Source: a virus. From it: a DNA stretch of 64,000 nucleotides. Where the stretch lies: IMG/VR virus record IMGVR_UViG_3300028831_000378, positions 1-64,000 of that record; one strand, given 5' to 3'. The position numbers and the translations under genes are program-made. This document shows positions 1-64,000 of this stretch, piece by piece (the first letter of the stretch is position 1; each line of letters opens with the position of its first letter). The notes under the pieces are model-generated. The model saw only the letters and a program-made list of their open reading frames with translations. It was not told the DNA's origin and did no database searches.

Positions 1-1
1 C

Positions 2-382
2 GCGGAGTTCGAGCGTCGCGGCGGCTGGACGCGCTACCTCCAGGTCGTCGCGTCCAACGGCCACGTGCACTCTCCGTACTGCCACACGCTGACGCCGGGG
101 CAGACGTTCGTGCAGCCGGTGTTCGAGCTGAGTGGGCAGGACGGCGCCGGCGTCGTCGTGGCGGCCGGACATACCGCGTGCTCGAAGTGTTTCCCGGACG
201 CGCCGGTGCAGACGGCCGGCGACAAGCGCGCGGCGAACGTCGCGAAGGGCCGGTGCGCCGGGACGGGTGAGCAGGCGGCTGCCATCGCTCGCAGCGGGCG
301 CTACGGCCGGTGCGGCGAGTGCGGCGGAACGTTCGGCGTGAGCACCTCCGGGATCCTGCGGCCGCACAAGGCCGCGAGCTGA
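2..382 (+). CDS. hypothetical Cys-rich protein, 5' end outside window
   Basis: Frame is open from the window edge (AEFERRGGWTRYLQVV...). Contains CSKC and CGEC pairs. Stop overlaps the next ATG (TGATG). Confidence 0.5.
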   Translation, partial: AEFERRGGWTRYLQVVASNGHVHSPYCHTLTPGQTFVQPVFELSGQDGAGVVVAAGHTACSKCFPDAPVQTAGDKRAANVAKGRCAGTGEQAAAIARSGRYGRCGECGGTFGVSTSGILRPHKAAS

Positions 383-543
383 TGCGGCAGCTAGCGCTCG
401 ACGGGCGGGAGGTGCCGATCGTGGCACCTCCCGAGCAGCACGGCAGGCCGGAGCGTCTGTTCGAGCTGAGCGAGGCGCCGGCGGGCAGCTTGTCGCTCGC
501 GCAGGACGAGGACGCGCGCGACGAGTTCGAGGCGGTGGCGTGA
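382..543 (+). CDS. hypothetical protein (53 aa)
   Basis: ATG 382 overlaps the upstream stop. Acidic, protein-like composition. Confidence 0.4.
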   Translation: MRQLALDGREVPIVAPPEQHGRPERLFELSEAPAGSLSLAQDEDARDEFEAVA

Positions 544-568
544 TGGGCGTGTGGACTTGCGCTCGGGT

Positions 569-608
569 GATCACTCCGTTATCGTCGTGCGTACCCGAGT
601 TGAAGGAG
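569..608 (+). promoter_or_regulatory. early-type promoter/operator plus conserved leader, copy 1
   Basis: Dyad GATCAC-tcc-GTTATC at 569-583. -10-like TATCGT at 580-585, then 6 nt, then TACCCGAGT at 592-600. GAAGGAG at 602-608 and ATG at 615. Confidence 0.55.
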
Positions 609-614
609 CACGAG

Positions 615-992
615 ATGCCCGAAGGACCAATGGAGCGGGAGACGCGCGAGGCGCTGGCGGACTATCACGCGCTCGTCGAGTACGACTTGGCGCGCCTGGT
701 GCGCTACGGCGATATGGCGCGGTCGCGCCGGGCGCGCGAGATCAACCGGCGCGGCGACGAACTGCTGCGCGCAGGGGTGCAGATCGACTCGACGGGGCTG
801 TTCCCGCGGGTCGAGCCGGAGGAGTTGGCGGCGGCGTTTGAGCGTGTGCTGCGGCCGCGTTACCGGCGCTGGCACGCGAGCGTGCAGCCGTTCGAGTTCC
901 ACGGGACGACGTATCGTCGCTTCACGAAGCACGCTCGCGGGACTGCCGCGGCGTGGCGCGCGACGGCCGCGAAGTGCGGGGTCGATCTCTGA
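615..992 (+). CDS. hypothetical protein (first gene of early unit 1)
   Basis: First ATG after the conserved leader/RBS. The 540 start in the ORF track would read through the promoter motif. Stop overlaps the next ATG. Confidence 0.65.
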   Translation: MPEGPMERETREALADYHALVEYDLARLVRYGDMARSRRAREINRRGDELLRAGVQIDSTGLFPRVEPEELAAAFERVLRPRYRRWHASVQPFEFHGTTYRRFTKHARGTAAAWRATAAKCGVDL

Positions 993-1609
993 TGGGCGAG
1001 ATCGAACTGCGTGCGGCGCGCGCGATGCCGTTTCTTGACGACGAAGCGGTGTGCGAGCAGGTCGCCGATCACTGTCTCGAACTCTCGACGTTGCACGGGT
1101 GTCTGCCAACGCCGGAGCAGCGGCTCCCGGACGAAGGCGGGTGGATCGTGTTGCGCGAGCAGCCGTACACGGAGATTCCATCGCCCCCGTTCGCGTCGAT
1201 GTGGCGTGCGCGGCCCGTGTTCGCGGCGCGGACCTTCCGGGGCATCCTTGCCGGCGGGCGCCGGCGAACGCTGAAGTGGCCGGAGGAGCGCGCGCGGATC
1301 GTGACGCCGGCGGGCGAGCTGACGCTGCTGATGACGGAGTACGCGGTCGTGCGTGACCTGCGCCCGTATCTGGACGCGGAGGGCGCCGGCGTGACGTTGC
1401 ACGTGATGGGACCGGGCGCGGTGGAGGACGATCTGCGCGAGCGCGTGTTCTACCTTCAGTGCCGTGGTCTGAAGCGCGCTGACGCGTTGACGCTGCTGCT
1501 ACCGGAAGTGACCGATCAGACGTTCGCGTGGCTGTCGATGGACGGAATCTCGGACGTGGAGACGTACGAGGCGGCGCTCGACGCGCACCGGCCGCGGGCG
1601 GTGGCGTGA
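992..1609 (+). CDS. hypothetical protein with weak SufB/SufD-like C-terminal motif
   Basis: TGATG coupling at 990-994. The C-terminal RVFYLQCRGLKRADALTLLL resembles the SufB/SufD FYL.sRGi...A..Ll motif (weak, by eye). Confidence 0.6.
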   Translation: MGEIELRAARAMPFLDDEAVCEQVADHCLELSTLHGCLPTPEQRLPDEGGWIVLREQPYTEIPSPPFASMWRARPVFAARTFRGILAGGRRRTLKWPEERARIVTPAGELTLLMTEYAVVRDLRPYLDAEGAGVTLHVMGPGAVEDDLRERVFYLQCRGLKRADALTLLLPEVTDQTFAWLSMDGISDVETYEAALDAHRPRAVA

Positions 1610-2178
1610 TGGCAAAGCAACTCACGGAGGAAGAGCGCAAGGTGCGCGAGGAGCTGCTGCTCGCGGCGCTGGAGTCGCTGTCGGGCGGCTCGGAGTGGGT
1701 CGACGCTGATCAGGTCGTTCGGCATCTGAACTTCGGGCAGCCGCCGGAGGCGGGGTGGCTGACGGCGATTGGCGCCGGCCGGATGCTGTCGCGGTTCGCG
1801 CGGGAGGGCCGGATCGACGTGCGCGATGAGGGCTACATGAACTACTACCGGAGCCTGGATGTCCGCAGGCCGATCCCGAGCATCGGCGAGGTGCTGGTGC
1901 CGAAGGACACGCCGGCGGGGCCGCCGCATGCTCGCGTTGCATGGGCGATCGCGGTCGACACGCTGCGGACGGTGCTCGGCGTGGAGCGTGACGGGCTCGA
2001 CGTCGCGTTCGGGCAGCGCGGCGAAGGCGAGCGGGTGCTGTCGATGGAGGAGCTGGCCGTGGAGTACGAGCGGCCGGACGGGAAACCGATAGGAGAGGGG
2101 AGCGACGATGCTGTCGCCGAAGGTGTCGGAGATCGCGCGTCTGAGCGCACATCGAACGAACGAGAGGGGCTGGACTGA
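1609..2178 (+). CDS. hypothetical protein (possible winged-helix N-terminus)
   Basis: ATG 1609 overlaps the upstream TGA. Balanced composition. Confidence 0.6.
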   Translation: MAKQLTEEERKVREELLLAALESLSGGSEWVDADQVVRHLNFGQPPEAGWLTAIGAGRMLSRFAREGRIDVRDEGYMNYYRSLDVRRPIPSIGEVLVPKDTPAGPPHARVAWAIAVDTLRTVLGVERDGLDVAFGQRGEGERVLSMEELAVEYERPDGKPIGEGSDDAVAEGVGDRASERTSNEREGLD

Positions 2179-2711
2179 TGGGAATCGAGATGCGCGCGCC
2201 GGGCAATCCGTACCGGGAGGTGGAGGTGCCGAGCGACGAGGCGTTCGGGTCGATGCTGACGAGCGGCCTGCGCGGGGGGATCGGGTCGGGTCCGGGGCTG
2301 CTCGGAGCTGACATCGACCGGATCGCGCGCCACCATCACGAGATGGGTCGCCGCGAAGCGGAGACGGAGGCTGACGAGCGGGTCGAGCGGATGCGCCAGC
2401 AGCTCGCGGCCGCGTACGACGAGGGGTTCGCTGCGGCCCGGACCGAGGCGGCGCGCGGGCTCGCGCGGCACGCGCGCGGCGCGGTGCTCGCCGCGGTGTG
2501 GTTCCCGCTGCTGTCGCTTCGCGACGGGCCGAAGAGCAAGGCGCACGCCGGCATCGACGGGGTGCTGAACGGGCTGCGCGAGGTCACGGAGTTTCTGGAT
2601 GGCGTCGAGCATGGGGAGCCCGACGCGGACGCGGAGGCGCTGATCGCGGACGGGACGATGATCCGGCGGATGGCGTGCCACAGTCCGGATCGACTCCGGA
2701 GGAGGTCGTGA
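2178..2711 (+). CDS. hypothetical protein
   Basis: ATG overlaps the upstream stop. ORF-track frame has protein-like composition. Confidence 0.6.
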   Translation: MGIEMRAPGNPYREVEVPSDEAFGSMLTSGLRGGIGSGPGLLGADIDRIARHHHEMGRREAETEADERVERMRQQLAAAYDEGFAAARTEAARGLARHARGAVLAAVWFPLLSLRDGPKSKAHAGIDGVLNGLREVTEFLDGVEHGEPDADAEALIADGTMIRRMACHSPDRLRRRS

Positions 2712-3412
2712 TGGGCGTTCCGAACGAGGCGCAGTCGGACACGGTGAAGGCGGTCCGCGCGCTGCTGGACGCCGATCGCGCCGGCACGACGCCGCCACAT
2801 TCGACGAGCGCGGGATGGTCCGTCGCTCGAACGGTGCAGGTGATCGCCGCCGACGACGAGCTGGTGTTCGAGGTCATCCGGACGGAGACGGGCGCTCTGG
2901 AGCAGGTCGTGGACGTGCTCGTGGACGGCGGGCTGCGGATCCGCGAGCGCTGCGGCGAGCAGGCGCCGGGAGGCTTTGAGGGTGCGCCGGAGTGGCTGAA
3001 GTCGGGGATGACGTGCGTGCGGTGGGAACATCACGACGGGCCGCATCGCGTCGGGCGTCGCGCGGATGGCCCGTTCTTCGAGTGGCAGGACTTGCACGCG
3101 GCGTCTGACGACGAGTACACGCGGCAGCTCGACGAGCTGATGAAGGCGTACGCGCCGGTGCGGGATCGGTGGCGCAGCTACGTGGCGGCCGCCGCTGAAC
3201 GGCGGGATGCGGCGCCCGAGCATCCGGCGGTGACGTGGGCGGCGGGCGTGCGCGCGAAGATGGAGCGGCTGTCGCACGAGGACGACGCGATGGCGCAGCA
3301 GCCGCAGCGGCAGGACGCGCTGTCGTCGCAGCTTCGCGACGTCGCGGTCGTGGCGACGCGGATGGGTTGCTATGACGCGGCGGATTTCATCTCGCGGAGG
3401 CTGGTGGGCTGA
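2711..3412 (+). CDS. hypothetical protein
   Basis: Internal ATG 2711 of ORF 2498-3412 forms TGATG with the upstream stop. The sequence before it is Arg/Gly-rich out-of-frame-looking junk. Confidence 0.6.
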   Translation: MGVPNEAQSDTVKAVRALLDADRAGTTPPHSTSAGWSVARTVQVIAADDELVFEVIRTETGALEQVVDVLVDGGLRIRERCGEQAPGGFEGAPEWLKSGMTCVRWEHHDGPHRVGRRADGPFFEWQDLHAASDDEYTRQLDELMKAYAPVRDRWRSYVAAAAERRDAAPEHPAVTWAAGVRAKMERLSHEDDAMAQQPQRQDALSSQLRDVAVVATRMGCYDAADFISRRLVG

Positions 3413-3831
3413 TGGCTGCTCCGGATCTCGTGTCGCGGATGGTCGACGCGCGGGACTGTTTGCGTGACGCGTCGGTCACGCACGAGGGCGGCCAGGGCGG
3501 GATGCGTGCTGTCGCCGGCGCGTTGCGGTGGTTGGAGGAGGGCATCGCGGAGGGCGAGGAGTGGCGGGCTCGGGTCGCGGCTGCGCGTGAGCTGGTGGCC
3601 GGCGAGGCGCACGTGTGCACGTGCGCGCAGCCGCATGTCATCGACGCCGCGGGTGTCCCGTGCCCAACGTGCGGAGCGAAGCGCCACGCGGACTGCATGG
3701 AGGGCGGCCGGCGACTGGACGAGGCGCATCCGGCGCGGGCGATGGTTGCGGTGAGGGAGGCGGAGGGCTGCTCGAACGGCTTTGACGATCGCTGTCGGTT
3801 CGAGGCGGCACTGCGCGAGCTGGTGGCGTGA
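3412..3831 (+). CDS. hypothetical Cys/His-containing protein
   Basis: ATG 3412 overlaps the upstream stop. Contains CTC...CPTC...H..C. Confidence 0.6.
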   Translation: MAAPDLVSRMVDARDCLRDASVTHEGGQGGMRAVAGALRWLEEGIAEGEEWRARVAAARELVAGEAHVCTCAQPHVIDAAGVPCPTCGAKRHADCMEGGRRLDEAHPARAMVAVREAEGCSNGFDDRCRFEAALRELVA

Positions 3832-4106
3832 TGGCGGAGCGCGAGGACGTCGAGCGCGCGCTGATGGTCGCGGCTGACGAGGCGAACGAGCGGATCCGGA
3901 CGTGCCACGAGGTCGTCGCGTGTCCGCGGTGTCATGCGCCGATCGGGTCGCGGTGCGCGGCGTTGCAGGGCGCGGGCGGCGGTGGGTACGCGATGCTGGA
4001 GGTGCGCGCGGGGAAGTGGCCGCCGCGAACGACGTACGTGCAGATGGGCCGCGAGCTGAAGCATCCGCATCGGGAGCGCTGGACACTCGTGCAGGCGCCG
4101 CGCTGA
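3828..4106 (+). CDS. zinc-ribbon protein
   Basis: Start is GTG 3828 or ATG 3831, overlapping the upstream TGA. Contains CPRCHAPIGSRC ... HPHRER. Confidence 0.6.
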   Translation: MMAEREDVERALMVAADEANERIRTCHEVVACPRCHAPIGSRCAALQGAGGGGYAMLEVRAGKWPPRTTYVQMGRELKHPHRERWTLVQAPR

Positions 4107-4333
4107 TGCCCGAGATGCCGCTCGCGGAGTTCGAGGCGATGCTCGCGCGGACGTTCGGCGAGGACTGGCGCTCGAAGGCGATCGTCGGGCCGCTCGGCGT
4201 GTTCCCGTTGCGCGATCTGCCGGGCGAGGCCGGGTACGTGTCTGTGCCGGCGCCGGCGTCGAGCGCGTCCGGGCTGTGGCAGACGATGCCGCCGGCGAGG
4301 TGGAACCAACGTGAAGGGCGGAAGGGTCGATGA
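4106..4333 (+). CDS. hypothetical protein
   Basis: TGATG coupling at 4104-4108. Confidence 0.5.
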   Translation: MPEMPLAEFEAMLARTFGEDWRSKAIVGPLGVFPLRDLPGEAGYVSVPAPASSASGLWQTMPPARWNQREGRKGR

Positions 4334-4354
4334 CGCGATCGGAGGTGCAGGGCG

Positions 4355-4489
4355 ATGGTGGTCGGGAATAGGCAGGTGCAGGCGCAGGTGAAGTCGCTGC
4401 GGGAGGTGCTGGCCGATCCGGGGCTGTGGGCGGGGCTCGCGCCGCTTGGCGTGCTGCTGCTGCTGCTGCTGGTGGCGGTCGTCGCGTAG
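4355..4489 (+). CDS. small membrane protein (44 aa)
   Basis: GGAGG at 4341-4345 and ATG at 4355. The hydrophobic tail LAPLGVLLLLLLVAVVA is partly encoded by (CTG)6. Below the ORF-track length cutoff. Confidence 0.45.
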   Translation: MVVGNRQVQAQVKSLREVLADPGLWAGLAPLGVLLLLLLVAVVA

Positions 4490-4491
4490 CG

Positions 4492-4701
4492 ATGCGCGAG
4501 TGCGATGGGTGCGGTGAGCCCGGCGCGACGGAGACGCTGTGGCTCGCCGCACCACTCGGGCTGTGTGCCGTGCACGTGCATCGCAACCGTGAGTGCGCGA
4601 ACGCGGCGCGCGAGGCGCGCGGCGGCGGCCGGTTCGTGCCGGAGCCGAAGTCCAGGGACGACGAGGTGAAGCGGATAGCGCGCGGTACGATCCGGCGGTG
4701 A
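4492..4701 (+). CDS. hypothetical protein (CxxC)
   Basis: Internal ATG of ORF 4426-4701, 3 nt after the previous stop. Starts MRECDGCGEP. Confidence 0.5.
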   Translation: MRECDGCGEPGATETLWLAAPLGLCAVHVHRNRECANAAREARGGGRFVPEPKSRDDEVKRIARGTIRR

Positions 4702-4717
4702 GCGAGCGAGGAGGCCG

Positions 4718-4897
4718 ATGATGGAGTCGACGGGACCGACAGGATTCGATCCGCATCCGGAGGGCGCGGTGGGCGGCGAGGAGATGGAGCCGCTGGGCGT
4801 GGAGGAGGAAGCCAAGCGCGAGGCCGACGCGCTGCGCGAGGAGGACGTGCGGCTGTCCGATCAGCTCGACGATCGCGAGGAGGGCGGGCTGTCCTGA
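4718..4897 (+). CDS. acidic hypothetical protein (59 aa)
   Basis: GAGGAGG RBS followed by ATG 4718. Stop overlaps the next ATG. Below the ORF-track cutoff. Confidence 0.45.
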   Translation: MMESTGPTGFDPHPEGAVGGEEMEPLGVEEEAKREADALREEDVRLSDQLDDREEGGLS

Positions 4898-5154
4898 TGG
4901 GCCTGCCCGCTGACCTGCGCGGCGTCGTGCGCGAGGGCGAGCTGTCGTCACGGTCGCTGGAGGACGCCGCGCTGGACGAGCGCGCGCGGGGACGCCGGCC
5001 GCGGCTGCTCGCGGTCGGCTCGACGGAGCTGGAGGCGCGGGCGCTCGCGATCCTGCGCGACGAGGGGCCGTTGGCGGACCTGCGCGGCGACGCGCCGGCG
5101 GTCGTCGTGGACTGGAGTCTGTCGGCGGGCGAGTGGGAGTTGCGGGAGACGTAG
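4897..5154 (+). CDS. hypothetical protein
   Basis: TGATG coupling. Last gene before a large inverted repeat. Confidence 0.55.
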   Translation: MGLPADLRGVVREGELSSRSLEDAALDERARGRRPRLLAVGSTELEARALAILRDEGPLADLRGDAPAVVVDWSLSAGEWELRET

Positions 5155-5156
5155 CG

Positions 5157-5220
5157 GCGCCGGCGCCGGCGGAGCTGTCATGGCTGAGCTGGCATCGCTA
5201 CCACTCGCCGGCGCCGGCGC
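5157..5220 (+). terminator. large inverted repeat / possible terminator
   Basis: 15-bp perfect arms GCGCCGGCGCCGGCG (5157-5171) and CGCCGGCGCCGGCGC (5206-5220), directly after stop 5152-5154. No T-tract. Confidence 0.4.
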
Positions 5221-5262
5221 ATAGACGCCAGCAGGCCGGATCGTAGGAGTCGGGTCGGCGGA

Positions 5263-5290
5263 GGGATCGCCGCGCAGCCGGGGGTACGAT
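5263..5290 (+). promoter_or_regulatory. late-type promoter, copy 1
   Basis: GGGATCGC at 5263-5270. ATC, then 16 nt, then TACGAT at 5285-5290. In-frame GTG at 5298 lies 7 nt downstream. Confidence 0.55.
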
Positions 5291-6071
5291 GGCGCGCGTG
5301 ACTGTCGTCCGGCTGGGAAACACGGCGCCGATGATGCAGGTGCCCAAGCGCGTCTCCGTGGAGGGCGTGTTGGAGTGGCAGTCGGTCCCGGCGCCGCATC
5401 TGGACGTGTCCGTGACGACGGTCGGGATGCGCGAGGGCTTCGACGACGAAGCGGACGTCGAGCTGGCGCTGTCGACGAACAACGATCGGATGCTCGACAT
5501 GATCGGCCGGCTGCTCGGCGACGAGCATCGCCGCTACGCGATCGGGGTCGCGGAGGTCGAGTCGATCATGGGGACGCACTCGGGCGCCGCGCCGGCGTGG
5601 GTCGCGGTCGACGACGATCCGGAGTTCGAGGCGGCGTTGGCGGAGCACTTCCGTTGCGCTCGTGGCGAGCCGATGGCGCTGCTGACGAACGCGGGCCGCG
5701 ATGCGTTGCACGCGCAGCATCTCTCGACGAGCACGCAGCCGGCGTCGATCAACTACATCGCTCTGTCGGCGAACGCGACGGCTCCGAGCGCGGCGAGCAC
5801 GACGCTGCCGGGCGAGATCACGACGGCTGGCGGCGGGCTGCTGCGCGCGCAGGCGACGTACGCGCACACGGCGGGCACGAACACGAGTACGCTGACGAAG
5901 ACGTTCACGGCGAACGGGTCGGACTCGCTGCCGGTGACGCTCGCGAAGATCGGGGTGCTGAACGCGTCCAGCTCGGGCACGCTCGGCTACGAGACGCTGC
6001 TGAACGCGACGGCGACGCTATCGGCGGTCGGTGACAGCGTGACGATCACGGAAACCGTCACGGCGGGCTAG
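5289..6071 (+). CDS. virion-associated protein with tail-collar-fibre-like C-terminal domain (putative)
   Basis: The C-terminal INYIALSANATAPS...TTLPGE...AKIGVLNASSSGTLGYE pattern resembles tail-collar fibre N-domains (by eye). The true start may be the leaderless GTG at 5298. Confidence 0.55.
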   Translation: MARVTVVRLGNTAPMMQVPKRVSVEGVLEWQSVPAPHLDVSVTTVGMREGFDDEADVELALSTNNDRMLDMIGRLLGDEHRRYAIGVAEVESIMGTHSGAAPAWVAVDDDPEFEAALAEHFRCARGEPMALLTNAGRDALHAQHLSTSTQPASINYIALSANATAPSAASTTLPGEITTAGGGLLRAQATYAHTAGTNTSTLTKTFTANGSDSLPVTLAKIGVLNASSSGTLGYETLLNATATLSAVGDSVTITETVTAG

Positions 6072-6076
6072 TCGTC

Positions 6077-6316
6077 GTGGCGCTGTCGGCGAGCGACGTA
6101 CGGGCGACGTGGCGGGCGCTGCTGGAGTCCGATCCGTCGCTGGGGAACGCGTTCACGAAGACGCAGATGGCGGCCGCGGTGACGGCGACGGATGAGTGGA
6201 TGGAGCGGATGGAGCCGACGTTCACGGCGGCGCTGCCGAAGGAGTTTCAGGCCGCGACGGTCAAGCAGCGCGCGCTGCTGCGAGCGCATGTCGCGATCCG
6301 GCGAGCCGGGATGTAG
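6077..6316 (+). CDS. hypothetical protein
   Basis: GTG 6077 lies 5 nt after the upstream TAG. Protein-like composition. Confidence 0.55.
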   Translation: MALSASDVRATWRALLESDPSLGNAFTKTQMAAAVTATDEWMERMEPTFTAALPKEFQAATVKQRALLRAHVAIRRAGM

Positions 6317-6319
6317 ACA

Positions 6320-6811
6320 GTGGCGTCCGGGAACACGCTCGGGATCCTGCTGCCGTTGGCGGCGGAGGCGCCGGCTACGAACTACGCGACGCTGAACGTT
6401 CGCAATCAGCATCCGATGCTGGAGTTCGATTCGGCGACGCAGGAAACGGCGATCTGGACGAGCGTTATGCCGCAGCACTACGCCGGCGGAAACATCACGG
6501 TCATCACGAAGTGGGCGGCGGTACCGACGACGGGGAATGTTGGGTGGGGCGCGACGTTCGAGCGGGTCGCGGACGCGGGGCAGGACATCGACGCCGATGG
6601 GTTCGCGACGGAGCAGATCGTGACGGCCGCGACGGTCGATGGCACGAGTGGGAACACGAAGACGACGAGCGTCACGTGCACGGCGGGGTCGACGGGCACC
6701 GATAGCGTCGCGGCGGGCGATCTCTTCCGGTTGCGGATCCGGCGTGACGTCGCGACGGACACGGCGGCCGGCGACGCGCAGCTACTCGCGGTCGAGTTGC
6801 GCGAGGCGTAG
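6320..6811 (+). CDS. hypothetical beta-rich (structural-like) protein
   Basis: GTG 6320 lies 3 nt after the upstream TAG. Thr/Ala/Gly-rich, typical of virion appendage proteins. Confidence 0.6.
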   Translation: MASGNTLGILLPLAAEAPATNYATLNVRNQHPMLEFDSATQETAIWTSVMPQHYAGGNITVITKWAAVPTTGNVGWGATFERVADAGQDIDADGFATEQIVTAATVDGTSGNTKTTSVTCTAGSTGTDSVAAGDLFRLRIRRDVATDTAAGDAQLLAVELREA

Positions 6812-6823
6812 GAGCGCAGCGCT

Positions 6824-9121
6824 GTGGCGCTGAGTTTTTCCGCCGGTGGCTCGGGCGATGTCATCGAGGCGGCGTCGGCGCCGGCGATCAGCGGCGCGTT
6901 CACGGTGGCGGCGTGGGCGCGGCCGCTCGCGTCGCTGAATAGCGGGACGATCCTGGGTGTTGGCGCGAACGCGTCGAACAACTACATCGCGCTAGCGATG
7001 CTCGATACGGGCCTGCCGTTCTTCGAGACGTCGCTGCCATCGGTCGATGCGAATGGGCCGGGAACGGCGTCGGCGGGCGTGTGGTGTCACGTCGCTGGGG
7101 TGCAAACGAGCACGACGAACCGTGTGTGCTATCTCGACGCTGTGGCGGGGACGGCGAATACGTCGTCGAGTAACCCGAGCGGGATGGATCGCGTCACGGT
7201 CGGGCAGCTCCGTCTGAATGGGTCGCTGGTGAGCGTCTGGAATGGGGACGCGGCGGAGTGCGCGATCTGGAGCGCGGCGCTTACGGTCGCGGAGTTGGCG
7301 GTGCTCGCGGCGGGGTTCTCGCCGCTGAAGGTGCGGCCGTCCGCGCTGGTGTTCTACGCGCCGCTGCTGGGACGCGCGACGGGGCCGGAGCTGGATCTCG
7401 TCGGCGGCCGGCCGCTGGTGTACGGCTCCGGTTTGGAGCCGTCTGCCTCGGGCACGCACCCACGGGTGCGCGGTCGGGCGCAGGCGGCGGCAGTCGTGCT
7501 CGTGCCGTCGACCACCGTGTCGCTGTCGCGGACGGGCGCGGACACGGTGGCTGTGTCGGATGCCGCGACGCGGGCGCTGGCGGATGCGCGCTCGGGCGCG
7601 GACAGCGTGTCGGCGGTGAGCGATGCGGCGGCTCGTGGGGCGCTCGGGCTCGCGCGCGCCGGCGCGGATTCGCCGGCGCTGTCGGATGCGGCGTTGCGGC
7701 TGTGGACGCCGGCGGGTCGCACGACGGCGGATAGCGCGGCCGCATCGGACGCGGCGACTCGTGCGGTGGCGGCGCCACGTGTGGGCGCGGACGCGGCGAG
7801 CGCGACGGACGCGGCGACGCGTGCGAAGACGGGGCCGCGAGGTGGAGCGGACAGCGCGAGCGTGTCGGACGCTGCGGCCCGTGGAGCGCTCTCTAAGGTC
7901 AGGGATGGCGCAGATGCCGTAGTGGTAGCGGACACGCCGGGGAGGGCTGTGGTGGCTGCGCGCGGCCCGCAGGACACGGTGATTGCGGGGGACGCCGCGG
8001 GCCGGCAGGTGGTGGAGGCGCGCGCGGCCGCGGATTCGGTGTCGTCGTCGGATGCGGCGGTCGGGCTGGTGGGGAAGGTTCGGACGAGCGCGGACAACTC
8101 GGGCGTGTCGGATGCGGCGACACGGGGTGCGGCGGGGCGCGCGCGGTCGAGCGCGGATGCGGTGGTGGTGACGGATGCCGCGGCGCCGCGTGTGACGTTC
8201 GTGCGGCAGGCGCTCGACACGGCGGTCTTCGCGGATGCGGCGACGGGCGCGCTGCTGCTCGCACGATCGGCGGCCGACGCGGCAACGGTCGGCGATGCCG
8301 GCGTGCGTTTGCTCGGCGAGGCGCGGGCGGGCTCGGATAGCGCGGCGGTGACGGATGCGGCGCAGCGCGGGCTGCTTGGGCTCGTGCGGGCGGTGTCGGA
8401 TGCCGCGGGCGTGTCGGACGCCGGCGTGGTGAGCAATCGTGCGCTGGTGCGCGGCGGCGCGGACGCGACGGGGGTGTCGGACGTCGCGCGGCGCACGGCG
8501 GCGATCTCGAAGGCGGCGCAGGACGCGTGGACGCCGGCGGATGCCGCAACGCGGCTGCTGGGCCAGCACGTCGCGGCGGCGGACACGGTGGCCGCGGCGG
8601 ATGCCGCGAACCGGCTGCTCGGCGTCGCGCGAGGTGCGGTTGACGCGAGCGCGTCGACAGACGCGGCGTCGGGCAGCGCCGGCGTGGCGCGCGCGGCCGC
8701 GGACGCGTGGGGCGTGTCGGACTTGCCGGTGGGCGCCGCGGCGTTCGCTCGGATGGCGGCGGACGTCGCGGCGGTCGTCGAGCACGCGAACGTGGGCGTA
8801 GCGCTCGTGCGCAGGGGCAGCGATGCACAGGCCGTCGCCGATGCGGCGTCGCGGGGTGCGATGCCGCGCGCTCGCGCGACGATCGACGTGATCGGGGTGT
8901 CCGACGTCGCGCGCCAGGTCGTGCTGCGGATGCTGTTCGCCGGCGACGTCGTGGTTGTGACGGACTCGGGTGTGGCAGTCGCGTTCGGGGAGGGCGTGCA
9001 GGTCGAGCTGCTGATCGACGTCGAGCGGTCGCTGATCGTGGAGGGGTATGTGGGCGCGTCGATCGGTACTGTCGGCGTGGTTCTACCGTCGACAGACGCC
9101 ACGGGAGAGATCACGGCGTGA
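6824..9121 (+). CDS. LamG/concanavalin-like lectin domain protein with long degenerate tandem repeats
   Basis: N-terminal LamG-like pattern (FTVAAWARP..., VWCHVAGV..., VCYLDAV..., WNGDAAECAIWSAALTVAEL). It is followed by about 25 repeats of about 20 aa. Confidence 0.75.
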   Translation: MALSFSAGGSGDVIEAASAPAISGAFTVAAWARPLASLNSGTILGVGANASNNYIALAMLDTGLPFFETSLPSVDANGPGTASAGVWCHVAGVQTSTTNRVCYLDAVAGTANTSSSNPSGMDRVTVGQLRLNGSLVSVWNGDAAECAIWSAALTVAELAVLAAGFSPLKVRPSALVFYAPLLGRATGPELDLVGGRPLVYGSGLEPSASGTHPRVRGRAQAAAVVLVPSTTVSLSRTGADTVAVSDAATRALADARSGADSVSAVSDAAARGALGLARAGADSPALSDAALRLWTPAGRTTADSAAASDAATRAVAAPRVGADAASATDAATRAKTGPRGGADSASVSDAAARGALSKVRDGADAVVVADTPGRAVVAARGPQDTVIAGDAAGRQVVEARAAADSVSSSDAAVGLVGKVRTSADNSGVSDAATRGAAGRARSSADAVVVTDAAAPRVTFVRQALDTAVFADAATGALLLARSAADAATVGDAGVRLLGEARAGSDSAAVTDAAQRGLLGLVRAVSDAAGVSDAGVVSNRALVRGGADATGVSDVARRTAAISKAAQDAWTPADAATRLLGQHVAAADTVAAADAANRLLGVARGAVDASASTDAASGSAGVARAAADAWGVSDLPVGAAAFARMAADVAAVVEHANVGVALVRRGSDAQAVADAASRGAMPRARATIDVIGVSDVARQVVLRMLFAGDVVVVTDSGVAVAFGEGVQVELLIDVERSLIVEGYVGASIGTVGVVLPSTDATGEITA
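7535..9030 (+). repeat. coding tandem repeats (about 57-66 bp period)
   Basis: Repeated core (G)AD(S/A)xxV(S/T)DAAxRxxxxxR, about 25 times, within CDS 6824-9121. Confidence 0.7.
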
Positions 9122-9426
9122 GCATCCCGAAGTTCATAGAGGGGGAGGGCGTCACGTTGTGGTTGACGTTCCGTGACCCGCGGACGCGTGCGCCGATGGA
9201 TCCGGAGGAGCCCGTGATCGTGCGTGTCGATCCGCCGGTGCAGGGCGCGTCGGTCCCGGCGACGCGGGTGCTGACGGCGGAGCGCGAGGAGTTGGGGCTG
9301 TACCGTGCGGTGACGCCGGCTGATCTGCCGGGCCGGTGGCTGGTGTACGGGATCTCGGGTGGCGCGCCGGCGGCACGTGGGGCGTGGGAGGGCGCATTCG
9401 AGGTACGCGCTTCGAGGATGCGGTGA
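9118..9426 (+). CDS. hypothetical small beta-rich protein
   Basis: GTG 9118 in a GTGA overlap with the upstream stop. Confidence 0.55.
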   Translation: MSIPKFIEGEGVTLWLTFRDPRTRAPMDPEEPVIVRVDPPVQGASVPATRVLTAEREELGLYRAVTPADLPGRWLVYGISGGAPAARGAWEGAFEVRASRMR

Positions 9427-9812
9427 TGCTCGCAACGCTCGATCTTGCGGCGCTGACGACGTTCACGGGTCCGGTTGTGGTGCTGGCCGGCGTCGTGTTT
9501 CTTGCGCTGCGCTACAACCGCGAGGAGACGGGCAAGATCGTTTCGCAGCAGGCAAGCGTGCTCGACGACATGAACTCCGTCTATGAGCGCTTGAAGGACG
9601 CGCTGTCGCGGGCGGAGAAGGAGCGTGATGCGGCGCAGCGGGAACGCGACGAGACGAAGGCGGAGCGCGATGCGTTGCGGAGCGAGGTCGCGGCGTTGCA
9701 TAGCGAAGTGGAAGCTGCGCGGCAGGCAAATGAGCGGCTGGCGGGGCAGGTTGCGCAACTCCGGGTAGAGCTGGCGGAGTACGAGCAGCGACGGCGAGGT
9801 GACAGCGTGTGA
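9426..9812 (+). CDS. membrane-anchored coiled-coil protein
   Basis: TGATG coupling. N-terminal TM segment (LAALTTFTGPVVVLAGVVFLAL), then a charged heptad-like ERDAAQRERDETKAERDALRSEV region. Confidence 0.6.
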   Translation: MLATLDLAALTTFTGPVVVLAGVVFLALRYNREETGKIVSQQASVLDDMNSVYERLKDALSRAEKERDAAQRERDETKAERDALRSEVAALHSEVEAARQANERLAGQVAQLRVELAEYEQRRRGDSV

Positions 9813-10570
9813 GCGAGGAGCAGAATCCGATAGAGGTGGTGGGGAAGACGCTCGACGTCGTGTGTCATCGGCTTGATCGGCAAGCGAGCGTCATTCGCCT
9901 GATTTTGACGCTGGGCGCTGTGACGTTCATGCTCGCGGGCACTTCGATCGTGATCAATGGCTGTCGGGCACAGGATGCGAACTCGACGGCGGAGTCGGCG
10001 GAGAAGCGCAGCTCGTCGAACTCGGTGACGCTGCGGTGTCTCACGGAGTCCAAGACGCGGAGCGCGGCGACGCGATGCCTGAACATTCAGGCGGCGAAGG
10101 AGGGGCGCGCGGGGCGCGCCGGAGCGGCTGGTGCGCAGGGCAAGCGGGGGGTGGCTGGTGTGCAGGGCGCGAAGGGCGACAAGGGCGATCGAGGTGCGAC
10201 GGGTGCGACGGGTGGCCGTGGGCCGCAGGGGTTGCCCGGTGGGCAGGGGCCGAAGGGCGACAAGGGCGACAAGGGCGATCCGGGCGATGACGCGGTGGCG
10301 CAGCAGCGGCCGGTGCGTCCACCTCCGAGTGAGCTACCGCCGCGCCCGGATCGTCCGGACAGGCAGCCGCCGGAGCGCGGGCCGCAGGGCGATCAGGGGC
10401 CGAAGGGCGACAAGGGAGATAAGGGCGACAAGGGAGATAGGGGAGAGCAGGGGCCGGCGGGGGAGGCGCCGATTGACGTCGAGACGGCTTGTCCGAATGG
10501 GCTGCTGGGTGGACTAACGCCGGGCATCGCGACGGACCCGGACGGCGATCGGCACTACACGTGCCCATAG
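9809..10570 (+). CDS. membrane-anchored collagen-like (G-X-Y) repeat protein
   Basis: GTGA overlap at the start. TM segment (LILTLGAVTFMLAGTSIVI). Two G-X-Y blocks (GRAGRAGAAGAQGKRG... and GPQGDQGPKGDKGDKGDKGDRGEQGPAG) flank a Pro-rich linker. Confidence 0.7.
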   Translation: MSEEQNPIEVVGKTLDVVCHRLDRQASVIRLILTLGAVTFMLAGTSIVINGCRAQDANSTAESAEKRSSSNSVTLRCLTESKTRSAATRCLNIQAAKEGRAGRAGAAGAQGKRGVAGVQGAKGDKGDRGATGATGGRGPQGLPGGQGPKGDKGDKGDPGDDAVAQQRPVRPPPSELPPRPDRPDRQPPERGPQGDQGPKGDKGDKGDKGDRGEQGPAGEAPIDVETACPNGLLGGLTPGIATDPDGDRHYTCP

Positions 10571-10590
10571 ATGCGGCCATAGAAGTGTCC

Positions 10591-10617
10591 ACGGAGGCAG
10601 ACTGCTCCGTCTAATCT
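10591..10617 (+). promoter_or_regulatory. terminase promoter (-10 TAATCT) with upstream hairpin
   Basis: ACGGAG/CTCCGT 6-bp hairpin at 10591-10610. TAATCT at 10612-10617 lies 7 nt before GTG 10625 (leaderless geometry). Confidence 0.45.
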
Positions 10618-10624
10618 GGCGGGC

Positions 10625-12532
10625 GTGGCTACTCGGGTACGGCCGCGGCGGGCGCGGCGGGAGGATGGATTCGACTTCGCGGCAGCGGTCGACGGCGAGT
10701 GGCAGCTCGGCGAGGAGGAACGCGCCGTCGAGCGTCGGTCGATGATGGAGTACGCGGAGCTGATGCCCGAGCCCGGCGTGGGCGCGCTGCGGTTCGAGGA
10801 CTTCCCGTTTCAGGTCGGGTGGTATGCCGACGAGGTAGCGGACGCCGAAGAGGTCGTGTTCGCGAAGGGCGCGCAGGTCGGCGCGAGCGGGATGGGGGTG
10901 CGGTGGTGCATCCGGCAGGTCGATCAGTTCGGCGACACGGGCCTGTACGTGATGCCGACAGACGAGGTGGTCGAGAAGTTCGGCGACGAGCGCGTCGAGC
11001 CCGCGATCGAGGAGAGCCCTTATCTCCAGTCGCGGATCCGGCCGAAGTGGGTGCGGAACAAGCATCTGAAGCGCATCGGCCGGGCGTTCCTGCATATGCG
11101 CGGCTCGAACTCGAAGGCCGGCGCGCAGTCCGTCGCGGCTCAGTTTCTCTTTCTCGACGAGCGCGACCTGCTCGATCAGTCGAACCTGCCGATGATCATG
11201 CGGCGCGTGTCGGGCGCCCGGCAGCTCGGGAAGACGCCGAAGGTTCGTCACGCCGGCTATCCGCTGATCCCGAACGACGGGATCGACCTGCTGTGGCAGC
11301 AGTCGGACATGCGCGTGTGGCACGTCGTCTGTGATCGCTGCGGCGACGAGCAGCCGATCACGTGGGAAGAGAACGTGCGGTGGACGACGCCGGGGTTTCA
11401 CGAGGGCGAGCGCGAGGGCCAGGAGCACGGCGACGCGTCGCTGCCGCTGCGGGTGATGCGGCCGGGCTCGGACGCGCACGACGATCGCAAGGCGATCGAC
11501 GCGGTGTGGCGGCAGTGCCGGTCGTGCGAGGCGTCGTTCGAGGACTCCGGGCCGGGCAAGCGCGACGGGGTGCTGCGCAAGGGCCGATGGATCGCGCAGC
11601 GGCCGGGCGCGTCGCTGATCGGCTTTCACGTGTGGCGCGGGATGGTGCCCGTGACGGATCTCGTCGAGATGGTGCGGGCGTCACGGTCGACGAAGGACAT
11701 CGAACGCGAGCTGTTCTCCGCGCTCGATCTCGGGCGCCCGTACGCGTCGGGCGAGTCGTCGCTGACCGATGACGTGCTGATGCGCGCGTGCTCGTTCGGG
11801 ATCAATCGCCTGGATGCGTACTACGGGCCGAACCCGACGACGATGGGTGTCGACGTCGCCGGCGAGCGTGACCTGAACGTGTGGATCGACGAGCAGCTAC
11901 CGGCGGAGATCGAGGGGGTACCGAATCCGCGGCAGGCGCTCTGGATCGGGCGGTGCGCGACGTTCGAGGAGGTCGTGCGGCTGATGGAGCTGTTCCGGGT
12001 GCACGTGTGCGCAATCGACTCGAACCCGGAGCGGCGGATGGCGAAGGCGCTGCGCGCGACGTTCCCGGGCCGTGTGGTGCTCGTCGAGTACGACCATAGG
12101 TGGCTGTCGGAGCCGCTGAAGTTCGAGGCCGATCCGGAGGGGATGCCGCTGAAGGTGCGGGTGAATCGGACGGACGCGATCGACGGGATGATGGATGCGA
12201 TTCGGCAGGTGCGCTCGCGGCCGTTGCGGACGCCGCCGGCCGGCTGGATGGCGCAGATGAAGAGTCTGCACCGGCGCACGATCCTGAACACGAAGGGGTT
12301 GCCGGAGCGCGAGTACGTCACGACGGGCACGGACGGCGACGACTATGGGCACGCGGCGGTGTACGCGCTCGTGGCGACGGAGTTGTGGCGGATGTTCATC
12401 CGGTCGCAGGCGCAACTCGCGCAGGCGCGCGGCCAGCATGTCCCGGACGAGGAGATGGGCTTTCGGCGGGTGCGGCTGTCGGACTATGGTTCGGCGGAGA
12501 GTTGGCGGCCGGGTCTTCGGGGCTACGAATGA
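10625..12532 (+). CDS. terminase large subunit (GpA-like)
   Basis: 635 aa. FPFQVGWYADE..VVFAKGAQVGASG (GpA-type ATPase N-terminus). Internal CDRCGDE...CRSCEAS zinc ribbon. C-terminal nuclease-size domain. Confidence 0.8.
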   Translation: MATRVRPRRARREDGFDFAAAVDGEWQLGEEERAVERRSMMEYAELMPEPGVGALRFEDFPFQVGWYADEVADAEEVVFAKGAQVGASGMGVRWCIRQVDQFGDTGLYVMPTDEVVEKFGDERVEPAIEESPYLQSRIRPKWVRNKHLKRIGRAFLHMRGSNSKAGAQSVAAQFLFLDERDLLDQSNLPMIMRRVSGARQLGKTPKVRHAGYPLIPNDGIDLLWQQSDMRVWHVVCDRCGDEQPITWEENVRWTTPGFHEGEREGQEHGDASLPLRVMRPGSDAHDDRKAIDAVWRQCRSCEASFEDSGPGKRDGVLRKGRWIAQRPGASLIGFHVWRGMVPVTDLVEMVRASRSTKDIERELFSALDLGRPYASGESSLTDDVLMRACSFGINRLDAYYGPNPTTMGVDVAGERDLNVWIDEQLPAEIEGVPNPRQALWIGRCATFEEVVRLMELFRVHVCAIDSNPERRMAKALRATFPGRVVLVEYDHRWLSEPLKFEADPEGMPLKVRVNRTDAIDGMMDAIRQVRSRPLRTPPAGWMAQMKSLHRRTILNTKGLPEREYVTTGTDGDDYGHAAVYALVATELWRMFIRSQAQLAQARGQHVPDEEMGFRRVRLSDYGSAESWRPGLRGYE

Positions 12533-12542
12533 GGAGGGCACG

Positions 12543-12713
12543 GTGAAGCGCTCGAATTGGGCGGAGTGTCCGGCGTGCGGCGAGGAGTGGTGGATGTACG
12601 CCGGGACGGCGCCGATCACGACGAAGGCGGGTAGCAACGGCTGTCGTGTGTGTCGCTCGCGACCGTGGCGGCGGCTGGCGCCGTGGGTGCGTTGGATAGG
12701 CGGCCGAGGATGA
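12543..12713 (+). CDS. small zinc-ribbon protein
   Basis: GAGGAGGG RBS then GTG 12543. Contains CPACGEE...CRVC. Stop in ATGA overlap with the next gene. Confidence 0.45.
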   Translation: MKRSNWAECPACGEEWWMYAGTAPITTKAGSNGCRVCRSRPWRRLAPWVRWIGGRG

Positions 12714-13048
12714 CAGTGCCGCGGAGGCCGGGGCAGCGCGCGACGAGTCGTGATCGAGAGGAGTACGCACGAGCGACGGAGGCCGCGCGCGAAACTCGCG
12801 AGCGTGTCGCCGGCGAGGTCGCGGATACGATTGCGGGACAGGTCCGCGAGCTGCTGATCGAGGGTGACATCATGGGCGGCCGCGCGCTCGTGGCGATGCG
12901 GTTGCGGCAGGTGACGGTCGCGGAGGGCCGAGCCGACGAGCCGGCGATCCGGGCGGCGTGGATGGATGTGTGCGTCGCGGCCGCGGGATGCGTCGCGGCA
13001 CTGGACTACCGGCCGCCTTCGGGGTTGAATGGGGGTCGTGGCGACTGA
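12710..13048 (+). CDS. hypothetical protein
   Basis: ATG 12710 (ATGA overlap). Internal start of ORF 12650-13048. Confidence 0.5.
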   Translation: MTVPRRPGQRATSRDREEYARATEAARETRERVAGEVADTIAGQVRELLIEGDIMGGRALVAMRLRQVTVAEGRADEPAIRAAWMDVCVAAAGCVAALDYRPPSGLNGGRGD

Positions 13049-13250
13049 GGAGGTAGCGGAGCCGGTGGCGTGGGGGAAGCCGCAGGCGGCGAGGTGGGGC
13101 ACGCGCGAGCAGGGCGGCGTCGTCGCGCCGACGCTCGGCGAGCGGTGGGCGTGGCGGGGGTGGTGGCGCGCGGAGCGTGTGGAGGGCGAGGCCGACGAGT
13201 TCGGTGATGCTATGTCGGCGCTGTGGCACTTTCTCGCGCGGGGCGAATGA
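13029..13250 (+). CDS. hypothetical Trp-rich protein
   Basis: ORF-track frame. Overlaps the previous gene by 20 nt. Confidence 0.4.
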   Translation: MGVVATEEVAEPVAWGKPQAARWGTREQGGVVAPTLGERWAWRGWWRAERVEGEADEFGDAMSALWHFLARGE

Positions 13251-13254
13251 CTGC

Positions 13255-13278
13255 CCCGCCGGCGTTCCCGCCGGCGGG
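13255..13278 (+). terminator. stem-loop after stop 13248-13250
   Basis: 10-bp GC stem CCCGCCGGCG/CGCCGGCGGG with a TTCC loop. Weak T tail (cTTgggg). Confidence 0.45.
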
Positions 13279-13317
13279 CTTGGGGATGGTAGGCGAGCGT
13301 CGGGCTCCGTGGATACG

Positions 13318-13569
13318 ATGCCGTTCATGCCCGAGTTCACTGATCGAGATCGCGAGTCGCTGCGGCGACTCGAAGCGAAGTTGGACCTGCTGGCCGCCGC
13401 GATCGGCGGGCCTGCCCTGAAGGCAGGGTGGGACGAGATCGAGCGCCAGGACGGCATCCCGCCGCGCCGGCGTACGTTCCGGCGCGCGCGCTGCGGGTGC
13501 TTCAAGGGATCGCCTCACGAGGAGGGCTGCAAGCGTCACGACGCGGCGGAGATGCGGCGGGTCGCATGA
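13318..13569 (+). CDS. hypothetical protein
   Basis: Starts MPFMPEFTDRDRESL... An alternative leaderless start is ATG 13327, lying 7 nt after TACGAT (13314-13319) and beginning ATGCCCGAGT. Confidence 0.55.
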   Translation: MPFMPEFTDRDRESLRRLEAKLDLLAAAIGGPALKAGWDEIERQDGIPPRRRTFRRARCGCFKGSPHEEGCKRHDAAEMRRVA

Positions 13570-13922
13570 TTCCGTACGACATTCAGGTCGCGGGCGGCGG
13601 CTTTGACGGGGCGCCGGGGATGATGTGGGTCGACGACGGCAAGCATCCGCCGCCGCCGGTGATCTTCGTCGGCGTGTGCGTGAAGGGGATGCACTGCGGC
13701 ACGGCGAAGTGCCAGCGCGGGAGGGTGCACGTGTCGTACTGGACGCCGGACGAGGATGGGATGCCCACGGCCGTCGAGCGCTATCGCAAGCAGGAGGAGT
13801 TCGTCGAGCGTGACGAGCACGAGGAGGACGGGCTGCGCGGCCGTGCGGTGTACGCGATCGGTGGGCTGCTCGATCCGCGAAACTTCGGCGCGAAGGCGAA
13901 GATGCCGATGGTGCCGGCGTAG
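13566..13922 (+). CDS. hypothetical protein
   Basis: ATGA overlap at 13566-13569. Confidence 0.55.
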   Translation: MIPYDIQVAGGGFDGAPGMMWVDDGKHPPPPVIFVGVCVKGMHCGTAKCQRGRVHVSYWTPDEDGMPTAVERYRKQEEFVERDEHEEDGLRGRAVYAIGGLLDPRNFGAKAKMPMVPA

Positions 13923-13935
13923 ATAGGAGGAGCTG

Positions 13936-14310
13936 ATGGGCGCGACGTTCACGGAGCATCAGGTGCGGGCGGGGCTGATGGAGGTCTGCGAGGGCGACGT
14001 GGCGATGGTGAACGACTGCATCGCCGTGATGCGCGACACGCCGGCGGAGCCGGGCGCGCTCGGGTTCACGGACGACGAGCTGAAGGGCGTCGCGCGCGAC
14101 GAGTGGGCGGTGCACGTGGATGATTCGCCGGATCCCGTGGCGTGGGCGAAGGTGCAGGAGTGCGGCGTGTCCGGGCCGGTGCGGCAGGGGCTCGCGGAGC
14201 GCTTGGACGAGGCGTCTGCGAGGTCGGTCGCGGCCGCGCTCGTGAATCGCGGGGTCGACGCGGAGGCACGTCGTCACGACGGGCTGTCGACGCCGGCGAG
14301 GCCGGCGTGA
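13936..14310 (+). CDS. hypothetical protein
   Basis: AGGAGGAG RBS at 13925-13932, then ATG 13936. Confidence 0.6.
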   Translation: MGATFTEHQVRAGLMEVCEGDVAMVNDCIAVMRDTPAEPGALGFTDDELKGVARDEWAVHVDDSPDPVAWAKVQECGVSGPVRQGLAERLDEASARSVAAALVNRGVDAEARRHDGLSTPARPA

Positions 14311-14744
14311 TGGCGAAGCCGGGGCTGAATGGGCAGGAGGAGCGCCGGCGGCTCGCGGCGCTCGCGCGCAACGCGGTCGATCTCGGCGGTCGCGGTGAGC
14401 TGATGGGCGCGGCGGCGGACAAGTTGCGCCGGCAGGCGGAGCAGCAGCTCGGGCTGCGCTGCGGTGGCTGCGGCGGCCGGATCGGCGTTGGCTTCGAGTT
14501 CACGCGGATCGACATCGTGCGTAACGAGGACGGCCGGCCGACAGCGGACGTGCAGCGGCTCTCGGCGTGCAACGGCGCGAACGACTGCGACTTCGCGGCG
14601 AAGGCGCGCGAGGGCGCCGACGCGGTGCGGATGATCGAGAACGTGTGGTGCTCGGGTGAGCCGCCGGTGGGCGCCGACACGCTCGACGCCGCGATCGAGC
14701 AGGCAGAGGCCGCGCTACGCGACTCGCCCGACACGAAGGGCTAG
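14310..14744 (+). CDS. hypothetical protein (CGGCGG motif)
   Basis: TGATG coupling. Internal start of ORF 14142-14744. Confidence 0.55.
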   Translation: MAKPGLNGQEERRRLAALARNAVDLGGRGELMGAAADKLRRQAEQQLGLRCGGCGGRIGVGFEFTRIDIVRNEDGRPTADVQRLSACNGANDCDFAAKAREGADAVRMIENVWCSGEPPVGADTLDAAIEQAEAALRDSPDTKG

Positions 14745-14753
14745 TCGAGCGTC

Positions 14754-14797
14754 GATCATCGGGTTATCCTCTCGGGCTGACCCGAGTTCCGAGGAGG
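14754..14797 (+). promoter_or_regulatory. early-type promoter/operator plus leader, copy 2
   Basis: Dyad GATCAT-cgg-GTTATC at 14754-14768. TATCCT at 14765-14770. CTCGGG at 14771-14776 is inverted relative to gACCCGAGT at 14779-14787. GAGGAGG at 14791-14797 and ATG at 14803. Confidence 0.55.
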
Positions 14798-14802
14798 ATG
14801 TG

Positions 14803-14916
14803 ATGACGAGAAAGACGGTGGTGCTGTTGGTCGTGGTGGGCGCGTTGGCGGGGGACATACCGTTCTTCGTGCGCGCGGCCCGGAACCGACGCGTGCTTTA
14901 CGGTGAGCGCTCGTGA
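14803..14916 (+). CDS. small membrane protein (37 aa)
   Basis: ATG after the motif RBS. Hydrophobic VVLLVVVGALAG. GTGA overlap with the next gene. Confidence 0.5.
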   Translation: MTRKTVVLLVVVGALAGDIPFFVRAARNRRVLYGERS

Positions 14917-15422
14917 CGCTCGATCCGGAGGATGTCCGCGCGCTCGACGAGCGGATCGACGCGAGCGCGCGAGCGGTGCTCGCCGGCGCGCTGCGGATGC
15001 AAGCGACGACGCTGCGCACGCAGGCGGATCTCGCGGTGTCGATGGCGCGCACGCTGGACGCGCAGGCCGACGCGATCGAGGCGGGCCGCGAGCCGCTGCC
15101 GACGAGCCCGGTCCGGATGGTGGTCGTGCCGGAGGAGCCGGAGGAGGACGTCGAGCCCGAGCGGAATCCGCTGCTCGTGATGCCGGTGAAGCTCGGGTCG
15201 TATGGCACGGTCGACGGGGTGTTGCTGCCGCGTGACGGTGACGAGTTCACGCCGGCGATGGTGGAGTTCCTGGGGCTCTTCGACGACAGGCTGCGGATGT
15301 CTCCGTACTTCGTGCAGGCGATCAACGAGGCCGCGGATGAAGTGTGGTGGGCGGGCAGTGACGCGGCGAGGTGGGTGCAGCAGCGCGTGTATGCGCTGAC
15401 AGACGAAGCGAAGGGTGGGTGA
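14913..15422 (+). CDS. hypothetical protein
   Basis: GTG 14913 in a GTGA overlap. ORF-track frame. Confidence 0.6.
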   Translation: MTLDPEDVRALDERIDASARAVLAGALRMQATTLRTQADLAVSMARTLDAQADAIEAGREPLPTSPVRMVVVPEEPEEDVEPERNPLLVMPVKLGSYGTVDGVLLPRDGDEFTPAMVEFLGLFDDRLRMSPYFVQAINEAADEVWWAGSDAARWVQQRVYALTDEAKGG

Positions 15423-15979
15423 GGGTGGTGGCTGACGATGTGGCGCAGCACGTGAAGGACGCGCGTTCGCGTGAGGAGGGGCAGGTGTGGCTGGCGGGCC
15501 AGCGCGACGCGCACGCGAAGCTCGTGCGCGAGGAGTTGCGCCGCGCAACGGATGTGGGTGAGGCGTGTTCGCGGGCGCAGTTGCAGGCGGCGTGCGCGTT
15601 GGGCGCGGGTGATCTGGAGGCGGCGCTCGCATCGCTGCGTGAGGCTGGCGAGATTACGGAGGTCACGCCGGACGTCTTCGAGTTGATCACGGAGGGCGAG
15701 CGCGAGGAACGCGACGCGCTCGACGAGGAGGAGGTGGAGCGCGCTGCGGTGGAGGCCGGCGAGCCGATGACTCTGCCGGGCTCGGAGCGGCCGCCGGCGG
15801 GCGCACACCTCGCGCGGGAGGCGCGCCGGCCGTTCGCGGACCTGCTGGCGTCGCAGGAGACGACGGTGAAGCTGACGAAGGCCATCGCGGACGTGCTCGA
15901 CGAGGGCACGCTCGGCGCGATCGTGAAGGCCGGTGTGGCGGAGGCCGGCGAGCGGCCGTTTCGACTGGAGGTGGTGTAG
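15419..15979 (+). CDS. hypothetical protein (possible wHTH)
   Basis: GTG 15419 in a GTGA overlap. Internal start of ORF 15371-15979. Confidence 0.55.
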   Translation: MRVVADDVAQHVKDARSREEGQVWLAGQRDAHAKLVREELRRATDVGEACSRAQLQAACALGAGDLEAALASLREAGEITEVTPDVFELITEGEREERDALDEEEVERAAVEAGEPMTLPGSERPPAGAHLAREARRPFADLLASQETTVKLTKAIADVLDEGTLGAIVKAGVAEAGERPFRLEVV

Positions 15980-16552
15980 GTGCCGGTGCGTGAGGGGTGG
16001 AAGTTCGAGCAGACGCCGGAGGCGGACACAGACGAAGAGGGCGAGCACGCGTTCGTCGCGATCACGGCGCATACGCAGACGCCAGCGGACGCGTTGGCGT
16101 GGCTGGCCGAGCACGTCGAATCGATCGGATGGTTGCCGGAGGAGGAGACGTTGGCCGTCGATCGCGCGACGTTCGATGGGATCTACTGCAACATCGACGC
16201 AGGGGTCGTGGGGATGCTGCATGACCGGCTGGCGCTGCGGTCGCTGATCGTGTCGGGCCGTGTGCAGGCGTGGTGGCGGTTTGAGGTGTATGGCGCTCGT
16301 GATCTGAAGCCGGATGCGGATTTCAACGCGCGGATGCGGCGCCGCCATGAGGACCACACGGCTGAGCAGAAGCGGCGTGCGATGGAGTGGGGCGCGCCGT
16401 GGTGGTGGCACGCGAGGTTGCGGGTCGCGCGGCGGCTGTCATTGTGGGGCGCAAAGCTCGACCCGAAGGACCGGACGTCGGCGGCGTGGGTGGAAGAAGG
16501 GACGTTCACGGTCGTCGAGAACTTGCGTCGGCCGAAGGGCGAAGAGGACTGA
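15980..16552 (+). CDS. hypothetical protein
   Basis: GTG immediately after TAG 15977-15979. Confidence 0.6.
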   Translation: MPVREGWKFEQTPEADTDEEGEHAFVAITAHTQTPADALAWLAEHVESIGWLPEEETLAVDRATFDGIYCNIDAGVVGMLHDRLALRSLIVSGRVQAWWRFEVYGARDLKPDADFNARMRRRHEDHTAEQKRRAMEWGAPWWWHARLRVARRLSLWGAKLDPKDRTSAAWVEEGTFTVVENLRRPKGEED

Positions 16553-16875
16553 TGGCGCGGGCGACGCGGCAGGTGGGGACGCTTGCGGGGCCGGTGGCCT
16601 ACATCGACAGTGGGTGGACGCCGTGGGAGTGGCGCACGATCGAGGCGGCGATGGCGCGTTGTACGGGCGTCGGGCTTGCCGCGCCCGATCCCGTCGTCGA
16701 TCGTGCACGCGAGTCGCTGGCGCCGTTTGATCGGCCGGCGGTGGAGCGTGCGGTGGCGTCGGCGCTGAAGATGACGATCGACGCGCATGGGCCGATCAGG
16801 CGCGAGAACGTCGGGTCGGCAGCGAAGCGTGTGGTGTCGCTGCTGAAGGAGCAGCGGCGGGCGGGGCGGGGCTGA
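16552..16875 (+). CDS. hypothetical protein
   Basis: TGATG coupling. Confidence 0.55.
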   Translation: MARATRQVGTLAGPVAYIDSGWTPWEWRTIEAAMARCTGVGLAAPDPVVDRARESLAPFDRPAVERAVASALKMTIDAHGPIRRENVGSAAKRVVSLLKEQRRAGRG

Positions 16876-17090
16876 TGCAGGTCTACGTGCGGCTGTCCGT
16901 GATGTCTGATGACGGGCTGCCGATTCTGGGTGCGGAGGAGGGCGAGATGGTGGTGACGACGGGCGACGCGAACGTGAACGCCGATCGTGCGCAGCGCCAG
17001 CTCGACGAGGCGGTCGAGCGGGTGCAGGGGCGGATGCGTCGGCAGTTCCGGGCGTTCCGCGAGACGATCGCTGCGGCGGACGCGAGCTGA
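16875..17090 (+). CDS. hypothetical protein
   Basis: TGATG coupling at both ends. Confidence 0.55.
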   Translation: MQVYVRLSVMSDDGLPILGAEEGEMVVTTGDANVNADRAQRQLDEAVERVQGRMRRQFRAFRETIAAADAS

Positions 17091-17410
17091 TGGCGCAGTG
17101 GACGACGAACCGGCGTCGTGGGACGGCGCCGCGGAACCCGAGCATCATCGCGCACGAGCTGCGGTGGTCGATGTCGACGGGCCGGGCGGTGCGCGTGACG
17201 GACACGACGGGCAGGGTCCGTACGAAGCGTGTCGAGTCGCTGCTGCGCGATCCGATCCGCGAGGCGCGGCTGACGAAGCTGCGCGGTGATGAGGGGCGGC
17301 AGATGAGCACGCTCATCGCGACGTTCGAGGGCGGCGAGGAGCTGGCGGTGGATGGCGTGACGCGGGTGCAGTTGCCGCTCGACGGGACGACGGCGGCGTT
17401 CGGCGAATGA
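17090..17410 (+). CDS. hypothetical protein
   Basis: TGATG coupling. Confidence 0.55.
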   Translation: MAQWTTNRRRGTAPRNPSIIAHELRWSMSTGRAVRVTDTTGRVRTKRVESLLRDPIREARLTKLRGDEGRQMSTLIATFEGGEELAVDGVTRVQLPLDGTTAAFGE

Positions 17411-17574
17411 GCGCGCGTTGGCCGTTCCCGCGGGTGAGCGCATGGCTCGGGCTGGGCCTGTGGGTTGGCGCGGTCGGATGGGAGGTCGGCGACTGGCGCG
17501 TGGTGTTCATCGCGCCGGCGGCGTACGCGCTCGGGCGGATCGACGGGGCGCTGCTCGGGCTCTTCAGGCGATGA
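17407..17574 (+). CDS. small membrane protein (55 aa)
   Basis: ATGA overlaps at both ends. WLGLGLWVGAVGW...VVFIAPAAYAL. Below the ORF-track cutoff. Confidence 0.45.
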   Translation: MSARWPFPRVSAWLGLGLWVGAVGWEVGDWRVVFIAPAAYALGRIDGALLGLFRR

Positions 17575-17795
17575 CGGAACTGGCGCCGCACTACTACGTG
17601 AAGCCGACGCCGGGGGTCGCGAGCGAGGCGCTGCCGCCGACGTCGGCCGGCGAGGTCCGGATCCGGAAGCGGTGGCTGCCGGACGGGTGCGCTCGCGCGG
17701 GATGCGGGCGCCGACCGACCGATCCGATTCATCTGCGGCCGCCGGCAGACGATCCGCTGGAGGGGCTGCTCGCGCCTACAGGGACGAGCGGATGA
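17571..17795 (+). CDS. hypothetical protein
   Basis: ATGA overlap. Internal start of ORF 17418-17795. Confidence 0.5.
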   Translation: MTELAPHYYVKPTPGVASEALPPTSAGEVRIRKRWLPDGCARAGCGRRPTDPIHLRPPADDPLEGLLAPTGTSG

Positions 17796-17929
17796 CGCCG
17801 CTGCTCGCCGCGACGCTTGCGCTGCTGGGCGTGGAGGTCGTCCTGCTGGCGTACACGGAGATCAGCATGAGGCGCACAGCACGCGCGCTCGACGAGGTGG
17901 AGCGTCGGCTTCGCGGGCGCCGGCGATGA
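17792..17929 (+). CDS. small membrane protein (45 aa)
   Basis: ATGA overlaps at both ends. LLAATLALLGVEVVLLAY. Confidence 0.45.
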   Translation: MTPLLAATLALLGVEVVLLAYTEISMRRTARALDEVERRLRGRRR

Positions 17930-18150
17930 TCGAGGTGCAGATACCGGCGAGTGTGGAGCCGGCCGCGCTCGATCAGATCAAGGCCATCGCGAAGGCGCAT
18001 CCGGGCGAGCACGAGTTGCGGATCGTGCTCGTGAGTTCGAGGAGGATCGCCGGCGCGATGGTGCTCGGGCCGGAGTGGCGTTGCGATGGCGGCGCGCTGT
18101 GCGTGGCGCTGCTGGCGGAGTTCGGCGGGGTCCGGTTGCAGACGGGGTGA
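17926..18150 (+). CDS. hypothetical protein
   Basis: ATGA overlap. Its stop lies inside the next promoter dyad. Confidence 0.55.
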   Translation: MIEVQIPASVEPAALDQIKAIAKAHPGEHELRIVLVSSRRIAGAMVLGPEWRCDGGALCVALLAEFGGVRLQTG

Positions 18151-18197
18151 TAACTGCGCTATCGTGCGGCGTCTACCCGAGTTTGCGACATTGGAGG
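18149..18197 (+). promoter_or_regulatory. early-type promoter/operator plus leader, copy 3
   Basis: TTGCAG at 18136-18141 (-35-like, 18-nt spacer). Dyad GATAAC-tgc-GCTATC at 18149-18163. TATCGT at 18160-18165. TACCCGAGT at 18174-18182. GGAGG at 18193-18197 and ATG at 18202. Confidence 0.55.
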
Positions 18198-18201
18198 GGC
18201 C

Positions 18202-18849
18202 ATGCAGAAGAGCGAGATGGCGATCGGCGAGCTTCACGCGGTGGAGTTCCCGGCGGGCGAGGCGCACACGAGCCGCTACAGCGCATCGCCGGTCGTGAAG
18301 GCGACGGTGCTGGCCGTGGGCCTGGAGCGCCGCAGCCGCTACAGCAGTGACAAGGCGCGGAACGATGGCGTGCGGTGCCGGCTGGAGGCACCGATCCGCA
18401 CGATCGAGGGCACGAACGGGTGCCCGGGCGCGTTCATGGCGCGCGAGCCCGGGTTCGAGTTCGAGGTGCAGTCCCGCGACGTGCTGCGGCCGTGGGGCGC
18501 ATTCACGGGCTGCGTGAACGACGACGACGCGATGCAGGCGCAGCGTGAGGCGCGCTACGCGGTGCAGGACGAGCTACGCGCGATCTTTGAGCGGCTGGGC
18601 GCGCCGAAGGTCGAACTGGCGGGCGGGGGTGCGGTGTTCGCTGCCGCGGATCTGCTGCGGTGGCTGAAGCGCATCGACCCGGTGGACGTCGCGGAGCAGG
18701 CGATAGGCCTGTTCATGGAGGAGGTCGCGCGTCACGGTGACGGGCTGACGGGCGGCGTGGAGGCGCTGGCGAAGGGCTCGGCGATCAGCGAGATCACGCA
18801 GGGCGTCGCGGTGACGGACGTCGAGATCGGGGCGGGAGGCGAGGGCTGA
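18202..18849 (+). CDS. hypothetical protein
   Basis: First ATG after leader copy 3. Confidence 0.65.
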   Translation: MQKSEMAIGELHAVEFPAGEAHTSRYSASPVVKATVLAVGLERRSRYSSDKARNDGVRCRLEAPIRTIEGTNGCPGAFMAREPGFEFEVQSRDVLRPWGAFTGCVNDDDAMQAQREARYAVQDELRAIFERLGAPKVELAGGGAVFAAADLLRWLKRIDPVDVAEQAIGLFMEEVARHGDGLTGGVEALAKGSAISEITQGVAVTDVEIGAGGEG

Positions 18850-19526
18850 TGGCGTCGTCGAAGATGGACGCGAAGTTCGCGGTATCGCTGGCGTCGCAGG
18901 ACGCGCTCGTGAAGCGGATGGGCGGCCCGCCGGCGGCATGGGCGGGCCGGTGTCACGAGGCCGCGTTCGCGCTCGTGGCTGAGCTGGAGGAGATGGGCGT
19001 GGAGGGCGCAGCGCTCCGCCGCGGCTACTTCATCGGGCGCACGAAGCCGGGCGCGCTGTTTCACGAGCGGCCGGTGCAGCACTCGTGGGTGGAGTTGGCG
19101 GACGGGCAGGTGTGCGACCCGACGCGGTTCGCGTTCACGCTCGACGAGATGTGGCCGCTGTGGATCGGCCCGGCTGACGAGTACGACGTGGGCGGGATGC
19201 GGTCACAGGGCAGCAGCGGCCCGCCGCCGGACTGCGACGACGCGGAGATCGAGCTGAAGGTGTCGTCGGTCGACTACTTCGCGGGGCTGCTCGGGCTGCC
19301 GGAGGAGTTCTACGGCGAGGGCGACGACGGCGAGGACGGGTGGCTGCTGATCGGTCACGCGCAGGCGCATTGGTTGGCGCATCTGCCGGTCGTGGACGGC
19401 GAGGGTCCGGGCGTGCTGTCGCGGTTCTTCGCACCGGAGCTGTTCGAGGCGATGGAGGCCGCGAAGCTGAAGGTGCTGATCCCGATCGACCGTTGGGACT
19501 ACGTGATGGGAGGTCGGAGGCCATGA
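18849..19526 (+). CDS. transglutaminase-like / papain-fold cysteine protease (putative)
   Basis: Ordered Cys-His-Asp pattern: GRCHEAAFAL ... HSWVELADGQVCDPT. TGATG coupling. Confidence 0.55.
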   Translation: MASSKMDAKFAVSLASQDALVKRMGGPPAAWAGRCHEAAFALVAELEEMGVEGAALRRGYFIGRTKPGALFHERPVQHSWVELADGQVCDPTRFAFTLDEMWPLWIGPADEYDVGGMRSQGSSGPPPDCDDAEIELKVSSVDYFAGLLGLPEEFYGEGDDGEDGWLLIGHAQAHWLAHLPVVDGEGPGVLSRFFAPELFEAMEAAKLKVLIPIDRWDYVMGGRRP

Positions 19527-20068
19527 CGGGCTCGGCGACGTGCGAGAAGGCGGTGTCGTCGACCGGGCGGCCGTGCGCGGTGTGTCCGTGGCGACGCGCC
19601 AATCAGGGGACGCCGCATCCGCACGGCTTCTACACGAAGACGAATCTGCGGCGTCTGTGGACCGGGCTAAAGGCCGGTGAGCGGATGACATGCCATCCGC
19701 GTGATCCACGGATGGCGGAGTTCGAGGGGTACGAGAAGACCGCGGCGTCGCAGGCGACGCCGGAGTGCGCGGGTGCGCTGACGCTCGTGCAGCGCGAGTT
19801 GGCGAAGTTCGGGCACATCGCGAAGACGGTGGAGGCGGAGGGCGCCGATCGAAGCGAGACGCTGCGACGCTACCGGCGGACGTCGCCGGCAGCGATGACG
19901 CGTGAGGGGCTGGCGGAGTACCTGTACGCGATGGCGTTTGCGTCGAATCCGGTGACGGGGCTGCACGCGCCGGCGGTGTCGCTCGGCGATGCGGAGATCG
20001 GCTACGCGCCGCTTGGCGACTTCGATCCGGCGGCGTGGCCGCTCGGGCTGGGCGAGAGGAGGGCGTGA
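19523..20068 (+). CDS. hypothetical Cys-rich protein
   Basis: ATGA overlap. Contains CEK...CAVCPW...MTCHPRD. Confidence 0.55.
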   Translation: MTGSATCEKAVSSTGRPCAVCPWRRANQGTPHPHGFYTKTNLRRLWTGLKAGERMTCHPRDPRMAEFEGYEKTAASQATPECAGALTLVQRELAKFGHIAKTVEAEGADRSETLRRYRRTSPAAMTREGLAEYLYAMAFASNPVTGLHAPAVSLGDAEIGYAPLGDFDPAAWPLGLGERRA

Positions 20069-20607
20069 TGGACTCGACGGTGGCGGCGTTCGCTGATGGC
20101 GGCCCGTGGCGGGAGTCGGGCGAGGATGTGATGGCACGCGCTCGGGCGTACGTCGTGGGGCGGCACGCAGCGGAGCGCCAGAGCGCGGCCGCGGAGGAGG
20201 AGATGGCGCGGCGGAACGGGACGCGCGCGGGCACGCTGCGGGCGCTTGAAGTCGACGACGAGTTCGCCCGGCAGGTGTTCGAGTTCGTGTCCGCACGGCA
20301 TCAGGAGCGCCGCGCGGAGAACGCGCTCGCGGGGCTGCTGGGGTCCGGGAAGGCGGCGGCGCTCTGGAATGCGCCGCCGAAGTCTGGGATAGAGATGCCG
20401 GCGCCATTCGCACCCGTGGAGATCATGCGTTTCCGCGGCGGGTTTGTGACCGATGACGAGCTGCGCGAGATCGCTGATCTGCCCGACGCGCCGATCTCGT
20501 GGACTCCGCCGCCGCTGCCGCATCTGCCGACGTGGTGGCTGGCCGTGCGGCACCCGTGGGCGTCGCTGCGGGGGCGATGGCACGGGTGGAGGGCGCGGCG
20601 GTGGTGA
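20068..20607 (+). CDS. hypothetical protein
   Basis: TGATG coupling. Internal start of ORF 20035-20607. Confidence 0.55.
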   Translation: MDSTVAAFADGGPWRESGEDVMARARAYVVGRHAAERQSAAAEEEMARRNGTRAGTLRALEVDDEFARQVFEFVSARHQERRAENALAGLLGSGKAAALWNAPPKSGIEMPAPFAPVEIMRFRGGFVTDDELREIADLPDAPISWTPPPLPHLPTWWLAVRHPWASLRGRWHGWRARRW

Positions 20608-20906
20608 TCGACCCGACAGCGACGGAGCCGGGCTCGGCGGAGGGCCGCGCGATCGGCTGCATCTGCGATCCGCAACCTGCCGCGCCGGTGATCGGGCTGT
20701 TCTGCCCGCTGTGCGGGTGGCGGTCGCCGGAGGTGCTGGCGCCGGAGGAGTGGCTGATCGTCGCGGCGTGCGGTCTGTGTGGGGCCGATGCGAGCCGGCT
20801 GCGCGAGCGCAAGCGGTGGGACGTCGAGCCGGTCTGCCCTGCGCATGGCATCGCGGCGCTGCACGCGTGGCTGCTGAAGGAGGCGCGTGGTGGGCCGGCG
20901 ATCTAG
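20577..20906 (+). CDS. hypothetical zinc-binding protein
   Basis: Contains CICD...CPLCGW...CGLCG...CPAHG. The start is uncertain and overlaps the previous gene by 31 nt. Confidence 0.45.
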   Translation: MARVEGAAVVIDPTATEPGSAEGRAIGCICDPQPAAPVIGLFCPLCGWRSPEVLAPEEWLIVAACGLCGADASRLRERKRWDVEPVCPAHGIAALHAWLLKEARGGPAI

Positions 20907-21261
20907 AGCTGCCGGCGTCACGAACGCTGCGGTGCGAGCTGCGCGGCGTGCATGGCAGGAGCAGGATGACGAGGCGGCCGCGCTCGCGCAGCGCGTCTAC
21001 AACATCGTGCGCGAGGCCGAGCGTTCCGGCGAGGCCGGCGAGATTCATCCGCTGCTGTGGGCGCCGGTGGTCGTGGCGGCGGAGATGGGTGCGCAGGTGA
21101 TTGTGCGCGCGAACCGGCTGGATCCCAGGGTGGTGGATGACGTCGCGGCGTATCTCGTCGCGGGGCTGCTCGCGGGGGTGCAGGGCTTCGACTTCGAGCA
21201 CTTCGAGGCGTGGCGCAAACAGGCTGATGCAGTTGGACACGACGAAGGGAGTAGGGAATGA
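20887..21261 (+). CDS. hypothetical protein
   Basis: ORF-track frame with a GTG start. Confidence 0.5.
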   Translation: MVGRRSRAAGVTNAAVRAARRAWQEQDDEAAALAQRVYNIVREAERSGEAGEIHPLLWAPVVVAAEMGAQVIVRANRLDPRVVDDVAAYLVAGLLAGVQGFDFEHFEAWRKQADAVGHDEGSRE

Positions 21262-21590
21262 GCACGGCAACGCTGGAGCACGACGGGACGTTCGAGCGGT
21301 CGCTCGCGCAGCGGCTCGACGCGTTGAATCGCGCGAACATCGTGCGGGTGCGTCGAGCGACGCTGAAGAAGGATCTGAAGGCCGGACGGGTGGTCGTGGT
21401 TGACCTGATCGCGGAGCCGCCGGAGTACATCGACACGATGAAGCTGTTTGATCTCGTGCTCGCCACGCCGAAGTACGGGCGTGTGAAGGTGAACAAGATC
21501 CTGACGCAGTGCCGCATCTCTCCGTCGAAGACGGTCGGCGGCTTGTCGGAGCGCCAGCGTGACGAGCTGGTGCGTCTCATCCGTCGCTGA
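21258..21590 (+). CDS. actinobacterial IHF (mIHF/sIHF)-like DNA-binding protein
   Basis: ATGA overlap. LAQRLDALNRANIVRVRRATLKKDLKAGRV...LVLATPKYGRVKVNKILTQCRISPSKTVGGLSERQRDELV matches the mIHF layout by eye. Confidence 0.6.
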   Translation: MSTATLEHDGTFERSLAQRLDALNRANIVRVRRATLKKDLKAGRVVVVDLIAEPPEYIDTMKLFDLVLATPKYGRVKVNKILTQCRISPSKTVGGLSERQRDELVRLIRR

Positions 21591-21625
21591 TCGGCGACGG
21601 CAATCCATAGAGGGAAGAGGTGGGT

Positions 21626-22030
21626 ATGGCTCGTGTGTTGCAGCGGATGAAGCGGCTGCTGACGCTGGTGTCGCTGCTGCTGGCGTTCTTCGGTGTGAAC
21701 GTGGCGAAGAAGCTCCCGACGCCGGCGTCGGTTCTCGGCAGCTTGCCTGGCGCGGTTGCGCCAGCGCCGGCGCCACCTCCGGCGTTGCCGGCTGTCGCTC
21801 CGCCGGCGGTCGTTCCGCCGGCGCCTGCGGCTCCGCCGGCGCAGGCCGGTCCGGTGAAGCACGTCATTTCGTCGTGTGCGACGGGTGATGGCTATGACGC
21901 GGCGGGGCATCGCGTCGGCGTGTACGCGGTGTGCGTGGTCGATGGGATGCAGATGAACATCGGGACGTGGCCGAATCACGATCAGGCGATGGCGGGCATC
22001 CGCGAGTTCCGGCGGGTGCACGGCAAGTAG
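21626..22030 (+). CDS. secreted or membrane-anchored Pro/Ala-rich protein
   Basis: GGAAGAGG RBS then ATG 21626. Signal/TM segment LLTLVSLLLAFFGV, followed by a PAPAPPPALPAVAPP linker. Confidence 0.6.
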   Translation: MARVLQRMKRLLTLVSLLLAFFGVNVAKKLPTPASVLGSLPGAVAPAPAPPPALPAVAPPAVVPPAPAAPPAQAGPVKHVISSCATGDGYDAAGHRVGVYAVCVVDGMQMNIGTWPNHDQAMAGIREFRRVHGK

Positions 22031-22057
22031 CGCGAGCACGTCGTTCTGCCGGGCTGA

Positions 22058-22081
22058 CGGGCCGTCCTTCGGGGCGGCCCG
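22058..22081 (+). terminator. stem-loop terminator
   Basis: GGGCCG-tccttcgggg-CGGCCC after stop 22028-22030, followed by gTTcgcgTTcgggTT. Confidence 0.55.
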
Positions 22082-22095
22082 TTCGCGTTCGGGTT

Positions 22096-22136
22096 GATCA
22101 TCGTGTTATCATGTGTCGTACCCGAGTTGAAGGAGG
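22096..22136 (+). promoter_or_regulatory. early-type promoter/operator plus leader, copy 4
   Basis: Dyad GATCAT-cgt-GTTATC at 22096-22110. TATCAT at 22107-22112, then 6 nt, then TACCCGAGT at 22119-22127. GAAGGAGG at 22129-22136 and ATG at 22142. Confidence 0.6.
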
Positions 22137-22141
22137 CAGGT

Positions 22142-22357
22142 ATGGCGAAGATCAGCGCACGAGGTGACACGGAGCAGGCGCGGTGGCGCGCGAACCGCGA
22201 GTCGGCGAAGGGCGCGCCGTACGAGATCGTGCTGACGGTGCAGGGCCGGCTGCTCTACAAGGCGCAGCGCGGCGAGTCGTTCTCGTTTCGCCGGCGCGGC
22301 GAGACGCTGGGGACTGCTGGCGCGCAGGCCGCGATCTTCAAGCTGGCGCGCGTCTGA
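22142..22357 (+). CDS. hypothetical basic protein (71 aa)
   Basis: First ATG after leader copy 4. Confidence 0.6.
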   Translation: MAKISARGDTEQARWRANRESAKGAPYEIVLTVQGRLLYKAQRGESFSFRRRGETLGTAGAQAAIFKLARV

Positions 22358-22725
22358 TGTGGCCGTACGACGAGATGGATGATCCGACTGCGGAGCAGCG
22401 CGACGACGAGGCCGAGCGCGAGGAGCGCGAGGAGCGCGAGGAGGCGGCCCGCGATCGAGCGGACGAGCACACGCCGGCGCCGTCGCTGATGGGCAACGCG
22501 TGTCCGGTGTTCGGGCTCGTGTGCGACGGTGCGATCGGCGGTAGTGGTCGCTGCTGCCGGCAGTCGACACCGCGTGTGGTGAAGGAGGAGATTCCGCCGG
22601 GCGAGGGCGATCCGGTGATGGAGTTCTACCGGGCGCTGTCGGGCGCGAAGAGCGTGCAGTCGTGGCGCGTGGAGTGGGAGCCGATGTCCGACGACGCGAT
22701 TCGGGGCGGCAATGACCCGTTCTAG
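22357..22725 (+). CDS. hypothetical protein with acidic N-terminus
   Basis: TGATG coupling. Contains EQRDDEAEREEREEREE. Confidence 0.55.
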   Translation: MWPYDEMDDPTAEQRDDEAEREEREEREEAARDRADEHTPAPSLMGNACPVFGLVCDGAIGGSGRCCRQSTPRVVKEEIPPGEGDPVMEFYRALSGAKSVQSWRVEWEPMSDDAIRGGNDPF

Positions 22726-23449
22726 GCGCGTGCGATGGGAGTGCCCGAACGGTGAGCATCCCGCGGTGCTCGGGTCGACGAGGCCGCCGAAGGACGCGAC
22801 GGTGCGCTATTGCCTGCCGTGCTCGGCGGGGTCGTCGCGGCTGGTGGCGCGTGTCGCGCCGGTGCTCGAAGCGCAGCGGGTCGCGCGGAAGACGGCGCGG
22901 GAGGCGCGCGCGGCGTTCGAGCGCGAGCGTGATCGGCAGGCGCGCGCCGCGGCGCTGAGGGTCACGGTGCTCGACTACGGCGACGTGGGCGTGGTGACGC
23001 TCGACGTCGGCGAGTTGCTGGCGCAGGCGTGGCGGTCGAAGACGCTGCGCGACGCGGCGAAGGACTCGGGCTATCGCAACGGGCTCATGCTGCCGCAGGT
23101 GAAGGTGCGCCGCGGCGATCGCGAGCGTGGCCGGGCAGCTCGCGCGGCACGGCCGGGGAGCGGCCGCGAGCGCGACGCGATCTCCGGGCACGCGAAGACG
23201 CATCGCGGCGAGATCGTGCTGACGGTCGCGCCGGGGCTCGGGCGCGAGTGGCTGGAGGCGATCGTGGTGCACGAGGCGGCGCACTGCGCCTGCCCGGACG
23301 AGCATCACGGGCGCACGTGGCGCTCGACGTACATCAGGGCCATGCGCGAGTTGTACGGCGTGCGTGTGCTGAACGCGGGGCAGGCGACGTGGCGTCTCGA
23401 CGAGGAGATCACGCTCGCGCTGCGCGAGATCGGGAGGGCTGAGCCGTGA
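22712..23449 (+). CDS. SprT-like zinc metalloprotease (putative)
   Basis: HExxH motif in IVVHEAAHCACPDEHHG. N-terminal WECPNG...YCLPCS zinc ribbon. Confidence 0.55.
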   Translation: MTRSRRVRWECPNGEHPAVLGSTRPPKDATVRYCLPCSAGSSRLVARVAPVLEAQRVARKTAREARAAFERERDRQARAAALRVTVLDYGDVGVVTLDVGELLAQAWRSKTLRDAAKDSGYRNGLMLPQVKVRRGDRERGRAARAARPGSGRERDAISGHAKTHRGEIVLTVAPGLGREWLEAIVVHEAAHCACPDEHHGRTWRSTYIRAMRELYGVRVLNAGQATWRLDEEITLALREIGRAEP

Positions 23450-23910
23450 GGCTGAAGGTCGGTGTCGACGGGAAGACGATCGCGTTCGAGGTGGATCCGG
23501 CGCAGGGGATCGGCCGCTACAGCGTGGCGCTCGACGGGCGCCCGCTCGGCGAGGTCTACAAGTGGGAGCGCCGGTACAACCTGCGGCGCGTGTACGTGAC
23601 GCGGGGGTGGAAGGCGAGGCCGAAGGACTCTGACGCGCCGGCACTGCCGCACGCGGACGGCTGCTATGACACGCGGGCCGAGGCGATCGTGGCGCTGCAC
23701 GCGGCGACGAAGACGGTGCGCTTCGTCGCTGACGACGAATACGGGGCGTGGCGTGCCGGCGACGAAGCGGTCGATCTCGGGCGCGAGTCGGAGCATCCGG
23801 ACGCGCCGGACATCCGTCTGCTGCGTCGCGTGGCGTGCGGGCAGACGTTCGCGTTGACGGATCCGTTCGGGCGCGGGCTCGTCGAGCCGGTCGTGGCGGT
23901 GGTGTCGTGA
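23446..23910 (+). CDS. hypothetical protein
   Basis: GTGA overlap. Confidence 0.55.
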   Translation: MRLKVGVDGKTIAFEVDPAQGIGRYSVALDGRPLGEVYKWERRYNLRRVYVTRGWKARPKDSDAPALPHADGCYDTRAEAIVALHAATKTVRFVADDEYGAWRAGDEAVDLGRESEHPDAPDIRLLRRVACGQTFALTDPFGRGLVEPVVAVVS

Positions 23911-24086
23911 ACGTCGAGCCGGGCTCGGGCCTGTCGCTTCGCGAGCTGAAGCGCTTCGAGCGTGCGGCGCGTGGGCGGACGGGCCGTAACCGTGGGCGGA
24001 TCCCGGCGCCTGGTGCTCGCATCGCGGAGACGGGGCCGGCGCGCGCGGCACGGTTGCGGAAGCTCGCGCGAGGTGAGGACGCGTGA
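23907..24086 (+). CDS. small basic protein (59 aa)
   Basis: GTGA overlaps at both ends. Arg-rich. Confidence 0.4.
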   Translation: MNVEPGSGLSLRELKRFERAARGRTGRNRGRIPAPGARIAETGPARAARLRKLARGEDA

Positions 24087-24925
24087 CGCCGTGGTGGCAG
24101 GGCCGGATGGTCGGCTTCGATTTGGAGACGACGAGCCCGCTGCCGGAGGAGGCGCGGATCGTGTCGGCGGCGATCGTGCTGTGCGGTGGCGGGAAGCCGA
24201 CGAAGACGCTGACGCTGCTGGCCGATCCCGGTGTCGAGATCCCGGAGGAGGCCGCGGCGGTGCATGGCATCACGACGGAGATCGCGCGGCGTGACGGCCG
24301 GCCGGCTGGGGAGGTCGTGGAGGCGATCCTCGGCGCGCTCGGGCCGCCGCTGCGCGCCGGGCTGCCGCTGGTGGTCTTCAACGCGCGGTATGACCTGACG
24401 GTCGCGCATCGCGAGGCGCGTCGGCACGGACTGGAGCCGCTAGTGATCGGTGATCAGGTCGTCGATCCGCACGTGGCGGACAAGTGGCTGGATCGCTACC
24501 GGAAGAGCTATCCCTACGGCGTGTCGCCGGAGCAGGCCGCGGCGCGAGGGATCATGTCGACGCGGACGCTGGAGGGCATGTGCGTGGTCTACGGCGCGGT
24601 GCTGGACGGTGCGCACGACGCGGCGTTCGATGCGGTCGCGGCCGTCCGGATCGCGTACAGGATGGGCCAGCGCGGGCAGGTCATCCGGCGCGTCCGGAAC
24701 GAGGAGGAGGGCCGCGAGCTGGCGATGCTGCGGCGCGAGTGGGAGACGGTCCGCAACGATCTCGGGCTGCTGCATCTCGCGCAGAAGCGGTGGGCGCTCG
24801 CGGAGCGCGCACGGTTCGCGGAGTACAAGCGTGGCAACGGCGAGTTGGAGGACGCCGATCGGATTGAGGCCGAGCGCGGGTGGCCCGTGCTCGACGTGAT
24901 GGCACACGAGGAGGTAGCAGCGTGA
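24083..24925 (+). CDS. DEDDh 3'-5' exonuclease (DnaQ/epsilon-like)
   Basis: VGFDLETT (Exo I), VVFNARYDLTV (Exo II) and GAHDAAFDAVA (Exo III, H-x4-D). Confidence 0.75.
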   Translation: MTPWWQGRMVGFDLETTSPLPEEARIVSAAIVLCGGGKPTKTLTLLADPGVEIPEEAAAVHGITTEIARRDGRPAGEVVEAILGALGPPLRAGLPLVVFNARYDLTVAHREARRHGLEPLVIGDQVVDPHVADKWLDRYRKSYPYGVSPEQAAARGIMSTRTLEGMCVVYGAVLDGAHDAAFDAVAAVRIAYRMGQRGQVIRRVRNEEEGRELAMLRREWETVRNDLGLLHLAQKRWALAERARFAEYKRGNGELEDADRIEAERGWPVLDVMAHEEVAA

Positions 24926-25001
24926 TTCCAGTGGCGCTGGTGGCAGCGGCCGCAGTGGGCGTGGATGCTCGCGTGGCGGGCCGCGAGTGGAGGTGGCGGT
25001 G

Positions 25002-25313
25002 ATGCTCGATCTGGCGCGAAAGGCCGTGGTCGACGTGGTGGTCGCGTGGGGTTGGTCGGTAGGCGTGATCGCGGATCGCGCGATCGTCGCGGATCGGGAG
25101 AACGGCACAGACAAGGCGCTTTCGGGGCATCTCTTCGGCGAGCTGATAGGTGCGGTCGGCGACGGGCTGCTCCGCGACGACGAGGCTATGTGGCGCGCGA
25201 CGGAAGCGTTCATCGACGCGGGGCCGGACGAGTACGACTCAGAGGAGAGACAAGACCTGCGAGATCGCGTGGAGGCGGCTGTGGCCGCCGCATTCGGGAG
25301 GGAAGATGTCTAG
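25002..25313 (+). CDS. hypothetical acidic protein
   Basis: ATG 25002, an internal start of ORF 24987-25313. Confidence 0.5.
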   Translation: MLDLARKAVVDVVVAWGWSVGVIADRAIVADRENGTDKALSGHLFGELIGAVGDGLLRDDEAMWRATEAFIDAGPDEYDSEERQDLRDRVEAAVAAAFGREDV

Positions 25314-25533
25314 CCCTTCAATCACAGAAACGCATTGGCGGCAGGCTGGTCGTGACTACGGGTGGCCGCTGCGATGCCCGATCCCGGCGGAGCTGTGGGT
25401 GCCGCACGGGCAGGAGGCGCCGGCGGAGTGGCTGGCGCGCTTTCTCGACACATCGGCCGCGGAGGAGCGCCATCGCGTGCTCGTCGCGGCTCGTCGAGCG
25501 CGTAAGCGAGCGAAGGAGATAGGGCGTGTCTAG
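25306..25533 (+). CDS. hypothetical protein
   Basis: GGGAGGGAAG RBS then ATG 25306. Confidence 0.5.
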   Translation: MSSPSITETHWRQAGRDYGWPLRCPIPAELWVPHGQEAPAEWLARFLDTSAAEERHRVLVAARRARKRAKEIGRV

Positions 25534-25897
25534 GGTGAAGCGGTGTGCGTTGGCGGTTGTGGTGCCGGCGGTGGCGTTGACGTCCGGGGCGTCGAGCGCT
25601 GACGCGGCGGAGTTCCGACCGACGTGGGCGAGCTGGTATGGGCCGGGGCTGTGGGGGAACGTGCTGGGCTGCGGCGGCGTGCTGCACACGTGGACGCGTG
25701 GCGTGGCGCACAAGACGCTGGACTGCGGGACGAAGCTGCGGATCTGCGCGTCACGCTGCTCGACGGTGCGAGTCATCGACCGTGGCCCGTTCGTCGTGGG
25801 GCGCGAGTTTGACCTGACGGCGACGACGGCGCGGCAGGTGCGGCTGAAGGTTGGGCCGCGGGGTGCCGGCCGTATTCATGTGCGTCAGATCGGGTAG
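25526..25897 (+). CDS. RlpA-like double-psi beta-barrel (DPBB) lytic transglycosylase with signal peptide
   Basis: Signal peptide CALAVVVPAVALTSGASSADA. Contains ASWYGPGLWGN...VAHKTLDCGTKLRIC...VRVIDRGPFVVGREFDLT. Confidence 0.7.
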   Translation: MSRVKRCALAVVVPAVALTSGASSADAAEFRPTWASWYGPGLWGNVLGCGGVLHTWTRGVAHKTLDCGTKLRICASRCSTVRVIDRGPFVVGREFDLTATTARQVRLKVGPRGAGRIHVRQIG

Positions 25898-26008
25898 GAT
25901 CGGGCGCGTCACAGCACACGAGCGCATCGCGCTCACCTCCCCTGCGAACGGCTCGCGTTGCCTCTCCTCCCCCTACCTCCGGAGGCGGCGCGGGCCGTCC
26001 GCATCTTC

Positions 26009-26036
26009 GGGATCGTGCTGCGGGTGGAGGTACGCT
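26009..26036 (+). promoter_or_regulatory. late-type promoter, copy 2
   Basis: GGGATCGT at 26009-26016. ATC, then 16 nt, then TACGCT at 26031-26036. ATG 26045 lies 8 nt downstream. Confidence 0.55.
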
Positions 26037-26044
26037 TCGCTGCG

Positions 26045-26548
26045 ATGGCAACGCTGACGCGTAGAAAGCCGCTCGCGGTGATGCTTCGGGTCGTGTGCCC
26101 GGCGGCGGTGCCGATCGCGGGCGCGATGCCGGCGAACGCGGGCGTGATCTGCCGCGTGATGGAGCAGGACCGGGATCGCGAGCAGGGCTCGGGCCTGACG
26201 CCGGCGCAGCACGCGATGGCGCGTGACGGCTCTGATGGTGTGCTGCTGACGGCGAAGAGCGATCCGAGCACGATCGAGCGGATGTGCTGCGCGGAGGCGG
26301 ACGTGCCGGTGCTCGATCACTTCGAGAAAGCTGGTGGCCGCGAGAGTTACACCTACTGCCCGGTGTGGCAGGCCGAGAAAGAACGGATCGCGGAGGGCCG
26401 CGAGATGCTGGCCGAGCAGCAGGTGCCGGAGCCCGTGTCGCACTTCGACGAGGGCCGCGGGTTCGGGGCGCAGTCGCGGGACGCGGCCGATCCGTGGGCG
26501 CAGGCGCGCCGCGATCTCGATCTACTGGCGGATGGCAGCTATGGCTGA
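26045..26548 (+). CDS. hypothetical protein (first gene of portal operon)
   Basis: ATG 26045 directly after the late promoter. The upstream part of ORF 25958 spans the promoter. Confidence 0.55.
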   Translation: MATLTRRKPLAVMLRVVCPAAVPIAGAMPANAGVICRVMEQDRDREQGSGLTPAQHAMARDGSDGVLLTAKSDPSTIERMCCAEADVPVLDHFEKAGGRESYTYCPVWQAEKERIAEGREMLAEQQVPEPVSHFDEGRGFGAQSRDAADPWAQARRDLDLLADGSYG

Positions 26549-26795
26549 TGCACGCGACACGATCACGGCCGCGATCACGCAGATCGAGCAGGCCGCTCGC
26601 GCGGCGGGCAAGGCGGCGGCGGAGCGGCCGGCGCTCGGGCGGCGAGCTGGGGCTGTGGTGATGAGGGCGCAGGCGGATTCGTGCGCGGCGTGTGCGACGG
26701 CGTTCGCTTCGGTGTCAGCGGTGTCGGCGGCGCTGAATGCTGCGGCGTCGGGTCTGCGCCAGCGCGCGGACGTGATCGACCCGCCGGGGCCGTAG
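26541..26795 (+). CDS. hypothetical Ala-rich protein
   Basis: ATG 26541 overlaps the upstream gene by 8 nt. Confidence 0.5.
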   Translation: MADARDTITAAITQIEQAARAAGKAAAERPALGRRAGAVVMRAQADSCAACATAFASVSAVSAALNAAASGLRQRADVIDPPGP

Positions 26796-26798
26796 GTC

Positions 26799-28814
26799 GT
26801 GGCGCTGCTCGATCGTCCGCGGTTGCGTGCGCTCGCGGAAGCGGCGGAGGAGCGCATCGGGATCGGGGTGCGAACGACGGCGACGCTTCAGCGCGCCGCG
26901 GTCGTCGAGCAGGAGTTCGTGCAGCTCGCCGGCGAGGCCGAAGACCTGGCGCTGCACCACATGGACTACTTCGGCGGCCGGCCGTCCGAGCTGGGGACGG
27001 AGCGCCGGCGTCGAATCGCGCAGCGGTCGCGGATCGCGCTGAAGTTCGACCCGCTCGCCGGCGCGGAGGCGAATCTGCTGGCGGACTTCGCGTACGGGAA
27101 GGGCATCCCGACGCCAACGGCGCGCGACTCGAAGGTGCAGGCGATAATCGACGAGGCGTGGTCGGACGCGAATAATGAGGAGAAGCTGACGGGCTTTCAG
27201 GCGCAGCGGCGCCTGTCGAACGAGCTGCTGACGTCGGGCGAGCTGTTCCCGACGCTGTATGTCGCCGGCGGGAAGGTACGCGTCGGGCGGCTGGATCCCG
27301 ATCTCGTCGAAGCGGTCGTGCCCGATCCGGAGGATCGCCTGCGGCCGCTGTGGTACGTGTGCCGTGTTCGTCGCTACGAATGGGACTTCGAGAACGACAT
27401 GGCGAAGGTCGAGACGGATGTGCTCGAAGGAGGCCGGCCGAAGCTGCGCTACTGGAAGCACTGGCGCAACTACGACGACGCGGTGAAGGAGCGCGAGCAG
27501 GGGATCGTCGGCGACGACGAGCAAGCGCTGATCACGCCGCCGGCGCACAAGCAAGCCGAAGGCGTCGTCTTTCATCTCGCGATCAATCAGACGGGCGAGG
27601 AGTTGCGCGGCAATCCGCCGTGGGCGCGGTCGCTGCGGTTCTTCGAGGCGATGAACGTGCTGACCGAATCGCACGTCGTGATGGCGCAGGGCGCGTCGTC
27701 GTTCATCGCGAAGCGGGTGCTGAAGGGCACGCCGGGGCAGGTCACGAAGGCCGCGGGCTCGGTGCTGTCGCATCTGTCGGAGCTGGGCGCGAGCGGCCGG
27801 CTGGGCGACGAGCGCCGCACGCCGCAGGGTGACGGGCCGGCAGCGTTCGCTCCGGGGGCGCAGGCGCCGCCGTCGCCGGGGTCGTGGTGGACGGAGAACG
27901 AGTCGATGCGGATGGAGGCGCTGTCGCTGAACTCCGGGGCCGGGCAGATGGCGCAGACGGCGCAGATCGTGCGCGCGCCGATCGCGGCCGCGGCGGGGTT
28001 TGGGCAGCACTATCTCGGCGATGCGGGGAACGCGAACCTCGCGACCGCGAGCACGCTGGAGTTGCCGGCGACGATGCGGATCGAGTCGTGGCAGGAGTAC
28101 GCGCGGCAGATCCTCGTGTGGTTCACCGATCGCGCGATCGAGGCGGCGGTGAAGGCCGGTCGGCTCGGCGGCCTGGACGGGCATCCGGGCGAGGCGCCGA
28201 TCGGCGAGATGCGGTTGCACGAGGCCGAAGACCGGATGGCGATGGAGAAACGCACCGGGCTCGACCTTGGCTATGAGTTCGTGATGCCGTTCCCGGGACG
28301 CCGGCAACTCCCGGAGGTCGCGGCGCTCGTGACGGGGCTCGGGACGTCGTTCGATCCGAACGGCGTGAACATCCCGTTTCGTCGACATCTGCTGCGGTTC
28401 GCGTTCGAGCAGATGGGCATCGCGGACGTCGGGCACGCGGTGGAGGAGTGCATCCCGGAGGACGGGCTGCCGGGCGGCATCGGGCCGCAGTCGCAGCCGG
28501 TCGTCGATCCGGTCACGGGCGATCCGGTGCCGGGCGCGGCGGGTGGCGGCGGCCCGACGCCGAAGCCGACGCCGGGCGGGAAGAAGCCGTCGCCGGACGA
28601 GCCGCGCAACGTGCGTAAGCAGTCGACTCCGCCGGGTGAGCGCACGCAGTCGCGAGAGACGCTGATGGAGGCGTGGATCCCGGAGGACGTACGGGCCGTG
28701 ATGGGCGAGTTCGGCGATGGGACGGAGGCGCTGTTCGCGCACCTCGTCGGGGCGTCGGCGACGGAGGCGGCCGCGGCGCTCGCGGTCGCTGCGGGCGGGA
28801 ACGGCGCGAGCTGA
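26799..28814 (+). CDS. portal protein
   Basis: 671 aa, immediately upstream of the Mu-F/SPP1 gp7-like gene. Size and position are typical. No alternative function recognised. Confidence 0.7.
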   Translation: MALLDRPRLRALAEAAEERIGIGVRTTATLQRAAVVEQEFVQLAGEAEDLALHHMDYFGGRPSELGTERRRRIAQRSRIALKFDPLAGAEANLLADFAYGKGIPTPTARDSKVQAIIDEAWSDANNEEKLTGFQAQRRLSNELLTSGELFPTLYVAGGKVRVGRLDPDLVEAVVPDPEDRLRPLWYVCRVRRYEWDFENDMAKVETDVLEGGRPKLRYWKHWRNYDDAVKEREQGIVGDDEQALITPPAHKQAEGVVFHLAINQTGEELRGNPPWARSLRFFEAMNVLTESHVVMAQGASSFIAKRVLKGTPGQVTKAAGSVLSHLSELGASGRLGDERRTPQGDGPAAFAPGAQAPPSPGSWWTENESMRMEALSLNSGAGQMAQTAQIVRAPIAAAAGFGQHYLGDAGNANLATASTLELPATMRIESWQEYARQILVWFTDRAIEAAVKAGRLGGLDGHPGEAPIGEMRLHEAEDRMAMEKRTGLDLGYEFVMPFPGRRQLPEVAALVTGLGTSFDPNGVNIPFRRHLLRFAFEQMGIADVGHAVEECIPEDGLPGGIGPQSQPVVDPVTGDPVPGAAGGGGPTPKPTPGGKKPSPDEPRNVRKQSTPPGERTQSRETLMEAWIPEDVRAVMGEFGDGTEALFAHLVGASATEAAAALAVAAGGNGAS

Positions 28815-30415
28815 TGGCGACGAGCGCGCCGCCGCGGCAACCGGAGCAGCAGCGGCGCGCCGCGGCGCTCGCGGCCGGCGGTGCGCTTGCGGTGACGGCG
28901 GGCCAGCAGGGGCAGGACGAGCCGCCGGCGCCGGCGCGCGCGACCGCGGCCGCGGTGATCCTCGCGGCGCTCGTGTCGTTCCTGGCGGTGCAGCGCGCTC
29001 GTGCTCGCGCGTGGCTACGCGAGCAGCTTCGGAAGCGGTCGCTGGTGACGCCGGAGGCGGAGATCGAGGGTGTGCTCGACGACGAGGAGCGCCGCGGCGC
29101 GGAGTTCGAGCGGCGCAGCGTCGAGCGGTTCACGCGGGAGCTGACGACGGTGCTCGCGATCCCGGACGCGCGGCAGCGTGAGGCGGCGGTGCGCGGGCTC
29201 GTCGGGCGCGAGCAGCGGTACGCGCGGCAGCGTGACGTCGCGATGGCGGCTCGTGCGTTCGCTGCGATCGACCGGATCGTGCTGCGCACGTCGTCGCCGC
29301 AGGGCGCGTTCTGGAGGCTCGATCCAACGGTCGCGGAGCACACGGCGGGGTGCCTGTTCATGGGCGGCAAGTTCTGGCCGTGGGCGGTGCTCGATCGTGT
29401 GCATCCGCCGCGACACGCGGGCTGTCCGTGCAGGCTGCTCGGGTACGGCGAGGCGGTCGCGGAGGGCCTGATGGCACCGGGGGATGTGCAGGACGTCCGG
29501 AAGGCGGTGCTGCGCGCCGCAGCGGTCGTGATGGAGGGCGCGCTCGTGCTCGACGATCCGGTCGACGCGCTCGGGCTGATCGTGGAGGCGTACGGGTCGA
29601 TCGAGGTCGCGGAGTTGCGCGCCGCGATGCTGACGGCCGGCGTGTCGACGGCGGAGCGCTTCGACGCGGTGATCGAGCGCGCGCACGACATCCCGAACTC
29701 GTTCGGTCGCGGGAAGAAGTTCGGCGTCGGCGGACGGTTCGCGGGGCACTTCCATCCGGGCGCCGGCGGCGGGGATGGCGGCCTGAAGCGCGCCGCGCGC
29801 CGCGCGCTGTCGCTGGTGCAGCATCGCCGCGCCGGCGGGAAGGCGGAGGTGAAGCGCAATCCGGCGTTCCCGAACGCGGCGCCACGCTTCGACGAGCACG
29901 CGCTCGCGCGCTACGAAGCTGAGCAGCACGCGTACGAGTGGGCGTCGATCGCGGCGGATCCGGGGCCGGAGGCCGGCGCTGATGAGGCGTGGCGCAGGGC
30001 GCACGAGCTGGAGGCGAAGAAGGCGAGCAAGGCGCTGGACGTAGCGTTGGGGCCGGATCTCGCGAAGTTCATAGATCGGCAGTGGGGCCAGAAGGCGGGG
30101 GTGCGTCGCCGGCTGCTGGAGGGCGAGATCACGGTGCAGCAGGCCGAAGAGGAGGCGTACGAGGAGTACGCGCGGCTGGAGACAGCGCGGCTGCTGCGCG
30201 AGGTCGATCGCGACCTGGACTATGGGCTAGAGAAAAAGCCGCTGCCGTGCTTTAGCTGCGGGCACTTCAAGGCGCGGCCTTCGGACGTGTGCGGCTACTG
30301 TGGCGACGATCCCGTGCAGCTCGGGACGAAGCGCGAGGACTTCGATCGGGCCTACGGCTATGCCGGTCATAGCGTGCAGGCGCCATACATGGCCGGTGTG
30401 GGGGTGAAGAAGTGA
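28814..30415 (+). CDS. head morphogenesis protein (SPP1 gp7 / Mu F-like) with C-terminal zinc ribbon
   Basis: TVAEHTAGCLFMGGKFWPW...HPPRHAGCPCRL matches the gp7/MuF signature. C-terminal CFSCGH...CGYCG. Confidence 0.75.
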   Translation: MATSAPPRQPEQQRRAAALAAGGALAVTAGQQGQDEPPAPARATAAAVILAALVSFLAVQRARARAWLREQLRKRSLVTPEAEIEGVLDDEERRGAEFERRSVERFTRELTTVLAIPDARQREAAVRGLVGREQRYARQRDVAMAARAFAAIDRIVLRTSSPQGAFWRLDPTVAEHTAGCLFMGGKFWPWAVLDRVHPPRHAGCPCRLLGYGEAVAEGLMAPGDVQDVRKAVLRAAAVVMEGALVLDDPVDALGLIVEAYGSIEVAELRAAMLTAGVSTAERFDAVIERAHDIPNSFGRGKKFGVGGRFAGHFHPGAGGGDGGLKRAARRALSLVQHRRAGGKAEVKRNPAFPNAAPRFDEHALARYEAEQHAYEWASIAADPGPEAGADEAWRRAHELEAKKASKALDVALGPDLAKFIDRQWGQKAGVRRRLLEGEITVQQAEEEAYEEYARLETARLLREVDRDLDYGLEKKPLPCFSCGHFKARPSDVCGYCGDDPVQLGTKREDFDRAYGYAGHSVQAPYMAGVGVKK

Positions 30416-30636
30416 AGGCAGGTGTGCGGATCGTGCCGGAGGGCCGGTTGCGGCTGTCGCGGGCTCCGACGTCGGAGCTGGGCGCGGCGGCGCAGCAGGC
30501 GCAAGCGGAGGCCGGGCTCGACGCGGCGGACTTCGTGATCGTGGCGGTCGAGCCGGGGCTCGGCGACGACGCGTTGGCGAAGGCGGTGCGTGACGCGGCG
30601 GCCGCGCTGAAGCCGGCGAAGGCGAAGGCGAGCTAG
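30412..30636 (+). CDS. hypothetical protein
   Basis: GTGA overlap. Confidence 0.5.
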   Translation: MKAGVRIVPEGRLRLSRAPTSELGAAAQQAQAEAGLDAADFVIVAVEPGLGDDALAKAVRDAAAALKPAKAKAS

Positions 30637-30992
30637 TGGCGCCGGCGCCGACGTACGATCCGCCGCATCAGCAGCTCGGGCGGCTGATGGTGGCGGCGCG
30701 TCGGCGGGGCTTGTCGTTCGAGGAGTTCTGGCGCGAGGCGATGCAGACGGGCTCGCCTACGGTGATGGTCACGACGCCGCATCCGCCGGAGGGCGCGGTG
30801 CAGTGGCCTACCGATCGCGCGGACCGGGTGAACTGGCAGGTGGCGCTCGCGAGCGCGAAGGATGGGTGGCGTCGCGCGTTCGAGCGGCTGGAGCCGACTC
30901 CGGAGGAGCGCGCGCTATCGGTGCTCGGCGAGGCGATGGGCTGGATCACGCCGGCGCAGCGCGCGGCCGGCGTCGAGCGGGCGGTGGCGTAG
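30636..30992 (+). CDS. hypothetical protein
   Basis: GTG overlaps the upstream TAG. Confidence 0.5.
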   Translation: MAPAPTYDPPHQQLGRLMVAARRRGLSFEEFWREAMQTGSPTVMVTTPHPPEGAVQWPTDRADRVNWQVALASAKDGWRRAFERLEPTPEERALSVLGEAMGWITPAQRAAGVERAVA

Positions 30993-31004
30993 GGATCCGG
31001 TCGC

Positions 31005-32531
31005 GTGCGCCGGTACGCTGCGAAGGGCGTGTCGGGTCTGCTCGAATATTGGGAGTCCGGGAACGCGCCGCATGAGGCGCTGGGCCGCGCCGCGCGCCGG
31101 CTGGCGTCTGGTGGCGCGCTGTACTTGGGTGGCGGCGTCGGCGTCGAGCGCCAGCAGACGGCGCAGGGCGCCGCGACGTACCGGCTGACGTCGGCGACGG
31201 GCGCGGCGAAGGGCGAGGAGATGGCCGGCCCGCTGTCGGCGGTGATCCGGGCGTTCGCGATGGCGGGCTCCAGCACGAAGCCGGACACGCCGGGCGGGTC
31301 GACGGCGATCAGCGATCCGGCGGTCGCGGCGCGGCTACGCGAGCTGAACGACGAGGAGGCCGAAGCGAAGCGTGATCTTCAGCGCTACACGACGCGGCTT
31401 GCGCGTCGGCAGCGCCAGCCGCCGCGGGTGTTCTCTCCCGGTGGCGGCGTGTCGACGGTCGACGAGGATGGCTGGGAGGCGCGGCGGATCGAGGAGCTGA
31501 GGGCGGACCTGTCGCGGATCGCTGGCGAGCGGCGGCGGCTGATCTCGACGGGGAAGATAGAGGAGGTCGAGCAGGCGAGGCCGGGCACGAACTTCACGAA
31601 GATCCCGGCGAAGAACGTCGCGAAGCTGCGGCCGATCATCGACCACTACAAGGGCAAGGCGAAGCCGTTCACGGAGTGCGTCGCGGATCAGATCCGGCAT
31701 GGGCTGTCGCCGGATCACGCGCGTCGGCGTTGCGCGGTCGTCAAGGATCTCGGGCAGGGCTCGACGGCGTGGCACGGCAAGGCCGCGAAGAAGGTGTCGG
31801 AGGCGCTGGGGGCGGCGCTCGGGCGGCTTGTGGCCGTGGAGCAGCAGCTCGGGCTCGGGGCGTCTGTGGCGCTCGCGGAGGCGGACGTGGCGCGGCTGGA
31901 TCCGGTCGCGGCCGCGCTCGCGGAGGGCGTGGCGCAGGACTACGCGCTGCTGTCGCTGGCGGGGCATCCGCTCGCGGAGGTGCTGTATCCGGCGGGCGAC
32001 GTCGACACGAAGGAGGAGCCGGTGAGCGAAGGTGAGAGGGGCGAGGGGATCGGGCTGCTGCTGGAGGCGTTCGGGCCGCCGCCGATGGCGAGCGCTCCGC
32101 GCGCGGACGCGCAGGCGAGCGTCGCGGGCTCGAAGAAGAAGAAGTCGACGTCGAGCGGTAGCTCGGGCTCGAAGACGCGCAAGCGCGCACCGAAGGGCCA
32201 GCGGGAGGGGGGGCGGTTCATCAGCTCGGGCAGCTCGGGCGAGGATGTCCGGGCGGTGCAGCGCAAGGTCGGCGCGACGACGGACGGCAAGTTCGGCTCG
32301 AAGACGAAGCAAGCGGTGATGGACTACCAGAAGCGGCACGGGCTGAAGGTCGACGGGATCGTGGGGCGGCAGACGTCGCTGGCGATGCGCGGCCACTACG
32401 CGACGGCGCGCAGGACGCAGCCGGGCGCGATGCACTCCGTCGATCACTCGGCGCTGAAGACGATGCGGCGCGGCTCGAAGGGCCGCAGCGGGAAGACGGG
32501 TCCGCGGATGCGGGGTGGCGTCACGGTGTAG
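31005..32531 (+). CDS. head-module protein with C-terminal peptidoglycan-binding (PG_binding_1-like) domain
   Basis: C-terminal GEDVRAVQRKVGATTDGKFGSKTKQAVMDYQKRHGLKVDGIVGRQT. Start uncertain. Confidence 0.6.
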   Translation: MRRYAAKGVSGLLEYWESGNAPHEALGRAARRLASGGALYLGGGVGVERQQTAQGAATYRLTSATGAAKGEEMAGPLSAVIRAFAMAGSSTKPDTPGGSTAISDPAVAARLRELNDEEAEAKRDLQRYTTRLARRQRQPPRVFSPGGGVSTVDEDGWEARRIEELRADLSRIAGERRRLISTGKIEEVEQARPGTNFTKIPAKNVAKLRPIIDHYKGKAKPFTECVADQIRHGLSPDHARRRCAVVKDLGQGSTAWHGKAAKKVSEALGAALGRLVAVEQQLGLGASVALAEADVARLDPVAAALAEGVAQDYALLSLAGHPLAEVLYPAGDVDTKEEPVSEGERGEGIGLLLEAFGPPPMASAPRADAQASVAGSKKKKSTSSGSSGSKTRKRAPKGQREGGRFISSGSSGEDVRAVQRKVGATTDGKFGSKTKQAVMDYQKRHGLKVDGIVGRQTSLAMRGHYATARRTQPGAMHSVDHSALKTMRRGSKGRSGKTGPRMRGGVTV

Positions 32532-32540
32532 CCGCGCGCC

Positions 32541-32585
32541 GATCACGCTGTTATCGTCCGGGCTCTACCCGAGACGACGAAGGAG
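32541..32585 (+). promoter_or_regulatory. early-type promoter/operator plus leader, copy 5
   Basis: Dyad GATCAC-gct-GTTATC at 32541-32555. TATCGT at 32552-32557. TACCCGAG at 32566-32573. GAAGGAG at 32579-32585 and GTG at 32594. Confidence 0.55.
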
Positions 32586-32593
32586 CGTGTGGC

Positions 32594-33280
32594 GTGCCGG
32601 ACAACGTGACGCACCGGCGAGTGGGGCCGGCCGCGGCGAGCGTGGTGCTGTGGGGACTGTCGATCCCGTGGTTCGCGTGGCCGCTGGTGCTGTGGCTGGC
32701 GGAGGTGGCGTCTCCGTGGCCGGACCACATGGAGGGGCCGCCGCGGCGGCTGCGCCGGCGGCTGATCGCGGCCGCGGAGGCGCACTGGCGCGCGAAGCCG
32801 CTGCTGGTGTTCGAGCCGCTGCTGCGCTACCTCCAGCGGCATCGCTGGTGGACGCACGGGCTGCTGTCGGAGGTGGTGATCGCGGCGCTGATCGGCGGGG
32901 CGCTGATCGGGATGCAGTTCGGGGTCGCGGTGCTGGTGGTACAGATCGCGAGCGCGAACTCGTCGGCGGCGGTGGTGATCCCGGCGGCCGTGCAGAACGT
33001 GGCGGCGTGGATCGGGATCTTCGTCGCGCTCGGGCTCGCGATCGGGATGGCCGCGCACTCGCTGCTGGACACGGGCACGCAGTGGGGCTCGCCGATCGCG
33101 TGGCCGATCTCGGGCAAGCGGATCCGGCTGCTGCCGAAGGGGCTGTGGATCGGTGAGCGCGGCGAGACGTGGCTGTGCCGGCTGGCGCACCCGTTCGTCG
33201 TCGTGATGGCGTTCCTGGCGTTCGCTCCGAGCTGGTGGCTGCCGTACGCGTGGGGGCACGTGGAGGCGCTGCTGCGGTGA
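32594..33280 (+). CDS. YdjM/DUF457-like membrane-bound metal-dependent hydrolase
   Basis: Multi-TM protein. HSLLDTGTQWGSPIAWPISG matches the DUF457 H..lD..T..G...lWP signature by eye. Confidence 0.6.
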   Translation: MPDNVTHRRVGPAAASVVLWGLSIPWFAWPLVLWLAEVASPWPDHMEGPPRRLRRRLIAAAEAHWRAKPLLVFEPLLRYLQRHRWWTHGLLSEVVIAALIGGALIGMQFGVAVLVVQIASANSSAAVVIPAAVQNVAAWIGIFVALGLAIGMAAHSLLDTGTQWGSPIAWPISGKRIRLLPKGLWIGERGETWLCRLAHPFVVVMAFLAFAPSWWLPYAWGHVEALLR

Positions 33281-33789
33281 CGGTGCTGGTGCGTCACGAG
33301 CGCCGTTTCGAGTGGCGGCGCATCCCGAAGACGATGAACTCGAACGCGCTGCGGTCGGGCCGCGTGTTCGCGAAGCTGAAGAAGGAGTGGCAGGGCGAGG
33401 CGATGCGCTTTCTGCACTTCGCCGGCATCCCGCGGCCGGTGTTCGCGAAGCCTGATCCGAAGGGGCCGCCGCTCGGGAAGGTGCACGTCGAAGTCGTCTA
33501 CACGTTCGAGCACTGGCGCGGCCGGGATCTGGACAACTACACGTTTTTCATCTCGAAGGTGATCGGTGACGCGCTCGTGGGGCCGAAGTGGGAGGGCCAG
33601 CCGAAGAAGGGGAAGAAGCGCATCCCGGCGAACCTGGCGATGATCGTGGACGGCGCGCGGTATGTCGGCGGGTGGCTGCACGACGACGGGCCGGACGATT
33701 GGGAGCTGACGGTGCGGTTCGAGCGCGAGCCGCGCGAGGACCGCGTGAAGGTGCTCGTCTGGTGGGAGACGGAGGCCGTGGCCGCGTAG
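33277..33789 (+). CDS. RusA-like endodeoxyribonuclease (divergent, with insertion)
   Basis: GTGA overlap. RGRDLDNYTFFISKVIGDALV ... GWLHDDGPDD aligns with the RusA [28 protein letters not shown] core. Confidence 0.55.
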   Translation: MTVLVRHERRFEWRRIPKTMNSNALRSGRVFAKLKKEWQGEAMRFLHFAGIPRPVFAKPDPKGPPLGKVHVEVVYTFEHWRGRDLDNYTFFISKVIGDALVGPKWEGQPKKGKKRIPANLAMIVDGARYVGGWLHDDGPDDWELTVRFEREPREDRVKVLVWWETEAVAA

Positions 33790-33790
33790 G

Positions 33791-33818
33791 GGTATCGGTT
33801 GCAGTTCGGCCGTAGCCT
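33791..33818 (+). promoter_or_regulatory. late-type promoter, copy 3 (tail operon)
   Basis: GGTATCGG at 33791-33798. ATC, then 16 nt, then TAGCCT at 33813-33818. ATG 33828 lies 9 nt downstream. Confidence 0.55.
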
Positions 33819-33827
33819 TCCCGGCAG

Positions 33828-34091
33828 ATGGCCGACGAGACTCCGACCGCGAAGCCGGACCGGGCCGCGGAGCGCGCTGCGGCGCGCGGTACGCAGTCGA
33901 GCCCGGAGCGTGTGCCCGACGAGGTGCGGTACACGGTCGATGATCTGCGCGAGAACCCGCGGCTACTCGGGCCGGACATCACGGAGCCGGCCATCGCCGG
34001 CGCGCTGTTCGGGTCGGCGAAGAAGACGTGGACGCTCGACGAGGTGCGCGGCCGGCTGAACGAGTTCCTGACGCGGGAGCATGACGTCTGA
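33828..34091 (+). CDS. hypothetical protein (first gene of tail operon)
   Basis: ORF-track frame. TGATG coupling to the sheath gene. Confidence 0.6.
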   Translation: MADETPTAKPDRAAERAAARGTQSSPERVPDEVRYTVDDLRENPRLLGPDITEPAIAGALFGSAKKTWTLDEVRGRLNEFLTREHDV

Positions 34092-35569
34092 TGGTGATGG
34101 TCGCCGCTCCGATCATCCCGCAGACGCGGATCCGGTTCGTCGGCGAGCAGCGCGCGCAGGTGCCGGCGAGCATCGGCGAGACGGTCGCGATCATGCTGAC
34201 GCACGATTGGGGGCCGCTGCACACGGAGCTGGCGAAGCCGGAGGTGCTGGCGGACTACCCGGCGTGGATCAATCGCTACGGCGATGGAGCGACCGCGGGC
34301 CGCACGGCCGTCGCGGGCGCGTTCACGGGGCTCGGGCTTCGCGGCGCCGGTGGCGCCGGTGGCGTGATCCCGATCCGGATGGGCACGAACACGGCGCGCG
34401 CGAGCGTGACGCTGAACAACACGGCGGGCACGCCGGCGCCGGCGATCAAGATCGAAGCGCTGTGGGCGGGCACGCGCGGCAACGATTTCAGCGTGCAGAT
34501 CGACGCCGATCCGAGCGACGCGACCCGCGATCGGTTGCGCCTGAAGTACAAGGGCGCCGTGATCGAGACGTACCTCTACACGAAGACGGACATCGCGTCG
34601 CTGGCGGCCGCGATCACAGCACGCGCGACGGGCAACATCCGGGTAGGAGCATCGCCTACGGTCGTCACGGGAACGTCGCTGGCGCTGACGGCCGGGACGT
34701 CGCTTACGGGCGGCTCGAACGGCGACGCGCTGATCGCCGCGGACTACCTGTCGGCGCTCGACGCACTGGAGTTCCAGCCGTTCTCGCTGCTCTCCGCCGC
34801 GAACCTCACGGACGGCGCCACGCAGGCGTCCATCCTGGCGTGGGTGCAGGCGCAGGAGGCCGCGAACCGGCCGGTGATCTGGACGGTCGGCGGGCTCGCC
34901 GGCGAGACGCTGGACACGGCGATCACGCGCTCGACGAACCTCGCGGATCCGCACGTCGTGAACCTCGGCGTCGGTACCTACCTGGATGACCTGCTGAACG
35001 AAACGCTGTCGACGGCGCAGCTTGCGCCACGGATCGCCGGGGTACTCGCGGCGCGCGGGCAGACGAAGGCGCTGACCGGCGCGGAGTTGGGCGGCCTGCA
35101 CGTCATCGGCACGACGGGCGCGTCGACCGCGGACGCGGAGGCGGCGATCCAGCGCGGCGTGACGGTGCTGATCCGGACGGACTCCGACGAGGCGGATCTG
35201 CGGATCGCGAAGGGCCTGACGACGTTCACGAGCGACGTCGATGCGGCACGGCCACGCAAGATTTTCTCCGAGCCACGGTTCCTGCGGATCATGGACATCT
35301 TCATCCGCACGATGAAGCGCTACGGGGATCGCGAGATCGTCGGCGGCGTGCCGGTCAATCAGGACTCGCGCGACGCGGTGACGGCGGAGGGAAAGCGGCT
35401 GATCGGCGAGCTGCTGCGGCTCGGGCTGATCCTGACGAAGGCGCAGGGCGCCGACGCTGACCCGTTCTTCCGTATGCCGGTCACGACGGACGACACGATG
35501 CCGTTCGAGTTCGGGTGGCAGTTCGCGTACACGGCAAACTTCCTGCTCGGCGAAGGGAGGGTGCGCTGA
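34091..35569 (+). CDS. contractile tail sheath protein (XkdK-like)
   Basis: 492 aa, directly upstream of the tube, chaperone and tape measure genes. Sheath-like size and composition. Confidence 0.8.
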   Translation: MVMVAAPIIPQTRIRFVGEQRAQVPASIGETVAIMLTHDWGPLHTELAKPEVLADYPAWINRYGDGATAGRTAVAGAFTGLGLRGAGGAGGVIPIRMGTNTARASVTLNNTAGTPAPAIKIEALWAGTRGNDFSVQIDADPSDATRDRLRLKYKGAVIETYLYTKTDIASLAAAITARATGNIRVGASPTVVTGTSLALTAGTSLTGGSNGDALIAADYLSALDALEFQPFSLLSAANLTDGATQASILAWVQAQEAANRPVIWTVGGLAGETLDTAITRSTNLADPHVVNLGVGTYLDDLLNETLSTAQLAPRIAGVLAARGQTKALTGAELGGLHVIGTTGASTADAEAAIQRGVTVLIRTDSDEADLRIAKGLTTFTSDVDAARPRKIFSEPRFLRIMDIFIRTMKRYGDREIVGGVPVNQDSRDAVTAEGKRLIGELLRLGLILTKAQGADADPFFRMPVTTDDTMPFEFGWQFAYTANFLLGEGRVR

Positions 35570-36075
35570 TGCCCGGCGTCGGGCCGACCGCGAACCTGCC
35601 GGGCCGCGCGCGCCGCTCGGGCCGCTCGGGCACCGTGTGGGAGAACGCACGGCATCTCGGCGAGGTCATCGCGCTCGAATGGAACGTCAACGTCGAGCAG
35701 ATCCCGGTCGTCATCGCCGGTGCGTGGCGTAACGAGGTCAAGCCGGGCGTGGAGGAGCGCGCGGGCACCTTCCGGGTGCAGGACGTGCACGATCGCTGGG
35801 CGCTGCGCGTGTGGCGGTTCATCCGCGCTCGACGCGACGGCGATCGGTCGGCCGCGGCGTTCCCGGAGTTCAATGTCGTCACGAAGCTCGACGACGTGGG
35901 CGCGCCCGATCAGACGCGCTGGCAGCTCACAGACTGCAACCTCTTCGAGTACAGCGGCGGCCACTCGCAGGACGACGCGATCCTGATCCGCGAGATCCCG
36001 TTCTCCTTCCGCGACGACGATCCGCTGCACGCCTGGGAGTACACGGACGACGGTATCGCTGTCACGGAGGCGTGA
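35569..36075 (+). CDS. tail tube protein (XkdM-like)
   Basis: TGATG coupling to the sheath gene. 168 aa. Conserved position. Confidence 0.7.
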   Translation: MPGVGPTANLPGRARRSGRSGTVWENARHLGEVIALEWNVNVEQIPVVIAGAWRNEVKPGVEERAGTFRVQDVHDRWALRVWRFIRARRDGDRSAAAFPEFNVVTKLDDVGAPDQTRWQLTDCNLFEYSGGHSQDDAILIREIPFSFRDDDPLHAWEYTDDGIAVTEA

Positions 36076-36284
36076 TGGCGGACGGCCATCGGCTGCTGCG
36101 GTACTTCCGGTTTGAGCATCTGCCGCCGGAGTTGCGCGCGATCAGCGAGCCGTTCGCGAACCTCGCGGTGCAGATGGTCGAACGGCTCGCCGGCGGCGAT
36201 CCCGCGGAGCTGACGACGGGGCTGCGGAAGCTGCTGGAGGCGAAGGACTGCATGGTGCGCGCCGCTCTCCCGCCGGAGGAGTAG
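36075..36284 (+). CDS. hypothetical protein (69 aa)
   Basis: TGATG coupling. Contains RYFRFEHLPPELRAISEPFANLA...LRKLLEAKDCMVRA. Confidence 0.5.
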   Translation: MADGHRLLRYFRFEHLPPELRAISEPFANLAVQMVERLAGGDPAELTTGLRKLLEAKDCMVRAALPPEE

Positions 36285-36287
36285 CCG

Positions 36288-36635
36288 GTGATCATCGACT
36301 ACGAAGCGGCGTGGCACGAGCTGGCCGCGTTCATCGCGTCGAAGACGCAGCACGGCCGCGAGGCCACGCTCGTCGAGATGACCCGCCTGGCGCAGGAGCA
36401 CCGGGTGCCGGCGGGCGAGCTGTCGCGGATGCTGCGGCTCTACAGCATCGAAGTCGAGCGCACGCGCACGACTTCGCAATCAGACGGGGACGAGGCGGCC
36501 AACTTCGCCGGCGGACCGGGTTCGCCGGCGGATGACGTTCTCCCCCGCCACCATGATCGAGGAGGTCACGATGGGCGGAATGGCAGCAGTGCCCGCGACG
36601 GACGCGGCGAGGGTCGGCGACGCGTCGCCGCGTGA
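36288..36635 (+). CDS. hypothetical protein
   Basis: GTG 36288. The C-terminal third looks low-complexity and overlaps the next gene. Confidence 0.4.
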   Translation: MIIDYEAAWHELAAFIASKTQHGREATLVEMTRLAQEHRVPAGELSRMLRLYSIEVERTRTTSQSDGDEAANFAGGPGSPADDVLPRHHDRGGHDGRNGSSARDGRGEGRRRVAA

Positions 36636-37197
36636 AGCGGATCCGGACCTGAAGGGTGAGCTGGCCGCGGAGGCGTACGCTCGCGATCACGAGGGCCTGA
36701 CGGCCGAGAACGAGCGCGACGCACTGGATTACGTGCTCGCGCCGAAGGCGCCGCGGCTGTACGAGGTGCCGGTGCAGTTCGACACGGAGGACGGGCTGAA
36801 GTCGCTGACGTTCGTGATCCGCGGTGTCGACGGGCGCAAGCTCGACGCGATCGAGATGGAGTCTGTGTCGGACACGACGGGCCGCATTGATCAGGTCACG
36901 GCCGATCTGCGGATCGTCGCGGAGTTGGGATGCGTGCAGCTCGAAGCGGGCGGCCGCGCCGTGAAGCTGACGTCGCCGGAGTTCCGGACGGTGCGGCGCC
37001 CGAAGCCGGGTGGCGCGGAGGACGAGTTCGAGACGTTCGAGCACGCGTCGCCGGTCGAAGCGCTCGAAGCGCGCTTCAAGACGCAGTTGGGGCTGGTGTC
37101 CGGCGTCGCGCGTCGCGTGCGGATGATCTCGGGCTATGACCCGGAGCGCGTCGGCTCGGCGCGCCGGCGGCTGGTGGTGGCGTCGGGAAACTCCTGA
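36571..37197 (+). CDS. tail assembly chaperone (G-like / XkdN-like)
   Basis: GAGGAGG RBS then ATG 36571. Located between the tube and tape measure genes. Ends just after the slippery heptamer. Confidence 0.7.
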   Translation: MGGMAAVPATDAARVGDASPREADPDLKGELAAEAYARDHEGLTAENERDALDYVLAPKAPRLYEVPVQFDTEDGLKSLTFVIRGVDGRKLDAIEMESVSDTTGRIDQVTADLRIVAELGCVQLEAGGRAVKLTSPEFRTVRRPKPGGAEDEFETFEHASPVEALEARFKTQLGLVSGVARRVRMISGYDPERVGSARRRLVVASGNS

Positions 37198-37418
37198 AGG
37201 CGAACGGGGCGGCATGGGAGCTGTATGCACACTGGCGGTTCGGCGGCGGGGATCCCGTGACGCTGTGGCGCGAGTCGCGGCGGCGCCCGGTGCCGGCCGA
37301 TGGCGAGCCGTGGCCGTCGCGTGCGGAGGCGTTCCTGAGCGCTTGTGCGCTGCACGCGGCGGGCCACGAGCGGATGCTCGCCGACATTGCCGACGCGTTC
37401 GCCGGCGATAAGGGGTAG
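36571..37418 (+). CDS. tail assembly chaperone, -1 frameshift extended form (GT-like)
   Basis: A -1 shift at G_GGA_AAC (37185-37191) opens a 77-codon frame (GKLLKANGAAWELYAHWRFGG...AFAGDKG). It ends at TAG 37416-37418, 2 nt before the tape measure GTG. Confidence 0.65.
37185..37191 (+). other. programmed -1 ribosomal frameshift slippery heptamer GGGAAAC
   Basis: X_XXY_YYZ pattern in the zero frame (TCG GGA AAC TCC TGA), 4 nt before the zero-frame stop. Confidence 0.65.
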
Positions 37419-37420
37419 CG

Positions 37421-40400
37421 GTGGCTGAGGGCACCGTTCGCGGCGCGTTCGACCTGGACGTCTCGCAGCCGATTCGTGGGCTGCGGGAGTACCGGCGGGA
37501 GGCGGCGCGCGCGGACACGCAGACGGCGCAGCTCGGCGGGACGATCGACCGGGTGTTCGGGCCGTCGACTGTGGCGCAGTTCCGGGCGGCGCGTGAGGAG
37601 ATGGGCGGGCTCGCGGAGACGTCGCGGACTACGCGGATGACGGTCCGCGACGAGTGGAAGGGGATGCGCCGCGAGATTCAGCGCGAGGCGGCGTCGATCG
37701 TGTCGACGATCGCGACCGTGCGTGACCGGATGCGCGCGCTCGGGCGCGAGACGATGAAGCCGCACATCGACGTCACGGGGATCGCGGCCGCGCTCGCGCA
37801 GGTCGAGCTGCTGACGGCACGACTTGAAGCGCTCGGCGCGATGCGGCCAACGGCGCGCGTCGGGATCGGTGGCGGGATCTCGCGAGCGGCAGCGGGCGCC
37901 GCGGCCGCCGGTGGAGGCGGAGGCCGTGCCGGCGGATCAGGGATCGTGAACCTCGGCGGGATCGGGTTCGCTGGCATCCGCGGGAGGTCGCTGCTGGCGG
38001 CCGGCGGGCTCGCTCTCCCGGCGATTCAGGCGGTCGGCGGTGCCGGTGGTGCGCTGCTCGGGTCGGCGGGCTCCGCCGCGCTCGGAGCGGGCGCTACGGG
38101 CCTTGGCGGGCTCGCGCCGCTGGTGGCCGGCATCGGCGCGGTGATGTCCGTCGCGAAGCCGGCGAACGCGGCGCTGAAGGACGTGTGGAAGGCGCAGGAC
38201 GACTACTCGAAGGCGGTGCGCGAGCATGGCAAGTGGTCGAAGGAGGCGACGGAGGCGCAGCGCGAGCTGACGCGGATGCAGCGGGTCGCGGGGCCGGGCT
38301 CGGGCTACGCGGCGGGGCAGGCGCGCGGGTTCGGTCGTGACTGGCGGCGGATGTCGGCGCCGGCGCGCCAGCAGTATTTCGGGCTGCTCGGCGACGTCGC
38401 GCAGGTCGGTCGGCGTGTGGCGCCGAACCTCGCGCGTAACGCGCTGACGGCGACGACAGCGGTGCGCCAGCAGGGAGCGCGGCAGGCGCGTTTCCTGGCG
38501 GGCGATCGGATGCAGGACGATCTCGGGTTCTTCACGCGGACGTTCGCGCGAGAGTTGCCGACTGCTGAGCGGACGTTGGAGAACGTCGAGCGGACGATGG
38601 TCAACATCGCTCGGGCGTCAACTCCGTTCTTCCATGAGGCGAACGTGTGGGCGCGCGAGCAGACGGCGGGGTGGCGCTCGTCGACTACGAACATCGAAGA
38701 GACGCGCCGGAAGATGGAGCCGCTGGTGGACTCGGCGAAGCGGTGGGCGCATCTGACGGGCACGACGTTCGACCTGATGCGTGACATTGGGCGGATGGGC
38801 CGTCCGTCTGGTGACTCGCTCGTCGGGTCGCTGGACGCGACGTTCACGCGGTGGGATACGTGGATCGAGTCGCATCCGCAGGAGACAGCGAACTTCTTCC
38901 GCGACACGGCGAACTCGACGCGGGAGATGGCGTCCGGGCTCGCTGGCGCGGTGCACTACATGAATCAGCTCGCGACGGCGCTGCGGCCGCTGCTGGATCG
39001 GTTCTCGCAGCTTGTGTCGCTGGCGTCGTCGCTGGGGCTGATCGGGACGCCGGGTGCTGCCGCGGCGATCTTCGGGGCGGTGCGTGGCGCGCGTGGCGCC
39101 GGCGCGGCGGCGAGCGGTGGTGGTGCGGGCCTGGTGGCGGGCGTGGGTGCTGGTGCGGCTATCGCGGGGGCTCGTGCCGGCGGCGTGCCGCGTGCGGGCG
39201 CTGGCGCAACGCGCGCGGGGACGCTGTTGTACGGGTCGGGGTTCCGGTCGGGCGCGCCGGTGTCGCAGCTCGGGTCACGCATGAGCCGCGGCCCGCTCGG
39301 GCGCGGAGCCGGCCGTGCGATGGGTGCGGCACGGGGTGCCGGGCGCGCGTTCGCGCCGATCGCGCTCGGGCTCGGCGCGCTGGACTTCGCGTCTACGCCG
39401 GGCACGTTCACGCAGCGCGCGCAGCAGGCGCTCTCGTCGGCGACGCTCGGGCTGATCCCGGAGGCGTTGACGGGTGCCGGGCAGGCGGCGGCGGGTGTCG
39501 ACGAGGCGCGGAGATCCGCGGCGGGCATGGGCTCGGCGAGATCCGCGGCGGACCTGCGGAGGCAGATCGCGGAGCTGTCGCGACGTCGAGCGGGAGTGGT
39601 GGCGCGCACGAGGCCGTCCTCAGACACGGGGCTGCTGGGCGGCCGCGGTGCGCTGGGACTTTTCGATCCGGGGCACGGCGGCGACAAAGGGCCGACTGCG
39701 GAGGAGCAGCGAAAGAACGTGGCGAAGGCCGCGGAGTATGCGCGGGTGATCAAGGCGCTACGCGAGCAGGAGGACGCGCTGAATCGCTCGCGGCAGCGGT
39801 CGCTGGCGGACCTGTCGGCGCGTCGCGGCGCCGCGTACGGCGCGCGGCTCGGGAGCGCCTATCAGGTCTACCGGAAGGCGGGCCTGGGCCGGCAGGAGGC
39901 GGCGGGCCGCGTCGTGTCGCAGGTGCAGCATCGCCTCGCGGGAACGACGCAGCCGGAGGGCGTGGAGGCGCTGGGCGAGTCGTCGCTGTCGTGGGCGCGC
40001 GCGATGGCGAAGGGTCATCCGGAGATGAAGAAGACGGTCGACGAGTTGACGCGCTCGATCACGGCGCGTTTCAAGAAGCTCGGGCACGACGTGCAGATCG
40101 TGAACGGCGACATCCTGCGCGGCACGAGGTCGGAGTGGCGCGGGATCGCGGCCGCGATGACGACGGCGACGGAGCAGGCGCGGCAGAAGACGCGTTCGGA
40201 CTTCACGGCGATTCAGCGGCAAGCGATCGGGTCGCTGGTGGCGATGGGCATGTCGCAGTCGCAGGCGCGCTCGACGGTGCAAGGGCTAGAGGCCGGGAGT
40301 CGGCAGGCGCAGGACACGGTGAAGGCGTACAGCTCGGGCAACGCGCCGAAGACGCTGAAGGGGTCCGGGCTCGTCGGCGGCGGCGCGCCGAACGCGCGTG

Positions 40401-41704
40401 GCGGCATGATCGGCGGGAGCGGCCTGATGGATACGGTCCCGACGCCGGATGGTGGGACGGCGGCACCGGGGGAGACGTGGATCGCGAATCGGCACACGAT
40501 GGCGAAGCTCGGACTGGCGACGCGAGCGATGTACGGGCTGACGGCGCAGCAGATGATCCGCGGCGAGACGCGTCGGCACTCCGCGCCGGCGTACGCGCGT
40601 GGCGGGCTCGCCGGCGGCATCGGGTCGCTCGGGCGGATCCTGATCGGGCAGTTCCCGGGCCTGTCGGTCACGAGCACGACGGGCGGGAAGCACGCGGCGG
40701 GCTCGTACCACTACCGGGGCATGGCGGAGGACATCGCGGGGCCGCCGGCGACGATGAACGCGGCGGCGCGATGGGTGGCCGTGAACTACGGCAAGTCGCT
40801 CGCGGAGGGCATCCATAACCCGGGCCTGAGCGTGAAGGACGGCAAGACGGTCCCCTCGTCGTTTTGGGGCGCGCAGACGTGGCGCGGGCACGCCGATCAC
40901 ATCCATCTCGCGGTCATCGGCGCCGCGCTCGCGGCGGGCGGGCTCGCCGGCGGCGGCAGGGCCGGCGGCCTGGCGGGCGGGCAGATCAGGGTGCGCGGGC
41001 TCGGGCAGCGCCAGCCGGGCGTGCCGGGCGTGATCCGTGGCCGCGCCGGCGACGTGTACGCGGCGGGGTTGCAGCGGCAGGTGAACGCGGCGCTCGGCGG
41101 TGGTGGCACGACGGCCGGGGCGATGGGCGGCTCGATCGCGCAGATGGTCGCGGCGGCCGGCCTGCCCGCAGTGTTCAATGCGATCATCCGGGCGGAGTCC
41201 GGAGGCAACCCGAACGCGCGGAACGCGTCGGGCGCGAGCGGCCTGACGCAGATAATGATGCCGCTGCATCAGGGGCTCGTCGCACGGTACGGCGGCAACG
41301 TGTTCGACCCGATGACGAACCTGCGCGTCGCAAAGCACCTCTACGACGAGTCGGGTCTGTCTCCGTGGACGGCTTCGCGGGGCGTGTGGGGCAAGTCGCT
41401 CGGGCGTGCTCGCGGCGGCCGGATGAAGTGGGCGGGCGCGTTCGATCGCGGCGGGTCGTTCACGACGGACGGGCCGACAGCGTTCGTCGCCGGCGAAGGG
41501 CCACGCAACCGGCGCGAGCGCGTGACGGTCACGCCGGCGGGCTCGAACACGGGTGGCGCGCAGGTGCACGTGACGTTCGCGCCTGGCTCGATCGTGATCC
41601 ATGCCGGGAAGGGCGGGGTCGACGCGAAGTCGATCGGTGAGCAGGTCGCCGGCGAGATCCTGGCGGCGCTACGCAACGGCGCGACGTCGGCGGTGATCGG
41701 CTGA
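37421..41704 (+). CDS. tape measure protein with C-terminal muralytic domains
   Basis: 1427 aa, Ala/Gly-rich helical. GGKHAAGSYHYRGMAEDI is a peptidase M15/Hedgehog-like motif. IIRAESGGNPNARNASGASGLTQIM is an SLT lytic transglycosylase motif. Confidence 0.85.
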   Translation: MAEGTVRGAFDLDVSQPIRGLREYRREAARADTQTAQLGGTIDRVFGPSTVAQFRAAREEMGGLAETSRTTRMTVRDEWKGMRREIQREAASIVSTIATVRDRMRALGRETMKPHIDVTGIAAALAQVELLTARLEALGAMRPTARVGIGGGISRAAAGAAAAGGGGGRAGGSGIVNLGGIGFAGIRGRSLLAAGGLALPAIQAVGGAGGALLGSAGSAALGAGATGLGGLAPLVAGIGAVMSVAKPANAALKDVWKAQDDYSKAVREHGKWSKEATEAQRELTRMQRVAGPGSGYAAGQARGFGRDWRRMSAPARQQYFGLLGDVAQVGRRVAPNLARNALTATTAVRQQGARQARFLAGDRMQDDLGFFTRTFARELPTAERTLENVERTMVNIARASTPFFHEANVWAREQTAGWRSSTTNIEETRRKMEPLVDSAKRWAHLTGTTFDLMRDIGRMGRPSGDSLVGSLDATFTRWDTWIESHPQETANFFRDTANSTREMASGLAGAVHYMNQLATALRPLLDRFSQLVSLASSLGLIGTPGAAAAIFGAVRGARGAGAAASGGGAGLVAGVGAGAAIAGARAGGVPRAGAGATRAGTLLYGSGFRSGAPVSQLGSRMSRGPLGRGAGRAMGAARGAGRAFAPIALGLGALDFASTPGTFTQRAQQALSSATLGLIPEALTGAGQAAAGVDEARRSAAGMGSARSAADLRRQIAELSRRRAGVVARTRPSSDTGLLGGRGALGLFDPGHGGDKGPTAEEQRKNVAKAAEYARVIKALREQEDALNRSRQRSLADLSARRGAAYGARLGSAYQVYRKAGLGRQEAAGRVVSQVQHRLAGTTQPEGVEALGESSLSWARAMAKGHPEMKKTVDELTRSITARFKKLGHDVQIVNGDILRGTRSEWRGIAAAMTTATEQARQKTRSDFTAIQRQAIGSLVAMGMSQSQARSTVQGLEAGSRQAQDTVKAYSSGNAPKTLKGSGLVGGGAPNARGGMIGGSGLMDTVPTPDGGTAAPGETWIANRHTMAKLGLATRAMYGLTAQQMIRGETRRHSAPAYARGGLAGGIGSLGRILIGQFPGLSVTSTTGGKHAAGSYHYRGMAEDIAGPPATMNAAARWVAVNYGKSLAEGIHNPGLSVKDGKTVPSSFWGAQTWRGHADHIHLAVIGAALAAGGLAGGGRAGGLAGGQIRVRGLGQRQPGVPGVIRGRAGDVYAAGLQRQVNAALGGGGTTAGAMGGSIAQMVAAAGLPAVFNAIIRAESGGNPNARNASGASGLTQIMMPLHQGLVARYGGNVFDPMTNLRVAKHLYDESGLSPWTASRGVWGKSLGRARGGRMKWAGAFDRGGSFTTDGPTAFVAGEGPRNRRERVTVTPAGSNTGGAQVHVTFAPGSIVIHAGKGGVDAKSIGEQVAGEILAALRNGATSAVIG

Positions 41705-42462
41705 TGGCGGACAGGGGCGAGGGGCTGCGCGTGCGGTTCGCGAAGATCCCGGGGGAGACGCCGGCGGCGGTGCTGAGCCAGCCGCTCTACCTGCCGGCCG
41801 TGCTGGAGGGCTTCGGGTGGACGGAGGAGTTCTCGCACTCGGAGTACGACACGATCAGGGCGGGGCAGTTCTCGCAGCCGGCGATGGGGCCGGTGACGGC
41901 GCGGCGTCTGCGCGTCGTCGATGACATGGAAGCGCTGACGATGACGTGGGATCCGGCGTGGCTGGTGGAGGAGGGCGTCGATCCTGACGACGTGCACGAC
42001 GAGCTGTTCGCGGCTGGCCGGTCACGCAAGCCTGTCGAGCTGCTGGCGTCGCTGAAGCTGAACGAGGTGCCGCTGCTGCGAATGGCGATCACGATCCGGT
42101 CGATCGGGTTGCAGCTTCGCCGCGGGCAGCCGGACACGCTGTACTACTCGCTGAAGTTCTCGGAGTGGCGGAACGCGGAGGTTGATCGCAAGGGCACGGG
42201 CTCGGCGCGGCAGGGGTCCACTTCGTCGGGCGGGTCGCTGCCGGCGACGCATAACCTCACGGCGAGCGACACGCTGCATTCGCTGGCGTTGCGCTACTAC
42301 AAGTCGGCTCGGGCGTGGCCGACGATCGCGGAGGCGAACTCGATCACGGGCGTCGGGCAGTCGACGCCGCTGGTGGAGATGGCGCGCTTCAAGGTGGGCT
42401 CGAAGATCAAGATCCCGGCGGACGCGTTCGTGGCGGGAACGGGGACGGCAGCTCGTGGCTAG
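41704..42462 (+). CDS. LysM-domain tail protein (XkdP-like)
   Basis: C-terminal HNLTASDTLHSLALRYYKSARAWPTIAEANSI...KIKIP is a LysM domain. Confidence 0.75.
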   Translation: MADRGEGLRVRFAKIPGETPAAVLSQPLYLPAVLEGFGWTEEFSHSEYDTIRAGQFSQPAMGPVTARRLRVVDDMEALTMTWDPAWLVEEGVDPDDVHDELFAAGRSRKPVELLASLKLNEVPLLRMAITIRSIGLQLRRGQPDTLYYSLKFSEWRNAEVDRKGTGSARQGSTSSGGSLPATHNLTASDTLHSLALRYYKSARAWPTIAEANSITGVGQSTPLVEMARFKVGSKIKIPADAFVAGTGTAARG

Positions 42463-43690
42463 CACGACGCGGCGAGCGCGGAAGGACAGGACGGGCCGCG
42501 ATCAGCGCGCGCGGTCGGCGACGGCGCGGGCGCGGCGCCCGAACCTCGTGAAGCTCTACGGCCGGCAGCTCCCGCCGGTCACGCCGGGCGAGTTCGAGTT
42601 CGAGCTGACGCTGCTGCGGGGCCGCGGGATCTCGTCGCTGGCGCTCGACGACGCGGTGACGTCGTTCGGGTGGAATGACTCGGAGACGATGATGTCCGGC
42701 GACGTGACGCTGCGCCGACCGGATCCGTCGACAGCGAAGGATCTGCCGATCGGGCGCGGCCACAAGATCCGGTGTCGCGTGAAGTGGGCGGGCCGCTGGT
42801 ATGAGCTGTGGACGATGCGTTGCGACGCGCCGACGATCACGGTCGAGACGGGCGAGATCGTGGTGGCGCTGAAGGACGATATGGCGCTCGTGCGGATGGG
42901 TGCGCAGCGGATGCTGTACCGGCGCTCGAAGCGCCGGCCGCATGGCTACTTCGGGCACGAGATGCTGCGCGCGGAGGCGCGTAAGCAGGGGATCCGGCTG
43001 GGCGCCATCGCGAAGTGCACGAAGCGGATCGCGAAGGTCGACGTCCGCGGGTCGTTTCTGGATCTCGCGGTGAAGGTCTACGGGATCGAGCACTCGCGGA
43101 CGGGCCGGAAGTTCGTGCTGCGGATGCGCGACGGGAAGTTCGAGGTGGTGCCGTACAAGCGCAATCAGACGATCTACGTGCTGGCCGCACAGATCCGGTC
43201 GGCGGTGATCGAGCAAACGCCGAAGGTCGAGATCCCGGCGACGGTGCTGAAGGGTCGCGGTCGGGTGGGGAAGGGCACGAAGGCGACGACGGTGCGCTAC
43301 ACGGCGCAGAATCGGTCAATGGTCGCGCGGTTCGGGCACGTCGAGCGGACCCGCAACTACGGGCACGTCGACTCGGCGGGTGATCTTCGCGGGCGGGTGC
43401 AGCGCGACCTGGCGAAGCAATACAAGGTCGATCGCGTGGTCACGGTGGAGCATCAGGGCATACCGTTCATCCGTCGCGGCGACGGCGCGCAGGCCGTGCT
43501 CGCGTCGGAGGGGATCGAGGGTGAGGACTCGTTCGTCTACTGCACCGGCGCGCGCCATCAGGTGCAGGGCGCGACGTACACGGCGACGTACACGTTCACG
43601 TTCGACGATCCGTTCGAGAAAGACCGCGAGGCGCGCGAGAAAGCGGCGCGCGCGAAGGCGCGTCGAGCGCACGCGAAGAGGGATGGCTGA
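42455..43690 (+). CDS. baseplate hub / late control D-like protein (XkdQ-like)
   Basis: Position follows the LysM protein. The start is GTG 42455 or GTG 42548 (uncertain). Confidence 0.6.
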   Translation: MASTTRRARKDRTGRDQRARSATARARRPNLVKLYGRQLPPVTPGEFEFELTLLRGRGISSLALDDAVTSFGWNDSETMMSGDVTLRRPDPSTAKDLPIGRGHKIRCRVKWAGRWYELWTMRCDAPTITVETGEIVVALKDDMALVRMGAQRMLYRRSKRRPHGYFGHEMLRAEARKQGIRLGAIAKCTKRIAKVDVRGSFLDLAVKVYGIEHSRTGRKFVLRMRDGKFEVVPYKRNQTIYVLAAQIRSAVIEQTPKVEIPATVLKGRGRVGKGTKATTVRYTAQNRSMVARFGHVERTRNYGHVDSAGDLRGRVQRDLAKQYKVDRVVTVEHQGIPFIRRGDGAQAVLASEGIEGEDSFVYCTGARHQVQGATYTATYTFTFDDPFEKDREAREKAARAKARRAHAKRDG

Positions 43691-44040
43691 TGGCGGTCCG
43701 CTATGACCCGTACGAGACGCGGGCCGAGCGCGCGTTCCCGAAGGCGCAGGAGCTACTGGCCGGCGTGCCGTTGCGGTCGCTGGGACTGATGACGGTCGGG
43801 TGGCACGACACGCAGACGCATCCGAAGGCGGGGTCGTTCGCGGTCGTCGCTGACGGGGCGGGCCTGGATGACCTGATCGGTGAGGTGCTGCGGTTCTCGC
43901 GTGGTGAACGGGAGGTCTTCGCGCTGGTGTTCGCGGCGCGGGCGGTCCCGACGTCGCTGTCGCTCGCGCGCCGCGCGTTCATCGGGATAGCGTTGCCGGC
44001 GCTGGAGACGATCGAGCTGACGGTGGAGGTGATCTCGTGA
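43690..44040 (+). CDS. baseplate-module hypothetical protein
   Basis: TGATG coupling. Lies within the baseplate block. Confidence 0.55.
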   Translation: MAVRYDPYETRAERAFPKAQELLAGVPLRSLGLMTVGWHDTQTHPKAGSFAVVADGAGLDDLIGEVLRFSRGEREVFALVFAARAVPTSLSLARRAFIGIALPALETIELTVEVIS

Positions 44041-44315
44041 CGGTGTACGACGAGCTGGCGGAAGCCATCCGCGACATCGCTCGCGGTGAGGCGCGCACGG
44101 TGTCTCCGCCCGTCGAGCGGTGGAAGGTGACGATTGCCGATCCGCTGACGATCGAGCGTGTCGGCGGCGATGGCGATCTCGTGCTCGAAGAGGGTGATCC
44201 TGATGTCGAGATCGACCGGGCGGTGCTCGACGAGCGGCCGGCGGTCGGCGATCTCGTACGTGTCCATCACGACGGCGAGGACTGGATCGTGGCGGGGGTG
44301 ATCTCGCATGGCTGA
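44037..44315 (+). CDS. XkdR/DUF2577-like baseplate protein
   Basis: GTGA overlap. 92 aa ending GDLVRVHHDGEDWIVAGVI. Confidence 0.55.
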   Translation: MTVYDELAEAIRDIARGEARTVSPPVERWKVTIADPLTIERVGGDGDLVLEEGDPDVEIDRAVLDERPAVGDLVRVHHDGEDWIVAGVISHG

Positions 44316-44841
44316 CGAGATCGAGCTGCTGCCGGCGGAGGATGACGTCGCTCCGAGCGCGGAGGAGGAGCTGAACGCGGCGGTGGCGTCCGCGCTCGTC
44401 GACCCGGAGGCGCCGGTCGCGGTCGCGGCGGAGACGGCGGATCCCACGGGGTACTCGTGGGCGTTTGACTTCGAGGCGGGCCGGTTCATCAGGCAGGGCG
44501 GCTCGCCGGCGCGCGTGACGGGCTTCGAGCCGCTGAAGCAACGCGTGATGATGGCCCTGAACTCGGCGCGGTATGCACACACGGTCTTCAGCAGGTCGTT
44601 CGGGGTGAGCCGGCCGGCGCTCGGGATCGGTGACGCCGGGGTCGACGCGCAGATCGCGGCGGACGACTGGCGGGTGCAGATCCGCGAGGCGCTGCTCGTC
44701 GATGACGAGATCGCGGACGTCGCTGTGCGCGTGGCGTATGACCCGCTGGAGGGCGCGCTGTCGCTGACGTCGTTCGTGATCACGACGAACGAGGACGTCG
44801 AGCTGCCATTCGATGACATCCGGATCACGGTGGAGGACTAG
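44308..44841 (+). CDS. XkdS/DUF2634-like (gp25/W-like) baseplate wedge protein
   Basis: YSWAFDFEAGRF...LKQRVMMALNSARYAHTVFSRSFG pattern. Confidence 0.6.
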   Translation: MADEIELLPAEDDVAPSAEEELNAAVASALVDPEAPVAVAAETADPTGYSWAFDFEAGRFIRQGGSPARVTGFEPLKQRVMMALNSARYAHTVFSRSFGVSRPALGIGDAGVDAQIAADDWRVQIREALLVDDEIADVAVRVAYDPLEGALSLTSFVITTNEDVELPFDDIRITVED

Positions 44842-46368
44842 ATGGCCGATGACGCTCTGAACTTCCTGCCGCTGTATCCCGGGGATGACGAGGAGACGAT
44901 CCTCACGCGCGCCATCGCGGCCGCGAACGAAGGGCTCGATCCGGCTGTCGACGTGGACGTGTGGGTGGACACGCGGGAGGGCGGGCATTGGCGAACGTGC
45001 GTGATGCCGATGGTCCGCGAGTTCGCGCGGTTCTATGACTCGCTCGGGACTGAAGTGGTGATGGCGGGGTTCCCGGTGTGGGCGTGGGGACCGTATCTCG
45101 ACGATCACGCGGAGGTGCAGGACATCGTTCGCCTCGCGGCGACGCCGGCGGATGGCGTGGCGGTGTTCGCGGGGCCAGCGGCGACGGTGATCGCGGCGGG
45201 GACGACGGTGGGTGTCGCGCCGGTGAACCCGGACGACGAGGTGCCGGAGTTTGAGGTGCTGGTGGGCGGCACGATCCCGGCCGCGGCGTCGGCGCCGGCG
45301 AGCCCGAGTGCGACGGGCTCGACGGGCGGCGGGACGCTGGCGGCCAGCTCTGACTACGCGTACAGGGTCACGGCGATCGACGCTGCCGGCGAGACGCTGC
45401 CGGGCACGGAGCAGGTCGGGACGGTCCCGGGCGGCGGGCCGGGGAAGATCACGGTGGCGTGGTCTGCGGTCGCGACGGCGACGGGCTACCGGATCTATCG
45501 AGCGGACTCCGCGGGTGGCACGTACGGGCGCCTGGTGGAGGTCACGGGCGCCACGAGCTATGTCGACACGGGCGCTGCGACGCCGAACACGGGGCTCGGG
45601 TTGCCGGGCGGCAACACGACGGGCGGGAAGAAGGCGCTGGCGATCCGTGCGACGGAGGCCGGTGTCGCCGGCAAGGTCGCGGCGAACGCGATCACGGAGT
45701 TCTCGTCTCCGCCGCCGGCGGGGACGACGGTCACGAATCCGGCGGCGACGACGGGTGGCACGGAGGCCGAGACGGACGAGGCGTTGCGCGAGCGCGTGCT
45801 CGGCGCTTTCCAGGGGCAGGGCGCCGGTAACAAGCGCGACTATCAGCGCTGGGGCCGCGATTGGGCGGGCGTGGGCCGCGTGACGGTGATCCCGCTGTGG
45901 AATGGTCCGGGGACGGTGAAGCTGATCATCACGACGGCGGAGGGCGATCCGGTGTCGGCGGCGACGGTCGCGGGCCTTCAGGCCGATCTCGATCCGGTGC
46001 CCGGCGCCGCGGAGGGCCGCGCGCCGGTCGGCGCGATCGTGACGGTCACGACGGCCACGACACGCTCGATCGAGATCGAGGCGACGGTGGAGCTGGAGCC
46101 CGGCTACTCGCTGGACGGGTTTGGTGGCGCGGTCGCGTTGCGGCAGGACATCGTGTCGGCGCTGCGTGACTACGTGGAGCGCGTGGAGGCTGGCGGCGAG
46201 ATCGTGGTGTCGCAGCTCGTCGGGCGGATCGTCGGCGTCGTCGGCGTGCATGACGCGACGGTCGACGAGCTGGAGGGCGTCGGGCCGGCCGTGAACGTGA
46301 CGATCTCGTCGGATCCGGCGCAGGTGCCGGTGCTCGCCGATCCGGTGCTGACGGAGGGCGTGCTGTAG
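44842..46368 (+). CDS. baseplate J-like protein (XkdT-like) with FN3-like insertion
   Basis: 508 aa in the conserved position. Insertion YAYRVTAIDAAGETLPG...ITVAWSAVATATGYRIYRADSAGGTY. Confidence 0.7.
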   Translation: MADDALNFLPLYPGDDEETILTRAIAAANEGLDPAVDVDVWVDTREGGHWRTCVMPMVREFARFYDSLGTEVVMAGFPVWAWGPYLDDHAEVQDIVRLAATPADGVAVFAGPAATVIAAGTTVGVAPVNPDDEVPEFEVLVGGTIPAAASAPASPSATGSTGGGTLAASSDYAYRVTAIDAAGETLPGTEQVGTVPGGGPGKITVAWSAVATATGYRIYRADSAGGTYGRLVEVTGATSYVDTGAATPNTGLGLPGGNTTGGKKALAIRATEAGVAGKVAANAITEFSSPPPAGTTVTNPAATTGGTEAETDEALRERVLGAFQGQGAGNKRDYQRWGRDWAGVGRVTVIPLWNGPGTVKLIITTAEGDPVSAATVAGLQADLDPVPGAAEGRAPVGAIVTVTTATTRSIEIEATVELEPGYSLDGFGGAVALRQDIVSALRDYVERVEAGGEIVVSQLVGRIVGVVGVHDATVDELEGVGPAVNVTISSDPAQVPVLADPVLTEGVL

Positions 46369-46920
46369 ATGGACGAGCGTGTCCTGACGGAGCGCGGCGA
46401 GGTGTGGCGGTCGTGGCTGCCGGTCGTGCTGCGCGACTCGCCTGATCATCTCGCGGTGATCCATGCGTGCGCTGTGGAGATGGATCGGCTGGAGGCTGCG
46501 ATCGACGAGGTGCGCCGGCAGTTCTTCCCGCAGCACGCCGATGTGCTGCTGAAGGTGTGGGAGTTCATGCTGCGCATCACGGTCGAGCCGGAGGGCGTGA
46601 CGATCGACGAGCGCCGCGAGATCGTGCTCGCGACGTTGCGGCGGATGCGCTCGACGCCGGAGGGCCGCGATTGGGTGGACAACGTGACGGCGCTCGTCGG
46701 GCCGGGCTGGATCTATGAGGAGCACAATCCCGCGGATCCGGGCTCGCCGCCGGCGAACACGATTCAGATCACGCTGCCGTTCCCGCCGGACTCGGCGTCG
46801 TACACGCGGGCGGAGTCGCTGATTCAGGACATCACGCCGGCGCATCTCGACGTTGTGCTGACGTACACGGATGGATTCCTGCTGGACGAGTCGCAGCTCG
46901 ATCAGGAGCTATTGCAGTAG
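46369..46920 (+). CDS. XkdU/DUF2313-like (gpI-like) tail protein
   Basis: ATG immediately after TAG. 183 aa. RQFFPQHADVLLKVWEFMLRI pattern. Confidence 0.6.
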   Translation: MDERVLTERGEVWRSWLPVVLRDSPDHLAVIHACAVEMDRLEAAIDEVRRQFFPQHADVLLKVWEFMLRITVEPEGVTIDERREIVLATLRRMRSTPEGRDWVDNVTALVGPGWIYEEHNPADPGSPPANTIQITLPFPPDSASYTRAESLIQDITPAHLDVVLTYTDGFLLDESQLDQELLQ

Positions 46921-46946
46921 GCTCCCGGTCAACGGGGACGGGCTAA

Positions 46947-46982
46947 GAGCGGCCCGCAGCGCTTCGAGCGGGCGGGCCGCTC
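46947..46982 (+). terminator. stem-loop terminator
   Basis: 11-bp perfect stem GAGCGGCCCGC / GCGGGCCGCTC with a 14-nt loop, followed by ccGTGTGTG. Confidence 0.5.
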
Positions 46983-46991
46983 CCGTGTGTG

Positions 46992-47019
46992 GGTATCGGC
47001 GCGCGGGCGGACCTAGACT
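46992..47019 (+). promoter_or_regulatory. late-type promoter, copy 4 (fibre/lysis operon)
   Basis: GGTATCGG at 46992-46999. ATC, then 16 nt, then TAGACT at 47014-47019. GTG 47026 lies 6 nt downstream. Confidence 0.55.
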
Positions 47020-47025
47020 CGTCGC

Positions 47026-48525
47026 GTGCTTCAGCAGGAGCCTTTCTCGCGCGACGAGGTGCTGCCGAGCTGGTTTATGAACCGGCTACAGGACCGGATT
47101 GCGCCGCTGACGCAGTTCCGTCTCGATCTGTCGTCTGCGACGACGGTGCGCGCCAACGCCGGCGCGAACGACGAGGCGATGGTGCTGAACGTCGCGGGGA
47201 ACTGGCGGAAGGCGGAGTCGGCGGTGACGCGCGCGCATCCGGGAGGCTCGGCGGGGACGTATCTGGTTTTCGTTACGGCGAAGGCGCAGTCGATCAGTAG
47301 CTCGCCGCTGCCGAACACCGATAACACGGACTACACGTTCGCGTTGGCGATCGTGGCGAACGGGTCGACGCCGACGATCGTGGCGGGCACGGTCGACATC
47401 TACCGGCGCGTGGGGCGCCTGACGTGGGATGGCTCGGCGATCACGGCGCTTGTGCAGGAGGTCGGGTCGGTCGTCGGCGCGCAACTCGACGATGCGGCGA
47501 TCGTGTCCGGTGGTGTCACGGCGACGCGGCAGGCGGGCGGGGGATTCCTGCTCGAAGTGGCGTCGGGCGCAGTCACGGCCGCGAAGGTAGCGGCGTCGCT
47601 GAAGCCTTCGGGCTCGGCGGCGGCCGGCGACGAGGCGCTGCGCGCGCTCGGGACGTCGAGCAGCACGGCGGCCGCGGGGAACGATGCGCGGTTCCCGGCT
47701 GGCGCGGACATCGTGGCCGGCGACATCGCGGCGTCGCTGAAGCCGTCCGGGACAGCGGCCGCGGCCGACGAGGCGTTGCGTGCGCTGGGGACGGCGGCCG
47801 GGACGGCGGCGGCCGGGAACGATTCGCGGCTGAGCGATGCGCGCGCGCCATCGGGAGCTGCCGGCGGCGAACTGCTGGGCACCTATCCGAACCCGACGCT
47901 CGGCGGCGCCATCGCGTCCGGGCGGGTGCTGACGTGGAACGGCGACACGGCGCTGAGCCGGGTGGCGGCCGGTCGCTTCGGGATGCCGGGGCTCGACTTG
48001 ACGGGCTCGCTGGGCGTGCCGGTCGTGACGGCATTCCCTGGCTCTCCGTACACCGGGCAGGTCGTGCATTTCCAGACGGCAGCTATGGCGACAGCAAAGC
48101 TGCTTTGGGTGTTCCGCTACTCGGGCTCTGACTGGATCTTTGAGGGTGGCTGTGAGTGGTTCGCGGAGGACATGACGACGCGTACGATCTTCACGACGTC
48201 GTATGCGGCGATCTCCGGGGGGCCGACGATCACCGTGCCGCATGCCGGCGACTTTCTCGTGCGCGCGGAGGGCCGGCAGATCACGTTTGGGGCGTCGCCG
48301 GCGTACAACTTCATGTCGCCTGGCTACTCGGGCCTGACGCTCTCGGACACGGACACCTCGCTGGTGATGGACAACGGCAACGGGCAGCAGGCGACGGTGA
48401 CGCGACGTTTTACGGGCGTCCCGGTAAGCACGGTCATAGGTGTATGGGGTCGCATCGGCGGCGCGGGCGGGCAGGGCTCTTACTCGCAGATGCGGCTGAT
48501 GGTGAAGCCGATCCGCGCGACGTAG
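47026..48525 (+). CDS. tail fibre protein
   Basis: 499 aa after the baseplate genes. Internal duplication ASLKPSG(S/T)AAA(G/A)DEALRALGT...TAAAGND(A/S)R. Confidence 0.7.
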   Translation: MLQQEPFSRDEVLPSWFMNRLQDRIAPLTQFRLDLSSATTVRANAGANDEAMVLNVAGNWRKAESAVTRAHPGGSAGTYLVFVTAKAQSISSSPLPNTDNTDYTFALAIVANGSTPTIVAGTVDIYRRVGRLTWDGSAITALVQEVGSVVGAQLDDAAIVSGGVTATRQAGGGFLLEVASGAVTAAKVAASLKPSGSAAAGDEALRALGTSSSTAAAGNDARFPAGADIVAGDIAASLKPSGTAAAADEALRALGTAAGTAAAGNDSRLSDARAPSGAAGGELLGTYPNPTLGGAIASGRVLTWNGDTALSRVAAGRFGMPGLDLTGSLGVPVVTAFPGSPYTGQVVHFQTAAMATAKLLWVFRYSGSDWIFEGGCEWFAEDMTTRTIFTTSYAAISGGPTITVPHAGDFLVRAEGRQITFGASPAYNFMSPGYSGLTLSDTDTSLVMDNGNGQQATVTRRFTGVPVSTVIGVWGRIGGAGGQGSYSQMRLMVKPIRAT

Positions 48526-48549
48526 GTAGCCTTCGAGGGTGTCGATGAA

Positions 48550-49344
48550 ATGCGAGGAGGCGATGGCGTGGATCTAAGGGTGCTGCATCGCGGGGGGCGT
48601 AGCGAGGCGGCGCGCAGGGTGCAGGTCGCGGTGAACCGCCGGCTGCATTACTGCGGGCTCGATTCGCTGGCGGTCAAGACGGACGGGGTGGTGGGGCCGG
48701 CGACGCTGCTGGCGGTGCGGAAGGCGGCGTGGTCGCTCGGCGCGATGAAGAGCACGCTGGACAAGATCGTCTCGCAGGGCGAGGTGCCGATCGGCGTGCA
48801 GCGCATGATCCTGAGCCCGGGGAAGCGCACGGATCGGCAGAAGTCGCTCGGGAAGCGCCGGGTAGCGGCGATGCGCGCGATGCGCAAGCGGCGTGTTCGC
48901 GACGCCGGGTCGGAGTCGGCGAAGCGCCGTGCGATCTGCTCGCGCGCCAAGCAGGCGGCCGCGAACTACCGTCGCGAGCCGGCGGCCTATCACTACCTGG
49001 CGGGCGGCACGGCGAACACGGTCTATCTGCGCCCGACGCCGCGGCATTGGCGCTCGGACTGCTCGCAGTTCGCGGCGGCGGTCTACAAGGACGCCGGCCT
49101 GCCATCGCCCGGGGACGTCTCGTACGAGTGGGTGAACACGTGGGCGATCGACCGTAAGGGTCGCGTGACGAAGCATCCGAAGCCGGGTGATCTCGGGCTC
49201 TACGGGCCGAAGGGCAACCCGCATCACGTGGAGGTCTACATCGGCGAGCCGGGCTGCATGTTCATCGGGCATGGCTCGCCGCCGATCGACAGCGTGACGC
49301 CGGGCCTGCCGAGCTATTACGTCACGTTCGACTTTCTGGACTGA
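48550..49344 (+). CDS. endolysin: PG-binding domain plus NlpC/P60 peptidase
   Basis: N-terminal RRVQVAVNRRLHYCGLDSLAVKTDGVVGPATLLAVRKA. C-terminal RSDCSQFAAAVYKDAGL...GDLGLYG...HHVEVYIG (Cys/His). An alternative start is GTG 48568. Confidence 0.75.
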   Translation: MRGGDGVDLRVLHRGGRSEAARRVQVAVNRRLHYCGLDSLAVKTDGVVGPATLLAVRKAAWSLGAMKSTLDKIVSQGEVPIGVQRMILSPGKRTDRQKSLGKRRVAAMRAMRKRRVRDAGSESAKRRAICSRAKQAAANYRREPAAYHYLAGGTANTVYLRPTPRHWRSDCSQFAAAVYKDAGLPSPGDVSYEWVNTWAIDRKGRVTKHPKPGDLGLYGPKGNPHHVEVYIGEPGCMFIGHGSPPIDSVTPGLPSYYVTFDFLD

Positions 49345-49356
49345 GAGGAGTTGGCG

Positions 49357-49578
49357 ATGGGAGACGAGTCGTTCGATCCCGCTGGGGCGCCGGAGGGCTT
49401 CACGCTCGCGGCGGAGGCGGCAAGGCAGGACGAGGCCGCGGCGTCGGGCATCACGGAGCGCGACGCGGTGGAGGAGCCCGACGACGACGCGTTGGATCCC
49501 GCCGACGAGTCCGGTGACGCGGACGACGACGAGGAGGTCGACGACGAGGACGACGACGCGCCGGTGGAGGACGTCTAG
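49357..49578 (+). CDS. highly acidic small protein (73 aa)
   Basis: GAGGAG RBS then ATG 49357. C-terminal DPADESGDADDDEEVDDEDDDAPVEDV. Confidence 0.55.
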   Translation: MGDESFDPAGAPEGFTLAAEAARQDEAAASGITERDAVEEPDDDALDPADESGDADDDEEVDDEDDDAPVEDV

Positions 49579-49839
49579 ATGGGCGTGCTGCGCGGCGATC
49601 GTCCGGATCTGACGCCGGCGCAGCTCGCCGGCGCCGTGCCGGTGCTCGCGAACCTCGCGAACGCGTTCGGGGTCTTCCATCTGAGCGTGCAGCAGACCGA
49701 CTCGCTTCAGCAGACGATCCTCTACGCATCGACGCTCGTCGTCGCGGACGCGGCGGTGCGCTTCGCCCGCAACGCGAAGGACGCGAAGGTGGAGGCGGCG
49801 GGGCTCGCTGTCGCTGCTCGGGTGCCACCGGCGACGTAG
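49579..49839 (+). CDS. hypothetical protein, possible holin or membrane-associated lysis protein
   Basis: ATG directly after TAG. Hydrophobic stretches AGAVPVLANLANAFGVF and ILYASTLVVADAAV. Assigned mainly by position in the lysis cassette. Confidence 0.45.
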   Translation: MGVLRGDRPDLTPAQLAGAVPVLANLANAFGVFHLSVQQTDSLQQTILYASTLVVADAAVRFARNAKDAKVEAAGLAVAARVPPAT

Positions 49840-49871
49840 TTTTCGGGGCGCGGAGGGGGTATCATCGCCCG

Positions 49872-49971
49872 TACGGCCGAGCGATTGCCTCTTCGTGCGA
49901 CTCGGGTAAAGTGGCCGGAGCCACCGCGAAGCCGCACACAAGGGCCGTCCCTCGGGGCGGCCTTTGTTGTT
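49872..49971 (+). ncRNA. candidate ~100-nt small RNA carrying the anti-leader box ACTCGGGTA
   Basis: TATCAT at 49860-49865, then 6 nt, then TAC(GG)CCGAG at 49872-49881. Three stem-loops: TAC..CCGAG/CTCGGGTA (49872-49908), GTGGC-cgga-GCCAC (49911-49924), and the terminator. No RBS or credible ORF. Confidence 0.4.
49941..49971 (+). terminator. intrinsic terminator
   Basis: aGGGCCG-tccctcgggg-CGGCCtt stem followed by TTTGTTGTT. Confidence 0.65.
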
Positions 49972-50027
49972 CCCGGCCGATCAGCGCGTTATCTTCCCGG
50001 GGGTCCGACGTACCCGAGTCGAAGGAG
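49967..50027 (+). promoter_or_regulatory. early-type promoter/operator plus leader, copy 6
   Basis: TTGTTC at 49967-49972 (17-nt spacer). Dyad GATCAG-cgc-GTTATC at 49979-49993. TATCTT at 49990-49995. TACCCGAGT at 50011-50019. GAAGGAG at 50021-50027 and ATG at 50028. Confidence 0.55.
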
Positions 50028-51377
50028 ATGGCGCTGATGGCTGGAGAGCTTGTCGTAATCCCGGAGGAGGAGCGAAACCTGCGGGGCCTGGAGTTGGCGG
50101 AGGTTCATTTCCCGCCGGAGCGGCGCGCGCAGGTCGCGCAGTTTCTCGACATCCCGCCGGAGTCGCCGGCGCTACTGCCCTATCTGGCGCTCTGCGCGTC
50201 GCTGAACCTCTCGCCGGTCTTCGGGCACGTGTGGCTGATCCCGAAGAAGATCAAGCCGGTCGCGGCGAAGGACGGCGAGCCGGCGCAACCGGCGCGCGTC
50301 GTCTACAAGCCGGCGATAGGGCGCGACGGGCTGCTGCACAAGGCCCGCGAGACGAAGGGCAAGCGCGGCGGCTACAAGGGCATGACGTACGACGTCGTGT
50401 GCGAGCACGACACGTTCGAGGTCGAGCGCTCGATCGACCCGAACAAGCCGCCGATGGTGATCCATCGGTACGCGTCGAAGCCGACGATCTTCAAGGCCGG
50501 GGAGGCGCCCGATCGCTACCGGGGCCGGATCATCGGGGCGTGGGCGTGCTGCTACATCGACGGGGAGCCGCCGCACTTCTACTACGCGAATCTGCGCGAG
50601 CACTCGCGGCTGCGGCAGGTGTGGGACTACAACCCGAACGAGCGCCAGCGCAAGCCGCTGTTTTATGACGCTGCGGGGAAGGCGACGTGGGCGGAGTTCG
50701 ACGGCAAGGGCATCCGCCACAAGCCGATGCAGGAGTTCGAGGGCGCGTGGGACTACACGTCCACGATGGTCCTGAAGGCCGCGCAGTCCTACGTGCTGCG
50801 CATCGGGCTCGGGATCACCGGCGTCGTGCCGGTCGACGAGCTGCGCGACCCGCGCGAGTGGCAGGGGCTCGACGAGCCGCAGCATGGCGCGCTGGCCGAC
50901 GAGCCGCCGACGTTCGACGCTCGCGAGTTCACGGACGATCCCGCGCTACAGACGCGCCTGGCCGATGCGGTCGGCGTTGCGAACGAGTTGGATCCGTTCG
51001 CGTGGGCGGCCGCGAAGTGCCAGATGGTGATGGCGAACCGCACGGACGGCGAGCTGGTGGGCATCGTCGAGCAGATCGAGAGCGAGAACGAGCTGCGCCA
51101 GCAGCGCGCGGATGCCGCGAAGGCCGAGCCCGTCATCGAATCCGATGCCGTGGAGGAGCCCGAGCCGCGTCGCGCGGACGATCCCGCCGCGGAGACGGAG
51201 GTGCGTGCCGAAGTCGATCAGGAGCATGTCGATGTGCTCCGCGCGCGGCTGGCCGATCTCCGTGGCCGGCGGATGGCCGCGACGGAGGAGCAGCAGGGCG
51301 AGATCGTCGCGGAGTTGGATCAGATCGAGGCTGAGTTGCGTGGGCTGCTCGGGCTCGAACCTGGCGCTGACGTCTAG
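50028..51377 (+). CDS. recT: RecT-like single-strand annealing protein
   Basis: ATG after leader copy 6. PALLPYLALCASLNLSPVFGHVWLIP...YKPAIGRDGLLHKA is the RecT core. Acidic C-terminal tail. Confidence 0.7.
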   Translation: MALMAGELVVIPEEERNLRGLELAEVHFPPERRAQVAQFLDIPPESPALLPYLALCASLNLSPVFGHVWLIPKKIKPVAAKDGEPAQPARVVYKPAIGRDGLLHKARETKGKRGGYKGMTYDVVCEHDTFEVERSIDPNKPPMVIHRYASKPTIFKAGEAPDRYRGRIIGAWACCYIDGEPPHFYYANLREHSRLRQVWDYNPNERQRKPLFYDAAGKATWAEFDGKGIRHKPMQEFEGAWDYTSTMVLKAAQSYVLRIGLGITGVVPVDELRDPREWQGLDEPQHGALADEPPTFDAREFTDDPALQTRLADAVGVANELDPFAWAAAKCQMVMANRTDGELVGIVEQIESENELRQQRADAAKAEPVIESDAVEEPEPRRADDPAAETEVRAEVDQEHVDVLRARLADLRGRRMAATEEQQGEIVAELDQIEAELRGLLGLEPGADV

Positions 51378-51386
51378 TCTCGCGCC

Positions 51387-52733
51387 GTGACCGTTCGAGT
51401 GGTGCCGCGGGAGCCGATCCCGCTGGAGGATGTCGCGCGCCTGTTTCCGCGGGTGCGCCAATCGCTGCTGTCGACGTTCGATGACTGCGCGCTGTCGTCG
51501 TACTTCGAGCTGAAGTTCGCGGCGGGGTGGAGCACGCATCCGCAGGCGCGCGGGATCATCTTCCATCGCTTCGCGGCGGCGGTGATGCGCGAGCTACAGG
51601 CGACGCAGAAACGCACTATCCCGGTGCAGCTCGCGGAGCAGATCCTCGTCGAGCAGTGCCGGCAGCACGACGTCGAGCCGCGAGACATCGTTCGGGTGCC
51701 GTTGCGGCAGATGGCCGAGTTGCGGATGGCGGCCCGGAAGTTCGCGAAGGACAATGAGTTCTCGTGGGAGAAGATCGTCGCGGTCGAGCGGCGGTTGACG
51801 GCGCCGATCGCCTACCCGAAGCCGGGCGGTGGGTTCGTGATCCGCGAGCTGTCGGGGCAGATCGACACGCTGCTGTGGGATGCGCCGGACGGCGCGATCG
51901 TGATCGACTGGAAGGACACGTGGGCGCTGCCGCCGGAGCCGAAGGAACGCGACCCGGGCGACTACGTGGGCGAGGATGACGAGTTGCGCGGCATCAGCTA
52001 CCACGGCTACTTTCAGCAGCGGTTCTACGGGTGGCTGGTGATGAAGAACTACAGCAACGTGAACCGCGTGACGCTGCGCGAGTTCTACGGCCGTAAGACG
52101 AAGGTTCGCAAGGCGACGTTGACGCGCGACCGGATGCCGGAGGTGGAGGAGGAGTTGTCGATCCTGATCGAGGCGTTCGATCGAGCTGTCGCGGCCGGCG
52201 CGCCGGCATGGCCGATCGGGTGGTTCGACGCGTTCGATCCGGACACGGGTGAGGTGCTGATCGACGAGGAGACGGGGCAGCCGCAGCGCGTGCTCGACAT
52301 TGAGCGGCTGGGCGTGTGGAAACCGCAGCCGGGTAAGCACTGCGGGTTCTGCGCGGCGTCGCGGTTCTGCCCGGTCGACGAAGACACGCGGATCGAGGCT
52401 GGTGGCGCGATCACGTCGTGGGAGGCCGCGAAGCGCGCGACGGCGGAGCTACAGGTCGTCGAGCGGGTGCGGCAGGTTCTCCTGAGCGCGCTGAAGGGCT
52501 TCGTCGAGACGCAGGGCAGGCCGATCCCGGTGAAGTCGTCGAAGGGCCGCCGGATGCTCGGGTGGTACCAGACGAAGCGGGGCCGGCGGTTCGGGCTCTA
52601 CACGCCGGACGCGTCGGATCGTGGTGGGCATCCCGATCTCGATCGCCAGCTCGAAGAGGCGATGCGGGAGGCGACAGAGCGCGCGCTCGCGGCGAAGCCG
52701 AAGCGGCGGCACCGGAAGGCCGGGAAGGTCTAG
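51387..52733 (+). CDS. PD-(D/E)XK (RecB/Cas4-like) exonuclease
   Basis: GQIDTLLWDAPDGAIVIDWKDTW (D...D/E-x-K). C-terminal Cys cluster KHCGFCAASRFCPV. Confidence 0.65.
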   Translation: MTVRVVPREPIPLEDVARLFPRVRQSLLSTFDDCALSSYFELKFAAGWSTHPQARGIIFHRFAAAVMRELQATQKRTIPVQLAEQILVEQCRQHDVEPRDIVRVPLRQMAELRMAARKFAKDNEFSWEKIVAVERRLTAPIAYPKPGGGFVIRELSGQIDTLLWDAPDGAIVIDWKDTWALPPEPKERDPGDYVGEDDELRGISYHGYFQQRFYGWLVMKNYSNVNRVTLREFYGRKTKVRKATLTRDRMPEVEEELSILIEAFDRAVAAGAPAWPIGWFDAFDPDTGEVLIDEETGQPQRVLDIERLGVWKPQPGKHCGFCAASRFCPVDEDTRIEAGGAITSWEAAKRATAELQVVERVRQVLLSALKGFVETQGRPIPVKSSKGRRMLGWYQTKRGRRFGLYTPDASDRGGHPDLDRQLEEAMREATERALAAKPKRRHRKAGKV

Positions 52734-52933
52734 TGGGCGACGTCGTGGTGATGATGGCGGCGGTCGTGGGCGCCGGCGCGCTGATGGTGTTCGTGTTCGC
52801 GGCGCCGGTACTCGGGTGGCTGCTGGTGGGGTGGGCAGTGGTGCTGTCGTGCGCTGCCGGCGCGGTGCTCGTGCGCCGCGAGATCAGGTCGATGCAGGGC
52901 AACGGAGAGGGAGGGCTGAAGGGTGGGCTATGA
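52733..52933 (+). CDS. small two-TM membrane protein (66 aa)
   Basis: GTG overlaps the upstream TAG. VVMMAAVVGAGALMVFVFAAPVLGWLLVGWAVVLSCAAGAVLV. Confidence 0.5.
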   Translation: MGDVVVMMAAVVGAGALMVFVFAAPVLGWLLVGWAVVLSCAAGAVLVRREIRSMQGNGEGGLKGGL

Positions 52934-53111
52934 CCGAAGTGATCCGGCGACGTGGCGGCCGCCGGTGAATCCGAAGCTGACGTGGCGTGCGAAACATCTG
53001 TGGCGGCGGCTGTGGGCGATCGAGGTCGTCCGGGAGGACGGGTCGGCGGTAACGGTCGCGTGGCGGCTGAGCGAGGCCGCCGCGAACCGCTTCGTCGAGC
53101 GCCGGCGATGA
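52923..53111 (+). CDS. hypothetical protein
   Basis: ORF-track frame with a GTG start. Confidence 0.45.
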   Translation: MGYDRSDPATWRPPVNPKLTWRAKHLWRRLWAIEVVREDGSAVTVAWRLSEAAANRFVERRR

Positions 53112-53713
53112 AACAGACGGCACTGAAGAGGAGCGCTCCACTGGAGCGCCGGACGGAGTTGCGCGCGGACCCGGAGACGACGCGCGAATGGGTGCAGCGC
53201 GCTCGCGAGGCCGGCCTGTCGACGGATCCGATCAAGCTGGAGGAGTTCATCCGCCGGGGCCGGAAACGGATGGGTAGCCGGGCGAAACGGCGCGTCGCGT
53301 TCGCGACACGAGCGGCGGGCGAAGGTCCGCTATCTCCGGAGGAATGGCGGCGGCAGGTCGCGCTGGCGACGGACCTGCGCTGTATCGTCACGGGAACCCG
53401 AGCCGCTGATGTCTTCGACCCTGCCTTCGACGCGCATCACCCTTTGCCGAAGTCTGAGCTTCGAGCGAGAGGTCTGCACGCGTTCGTCTATGACGCGCGC
53501 AATGGCGTGTTCGTCGCGGAGCAGGTGCACGTTGCGCATGAGTACGGCGCCGGCGACGAGGACAGAATCCCGCGCGATCGGTTGCCGGCGCGGGTGTGGG
53601 AGTTCGCCGCGGAGATGGACGAGCTGGGGCGAGGGAAGTGGGCGACCGCGATGGTCGAACGGAAGCATCCGGCGGCGGGACGCAGCCGCAGCAGTCGAGT
53701 ACGGAGGGTCTGA
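53108..53713 (+). CDS. HNH-like nuclease (putative)
   Basis: ATGA overlap. CIVTG...FDAHHPLPKSELR...NGVFVAEQVHVAHE (H-N-H order). Basic N-terminus MKQTALKRSAPLERR. Confidence 0.5.
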   Translation: MKQTALKRSAPLERRTELRADPETTREWVQRAREAGLSTDPIKLEEFIRRGRKRMGSRAKRRVAFATRAAGEGPLSPEEWRRQVALATDLRCIVTGTRAADVFDPAFDAHHPLPKSELRARGLHAFVYDARNGVFVAEQVHVAHEYGAGDEDRIPRDRLPARVWEFAAEMDELGRGKWATAMVERKHPAAGRSRSSRVRRV

Positions 53714-53714
53714 A

Positions 53715-54266
53715 GTGCCTACAGATACGGAGACGGGAATCACGCCGGTCGCGGCGGACGGCGAGCCGAACGCGGCGTCGCTTGACGCCAAGCGCGCGGC
53801 GAAGAGCAACGGCGGTGGCGGGTCGATGGCCGATCGCGCCGCGGCGGAGGAGCAGCGCCGTCTCGACGAGGAGGACGGGAAGCTGCCGGTCGGCGACGCC
53901 GGCGCCGGCGAGGGCGAGGAGGACGACGGGCAGACGTTCGTGTGGGAGCAGGGCCGGAAGGTCACGCTCTCGACGCTGATCGCGCGTGGCGTCCCGATCG
54001 AGCATCACTTCGTGTTCGGCGGGAAGCGCTCGAAGGGCTCGGGCGGCCTGATGGGCTTCGACGCGAAGCCGCTGATGATCGTCCGCGGCAAGCCGAGCAC
54101 GGTGAAGATCGTCCCGACGTACAAGGACGACGAGACGGTCGAGAAGGTCGCGATCGAGAACCACGTGGCTGCGGTGATCGTGCAGCCGGCCGACTCGGAC
54201 GAGGGGCTGGCGATGATCAGCCACATTCTCGACGAGCGCGGCTACTCGCGTGCCGGCAAGGGCTGA
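53715..54266 (+). CDS. hypothetical protein
   Basis: GGAGGG RBS at 53703-53708, then GTG 53715. Confidence 0.55.
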   Translation: MPTDTETGITPVAADGEPNAASLDAKRAAKSNGGGGSMADRAAAEEQRRLDEEDGKLPVGDAGAGEGEEDDGQTFVWEQGRKVTLSTLIARGVPIEHHFVFGGKRSKGSGGLMGFDAKPLMIVRGKPSTVKIVPTYKDDETVEKVAIENHVAAVIVQPADSDEGLAMISHILDERGYSRAGKG

Positions 54267-54433
54267 TGCGCGACTCGGAGCGTCTGCGGCGGTTCGCTGA
54301 GCAGATGCGCGGGCGGGCCGTCACGATCCGGTCGACGGACGATCCGGATCCGGAGGCGACGGCGCGGCAGCTCGACGAGATCCGCGAGGACGTCGAGCGG
54401 TTGCGCGACGAGCGGGCGGCGCAGGCGCGTTAG
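54266..54433 (+). CDS. small helical protein (55 aa)
   Basis: TGATG coupling. Confidence 0.45.
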   Translation: MRDSERLRRFAEQMRGRAVTIRSTDDPDPEATARQLDEIREDVERLRDERAAQAR

Positions 54434-54446
54434 CCCGAGAACGACG

Positions 54447-54473
54447 ACGGGCCGGCTGTGTGGGCCGGCCCGT
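54447..54473 (+). terminator. stem-loop terminator
   Basis: 9-bp perfect stem ACGGGCCGG / CCGGCCCGT with a 9-nt loop, 14 nt after the stop. Confidence 0.5.
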
Positions 54474-54517
54474 CTGACGGTTCGCAGTCCCCCACGACGA
54501 AGAAGGGAAGTAGCCCG

Positions 54518-55441
54518 GTGAACGATAGGACGTCCCGCGGACGGGACGCAAAGGTGGTCGTAAGGAGCGCGCGCAGTGTGCCCGTAGCGGTGGTAGATCG
54601 AGGTGATCTCGCGCGGCTACACGAGGTCTTCGACGGCCGGAAGCTGGCGGTTGCGCGCTCGATCTACCTCGCGCTGCACGAGCGCGACGCGGACTCCGAT
54701 CGGGAGTTCACGCGCGGCGAGTTGGCGAACGACGCCGGCGTCTCGAAGAAGACGCTGGACGAGTACGTGCCGGTGTTCGAGGAGGCCGAACTGCTGCACG
54801 TCGAGCGTCGGCGCGAAGGCGACGTGAATCTGCCGAACGTGTGGACGCTGATCAGCGCTCGTCCGGGGGGGTGGGTACGGAGCGTGCCCCCTGGGCACGG
54901 GGACCACCCGGTACATCCTTCCACAGACGAAGCTAGGACTGACGTGGTGGTGGAAGACGGCACCGGGGCGTCCGCGTGCCTACCCGGGCTGTCGAGCGCG
55001 AGCGACCTGGAGCGGTGGCTCGCGTCGGCGACGGGCGAGGGCGCCGCCGGCGATCTCGTGAAGGACGGTTACGAGCTGCTGCGCCGGAAGACGAAGGTGG
55101 ACGGGCGGCTGGTGACGCGCGAGGAGATGGCGATCGTGATCGACGTGATCGCGGAGTTCAATGCGCAGTCGGGCTCGGGCTTCGGGGTCGGCGCGCACGT
55201 GAAGCCGATCGTCGGGCGGATCCGCGAGCGCGCGTCGATGCCGGCCGATCAGCACGTGCGGCTGGTGCAGTCGGCGTGGCGGATCAAGTGGTGGGAGAGG
55301 TCGGGTCGGGGGAGACGTCCGACGCCGGCTGTGATCTACGGGAATGCGGGCGTGTTCGAGCAGGTCATTCAGGATGCGGTAGACGAGCGGGCGGGGCGTG
55401 CTGCGCAGGCGCCGGCGAAGCGATTCACGAGGGAGGACTGA
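54518..55441 (+). CDS. replication initiator/organiser: wHTH plus conserved phage C-terminal domain (DnaD-like)
   Basis: FTRGELANDAGVSKKTLDEYVPVFEEAELLHV is the wHTH. C-terminal VIDVIAEFNAQSG...IVGRIRE...VRLVQSAWRIKWWE...PTPAVIYG resembles the TIGR02220-type domain. The start (GTG 54518) is uncertain. Confidence 0.6.
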   Translation: MNDRTSRGRDAKVVVRSARSVPVAVVDRGDLARLHEVFDGRKLAVARSIYLALHERDADSDREFTRGELANDAGVSKKTLDEYVPVFEEAELLHVERRREGDVNLPNVWTLISARPGGWVRSVPPGHGDHPVHPSTDEARTDVVVEDGTGASACLPGLSSASDLERWLASATGEGAAGDLVKDGYELLRRKTKVDGRLVTREEMAIVIDVIAEFNAQSGSGFGVGAHVKPIVGRIRERASMPADQHVRLVQSAWRIKWWERSGRGRRPTPAVIYGNAGVFEQVIQDAVDERAGRAAQAPAKRFTRED

Positions 55442-55671
55442 TGGACGACGATGTGGTGGAAGGGCTGCGGCTGGAGTTGGCGCAGGCGGAGGACGTGCTC
55501 GCGGAGGCCGCGGGCGCGATGGAGGCGCTGCCGGTGCGGTGGCGTCGTCGGCTGACGCGCAAGGGTCTGAGCGCGGCGCGGCTGCGCCGTGCGGCGACGG
55601 ATGCGCATTGGGCGCTGATGGGCTCGACGAGCCCGCCGCCGCCGGCGGCGTCGATGGAGCTGGAGGGCTGA
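55441..55671 (+). CDS. hypothetical protein
   Basis: TGATG coupling at both ends. Confidence 0.5.
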   Translation: MDDDVVEGLRLELAQAEDVLAEAAGAMEALPVRWRRRLTRKGLSAARLRRAATDAHWALMGSTSPPPPAASMELEG

Positions 55672-56516
55672 TGGACGACACGGCGTTGGGTCGGCCGCCG
55701 CGCCACGAGCGCCCGGCGACACGGAGCGCTCCGCGGACGACGCCGGCGTTCGAGGTCGACGGCGAGTCGCGGCGCGAGTGCGGCTCGTGTGGTGCGGAGG
55801 TGGTGCTCCGGATCGACGGGAAGCTGCCGCCGTTCATCCGCGAGATCGCGGTGCGTCGGCTGCACGGCGACGCGCCGGTGCTGTGCGACGAGTGCACTGC
55901 ACTGAGTGACGCGCGCGCGCGCGCGGAGGAGGAGGCCGAGCGCCGCGAGCTGATGCTGTCCGAGCGCCGGCGCCGCTCGGGCATCCCGCCGAAGTGGGCG
56001 GAGCAGACGTTCGAGGTGCTGGAGGACGACACGCCGCGCGTGCGCGCGCTGATGCGCGCCCGGGAGTGGGCGGCCGGTGACGTTGACGGGCTCGTGCTGT
56101 GGGGGGCGGTCGGTCGCGGGAAGACCGCGATAGCTGCGGCTGCCGCGAACGCGCGGATGGAGAGGTCCGGGGTGCGGTGGCTGTCCGTCGCGTCGCTGCT
56201 GATGGATCTGTCGCACTCGTTCGGCTCGCCGGAGCACGCGCGCGCGCTGCGGGCGCTGGAGGCTGCCGGCAGTGAGTCTGCGCTCGTGCTGGACGATCTG
56301 GACAAGGGCAAGCCGAACGAGCATCAGACGCAACCGCTGTACGTGGCGGTGAACGGCTGGATCGAGGCGAAGCTGCCGCTGCTGGTGACGCTGAACCGGG
56401 ATCTCGACGAGCTGGAGCGGTGGCTGCCGGAGTCGTTCGGCGAGGCGATCTCGTCGCGGCTGGCGGGATACTGCAAGGTGCAGCAGGTGGGCGGCGTCGA
56501 TCGGAGGCTGACGTGA
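55671..56516 (+). CDS. DnaC/IstB-like AAA+ helicase loader with N-terminal zinc ribbon
   Basis: Walker A GAVGRGKT and Walker B LVLDDLD. N-terminal CGSCG...CDEC. Confidence 0.75.
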   Translation: MDDTALGRPPRHERPATRSAPRTTPAFEVDGESRRECGSCGAEVVLRIDGKLPPFIREIAVRRLHGDAPVLCDECTALSDARARAEEEAERRELMLSERRRRSGIPPKWAEQTFEVLEDDTPRVRALMRAREWAAGDVDGLVLWGAVGRGKTAIAAAAANARMERSGVRWLSVASLLMDLSHSFGSPEHARALRALEAAGSESALVLDDLDKGKPNEHQTQPLYVAVNGWIEAKLPLLVTLNRDLDELERWLPESFGEAISSRLAGYCKVQQVGGVDRRLT

Positions 56517-57466
56517 ACACGGGGATCGAGCGAGACGACGGGCAGCTAGGGCTCGTCGCCGGCGAGAACCCGGACGACGTGGTGAGGCGCGCTCGACGAG
56601 AGTTCGCGCCGATCAGGGCGTTCTGCCTGTTCTCGGGCGGCAGCGACAGCGCGGCGCTCGCGGTGCGGTGCCGTGACCACTACGACGAGCTGGCGTTCGT
56701 CGACACGGGGACGGCCGTGCCCGGCGTAGTGGAGTACATCCGCGAGTTCGCGGCCTGGAGCGGAAAGCCGCTACGCGAGCTGCGCGAGTACGAGGACGAT
56801 CCGTTTCAAGCGTTCCGCGATCTCGTGCTCGGGCTCGGCGAGGAGGAACGTCCATGCGCCGCGTGCGGGGGGAAGAAGCTCCCGGGCTGCGAGGTATGCG
56901 GCGGGACGGGCTTTGCGCCGCCGCTCGGGTTCCCGGGGCCGGGCCAGCACGGCAGGGCGTATAACCGGCTGAAGGAGCGCCAACTCGAACGGCTACTCCG
57001 CGAGACGAAGTGCGGTGCGCCGCGATCGGCGAAGGTGCTCTACCTGACGGGGGTGCGGCGTGCTGAGAGCCGCAGACGCGCGACGCGCGCGGCGATTACG
57101 CGGAAGCGCGGGACGGTGTACGCGAACCCGCTGATCGACTGGAGCAACGCGCAGACGCGGCTGTATCTCGCTCGCTCGGGCGCGCCGCGGTCAGACGTCG
57201 CGGCGCTGCTACATCGCTCGGGAGAGTGCAACTGCGGCGCGTTCGCGTCGGCGGCGACGGAGCGCGCGATGATGAAGTCGCTGTGGCCGGCGTGGTGGGG
57301 ACGAATCGAGGCGCTGGAGGCTGAGGCGGAAGCGCGCGGGATCCGCTGGTGCCGGTGGGGCGGATATGACCGCGAGGGCAACCGCGCGACGACGGTGGTG
57401 CGTGAAGTGGCTGGCGAGCTATGCCAGTCGTGTGAGCTACGGCTATTTGCGGAGGTGGCAGCGTGA
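56513..57466 (+). CDS. PP-loop / PAPS-reductase-family protein with inserted DnaJ-type zinc finger
   Basis: GTGA overlap. PP-loop FSGGSDS. Insertion CAACGGKK...CEVCGGTG (CxxCxGxG-like). C-terminal GECNCG. Confidence 0.65.
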   Translation: MNTGIERDDGQLGLVAGENPDDVVRRARREFAPIRAFCLFSGGSDSAALAVRCRDHYDELAFVDTGTAVPGVVEYIREFAAWSGKPLRELREYEDDPFQAFRDLVLGLGEEERPCAACGGKKLPGCEVCGGTGFAPPLGFPGPGQHGRAYNRLKERQLERLLRETKCGAPRSAKVLYLTGVRRAESRRRATRAAITRKRGTVYANPLIDWSNAQTRLYLARSGAPRSDVAALLHRSGECNCGAFASAATERAMMKSLWPAWWGRIEALEAEAEARGIRWCRWGGYDREGNRATTVVREVAGELCQSCELRLFAEVAA

Positions 57467-57666
57467 GGACGTTCGATGCTGGTGCGGTGGAGCGAGTCGT
57501 GACGCTGATGGCGTGCGAGGCGGCGGCGGCGGGACACCGGCCGAGCGCGCAGGAGATGGCCGCGTGGCGCAACGTCGTCGAAGCGCTGGGCGATCCGATC
57601 CAGACGGTGACGATCAGCGTCGGCATCCCGCCGGCGCTGATTCCTGGGCGCGGTGGGTACCGATGA
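57463..57666 (+). CDS. hypothetical protein (67 aa)
   Basis: GTGA overlap upstream and ATGA overlap downstream. Confidence 0.45.
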   Translation: MRTFDAGAVERVVTLMACEAAAAGHRPSAQEMAAWRNVVEALGDPIQTVTISVGIPPALIPGRGGYR

Positions 57667-58352
57667 GCACCGATCCGTTCTACGCCGGCCTGGAGGAGTC
57701 CGAGGAGACGCCGGGGCCGGAGCAGCCGCTCGTCGAGATGCTGCCGGTGGAGGTGTGGCCGCCGCCGCACGCCGTGCTGGTGTGCGAGTTCGTGGTGATC
57801 GGCGAGCCGAAGCCGGCGGGCTCGAAGACGAGCGGCGTCGCGACGCGGATGGTCAACGGCAAGCGCGTCCCGATCATCGGGCCGAGCGGGATGCCGAAGA
57901 CGTTCACGAAAGACAGCTCGGGCGCGAAGGGCAAGTCGTGGCGAAACGACGTCGCGGAGGCCGGCCTGCGGCTGCGACCGTTCGACGAGCCGTTGGACTG
58001 CCGGCTGGCGGCGGAGTTCGTGTTCGTGACGCCGCACGCGCCGGCGGACTACTCCAAGCGCGACGGCCGGCTACGCGACTCCGTGCGTGTCGCGCCGCAC
58101 GTGCGCCCGGACGCCGTGAAGCTCGCGCGAGCTGTGGAGGACGCGCTGACGTCCGTGCTGTGGCACGACGACGCGAGGATCACGGAGGAGCGCATCCGGA
58201 AGGTGCACGTCCCGAAGGACAAGGGGCCGCAGCGCTGCGAGATCCGGCTGTGGCGTCTGCCGACGACGTGGGGCGAGCAGCGTGCGGCGCTGCTCCCGCG
58301 GTACGCGGCGGACGAGGCGGAGGCCGACGCGCCGCAGGGCGCGCTGCTGTAG
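57663..58352 (+). CDS. rusA: RusA-family Holliday junction resolvase
   Basis: VIGEPKPAGSK ... RPDAVKLARAVEDALTSVLWHDDARI is the RusA catalytic core. Confidence 0.7.
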   Translation: MSTDPFYAGLEESEETPGPEQPLVEMLPVEVWPPPHAVLVCEFVVIGEPKPAGSKTSGVATRMVNGKRVPIIGPSGMPKTFTKDSSGAKGKSWRNDVAEAGLRLRPFDEPLDCRLAAEFVFVTPHAPADYSKRDGRLRDSVRVAPHVRPDAVKLARAVEDALTSVLWHDDARITEERIRKVHVPKDKGPQRCEIRLWRLPTTWGEQRAALLPRYAADEAEADAPQGALL

Positions 58353-58354
58353 CC

Positions 58355-59896
58355 CTACGCGGCGGCCTGCTGCGGCGCCGCGTACTCCTCCGCCAGCGCC
58401 GCGATCTCGTCGTCTGAGACGTACACAGCTCGGACGGCGACGATCCCGCGTTTCTTGTCGTTCCACGCGAACCCGCGGCCCGGCTGATCGCGCAGGATCC
58501 GGTCGCACCGGATGCCGCTCGCCGCGGCGCCCTGCCAGAACATCATGTCCGTGTACTGCGCGGACAGCAGCCGCAGCGCGATCCGGTCCGGGATCTCGTC
58601 GCGCATGTCGACGACTTCCTTCCGCGGATTCTGGAGCGCGCCTAGCAGCGTGATCCCGACAGCGCGGCCCTTGTTCACGAGGAGCGTCGTCGCCATCTTG
58701 CACTCGTCGGCGATGTCCTTCGCGGCCTTCGCCTTCGACTCCGGGACCATGATCGACGCGAACTCGTCGATCATCAGCAGGATCAGCGGCTCGTCGATCG
58801 TGGGGACGTGCTGGCGCGTGGACTCCTTGTACTTCTGAGTGCGCGCGTTCATCTCCGTCACGAGGTCGGCGAGCATGTCGCGCATGTCCTTCGGCGTGCT
58901 GTCGCAGTAGCGCGTGTAGAGCGGGAAGCCGCGATACAGCTCCATCCCGCCCTTCGGGTCGATCGCCCATACCTGCACGAGGCCGTCGCGGATCGCGGGC
59001 GCCAGTCCCTTCAGGACCGACCACAGGATCGAGCCCTTCCCCGATCCGGTGAGGCCGGCGACGAGGATGTGCGAGCCGTGCAGCTTCAGCGTCCAGCGTT
59101 CGCCCTGCTCGGTCCGACCGACCGGGATGGCGCCGAAGTCAACGTCTGCGGTCGACTCCGGTACGGGGATCGCGGGTAGCGACTCGCTGAGGACGTCCTT
59201 TGTCGCGAACTCCATCACGATCTGGCCGGGGATGCGCTGGCCGCCGGCGTGCTTTCCCCACGCGAGCCGGCGCCGGCCCACGCTGTCGAGGATCCACATG
59301 AGCCGCAGCAGGCGGCCGGGGTCGCTGTAGCGCGGGTAGACGCGGCAGGACTGAGCGCCGAAGGCTTCAGCGAACGCGTCGACCCGGCGTTCGTACATCT
59401 CGACGGTGTGCGCCGCGAGCATCTTGACCTGCAACGTGTGACCGAACGGGCCGACGATCACCTTCCGAATCTTCGGCACCTTGTCGCGCCGGTGCTCCAA
59501 GGGAACGGTGAGCATGTTCTCCTGCATCTCTTCGTGCCACTTACGGGCGTAGACGCGCCGGGCGACCCACCACGGCCGTAGCCACGAACCGATCCAGCGT
59601 TCCCACGAGCCCCACCGTGCGATCCATTGCGCCCATCGCCGGCGCGGCCGGCGGAAGAAGCCGGAGCACCACGCGAACGTCCACCACGCGGAGACGAAGA
59701 CCACGACGTCGATCCCGAGCCCGATCGCAGTGCGCGGTCCGAAGAGCACGACGAGCGCGCCGGCGAGCACGATCGCGAGGGCGCGCTGCGGGAACCACCA
59801 CGCGTAGAGCACGACGAGCACGATCGTCTGCACGAGCCAGATGACGGGAACGACGATCCAGTCGCCGATACTCACGAGCGTCCCCTCCGAAGCCAC
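58355..59896 (-). CDS. FtsK/SpoIIIE-family (TraB-like) DNA translocase ATPase with N-terminal TM segments
   Basis: Walker A GLTGSGKGS and Walker B LLMIDEF. Three to four N-terminal TM helices. GTG start. Converges on rusA with only a 2-nt gap. Confidence 0.8.
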   Translation of the reverse strand: MASEGTLVSIGDWIVVPVIWLVQTIVLVVLYAWWFPQRALAIVLAGALVVLFGPRTAIGLGIDVVVFVSAWWTFAWCSGFFRRPRRRWAQWIARWGSWERWIGSWLRPWWVARRVYARKWHEEMQENMLTVPLEHRRDKVPKIRKVIVGPFGHTLQVKMLAAHTVEMYERRVDAFAEAFGAQSCRVYPRYSDPGRLLRLMWILDSVGRRRLAWGKHAGGQRIPGQIVMEFATKDVLSESLPAIPVPESTADVDFGAIPVGRTEQGERWTLKLHGSHILVAGLTGSGKGSILWSVLKGLAPAIRDGLVQVWAIDPKGGMELYRGFPLYTRYCDSTPKDMRDMLADLVTEMNARTQKYKESTRQHVPTIDEPLILLMIDEFASIMVPESKAKAAKDIADECKMATTLLVNKGRAVGITLLGALQNPRKEVVDMRDEIPDRIALRLLSAQYTDMMFWQGAAASGIRCDRILRDQPGRGFAWNDKKRGIVAVRAVYVSDDEIAALAEEYAAPQQAAA

Positions 59897-60306
59897 GCAC
59901 GGTAGGTCGGGCCGATCTTCGCGCCGTAGGACGCGAGTTCGCGCTCAGCGTGGTTAGCGCGGTCGGCGGCCCACTTGGCGCCGTCCGCAGCGATCTTCGC
60001 CGCGTCGGCGGCGTGCTCGGCGGCGTTGGCGTAGCGCTGCGCGTCGCGGGTGGCTTCGCGTCGCTCGTCGGCGTAGGAGTACGGATCGACGACGGCGGCG
60101 CTGTCGCACTTGTGCGCGGCCTGACGCGCGTGAGCCGCCGCCTGATCGGCTTCAGCTACGCATCGTGCGACGTCGCCTTCGAGATCAGCATCGACGGAGA
60201 CGGTGGACGTGATCGAGCGTGCGCGGGCCGCTTCACGGTCGGCGCGTTGCACTGCCGCTCGGGCACGGCGACGCGCTTCGACTCGTTCCTGCGACCCGCG
60301 CGCCAT
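59872..60306 (-). CDS. hypothetical helical Ala-rich protein
   Basis: ORF-track frame. Its 3' end overlaps the FtsK-like start by 25 nt. Confidence 0.55.
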   Translation of the reverse strand: MARGSQERVEARRRARAAVQRADREAARARSITSTVSVDADLEGDVARCVAEADQAAAHARQAAHKCDSAAVVDPYSYADERREATRDAQRYANAAEHAADAAKIAADGAKWAADRANHAERELASYGAKIGPTYRAWLRRGRS

Positions 60307-60309
60307 TCG

Positions 60310-60831
60310 TCAAGGCGCAGCGACGAGCCGGTAGCGCTGGCCGTTGCAGTAGGGGCGGAGCTGTCCGCCCATGCTTGCGCCCTGCGCGCCGTTCGGGCGA
60401 GCGGGGACGTACCGGATGTCCGCCGCGTTGGTCGAGCGGCCCTCCGCGGGCGGGTACTCGTCGCGCGCCTTCCCGGGCCGCGTCTTCGTGACGCCGGCGA
60501 GCCGAAACGCGGCCTGTCGGCGCTGGTCTTCGCCGGTGTCGTTCTTCACGAGCACGACGGGCCAGCGCTTGCCGTCATCGACGATCGTCTTCCCGTCGCT
60601 GAGCGTGTTGCGGCCGTGGCGAGCATCGACGATGTGACGCCAGTTGTCCGGGTACTTCGACACGGACACACGAATCGGTATGACGCGATCGGGTTCGCAT
60701 CGTGAGTAGCCCTCCGCGTGAGCGGCCGCCATCTTCGCACGGGGACTCTCGAACTGCGCCCAATACCACGAGTAGGCGAACGAGCCGGCGAAGAAGAGGA
60801 CGACGAGGCGCGCGCGCAGAGAGAGCCCCAT
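60310..60831 (-). CDS. NucA/NucB-like DNase with N-terminal membrane anchor or signal
   Basis: GGGAGGG RBS then ATG 60831. TM segment LRARLVVLFFAGSFAYSWYW. ARDEYPPAEGRS...IRYVPARPNGAQGASMG matches the DNase_NucA_NucB DEYPfA...N..qG core by eye. Confidence 0.6.
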   Translation of the reverse strand: MGLSLRARLVVLFFAGSFAYSWYWAQFESPRAKMAAAHAEGYSRCEPDRVIPIRVSVSKYPDNWRHIVDARHGRNTLSDGKTIVDDGKRWPVVLVKNDTGEDQRRQAAFRLAGVTKTRPGKARDEYPPAEGRSTNAADIRYVPARPNGAQGASMGGQLRPYCNGQRYRLVAAP

Positions 60832-61241
60832 CAGCGCGACCCTCCCGGCGACGAGCGCTGCGGACGGTCCTGCCGGCCGTCGAGATGCGGACCCACGTTG
60901 AACTCCGAGCCACGCTGCCACGGAGGCGTCGTCTGCGGCGAAGGCGCCCGTCCCGCGAACGCGAGAAACCAGATGGTCACGACGACGGTAGCCGCGATCG
61001 AGATGTAGAACGCGACGAGAGCGGGCCAGCTCCGACGCCGCTCAGCAGGGGGAGCCGAAGGCACCTGCTGCTCGTAGTAGCCCGGAGGCGGCTCGTGACG
61101 AACGACCACCTCGTGAATCACACGCTCAGAGGGCGCCACAGAGCCACTGGAGCGCCTGGGAGCAACCGGGCGGGCCACCACGTCGCCTTCGACGATCTCA
61201 CCGTGGAGAACGGGCCTGCGCTGCGGCAGCCGAGACTTCAC
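60831..61241 (-). CDS. membrane protein (single TM)
   Basis: GTG start. WPALVAFYISIAATVVVTIWFLAF. TGATG coupling to the nuclease gene. Confidence 0.55.
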   Translation of the reverse strand: MKSRLPQRRPVLHGEIVEGDVVARPVAPRRSSGSVAPSERVIHEVVVRHEPPPGYYEQQVPSAPPAERRRSWPALVAFYISIAATVVVTIWFLAFAGRAPSPQTTPPWQRGSEFNVGPHLDGRQDRPQRSSPGGSR

Positions 61242-61350
61242 GATGACCCGCCGATCTGAGAGGTGCTGCGGGGCCAGCGTCCGCCGCGGCGGCTAGGCGG
61301 GCGAAGCCCTGAGCCTAGCCGAGGCCGCCGTTCGGCGTGACGCGTCGGGT

Positions 61351-61471
61351 GGTTTGTGGGGGTTTGGGACTCGGGCATGGTTCCTCCGGTGTTGGTGGTT
61401 TGGAGGTTACGGGGTGGGGACGTCGTGTTGCCGGCGCGTGGGGTCGCGTCGGTCGGTTTGTGCGGGGTTTG
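61351..61471. repeat. GGTTTG iteron-like repeats in a non-coding region
   Basis: GGTTTG at 61351, 61361, 61397, 61455 and 61466. Two pairs are spaced 10-11 bp apart. The region is G/T-rich, unlike the flanking DNA. Confidence 0.5.
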
Positions 61472-61585
61472 TGTGCCCGGGTAGGGTGGGCTGTGGACGG
61501 GGAGCCGCTGTGGCGCTAGCACGCAGAGGGGGCGGCCACGGCGGGACGCGGCGAGCCTGCTAGGGGGCGGCGAACGCGTGTTCGG

Positions 61586-61930
61586 CTAGCGGAGGAGGTG
61601 GGGGAGTTCGGGGACGATGTGGGCGAGGAGGAGGACGGCTGTGATGCCGAGGGTGAGGGCGAGGAGGGGTTCGAGGGTGGCTTGGAGGGGTGTGGCGCGG
61701 CGGTAGCGGCGGCTGAAGGGGTGGCGGCGTTTCGCGGGTCGGCGTTTCGCGGGTGCCTTGGGCTTTGGCTTCGCGGCGGGTTTCGGGGCTGGCCGCGGCG
61801 CCGGCGTCACGACGATGGTTGGCGGCGGGTCGGGTGTGTCGCCGGTGAGGACGAGGATGGTCGTCTCGGGCTCGCCGAAGATGTCGGCGGCGGTGGGGGT
61901 GGCGGGTGGCTGTGGTGGGCGGCGGCGCAT
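61586..61930 (-). CDS. Pro/Lys-rich protein with C-terminal TM anchor
   Basis: TAATG coupling with the upstream gene. C-terminal LLALTLGITAVLLLAHIV. Confidence 0.5.
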   Translation of the reverse strand: MRRRPPQPPATPTAADIFGEPETTILVLTGDTPDPPPTIVVTPAPRPAPKPAAKPKPKAPAKRRPAKRRHPFSRRYRRATPLQATLEPLLALTLGITAVLLLAHIVPELPHLLR

Positions 61931-62196
61931 TAGAGGAGGGTGGGGCGGTTGCAGTGGGTGTGGTTGGCGGCGAACATCGCGGGGATGTCGGCGGCGAAGA
62001 CGGTGGTGTGGCGGCCGCGGCGTTCGGTGGTGCCGCAGCCGTGGCAGGTGAGTTGCCAGCCGTAGCGGTAGCCGTCTGTGCGGGTGATGAGTGCGGCGGT
62101 GACGGTGGGGCTGCCGGGGACGGGGCGGGGGGTGCCGATGGTGTGGCGGCCGAGGAGGGTGTTTTCGATTGCGTGGTCGGGGGTCGGCATGATCAT
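61930..62196 (-). CDS. hypothetical protein (88 aa)
   Basis: Only the C-terminal part of ORF 61930-62805 looks protein-like (MIMPTPDHAIENTLLGRH...CHGCG...). GGAG lies upstream of ATG 62190/62196. Confidence 0.45.
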   Translation of the reverse strand: MIMPTPDHAIENTLLGRHTIGTPRPVPGSPTVTAALITRTDGYRYGWQLTCHGCGTTERRGRHTTVFAADIPAMFAANHTHCNRPTLL

Positions 62197-62483
62197 CGGC
62201 TCCGGAGTGCCCATGCGGTGAGGGCGAGGCCGGTGGGGGTGCGGACGGTGCCGGTCGGCTGATCTTCGATGTCGAGGTAGCCGGGGATGCCTACGGCGGT
62301 GAGGTTGGCGATGATGGTGGGGCGGGTGCGGAGGTCGGGTCGTCCGGGGCGGTAGTCGGCGGCGTGGGCGGCGCGGCGTGCGGCGGCTTGTGCGGTGCGG
62401 TGGGCGTGGCGCCAGTAGCGGCGTTGGCGGCGGAGGGTGTCGCCGGTGGTGGTGGGGCGTGGGGCGAAGAGGTTGCGGAGCAT
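62193..62483 (-). CDS. hypothetical protein (96 aa)
   Basis: ORF-track frame. Stop overlaps the next start. Confidence 0.45.
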   Translation of the reverse strand: MLRNLFAPRPTTTGDTLRRQRRYWRHAHRTAQAAARRAAHAADYRPGRPDLRTRPTIIANLTAVGIPGYLDIEDQPTGTVRTPTGLALTAWALRSR

Positions 62484-62498
62484 GGTCGCGGGGTCCGG

Positions 62499-62912
62499 TT
62501 AGCTGCGCTGGTGGGCGCCGGGGTTTGCCACGGGGTCTTCGTCGTACAGGGCGACGAGGCCGGAGCCGGCGAGGTCGGCGCGCCAGTAGCCGTTTGGCAG
62601 CAGCTCGACGCGGCGTGCGGTGGTGGGGCGGCCGCGGTAGCGGACTGTGCAGTGGGTGTAGGTGGTGGGCGCTGGCGTGTCGTCGAGCTGGAGGCGCATG
62701 TCGAGCTGGTAGAGCTGCTGTGCGAGGAGGTCGCGAAGTTGTGTCTGCGCCTGGGCGAACTGCTCGTCGGTCATGCGGTAGCCGTTGGCGTGCGCGACGC
62801 GGCACAGCAGGGACTCGGCGGCGTCGTCGGCGAGGCTGGCGGAGTTGGCGTCGCGTTGGGCGACGGGAATCGAGAGCGGCATGGTGATCTCCGTGATGGG
62901 TGACTCGGGCAT
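62499..62912 (-). CDS. hypothetical protein, first gene of reverse cassette (leaderless start candidate)
   Basis: ATG 62912 lies 6 nt after a minus-strand TATCAT (62919-62924) and begins ATGCCCGAGT. An alternative is ATG 62882, preceded by GGAG. Confidence 0.55.
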   Translation of the reverse strand: MPESPITEITMPLSIPVAQRDANSASLADDAAESLLCRVAHANGYRMTDEQFAQAQTQLRDLLAQQLYQLDMRLQLDDTPAPTTYTHCTVRYRGRPTTARRVELLPNGYWRADLAGSGLVALYDEDPVANPGAHQRS

Positions 62913-62918
62913 AGCCCT

Positions 62919-62937
62919 ATGATAACGGAGTTATCGC
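62919..62937. promoter_or_regulatory. divergent control region with perfect palindrome GATAAC-gga-GTTATC
   Basis: Palindrome at 62921-62935. Minus-strand -10 TATCAT at 62919-62924 and plus-strand TATCGC at 62932-37. Confidence 0.55.
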
Positions 62938-63038
62938 TGCGTAGCAAGGGTTTCGAGGTGGATTCGGGGACGGTTTCGGGTGCTTTGGGGGTCGCGGTTA
63001 GCCTGTCGATGGACCCTGATTTGAGGAGGCGAAGGTGT

Positions 63039-63386
63039 ATGGCTGATCCCGTTGTGCCGCCTGCCCGTCCGGTGTTGCCGGAGCGTCCGGCGGCGAAGGT
63101 GCCGGAGTTGCCGTGGGCGACGCGGAAGGCGCTCGCTGGGCAGTGGCCGGAGTTGGAGGAGACGGTGAGCGCGGGTATCGCGTGGGCTCCGGCGGAAGCG
63201 GAGTGGCAGGCGTTGCGCGCGGTGGCGTGGGTGCAGGCGAAGGCCGACGCGGTGTTCGAGGTCGCGCCGGCGAAGATCGCGGAGGGTCGGGCGTGGCTGG
63301 ATCAGCGGCTCGGCGCGGCGTGGGTGGGCGTGAAGGCGTGGGTGCGGAAGTACCTGGGCCTGAAGGCGGAGAAGCCGGCGAAGTAG
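63039..63386 (+). CDS. hypothetical protein
   Basis: GAGGAGG RBS then ATG 63039. The upstream part of ORF 62919 spans the operator. Confidence 0.55.
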   Translation: MADPVVPPARPVLPERPAAKVPELPWATRKALAGQWPELEETVSAGIAWAPAEAEWQALRAVAWVQAKADAVFEVAPAKIAEGRAWLDQRLGAAWVGVKAWVRKYLGLKAEKPAK

Positions 63387-63410
63387 TTCGCGGCCGGGAC
63401 GTTCGAGCGG

Positions 63411-63438
63411 GGTATCGGCTGCGGGCGGGCCGTACCCT
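63411..63438 (+). promoter_or_regulatory. late-type promoter, copy 5 (head operon)
   Basis: GGTATCGG at 63411-63418. ATC, then 16 nt, then TACCCT at 63433-63438. GTG 63446 lies 7 nt downstream. Confidence 0.55.
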
Positions 63439-63445
63439 CTCGGGC

Positions 63446-64000
63446 GTGGACGGCGACGAGAACGCGGCGCTGACGTTCGACGAGATCCGGCTGTTCGGGC
63501 CGGTCGTGGAGTCGGTCGTGTGGACTCCGGCGTTCATCGCGGAGCGCCGCGCGCCGATCGCGGTGCAGGCGGGCCGGCCGAAGCTGGGGCCGGTCTTCAA
63601 CTCGGAGGGCGTCGGGAAGGCCGTGATGATCCGGCCGTGCGTGTCGCGGGGGAAGCGGATTCGGGGGCTGCCGCCGATCTACACGCCGAAGATGCTGGAG
63701 GCGAACGCGGGCGTGTTCGCGGGCTGGCCGATGTATCTCGATCACGTGCCGGCGCAGCTCGCGGAGACGGCGGCGAAGCGAGGGCGTTCGGTGAAGGAGT
63801 TGGGCGGGCAGGTCTTGACGCCGTATTGGGATCGCGACTTCACGCAGGAGGGCGACGCGGACTTCGGGTATCAGCAGGGCGGCGCGCTCGCGGAGATTTG
63901 GGCGACGCCGTTTCTGCGGAGCCTCGTCGGCGAGAACCCGAACCTGCTGCACACGAGCATCGCGGCGTGGCCGACGTCGGGTAAGCCGGGGACGGCGCCG
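63446..64000 (+). CDS. head-module protein, possibly prohead protease/scaffold (3' end outside window)
   Basis: Frame is open from GTG 63446 to the window edge, so it is absent from the ORF track. WPMYLDHVP...RSVKELGGQVL resembles Mu gpI-type protease/scaffold N-termini (weak). Confidence 0.5.
   Translation, partial: MDGDENAALTFDEIRLFGPVVESVVWTPAFIAERRAPIAVQAGRPKLGPVFNSEGVGKAVMIRPCVSRGKRIRGLPPIYTPKMLEANAGVFAGWPMYLDHVPAQLAETAAKRGRSVKELGGQVLTPYWDRDFTQEGDADFGYQQGGALAEIWATPFLRSLVGENPNLLHTSIAAWPTSGKPGTAP

Follow-up and report, generated by a model that had tools for sequence, protein, structure and literature searches.

A Phage Cassette Pairing an AICE-Type Tra Translocase with a NucA/NucB-Family Nuclease

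Why would a tailed phage encode, in one operon, a membrane-anchored DNA translocase and a membrane-anchored nuclease? The question is raised by an eight-gene cassette (58355-62912, minus strand) in the genome of an uncultivated, contractile-tailed phage of about 70% GC, from which we analyzed positions 1 to 64,000 of IMG/VR record IMGVR_UViG_3300028831_000378 (64,000 nt, hereafter the window).

Gene Layout of the Cassette

Codon-position GC indicates minus-strand coding throughout 58355-62912; no other minus-strand block in the window is convincing, in line with the first-pass annotation. Only two further minus-strand ORFs passed the filter outside it: 9111-9758, which we judge spurious because the translation of the overlapping plus-strand ORF 9336-9812 resembles a genuine protein, and 25318-25776, which is doubtful. 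The features of the cassette and its borders are as follows.

62919..62947, minus strand: sigma-70-like promoter directed into the cassette (promoter-like match; TTGCTA, 17 nt, TATCAT)
62921..62935, no strand: perfect palindrome GATAAC-GGA-GTTATC, candidate operator overlapping the cassette promoter -10 (direct sequence reading)
62499..62882, minus strand: g1, 127 aa (137 aa from 62912; GC3 0.90; GGAG 7 nt before ATG 62882)
62193..62483, minus strand: g2, 96 aa (GC3 0.86)
61930..62196, minus strand: g3, 88 aa (GC3 signal in its frame over 61930-62190)
61586..61930, minus strand: g4, 114 aa, Pro/Lys-rich, tail-anchored by a C-terminal membrane helix (hydrophobic residues 88-106)
61238..61522, minus strand: small ORF of doubtful status, 46-94 aa, across the hairpin (atypical codon-position GC: GC2 0.72, GC3 0.74)
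61290..61321, minus strand: conserved 32-nt hairpin/palindrome bordering the conserved core on its 5' side (9-bp lower stem, 3-nt bulge, 4-bp upper stem GGGC-TTC-GCCC)
60831..61241, minus strand: g5, 136 aa, membrane protein with a single predicted span (residues 75-93)
60310..60831, minus strand: g6, 173 aa, nuclease of the NucA/NucB family, anchored in the membrane at its N terminus, two genes upstream of g8 (profile, AF2, residues)
59872..60306, minus strand: g7, 144 aa, Ala/Arg-rich cytoplasmic three-helix bundle (AF2 pLDDT 90.9)
58355..59875, minus strand: g8, 506 aa, membrane-anchored FtsK/SpoIIIE translocase of AICE Tra type, last cassette gene (Pfam, PHROG, homology)
58304..58403, no strand: imperfect inverted repeat (repeats I2, I9, I15) straddling the convergent ends of a RusA-like gene and g8, possibly a bidirectional terminator

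The eight ORFs had been described as translationally coupled. This would fit five of the seven junctions, where stop and start codons overlap or nearly touch (ATGA, TAATG, TGATG, a 3-nt gap, and GTGA), but neither at g1/g2 (15-nt gap) nor at g4/g5, whose 344-nt gap contains the conserved hairpin. The ATG of g3 (62196), with GGAG upstream, overlaps the g2 stop as ATGA, and the g4 start overlaps the g3 stop as TAATG. Two starts were corrected: g6 begins at ATG 60831 and its product is identical to P0121; g8, previously given 513 aa, begins at GTG 59875, where its start and the preceding stop overlap as GTGA, in agreement with JGI call P0309. For g1, the start is probably ATG 62882, the alternative ATG at 62912 falling within a conserved CCCGAGT leader motif.

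Neither g1 (Pfam, PHROG, NCBIfam, and PADLOC) nor g2 (Pfam and PHROG) matched any family; g1 is not conserved in relatives, among which the upstream genes g1-g4 are variable. The earlier descriptions of g4 as a tail-anchored Pro/Lys-rich protein, of g5 as a single-TM protein, and of g7 as a helical Ala-rich protein all agree with our predictions. Of the related loci (L numbers), L001, L003, and L014 encode at the g5 position proteins of the same architecture without detectable sequence similarity. The g7 protein is 40-43% identical to same-position proteins in L001 and L003, charged helical analogues occupy this position in L004, L011, and L014, and the g7 model had no significant fold match in the PDB.

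A Translocase of the AICE Tra Type

The g8 protein matches Pfam FtsK_SpoIIIE above the cut-off (43.2 vs. 24 bits; E = 4e-11) and PHROG 1358 (6e-32), and its residues 14-75 hold three hydrophobic segments, so that both the FtsK assignment and the N-terminal TM helices of the first-pass annotation are retained. Its nearest cellular relatives are the Tra translocases of actinomycete integrative conjugative elements (AICEs), at 35-40% identity over the full length; identity is 36% with the Tra of Micromonospora pMR2 (covering 78% of g8) and 33% with a Nonomuraea protein (covering 95%). Relatives at 37-38% identity occupy canonical AICE layouts (Tra, RepSA, and Xis/Int), with NUDIX and GntR genes nearby. 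The Walker A (G-x-x-G-x-GKGS) and Walker B (DE) motifs are invariant across phage and AICE relatives. By homology, g8 is a Tra/FtsK-type ATPase, anchored in the membrane and with its catalytic motifs intact. Characterized relatives are hexameric membrane pores that pump double-stranded DNA. The earlier label of TraB/FtsK-like translocase is apt in that g8 groups with AICE conjugative Tra, but with 26.9 bits, where the model cut-off is 800, it does not qualify as a Streptomyces TraB equivalog.

A Membrane-Anchored NucA/NucB Nuclease

Taken singly, the g6 sequence scores below the Pfam PF14040 threshold (16.6-17 vs. 23.8 bits), but this model is matched by 28/28 members of the g6 family. The family profile matches the solved NucB structure 5omt (E = 5.4e-14), and the AF2 model (pLDDT 93.3) matches NucB structures in Foldseek (E = 2e-8, target TM 0.81-0.84). 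H66, D124, E125, and N147 are invariant within the family and align with BlNucB H53, D93, E94, and N117, which are essential (PMC5758888); C45 and C162 are nearly invariant. These data bear out the proposed assignment as a NucB-like DNase. With a hydrophobic N-terminal helix at residues 5-28 of the AF2 model, g6 is predicted to have the layout of the Bacillus subtilis DNA-entry nuclease NucA, a membrane helix followed by the catalytic domain, which is probably located outside the cytoplasm. In NucA, the helix anchors a periplasmic nuclease domain that provides DNA termini for transport (PMC8262900).

A Conserved Core Preceded by a Hairpin

The order nuclease, helical protein of about 145 aa, and translocase recurs in six other metagenomic loci (L001, L003, L004, the P0020 contig, L011, and L013). 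It is strictly fixed in all seven, with Tra identities spanning 43-92% and stop and start codons overlapping or spaced by 3 nt, and the FtsK and nuclease hit lists share 16 apparent contigs, matched by length. Translocase and nuclease thus co-occur systematically. The phage-type nuclease subfamily was found solely beside this Tra, which together with the fixed order of the triad indicates a joint function. Locus L014, whose Tra is only 34% identical, keeps the hairpin but has no detectable nuclease, so that the nuclease does not appear obligatory for the activity of Tra.

A predicted single-pass membrane protein and the hairpin precede the g6-g7-g8 triad. Unique in the window, the hairpin is also found in L001, L003, L006, L013, and L014, in every case 40-100 nt upstream of the core. 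In its alignment, 97.4% of cells are paired and three pairs are changed on both sides (compensatory changes); the RNA fold z-score is -3.1. It had no Rfam match and was absent from the genomes of 185,579 species. In the doubtful ORF that spans it, and whose stop codon runs into the g5 start (GTGA), conservation is limited to the palindrome-encoded stretch; this ORF may specify a leader peptide and not be a true protein gene.

Expression and Lifestyle

The cassette promoter is the sole promoter-like match in 57800-63400 (mean in shuffled sequences, 0.2), and the palindrome supports the divergent operator claimed at this site. The operator motif family occurs eight times in the window against 0.25 expected. 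The cassette site shares a longer arrangement, in which CCCGAGT follows 8-12 nt downstream, with the sites at 569, 14754, 18149, 22096, 32541, and 49979. Because the cassette promoter motif recurs at six plus-strand phage operons, expression restricted to lysogens is disfavored. The premise of a prophage also found no support, since no integrase, partition, or repressor domain was seen among about 50 window proteins or in the regions flanking the cassette in three relatives; in IMG/VR, the relatives are free contigs of phage size. With no plasmid-maintenance or integration genes seen, a true conjugative lifestyle would therefore have no obvious resting replicon.

Comparison with Known Systems

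AICE Tra proteins (pMR2 and the L009 and L010 elements) resemble g8 over their full length, including the N-terminal membrane region (33-38% identity), and likewise have a single motor domain with invariant Walker A/B motifs, a length of about 500-550 aa, and small co-directional genes upstream. The phage loci L001 and L003 contain an equivalent of a short Walker-A-like ORF that lies upstream of Tra in the L009 AICE. Unlike in AICEs, g8 sits in a phage genome without adjoining RepSA replication initiator, excisionase, or integrase, and the cassette has its own conserved hairpin and, in contrast to the AICEs examined, a NucA/NucB nuclease and a three-helix protein.

In its small membrane proteins and overlapping stop/start codons, the cassette resembles the tra-spd operons (PMC4447253) of Streptomyces (pSVH1 and pIJ101), which also combine them with an FtsK-like membrane pump in one operon and have palindromic or repeated cis sites in the transfer region (PMC4447253, PMC4170104, PMC3583192); SpdA binds palindromes embedded in spd ORFs (PMC4170104). 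Unlike these systems, the cassette includes a nuclease. It has no four-helix SpdB2-like protein among its products, a search for a clt-like 8-mer array found none, and no TraB-type C-terminal winged helix is apparent in g8, which ends right after the motor.

Two partial precedents come from phages. The Streptomyces plasmid-phage pZL12 (phiZL12), as cited in PMC3583192, is likewise a phage genome carrying a conjugative tra gene, whose transfer needs two adjacent genes; it is a ParAB-bearing plasmid prophage (PMC4487206), whereas no partition genes were seen in the window. SpdB2 homologues, as in phiC31, are found on actinophages and were proposed to spread phage DNA (PMC4447253). The window terminase has no close relative in isolated phage or plasmid records (best identity 23% in phages and 22-29% in plasmids). 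FtsK/SpoIIIE members are also encoded by cluster J mycobacteriophages, Streptomyces phage Gilgamesh, and Thermobifida phage P1312 (PMC4569894), but the FtsK-like proteins of isolated actinophages are 26-31% identical to g8 in the motor domain only, and the Gilgamesh gene has no adjoining nuclease annotated.

Bacillus subtilis NucA (ComI) and its secreted paralogue NucB have the same nuclease fold as g6, in which the four residues that NucB requires are conserved; like NucA/Nin, g6/g7 combines an N-terminal membrane helix, a catalytic domain probably outside the membrane, and a small gene directly after (PMC5758888, PMC8262900). Identity is about 25-28%, the motif being A/D-RDE-YPPA in g6 and DRDE-WP in NucA/NucB. 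In contrast to Nin, g7 is an all-helical bundle without detectable relation to solved structures, and the partner of g6 is a dsDNA pump, that of NucA ComEC/ComFA. No g6 homologue was detected in 50,697 isolated phages, and the pairing of translocase and nuclease was not found there or in the literature searched. The claim that no such system has been described thus stands for this pairing, but not for phage-borne transfer genes as such, given pZL12 and the phiC31 homologues.

Possible Roles of the Cassette

All functional roles considered here are inferred. We favor, with a probability of roughly 40%, a module for DNA transport that uncultivated tailed phages of actinobacteria, as a lineage, would have acquired from AICEs and then retained, possibly to spread phage DNA from cell to cell. 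The operon would be transcribed during infection, from the promoter sharing its operator-like motif with six phage operons, and Tra would assemble in the host membrane with the small membrane proteins, by analogy with TraB and Spd proteins. The nuclease would face the cell wall and cut DNA at the outer face, making or trimming free ends like NucA, while the hairpin may be an operon control element or a cis site marking DNA for movement. The most likely role would be a contact-dependent, virion-free transfer of phage DNA into neighboring host cells or hyphal compartments, a mycelial lifestyle being an assumption. A wall-facing non-specific DNase seems counter-productive for the transfer of naked DNA, unless this DNA is shielded or only ends are made. 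Further points against this reading are the apparent lack of a winged helix in g8, the negative outcome for a clt-like array and for plasmid-maintenance or integration genes, and the presence in L014 of Tra and hairpin without a detectable nuclease.

Exclusion or defense, by a membrane complex that, during infection or in a carrier state, blocks foreign DNA such as that of superinfecting phages, AICEs, or plasmids and in which the surface nuclease destroys envelope-exposed DNA and the pump captures or expels it, appears unlikely. Phage membrane-protein operons beside regulatory regions are often exclusion genes, and the probable extracytoplasmic location of the nuclease, the variability of g1-g4 (as in conflict genes), and the functions limiting redundant transfer in AICEs (NUDIX pif-like genes adjoin Tra in L010) fit such a role. 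However, PADLOC matched no known defense system to the cassette, with only generic FtsK-domain matches to SspH and mad8, a nuclease facing the wall would not reach DNA injected through a tail tube, six other phage operons have the promoter motif as well, no lysogeny genes were found, and we know of no FtsK-based exclusion system.

Somewhat less probable still are independent functions, the nuclease clearing lysis-released host or matrix DNA for virion diffusion and the ATPase acting at the membrane or septum on phage or host DNA, which it might, for instance, remove from closing septa. NucB does disperse biofilms as an extracellular DNase (PMC5758888), and FtsK-like genes occur without nuclease in cluster J mycobacteriophages and Gilgamesh, as does Tra in L014, but the strictly fixed, tightly spaced order in seven loci and the confinement of the nuclease subfamily to the vicinity of this Tra argue against separate roles.

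It is improbable that g6 is a DNase toxin directed against neighbors, with g7 as its inhibitor (like Nin for NucA) and the ATPase exporting protein like type VII EssC/EccC. NucA/NucB domains are known as C-terminal toxin domains of RHS proteins, g7 has the position of nin after nucA (PMC5758888, PMC8262900), and EssC/EccC models match the ATPase weakly over local stretches; against this, the ATPase has a single motor domain, reaches 25-32 bits where type VII cut-offs are 346-778, and has AICE DNA translocases as full-length relatives, while g6 has a plain N-terminal membrane helix with no LXG/WXG-like targeting domain apparent on reading the sequence, and g7 matches no solved structure. Least credible is DNA scavenging or the disposal of host DNA, in which the pump would import for nucleotides, or expel, extracellular or host DNA on which the nuclease has made ends: formally it resembles the pairing of a competence DNA-entry nuclease with a translocase (PMC8262900), but the host chromosome is available to the phage anyway, as are cytoplasmic nucleases of its own (the window encodes a PD-(D/E)XK protein, an RNase_T-type exonuclease, and RusA), and neither a precedent nor neighboring genes for nucleotide salvage were found.

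AICE-type Tra proteins and partial phage precedents were already known; what appears to be new is a phage cassette that pairs Tra with a nuclease.

Gene Organization of the Minus-Strand Cassette

Codon-position GC assigns the coding strand to minus over positions 58355-62912 and to plus everywhere else in the window, which confirms that this is the sole convincing minus-strand block; two further minus ORFs passing the filter are spurious or doubtful. Stop/start geometry, together with ribosome-binding sites and homologues, served to refine the gene map, as follows.

Genes of the cassette, in order of transcription
62882-62499, minus strand, g1, 127 aa
62483-62193, minus strand, g2, 96 aa
62196-61930, minus strand, g3, 88 aa
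61930-61586, minus strand, g4, 114 aa, Pro/Lys-rich with a C-terminal membrane helix
61585-61242, minus strand, g4-g5 gap of 344 nt, containing a conserved hairpin
61290-61321, the hairpin/palindrome of 32 nt, unique in the window
61241-60831, minus strand, g5, 136 aa, one membrane helix
60831-60310, minus strand, g6, 173 aa, nuclease
60306-59872, minus strand, g7, 144 aa, helical bundle
59875-58355, minus strand, g8, 506 aa, translocase

The start codons given to g8, g6 and probably g1 in the first-pass annotation were rejected on this map, and what had been described as an FtsK/SpoIIIE ATPase of 513 aa keeps its family but is 506 aa long, from a start at 59875. g6 is identical to database protein P0121, and P0309, also of 506 aa, falls in the cluster of g8 at 90% identity or more; both are encoded on one 86,185-bp JGI contig, of which the window is therefore probably a 64-kb part. 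Coupling of all eight ORFs, as first described, holds for five of the seven junctions, which overlap or are 3 nt apart, but not for g1/g2 (15 nt) or g4/g5 (344 nt).

The upstream genes g1-g4 show no conservation in relatives, and the cassette DNA gave zero matches among isolated phages. Comparison of the cassette region by tblastx with L001, a related 68.8-kb IMG/VR genome, returned high-GC noise only, and a relationship between g5 and the single-pass proteins of L001 was discarded, no similarity being detectable. Plus-strand GC skew is 0.18-0.31 over window positions 60001-64000, remaining positive across g1-g6 and reaching about 0 only at g8; the sense strands of g1-g6 are therefore C-rich, unlike those of all other genes in the window. 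This may be due in part to Pro-rich coding, and may hint at a different origin of the upstream genes.

A Tra-Type Translocase

The assignment of g8 to the FtsK/SpoIIIE family was supported by Pfam (PF01580, 43.2 bits against a gathering threshold of 24, E = 4.2e-11) and by the FtsK family PHROG 1358 (5.8e-32). Three hydrophobic segments and then a strongly basic stretch form its N-terminus. The Walker A (GxxGxGKS/T; G274, G277, G279, K280, G281, S282) and Walker B (hhhhDE; D370, E371) motifs are intact and invariant in 20 relatives from phages and actinomycete integrative conjugative elements (AICEs), and the downstream motor residues are likewise invariant across both groups. Metagenomic contigs of up to 86 kb encode the closest relatives of g8 (43-92% identity), and the longest of these contigs measure 56-86 kb.

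Homology to Tra, the AICE translocase, is full-length and includes the N-terminal membrane segment (33-38% identity over 78-97% of the length); AICE Tra proteins make up the matches from 40% down to 33% identity. These AICE relatives belong to pMR2 of Micromonospora and to elements found on a metagenomic contig and in Pedococcus, the latter two having Tra-RepSA-Xis-Int arrays plus GntR or NUDIX genes. Beside g8, neither a RepSA-type initiator nor an integrase was found in the window proteins scanned, its phage neighbors being RusA, a PAPS-reductase-like protein, a DnaC/IstB-like protein, RecT and tail genes. Of the AICE-like transfer module proposed earlier, the kinship with AICE Tra stands but the replication and integration genes of such an element did not turn up among the proteins scanned. 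The description as TraB/FtsK-like needs a similar restriction, as g8 is FtsK/SpoIIIE by Pfam but scores 26.9 bits, against a cut-off of 800, on the Streptomyces plasmid TraB equivalog (NCBIfam NF041214). A type VII secretion ATPase (EssC/EccC) was also rejected (a single ATPase domain; 25-32 bits against cut-offs of 346-778). TraB ends in a winged helix that reads the repeated 8-bp TRS in clt; g8 ends about 10-15 residues past the last motor block, and no such domain is apparent in its sequence. Clt-like clustered 8-mer arrays were not found in the window outside coding repeats, and the cassette has a single conserved palindrome instead of a clt array.

FtsK-type motors read polar 8-mers. The 8-mer GCTCGGGC is present in the window in 49 plus-strand and 4 minus-strand copies, and CGGGCTCG in 47 and 11, respectively, a strand bias that may merely reflect one-directional coding.

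In some related loci, a short ORF upstream of Tra starts with a Walker-A-like peptide, LIAGTTGSGKGSMLW in the phage and LIGGSTGAGKASVLW in an AICE:

8000-8092 of L001, phage locus
4000-4188 of L003, phage locus
7482-7796 of L009, AICE-bearing locus

Between L003 and L009 the ORF matches at E = 4e-5, and the remainder of the L009 protein has a winged-helix look. This segment, which the window lacks, may have come from an AICE as an accessory protein, or it may be what is left of a tra duplication. Apart from it, no similarity was detectable between the small proteins of the phages and those of the AICEs.

A Predicted Membrane-Anchored Nuclease of the NucA/NucB Family

The first-pass reading of g6 as a NucB-like DNase was borne out by profile searches. 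As a single sequence g6 scores 17 bits on Pfam PF14040, below the threshold of 23.8, but all 28 members of its family match PF14040 (best 1.6e-5) and the family profile aligns with solved NucB over nearly the entire mature enzyme (5.4e-14). The AF2 model (pLDDT 93.3) retrieved only three structures with Foldseek, all of them NucB (9fj7, 6ejs, 5omt; E = 2e-8 to 3e-7, target TM 0.81-0.84). An RDEYPPA block, H66 and N147 are invariant in the 28-member alignment, and the invariant H66, D124, E125 and N147 align with H53, D93, E94 and N117 of BlNucB, which mutagenesis has identified as essential (PMC5758888). Sequence, predicted fold and residues all identify g6 as a predicted deoxyribonuclease of the NucA/NucB family.

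A hydrophobic helix spans residues 5-28 of g6, with arginines ahead of it, and two cysteines are nearly invariant in the family, features that fit a catalytic domain located outside the cytoplasm, as we infer. The predicted layout is that of Bacillus subtilis NucA, in which an N-terminal helix anchors a periplasmic nuclease that supplies DNA ends for uptake (PMC8262900).

Within a nuclease superfamily of about 1,200 representatives, the phage type is a narrow branch: an exhaustive profile search yielded three clusters at 50% identity, after which scores fall from 231 to 137 bits. The profile matched none of the reference genomes of 185,579 species, g6 matched none of 50,697 isolated phages, and actinobacterial plasmids held no member of the branch, plasmid matches being RHS toxins and one Clostridium NucA/NucB protein. 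One match in JGI metagenome contigs, an Excalibur-type NucB beside a sigma factor, was set aside as unrelated.

A Conserved Triad and Its Hairpin

The association of nuclease and FtsK genes was confirmed by their neighborhoods: g6, g7 and g8 occur in the same order in L001, L003, L004, the P0020 contig (56 kb), L013 and the more distant L011. In addition, the match lists of the two proteins have 16 contig sizes in common. The intervening g7 is predicted with confidence to be a three-helix bundle; because it has no significant structural match in the PDB and no Pfam or NCBIfam match, it is not demonstrably an inhibitor resembling Nin (ComJ), which acts on NucA.

L001, L003 and L006 carry the 32-nt element of the g4-g5 gap in identical or almost identical form, despite proteins only 50-63% identical to those of the window, and the element invariably lies 40-100 nt upstream of the first conserved-core gene. 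The L013 and L014 versions keep the apical GGGC-TTC-GCCC and are altered on both sides of the lower stem. Three pairs show compensatory changes, 97.4% of cells being paired compared with 24-49% in slid-partner controls, and one pair has changed from G-C to G-U, as would suit a sense-strand RNA hairpin. The element may be an RNA structure or a symmetric DNA site, six sequences being too few to separate the two. It matches no Rfam family and is absent from the reference genomes. A parallel exists in Streptomyces plasmids, whose small spd ORFs contain conserved palindromes bound by SpdA (PMC4170104).

The most distant relative, L014, retains the element although its Tra is only 34% identical and its nuclease is not detectable, which indicates that the element goes with Tra. 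At the nuclease position, L014 encodes a protein of 99 aa that has a hydrophobic segment near its N-terminus and no detectable NucB similarity, and the idea of a decayed nuclease was dropped (hhalign probability 2.8%). An inserted gene between its helical protein and Tra (6374-6886) contains an NPPYG motif, read by eye, and is possibly a Dam-like adenine methyltransferase. Altogether, we regard the parts of the cassette and their fixed association as well supported, with little room for doubt.

Phage Background and Transcription

The GC content of about 70% throughout the window, together with genes for a terminase (PHROG 675, 5.5e-63), portal, tail sheath (1.7e-46), baseplate wedge (5.6e-47) and NlpC/P60 lysin, identifies the window by sequence as DNA of a contractile-tailed phage that infects a high-GC actinobacterium. 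Other products include a protein of 1427 aa carrying a transglycosylase-like domain, RecT, a PD-(D/E)XK nuclease, a DnaC/IstB-like loader, a PAPS-reductase-like protein and RusA. No cultured relative was found, the best terminase identity being 23% among isolated phages and 22-29% among plasmid records, and no tRNA genes were found in the window.

Terminase and portal (10625-12532 and 26799-28814) are about 14 kb apart, which is unusual among tailed phages; the interval is filled mostly with small genes lacking a family match, the sole exception being an RNase_T-type exonuclease (24083-24925). No convincing plus-strand gene lies in the roughly 645 bp at 25313-25958. The sequence of a minus ORF there (25318-25776) is odd, although its GC3 of 0.83 is fair. 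Possibilities for the segment are non-coding DNA, an origin, or another small gene on the minus strand. Two proteins encoded upstream of the terminase gene, at a distance from the tail module, are possibly fibers or decoration proteins: one of 765 aa with a Laminin_G_3/concanavalin-like domain (6824-9121), the other of 253 aa with collagen triple-helix repeats (9809-10570).

The cassette had been assumed to be prophage-borne, and this premise was not upheld: no gene for an integrase, a partition protein or a repressor turned up in a non-exhaustive scan of about 50 proteins (64 kb of what is probably the 86-kb contig), or in flanks of about 50 kb in three relatives (L001, L003, L004). The flanks of relatives carry genes for Ku (L003 16318-17325, L004 12398-12669), DUF5131, HARE-HTH and N6/N4 methyltransferases. 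The Ku of mycobacteriophages Omega and Corndog recircularizes the genome.

The cassette begins at a relatively AT-rich intergenic region in which the divergent operator noted earlier was recovered as a candidate. Its motif, GATMAY-N3-GYTATC with a TATCNT -10-like element, precedes (T/C)(A/G)CCCGAGT by 8-12 nt (up to about 18 nt at 49979); a Shine-Dalgarno sequence and then the start codon come next, and this arrangement recurs before six plus-strand operons:

62921-62935, cassette, perfect palindrome GATAAC-GGA-GTTATC overlapping a TATCAT -10 element
569-583, before a plus-strand operon
14754-14768, before a plus-strand operon
18149-18163, before a plus-strand operon
22096-22110, before a plus-strand operon, directly after a hairpin-plus-T-run terminator
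32541-32555, before a plus-strand operon
49979-49993, before a plus-strand operon, directly after a hairpin-plus-T-run terminator

The window contains eight motif sites against 0.25 expected; one of these, at 45690, lacks the leader and may be a chance match. This pattern suggests one regulator over about seven transcription units. Because the cassette shares its promoter architecture with the six plus-strand operons, it would be part of the general transcription program of the phage rather than a separate lysogenic-conversion gene. On the plus-gene side of the divergent region lies a 22-bp direct repeat (62949-62991, about 1.9 copies, 80% match), and the divergent plus-strand gene probably starts at 63039, with an AGGAGG ribosome-binding site, rather than at 62919.

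Possible Role of the Cassette

The most plausible purpose of the cassette would be contact-dependent spread of phage DNA, to which we give a probability of roughly 0.4. By homology, a Tra hexamer would pump dsDNA across the membrane with the aid of small membrane proteins, as TraB works with small Spd membrane proteins (PMC4447253), the NucA-like enzyme would act on DNA at the outer face of the membrane, and the hairpin would be a control or recognition site. There are precedents for such spread: the plasmid-phage pZL12 is reported to carry a tra gene (cited in PMC3583192), and the SpdB2 homologues of phages phiC31 and VWB have been suggested to spread phage DNA (PMC4447253). The full version of this scenario is more tentative and, taken whole, rather unlikely: the replicating genome would pass, independently of virions, through the conjugation-derived pump into neighboring cells or hyphal compartments, the surface nuclease making or trimming ends and the hairpin serving as transfer-recognition site.

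Among the alternatives to spread of phage DNA, an exclusion device degrading incoming DNA at the membrane, as first proposed, is improbable but the strongest; the predicted surface nuclease is compatible with it, but PADLOC recognized no defined system, the generic FtsK domain alone matching SspH and mad8 and the other eight proteins remaining unmatched. Somewhat less probable still are independent functions for nuclease and translocase; the constant gene order of the triad speaks against them, and the L014 locus, in which Tra occurs with no recognizable nuclease, speaks for them. We see very little likelihood in a combined toxin, immunity and export function, g8 having failed as a type VII ATPase, although plasmid-borne matches of the nuclease include RHS toxins, and slightly less in DNA scavenging or disposal, for all the resemblance of g6 to an uptake nuclease.

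The claim that no such system had been described survives in part only. FtsK-like genes are routinely annotated in actinophages (PMC4569894) and a tra-bearing plasmid-phage, pZL12, is known, but the pairing with a nuclease was not found in the literature searched. Within that literature, three things appear to be undescribed: a phage lineage in which an AICE-type Tra, a NucA-type membrane nuclease and a helical partner form a fixed set, the hairpin conserved alongside this module, and the absence of both from cultured genomes and isolated phages.

Circular dsDNA must somehow thread through a ring-shaped pump of the TraB/FtsK type, and the fixed pairing of a pump with an end-making nuclease offers a concrete, testable suggestion as to how. 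Should the module be an exclusion device instead, it would be of a new type; on either reading, the small size of the 32-nt element and of the three-gene core would permit synthesis and testing. If the module does move phage DNA between cells, it would provide an experimental handle on a notion that publications have so far only floated, the borrowing of TraB/Spd-type machinery by phages for mycelial spread, and would blur the boundary between infection and conjugation in actinomycetes.
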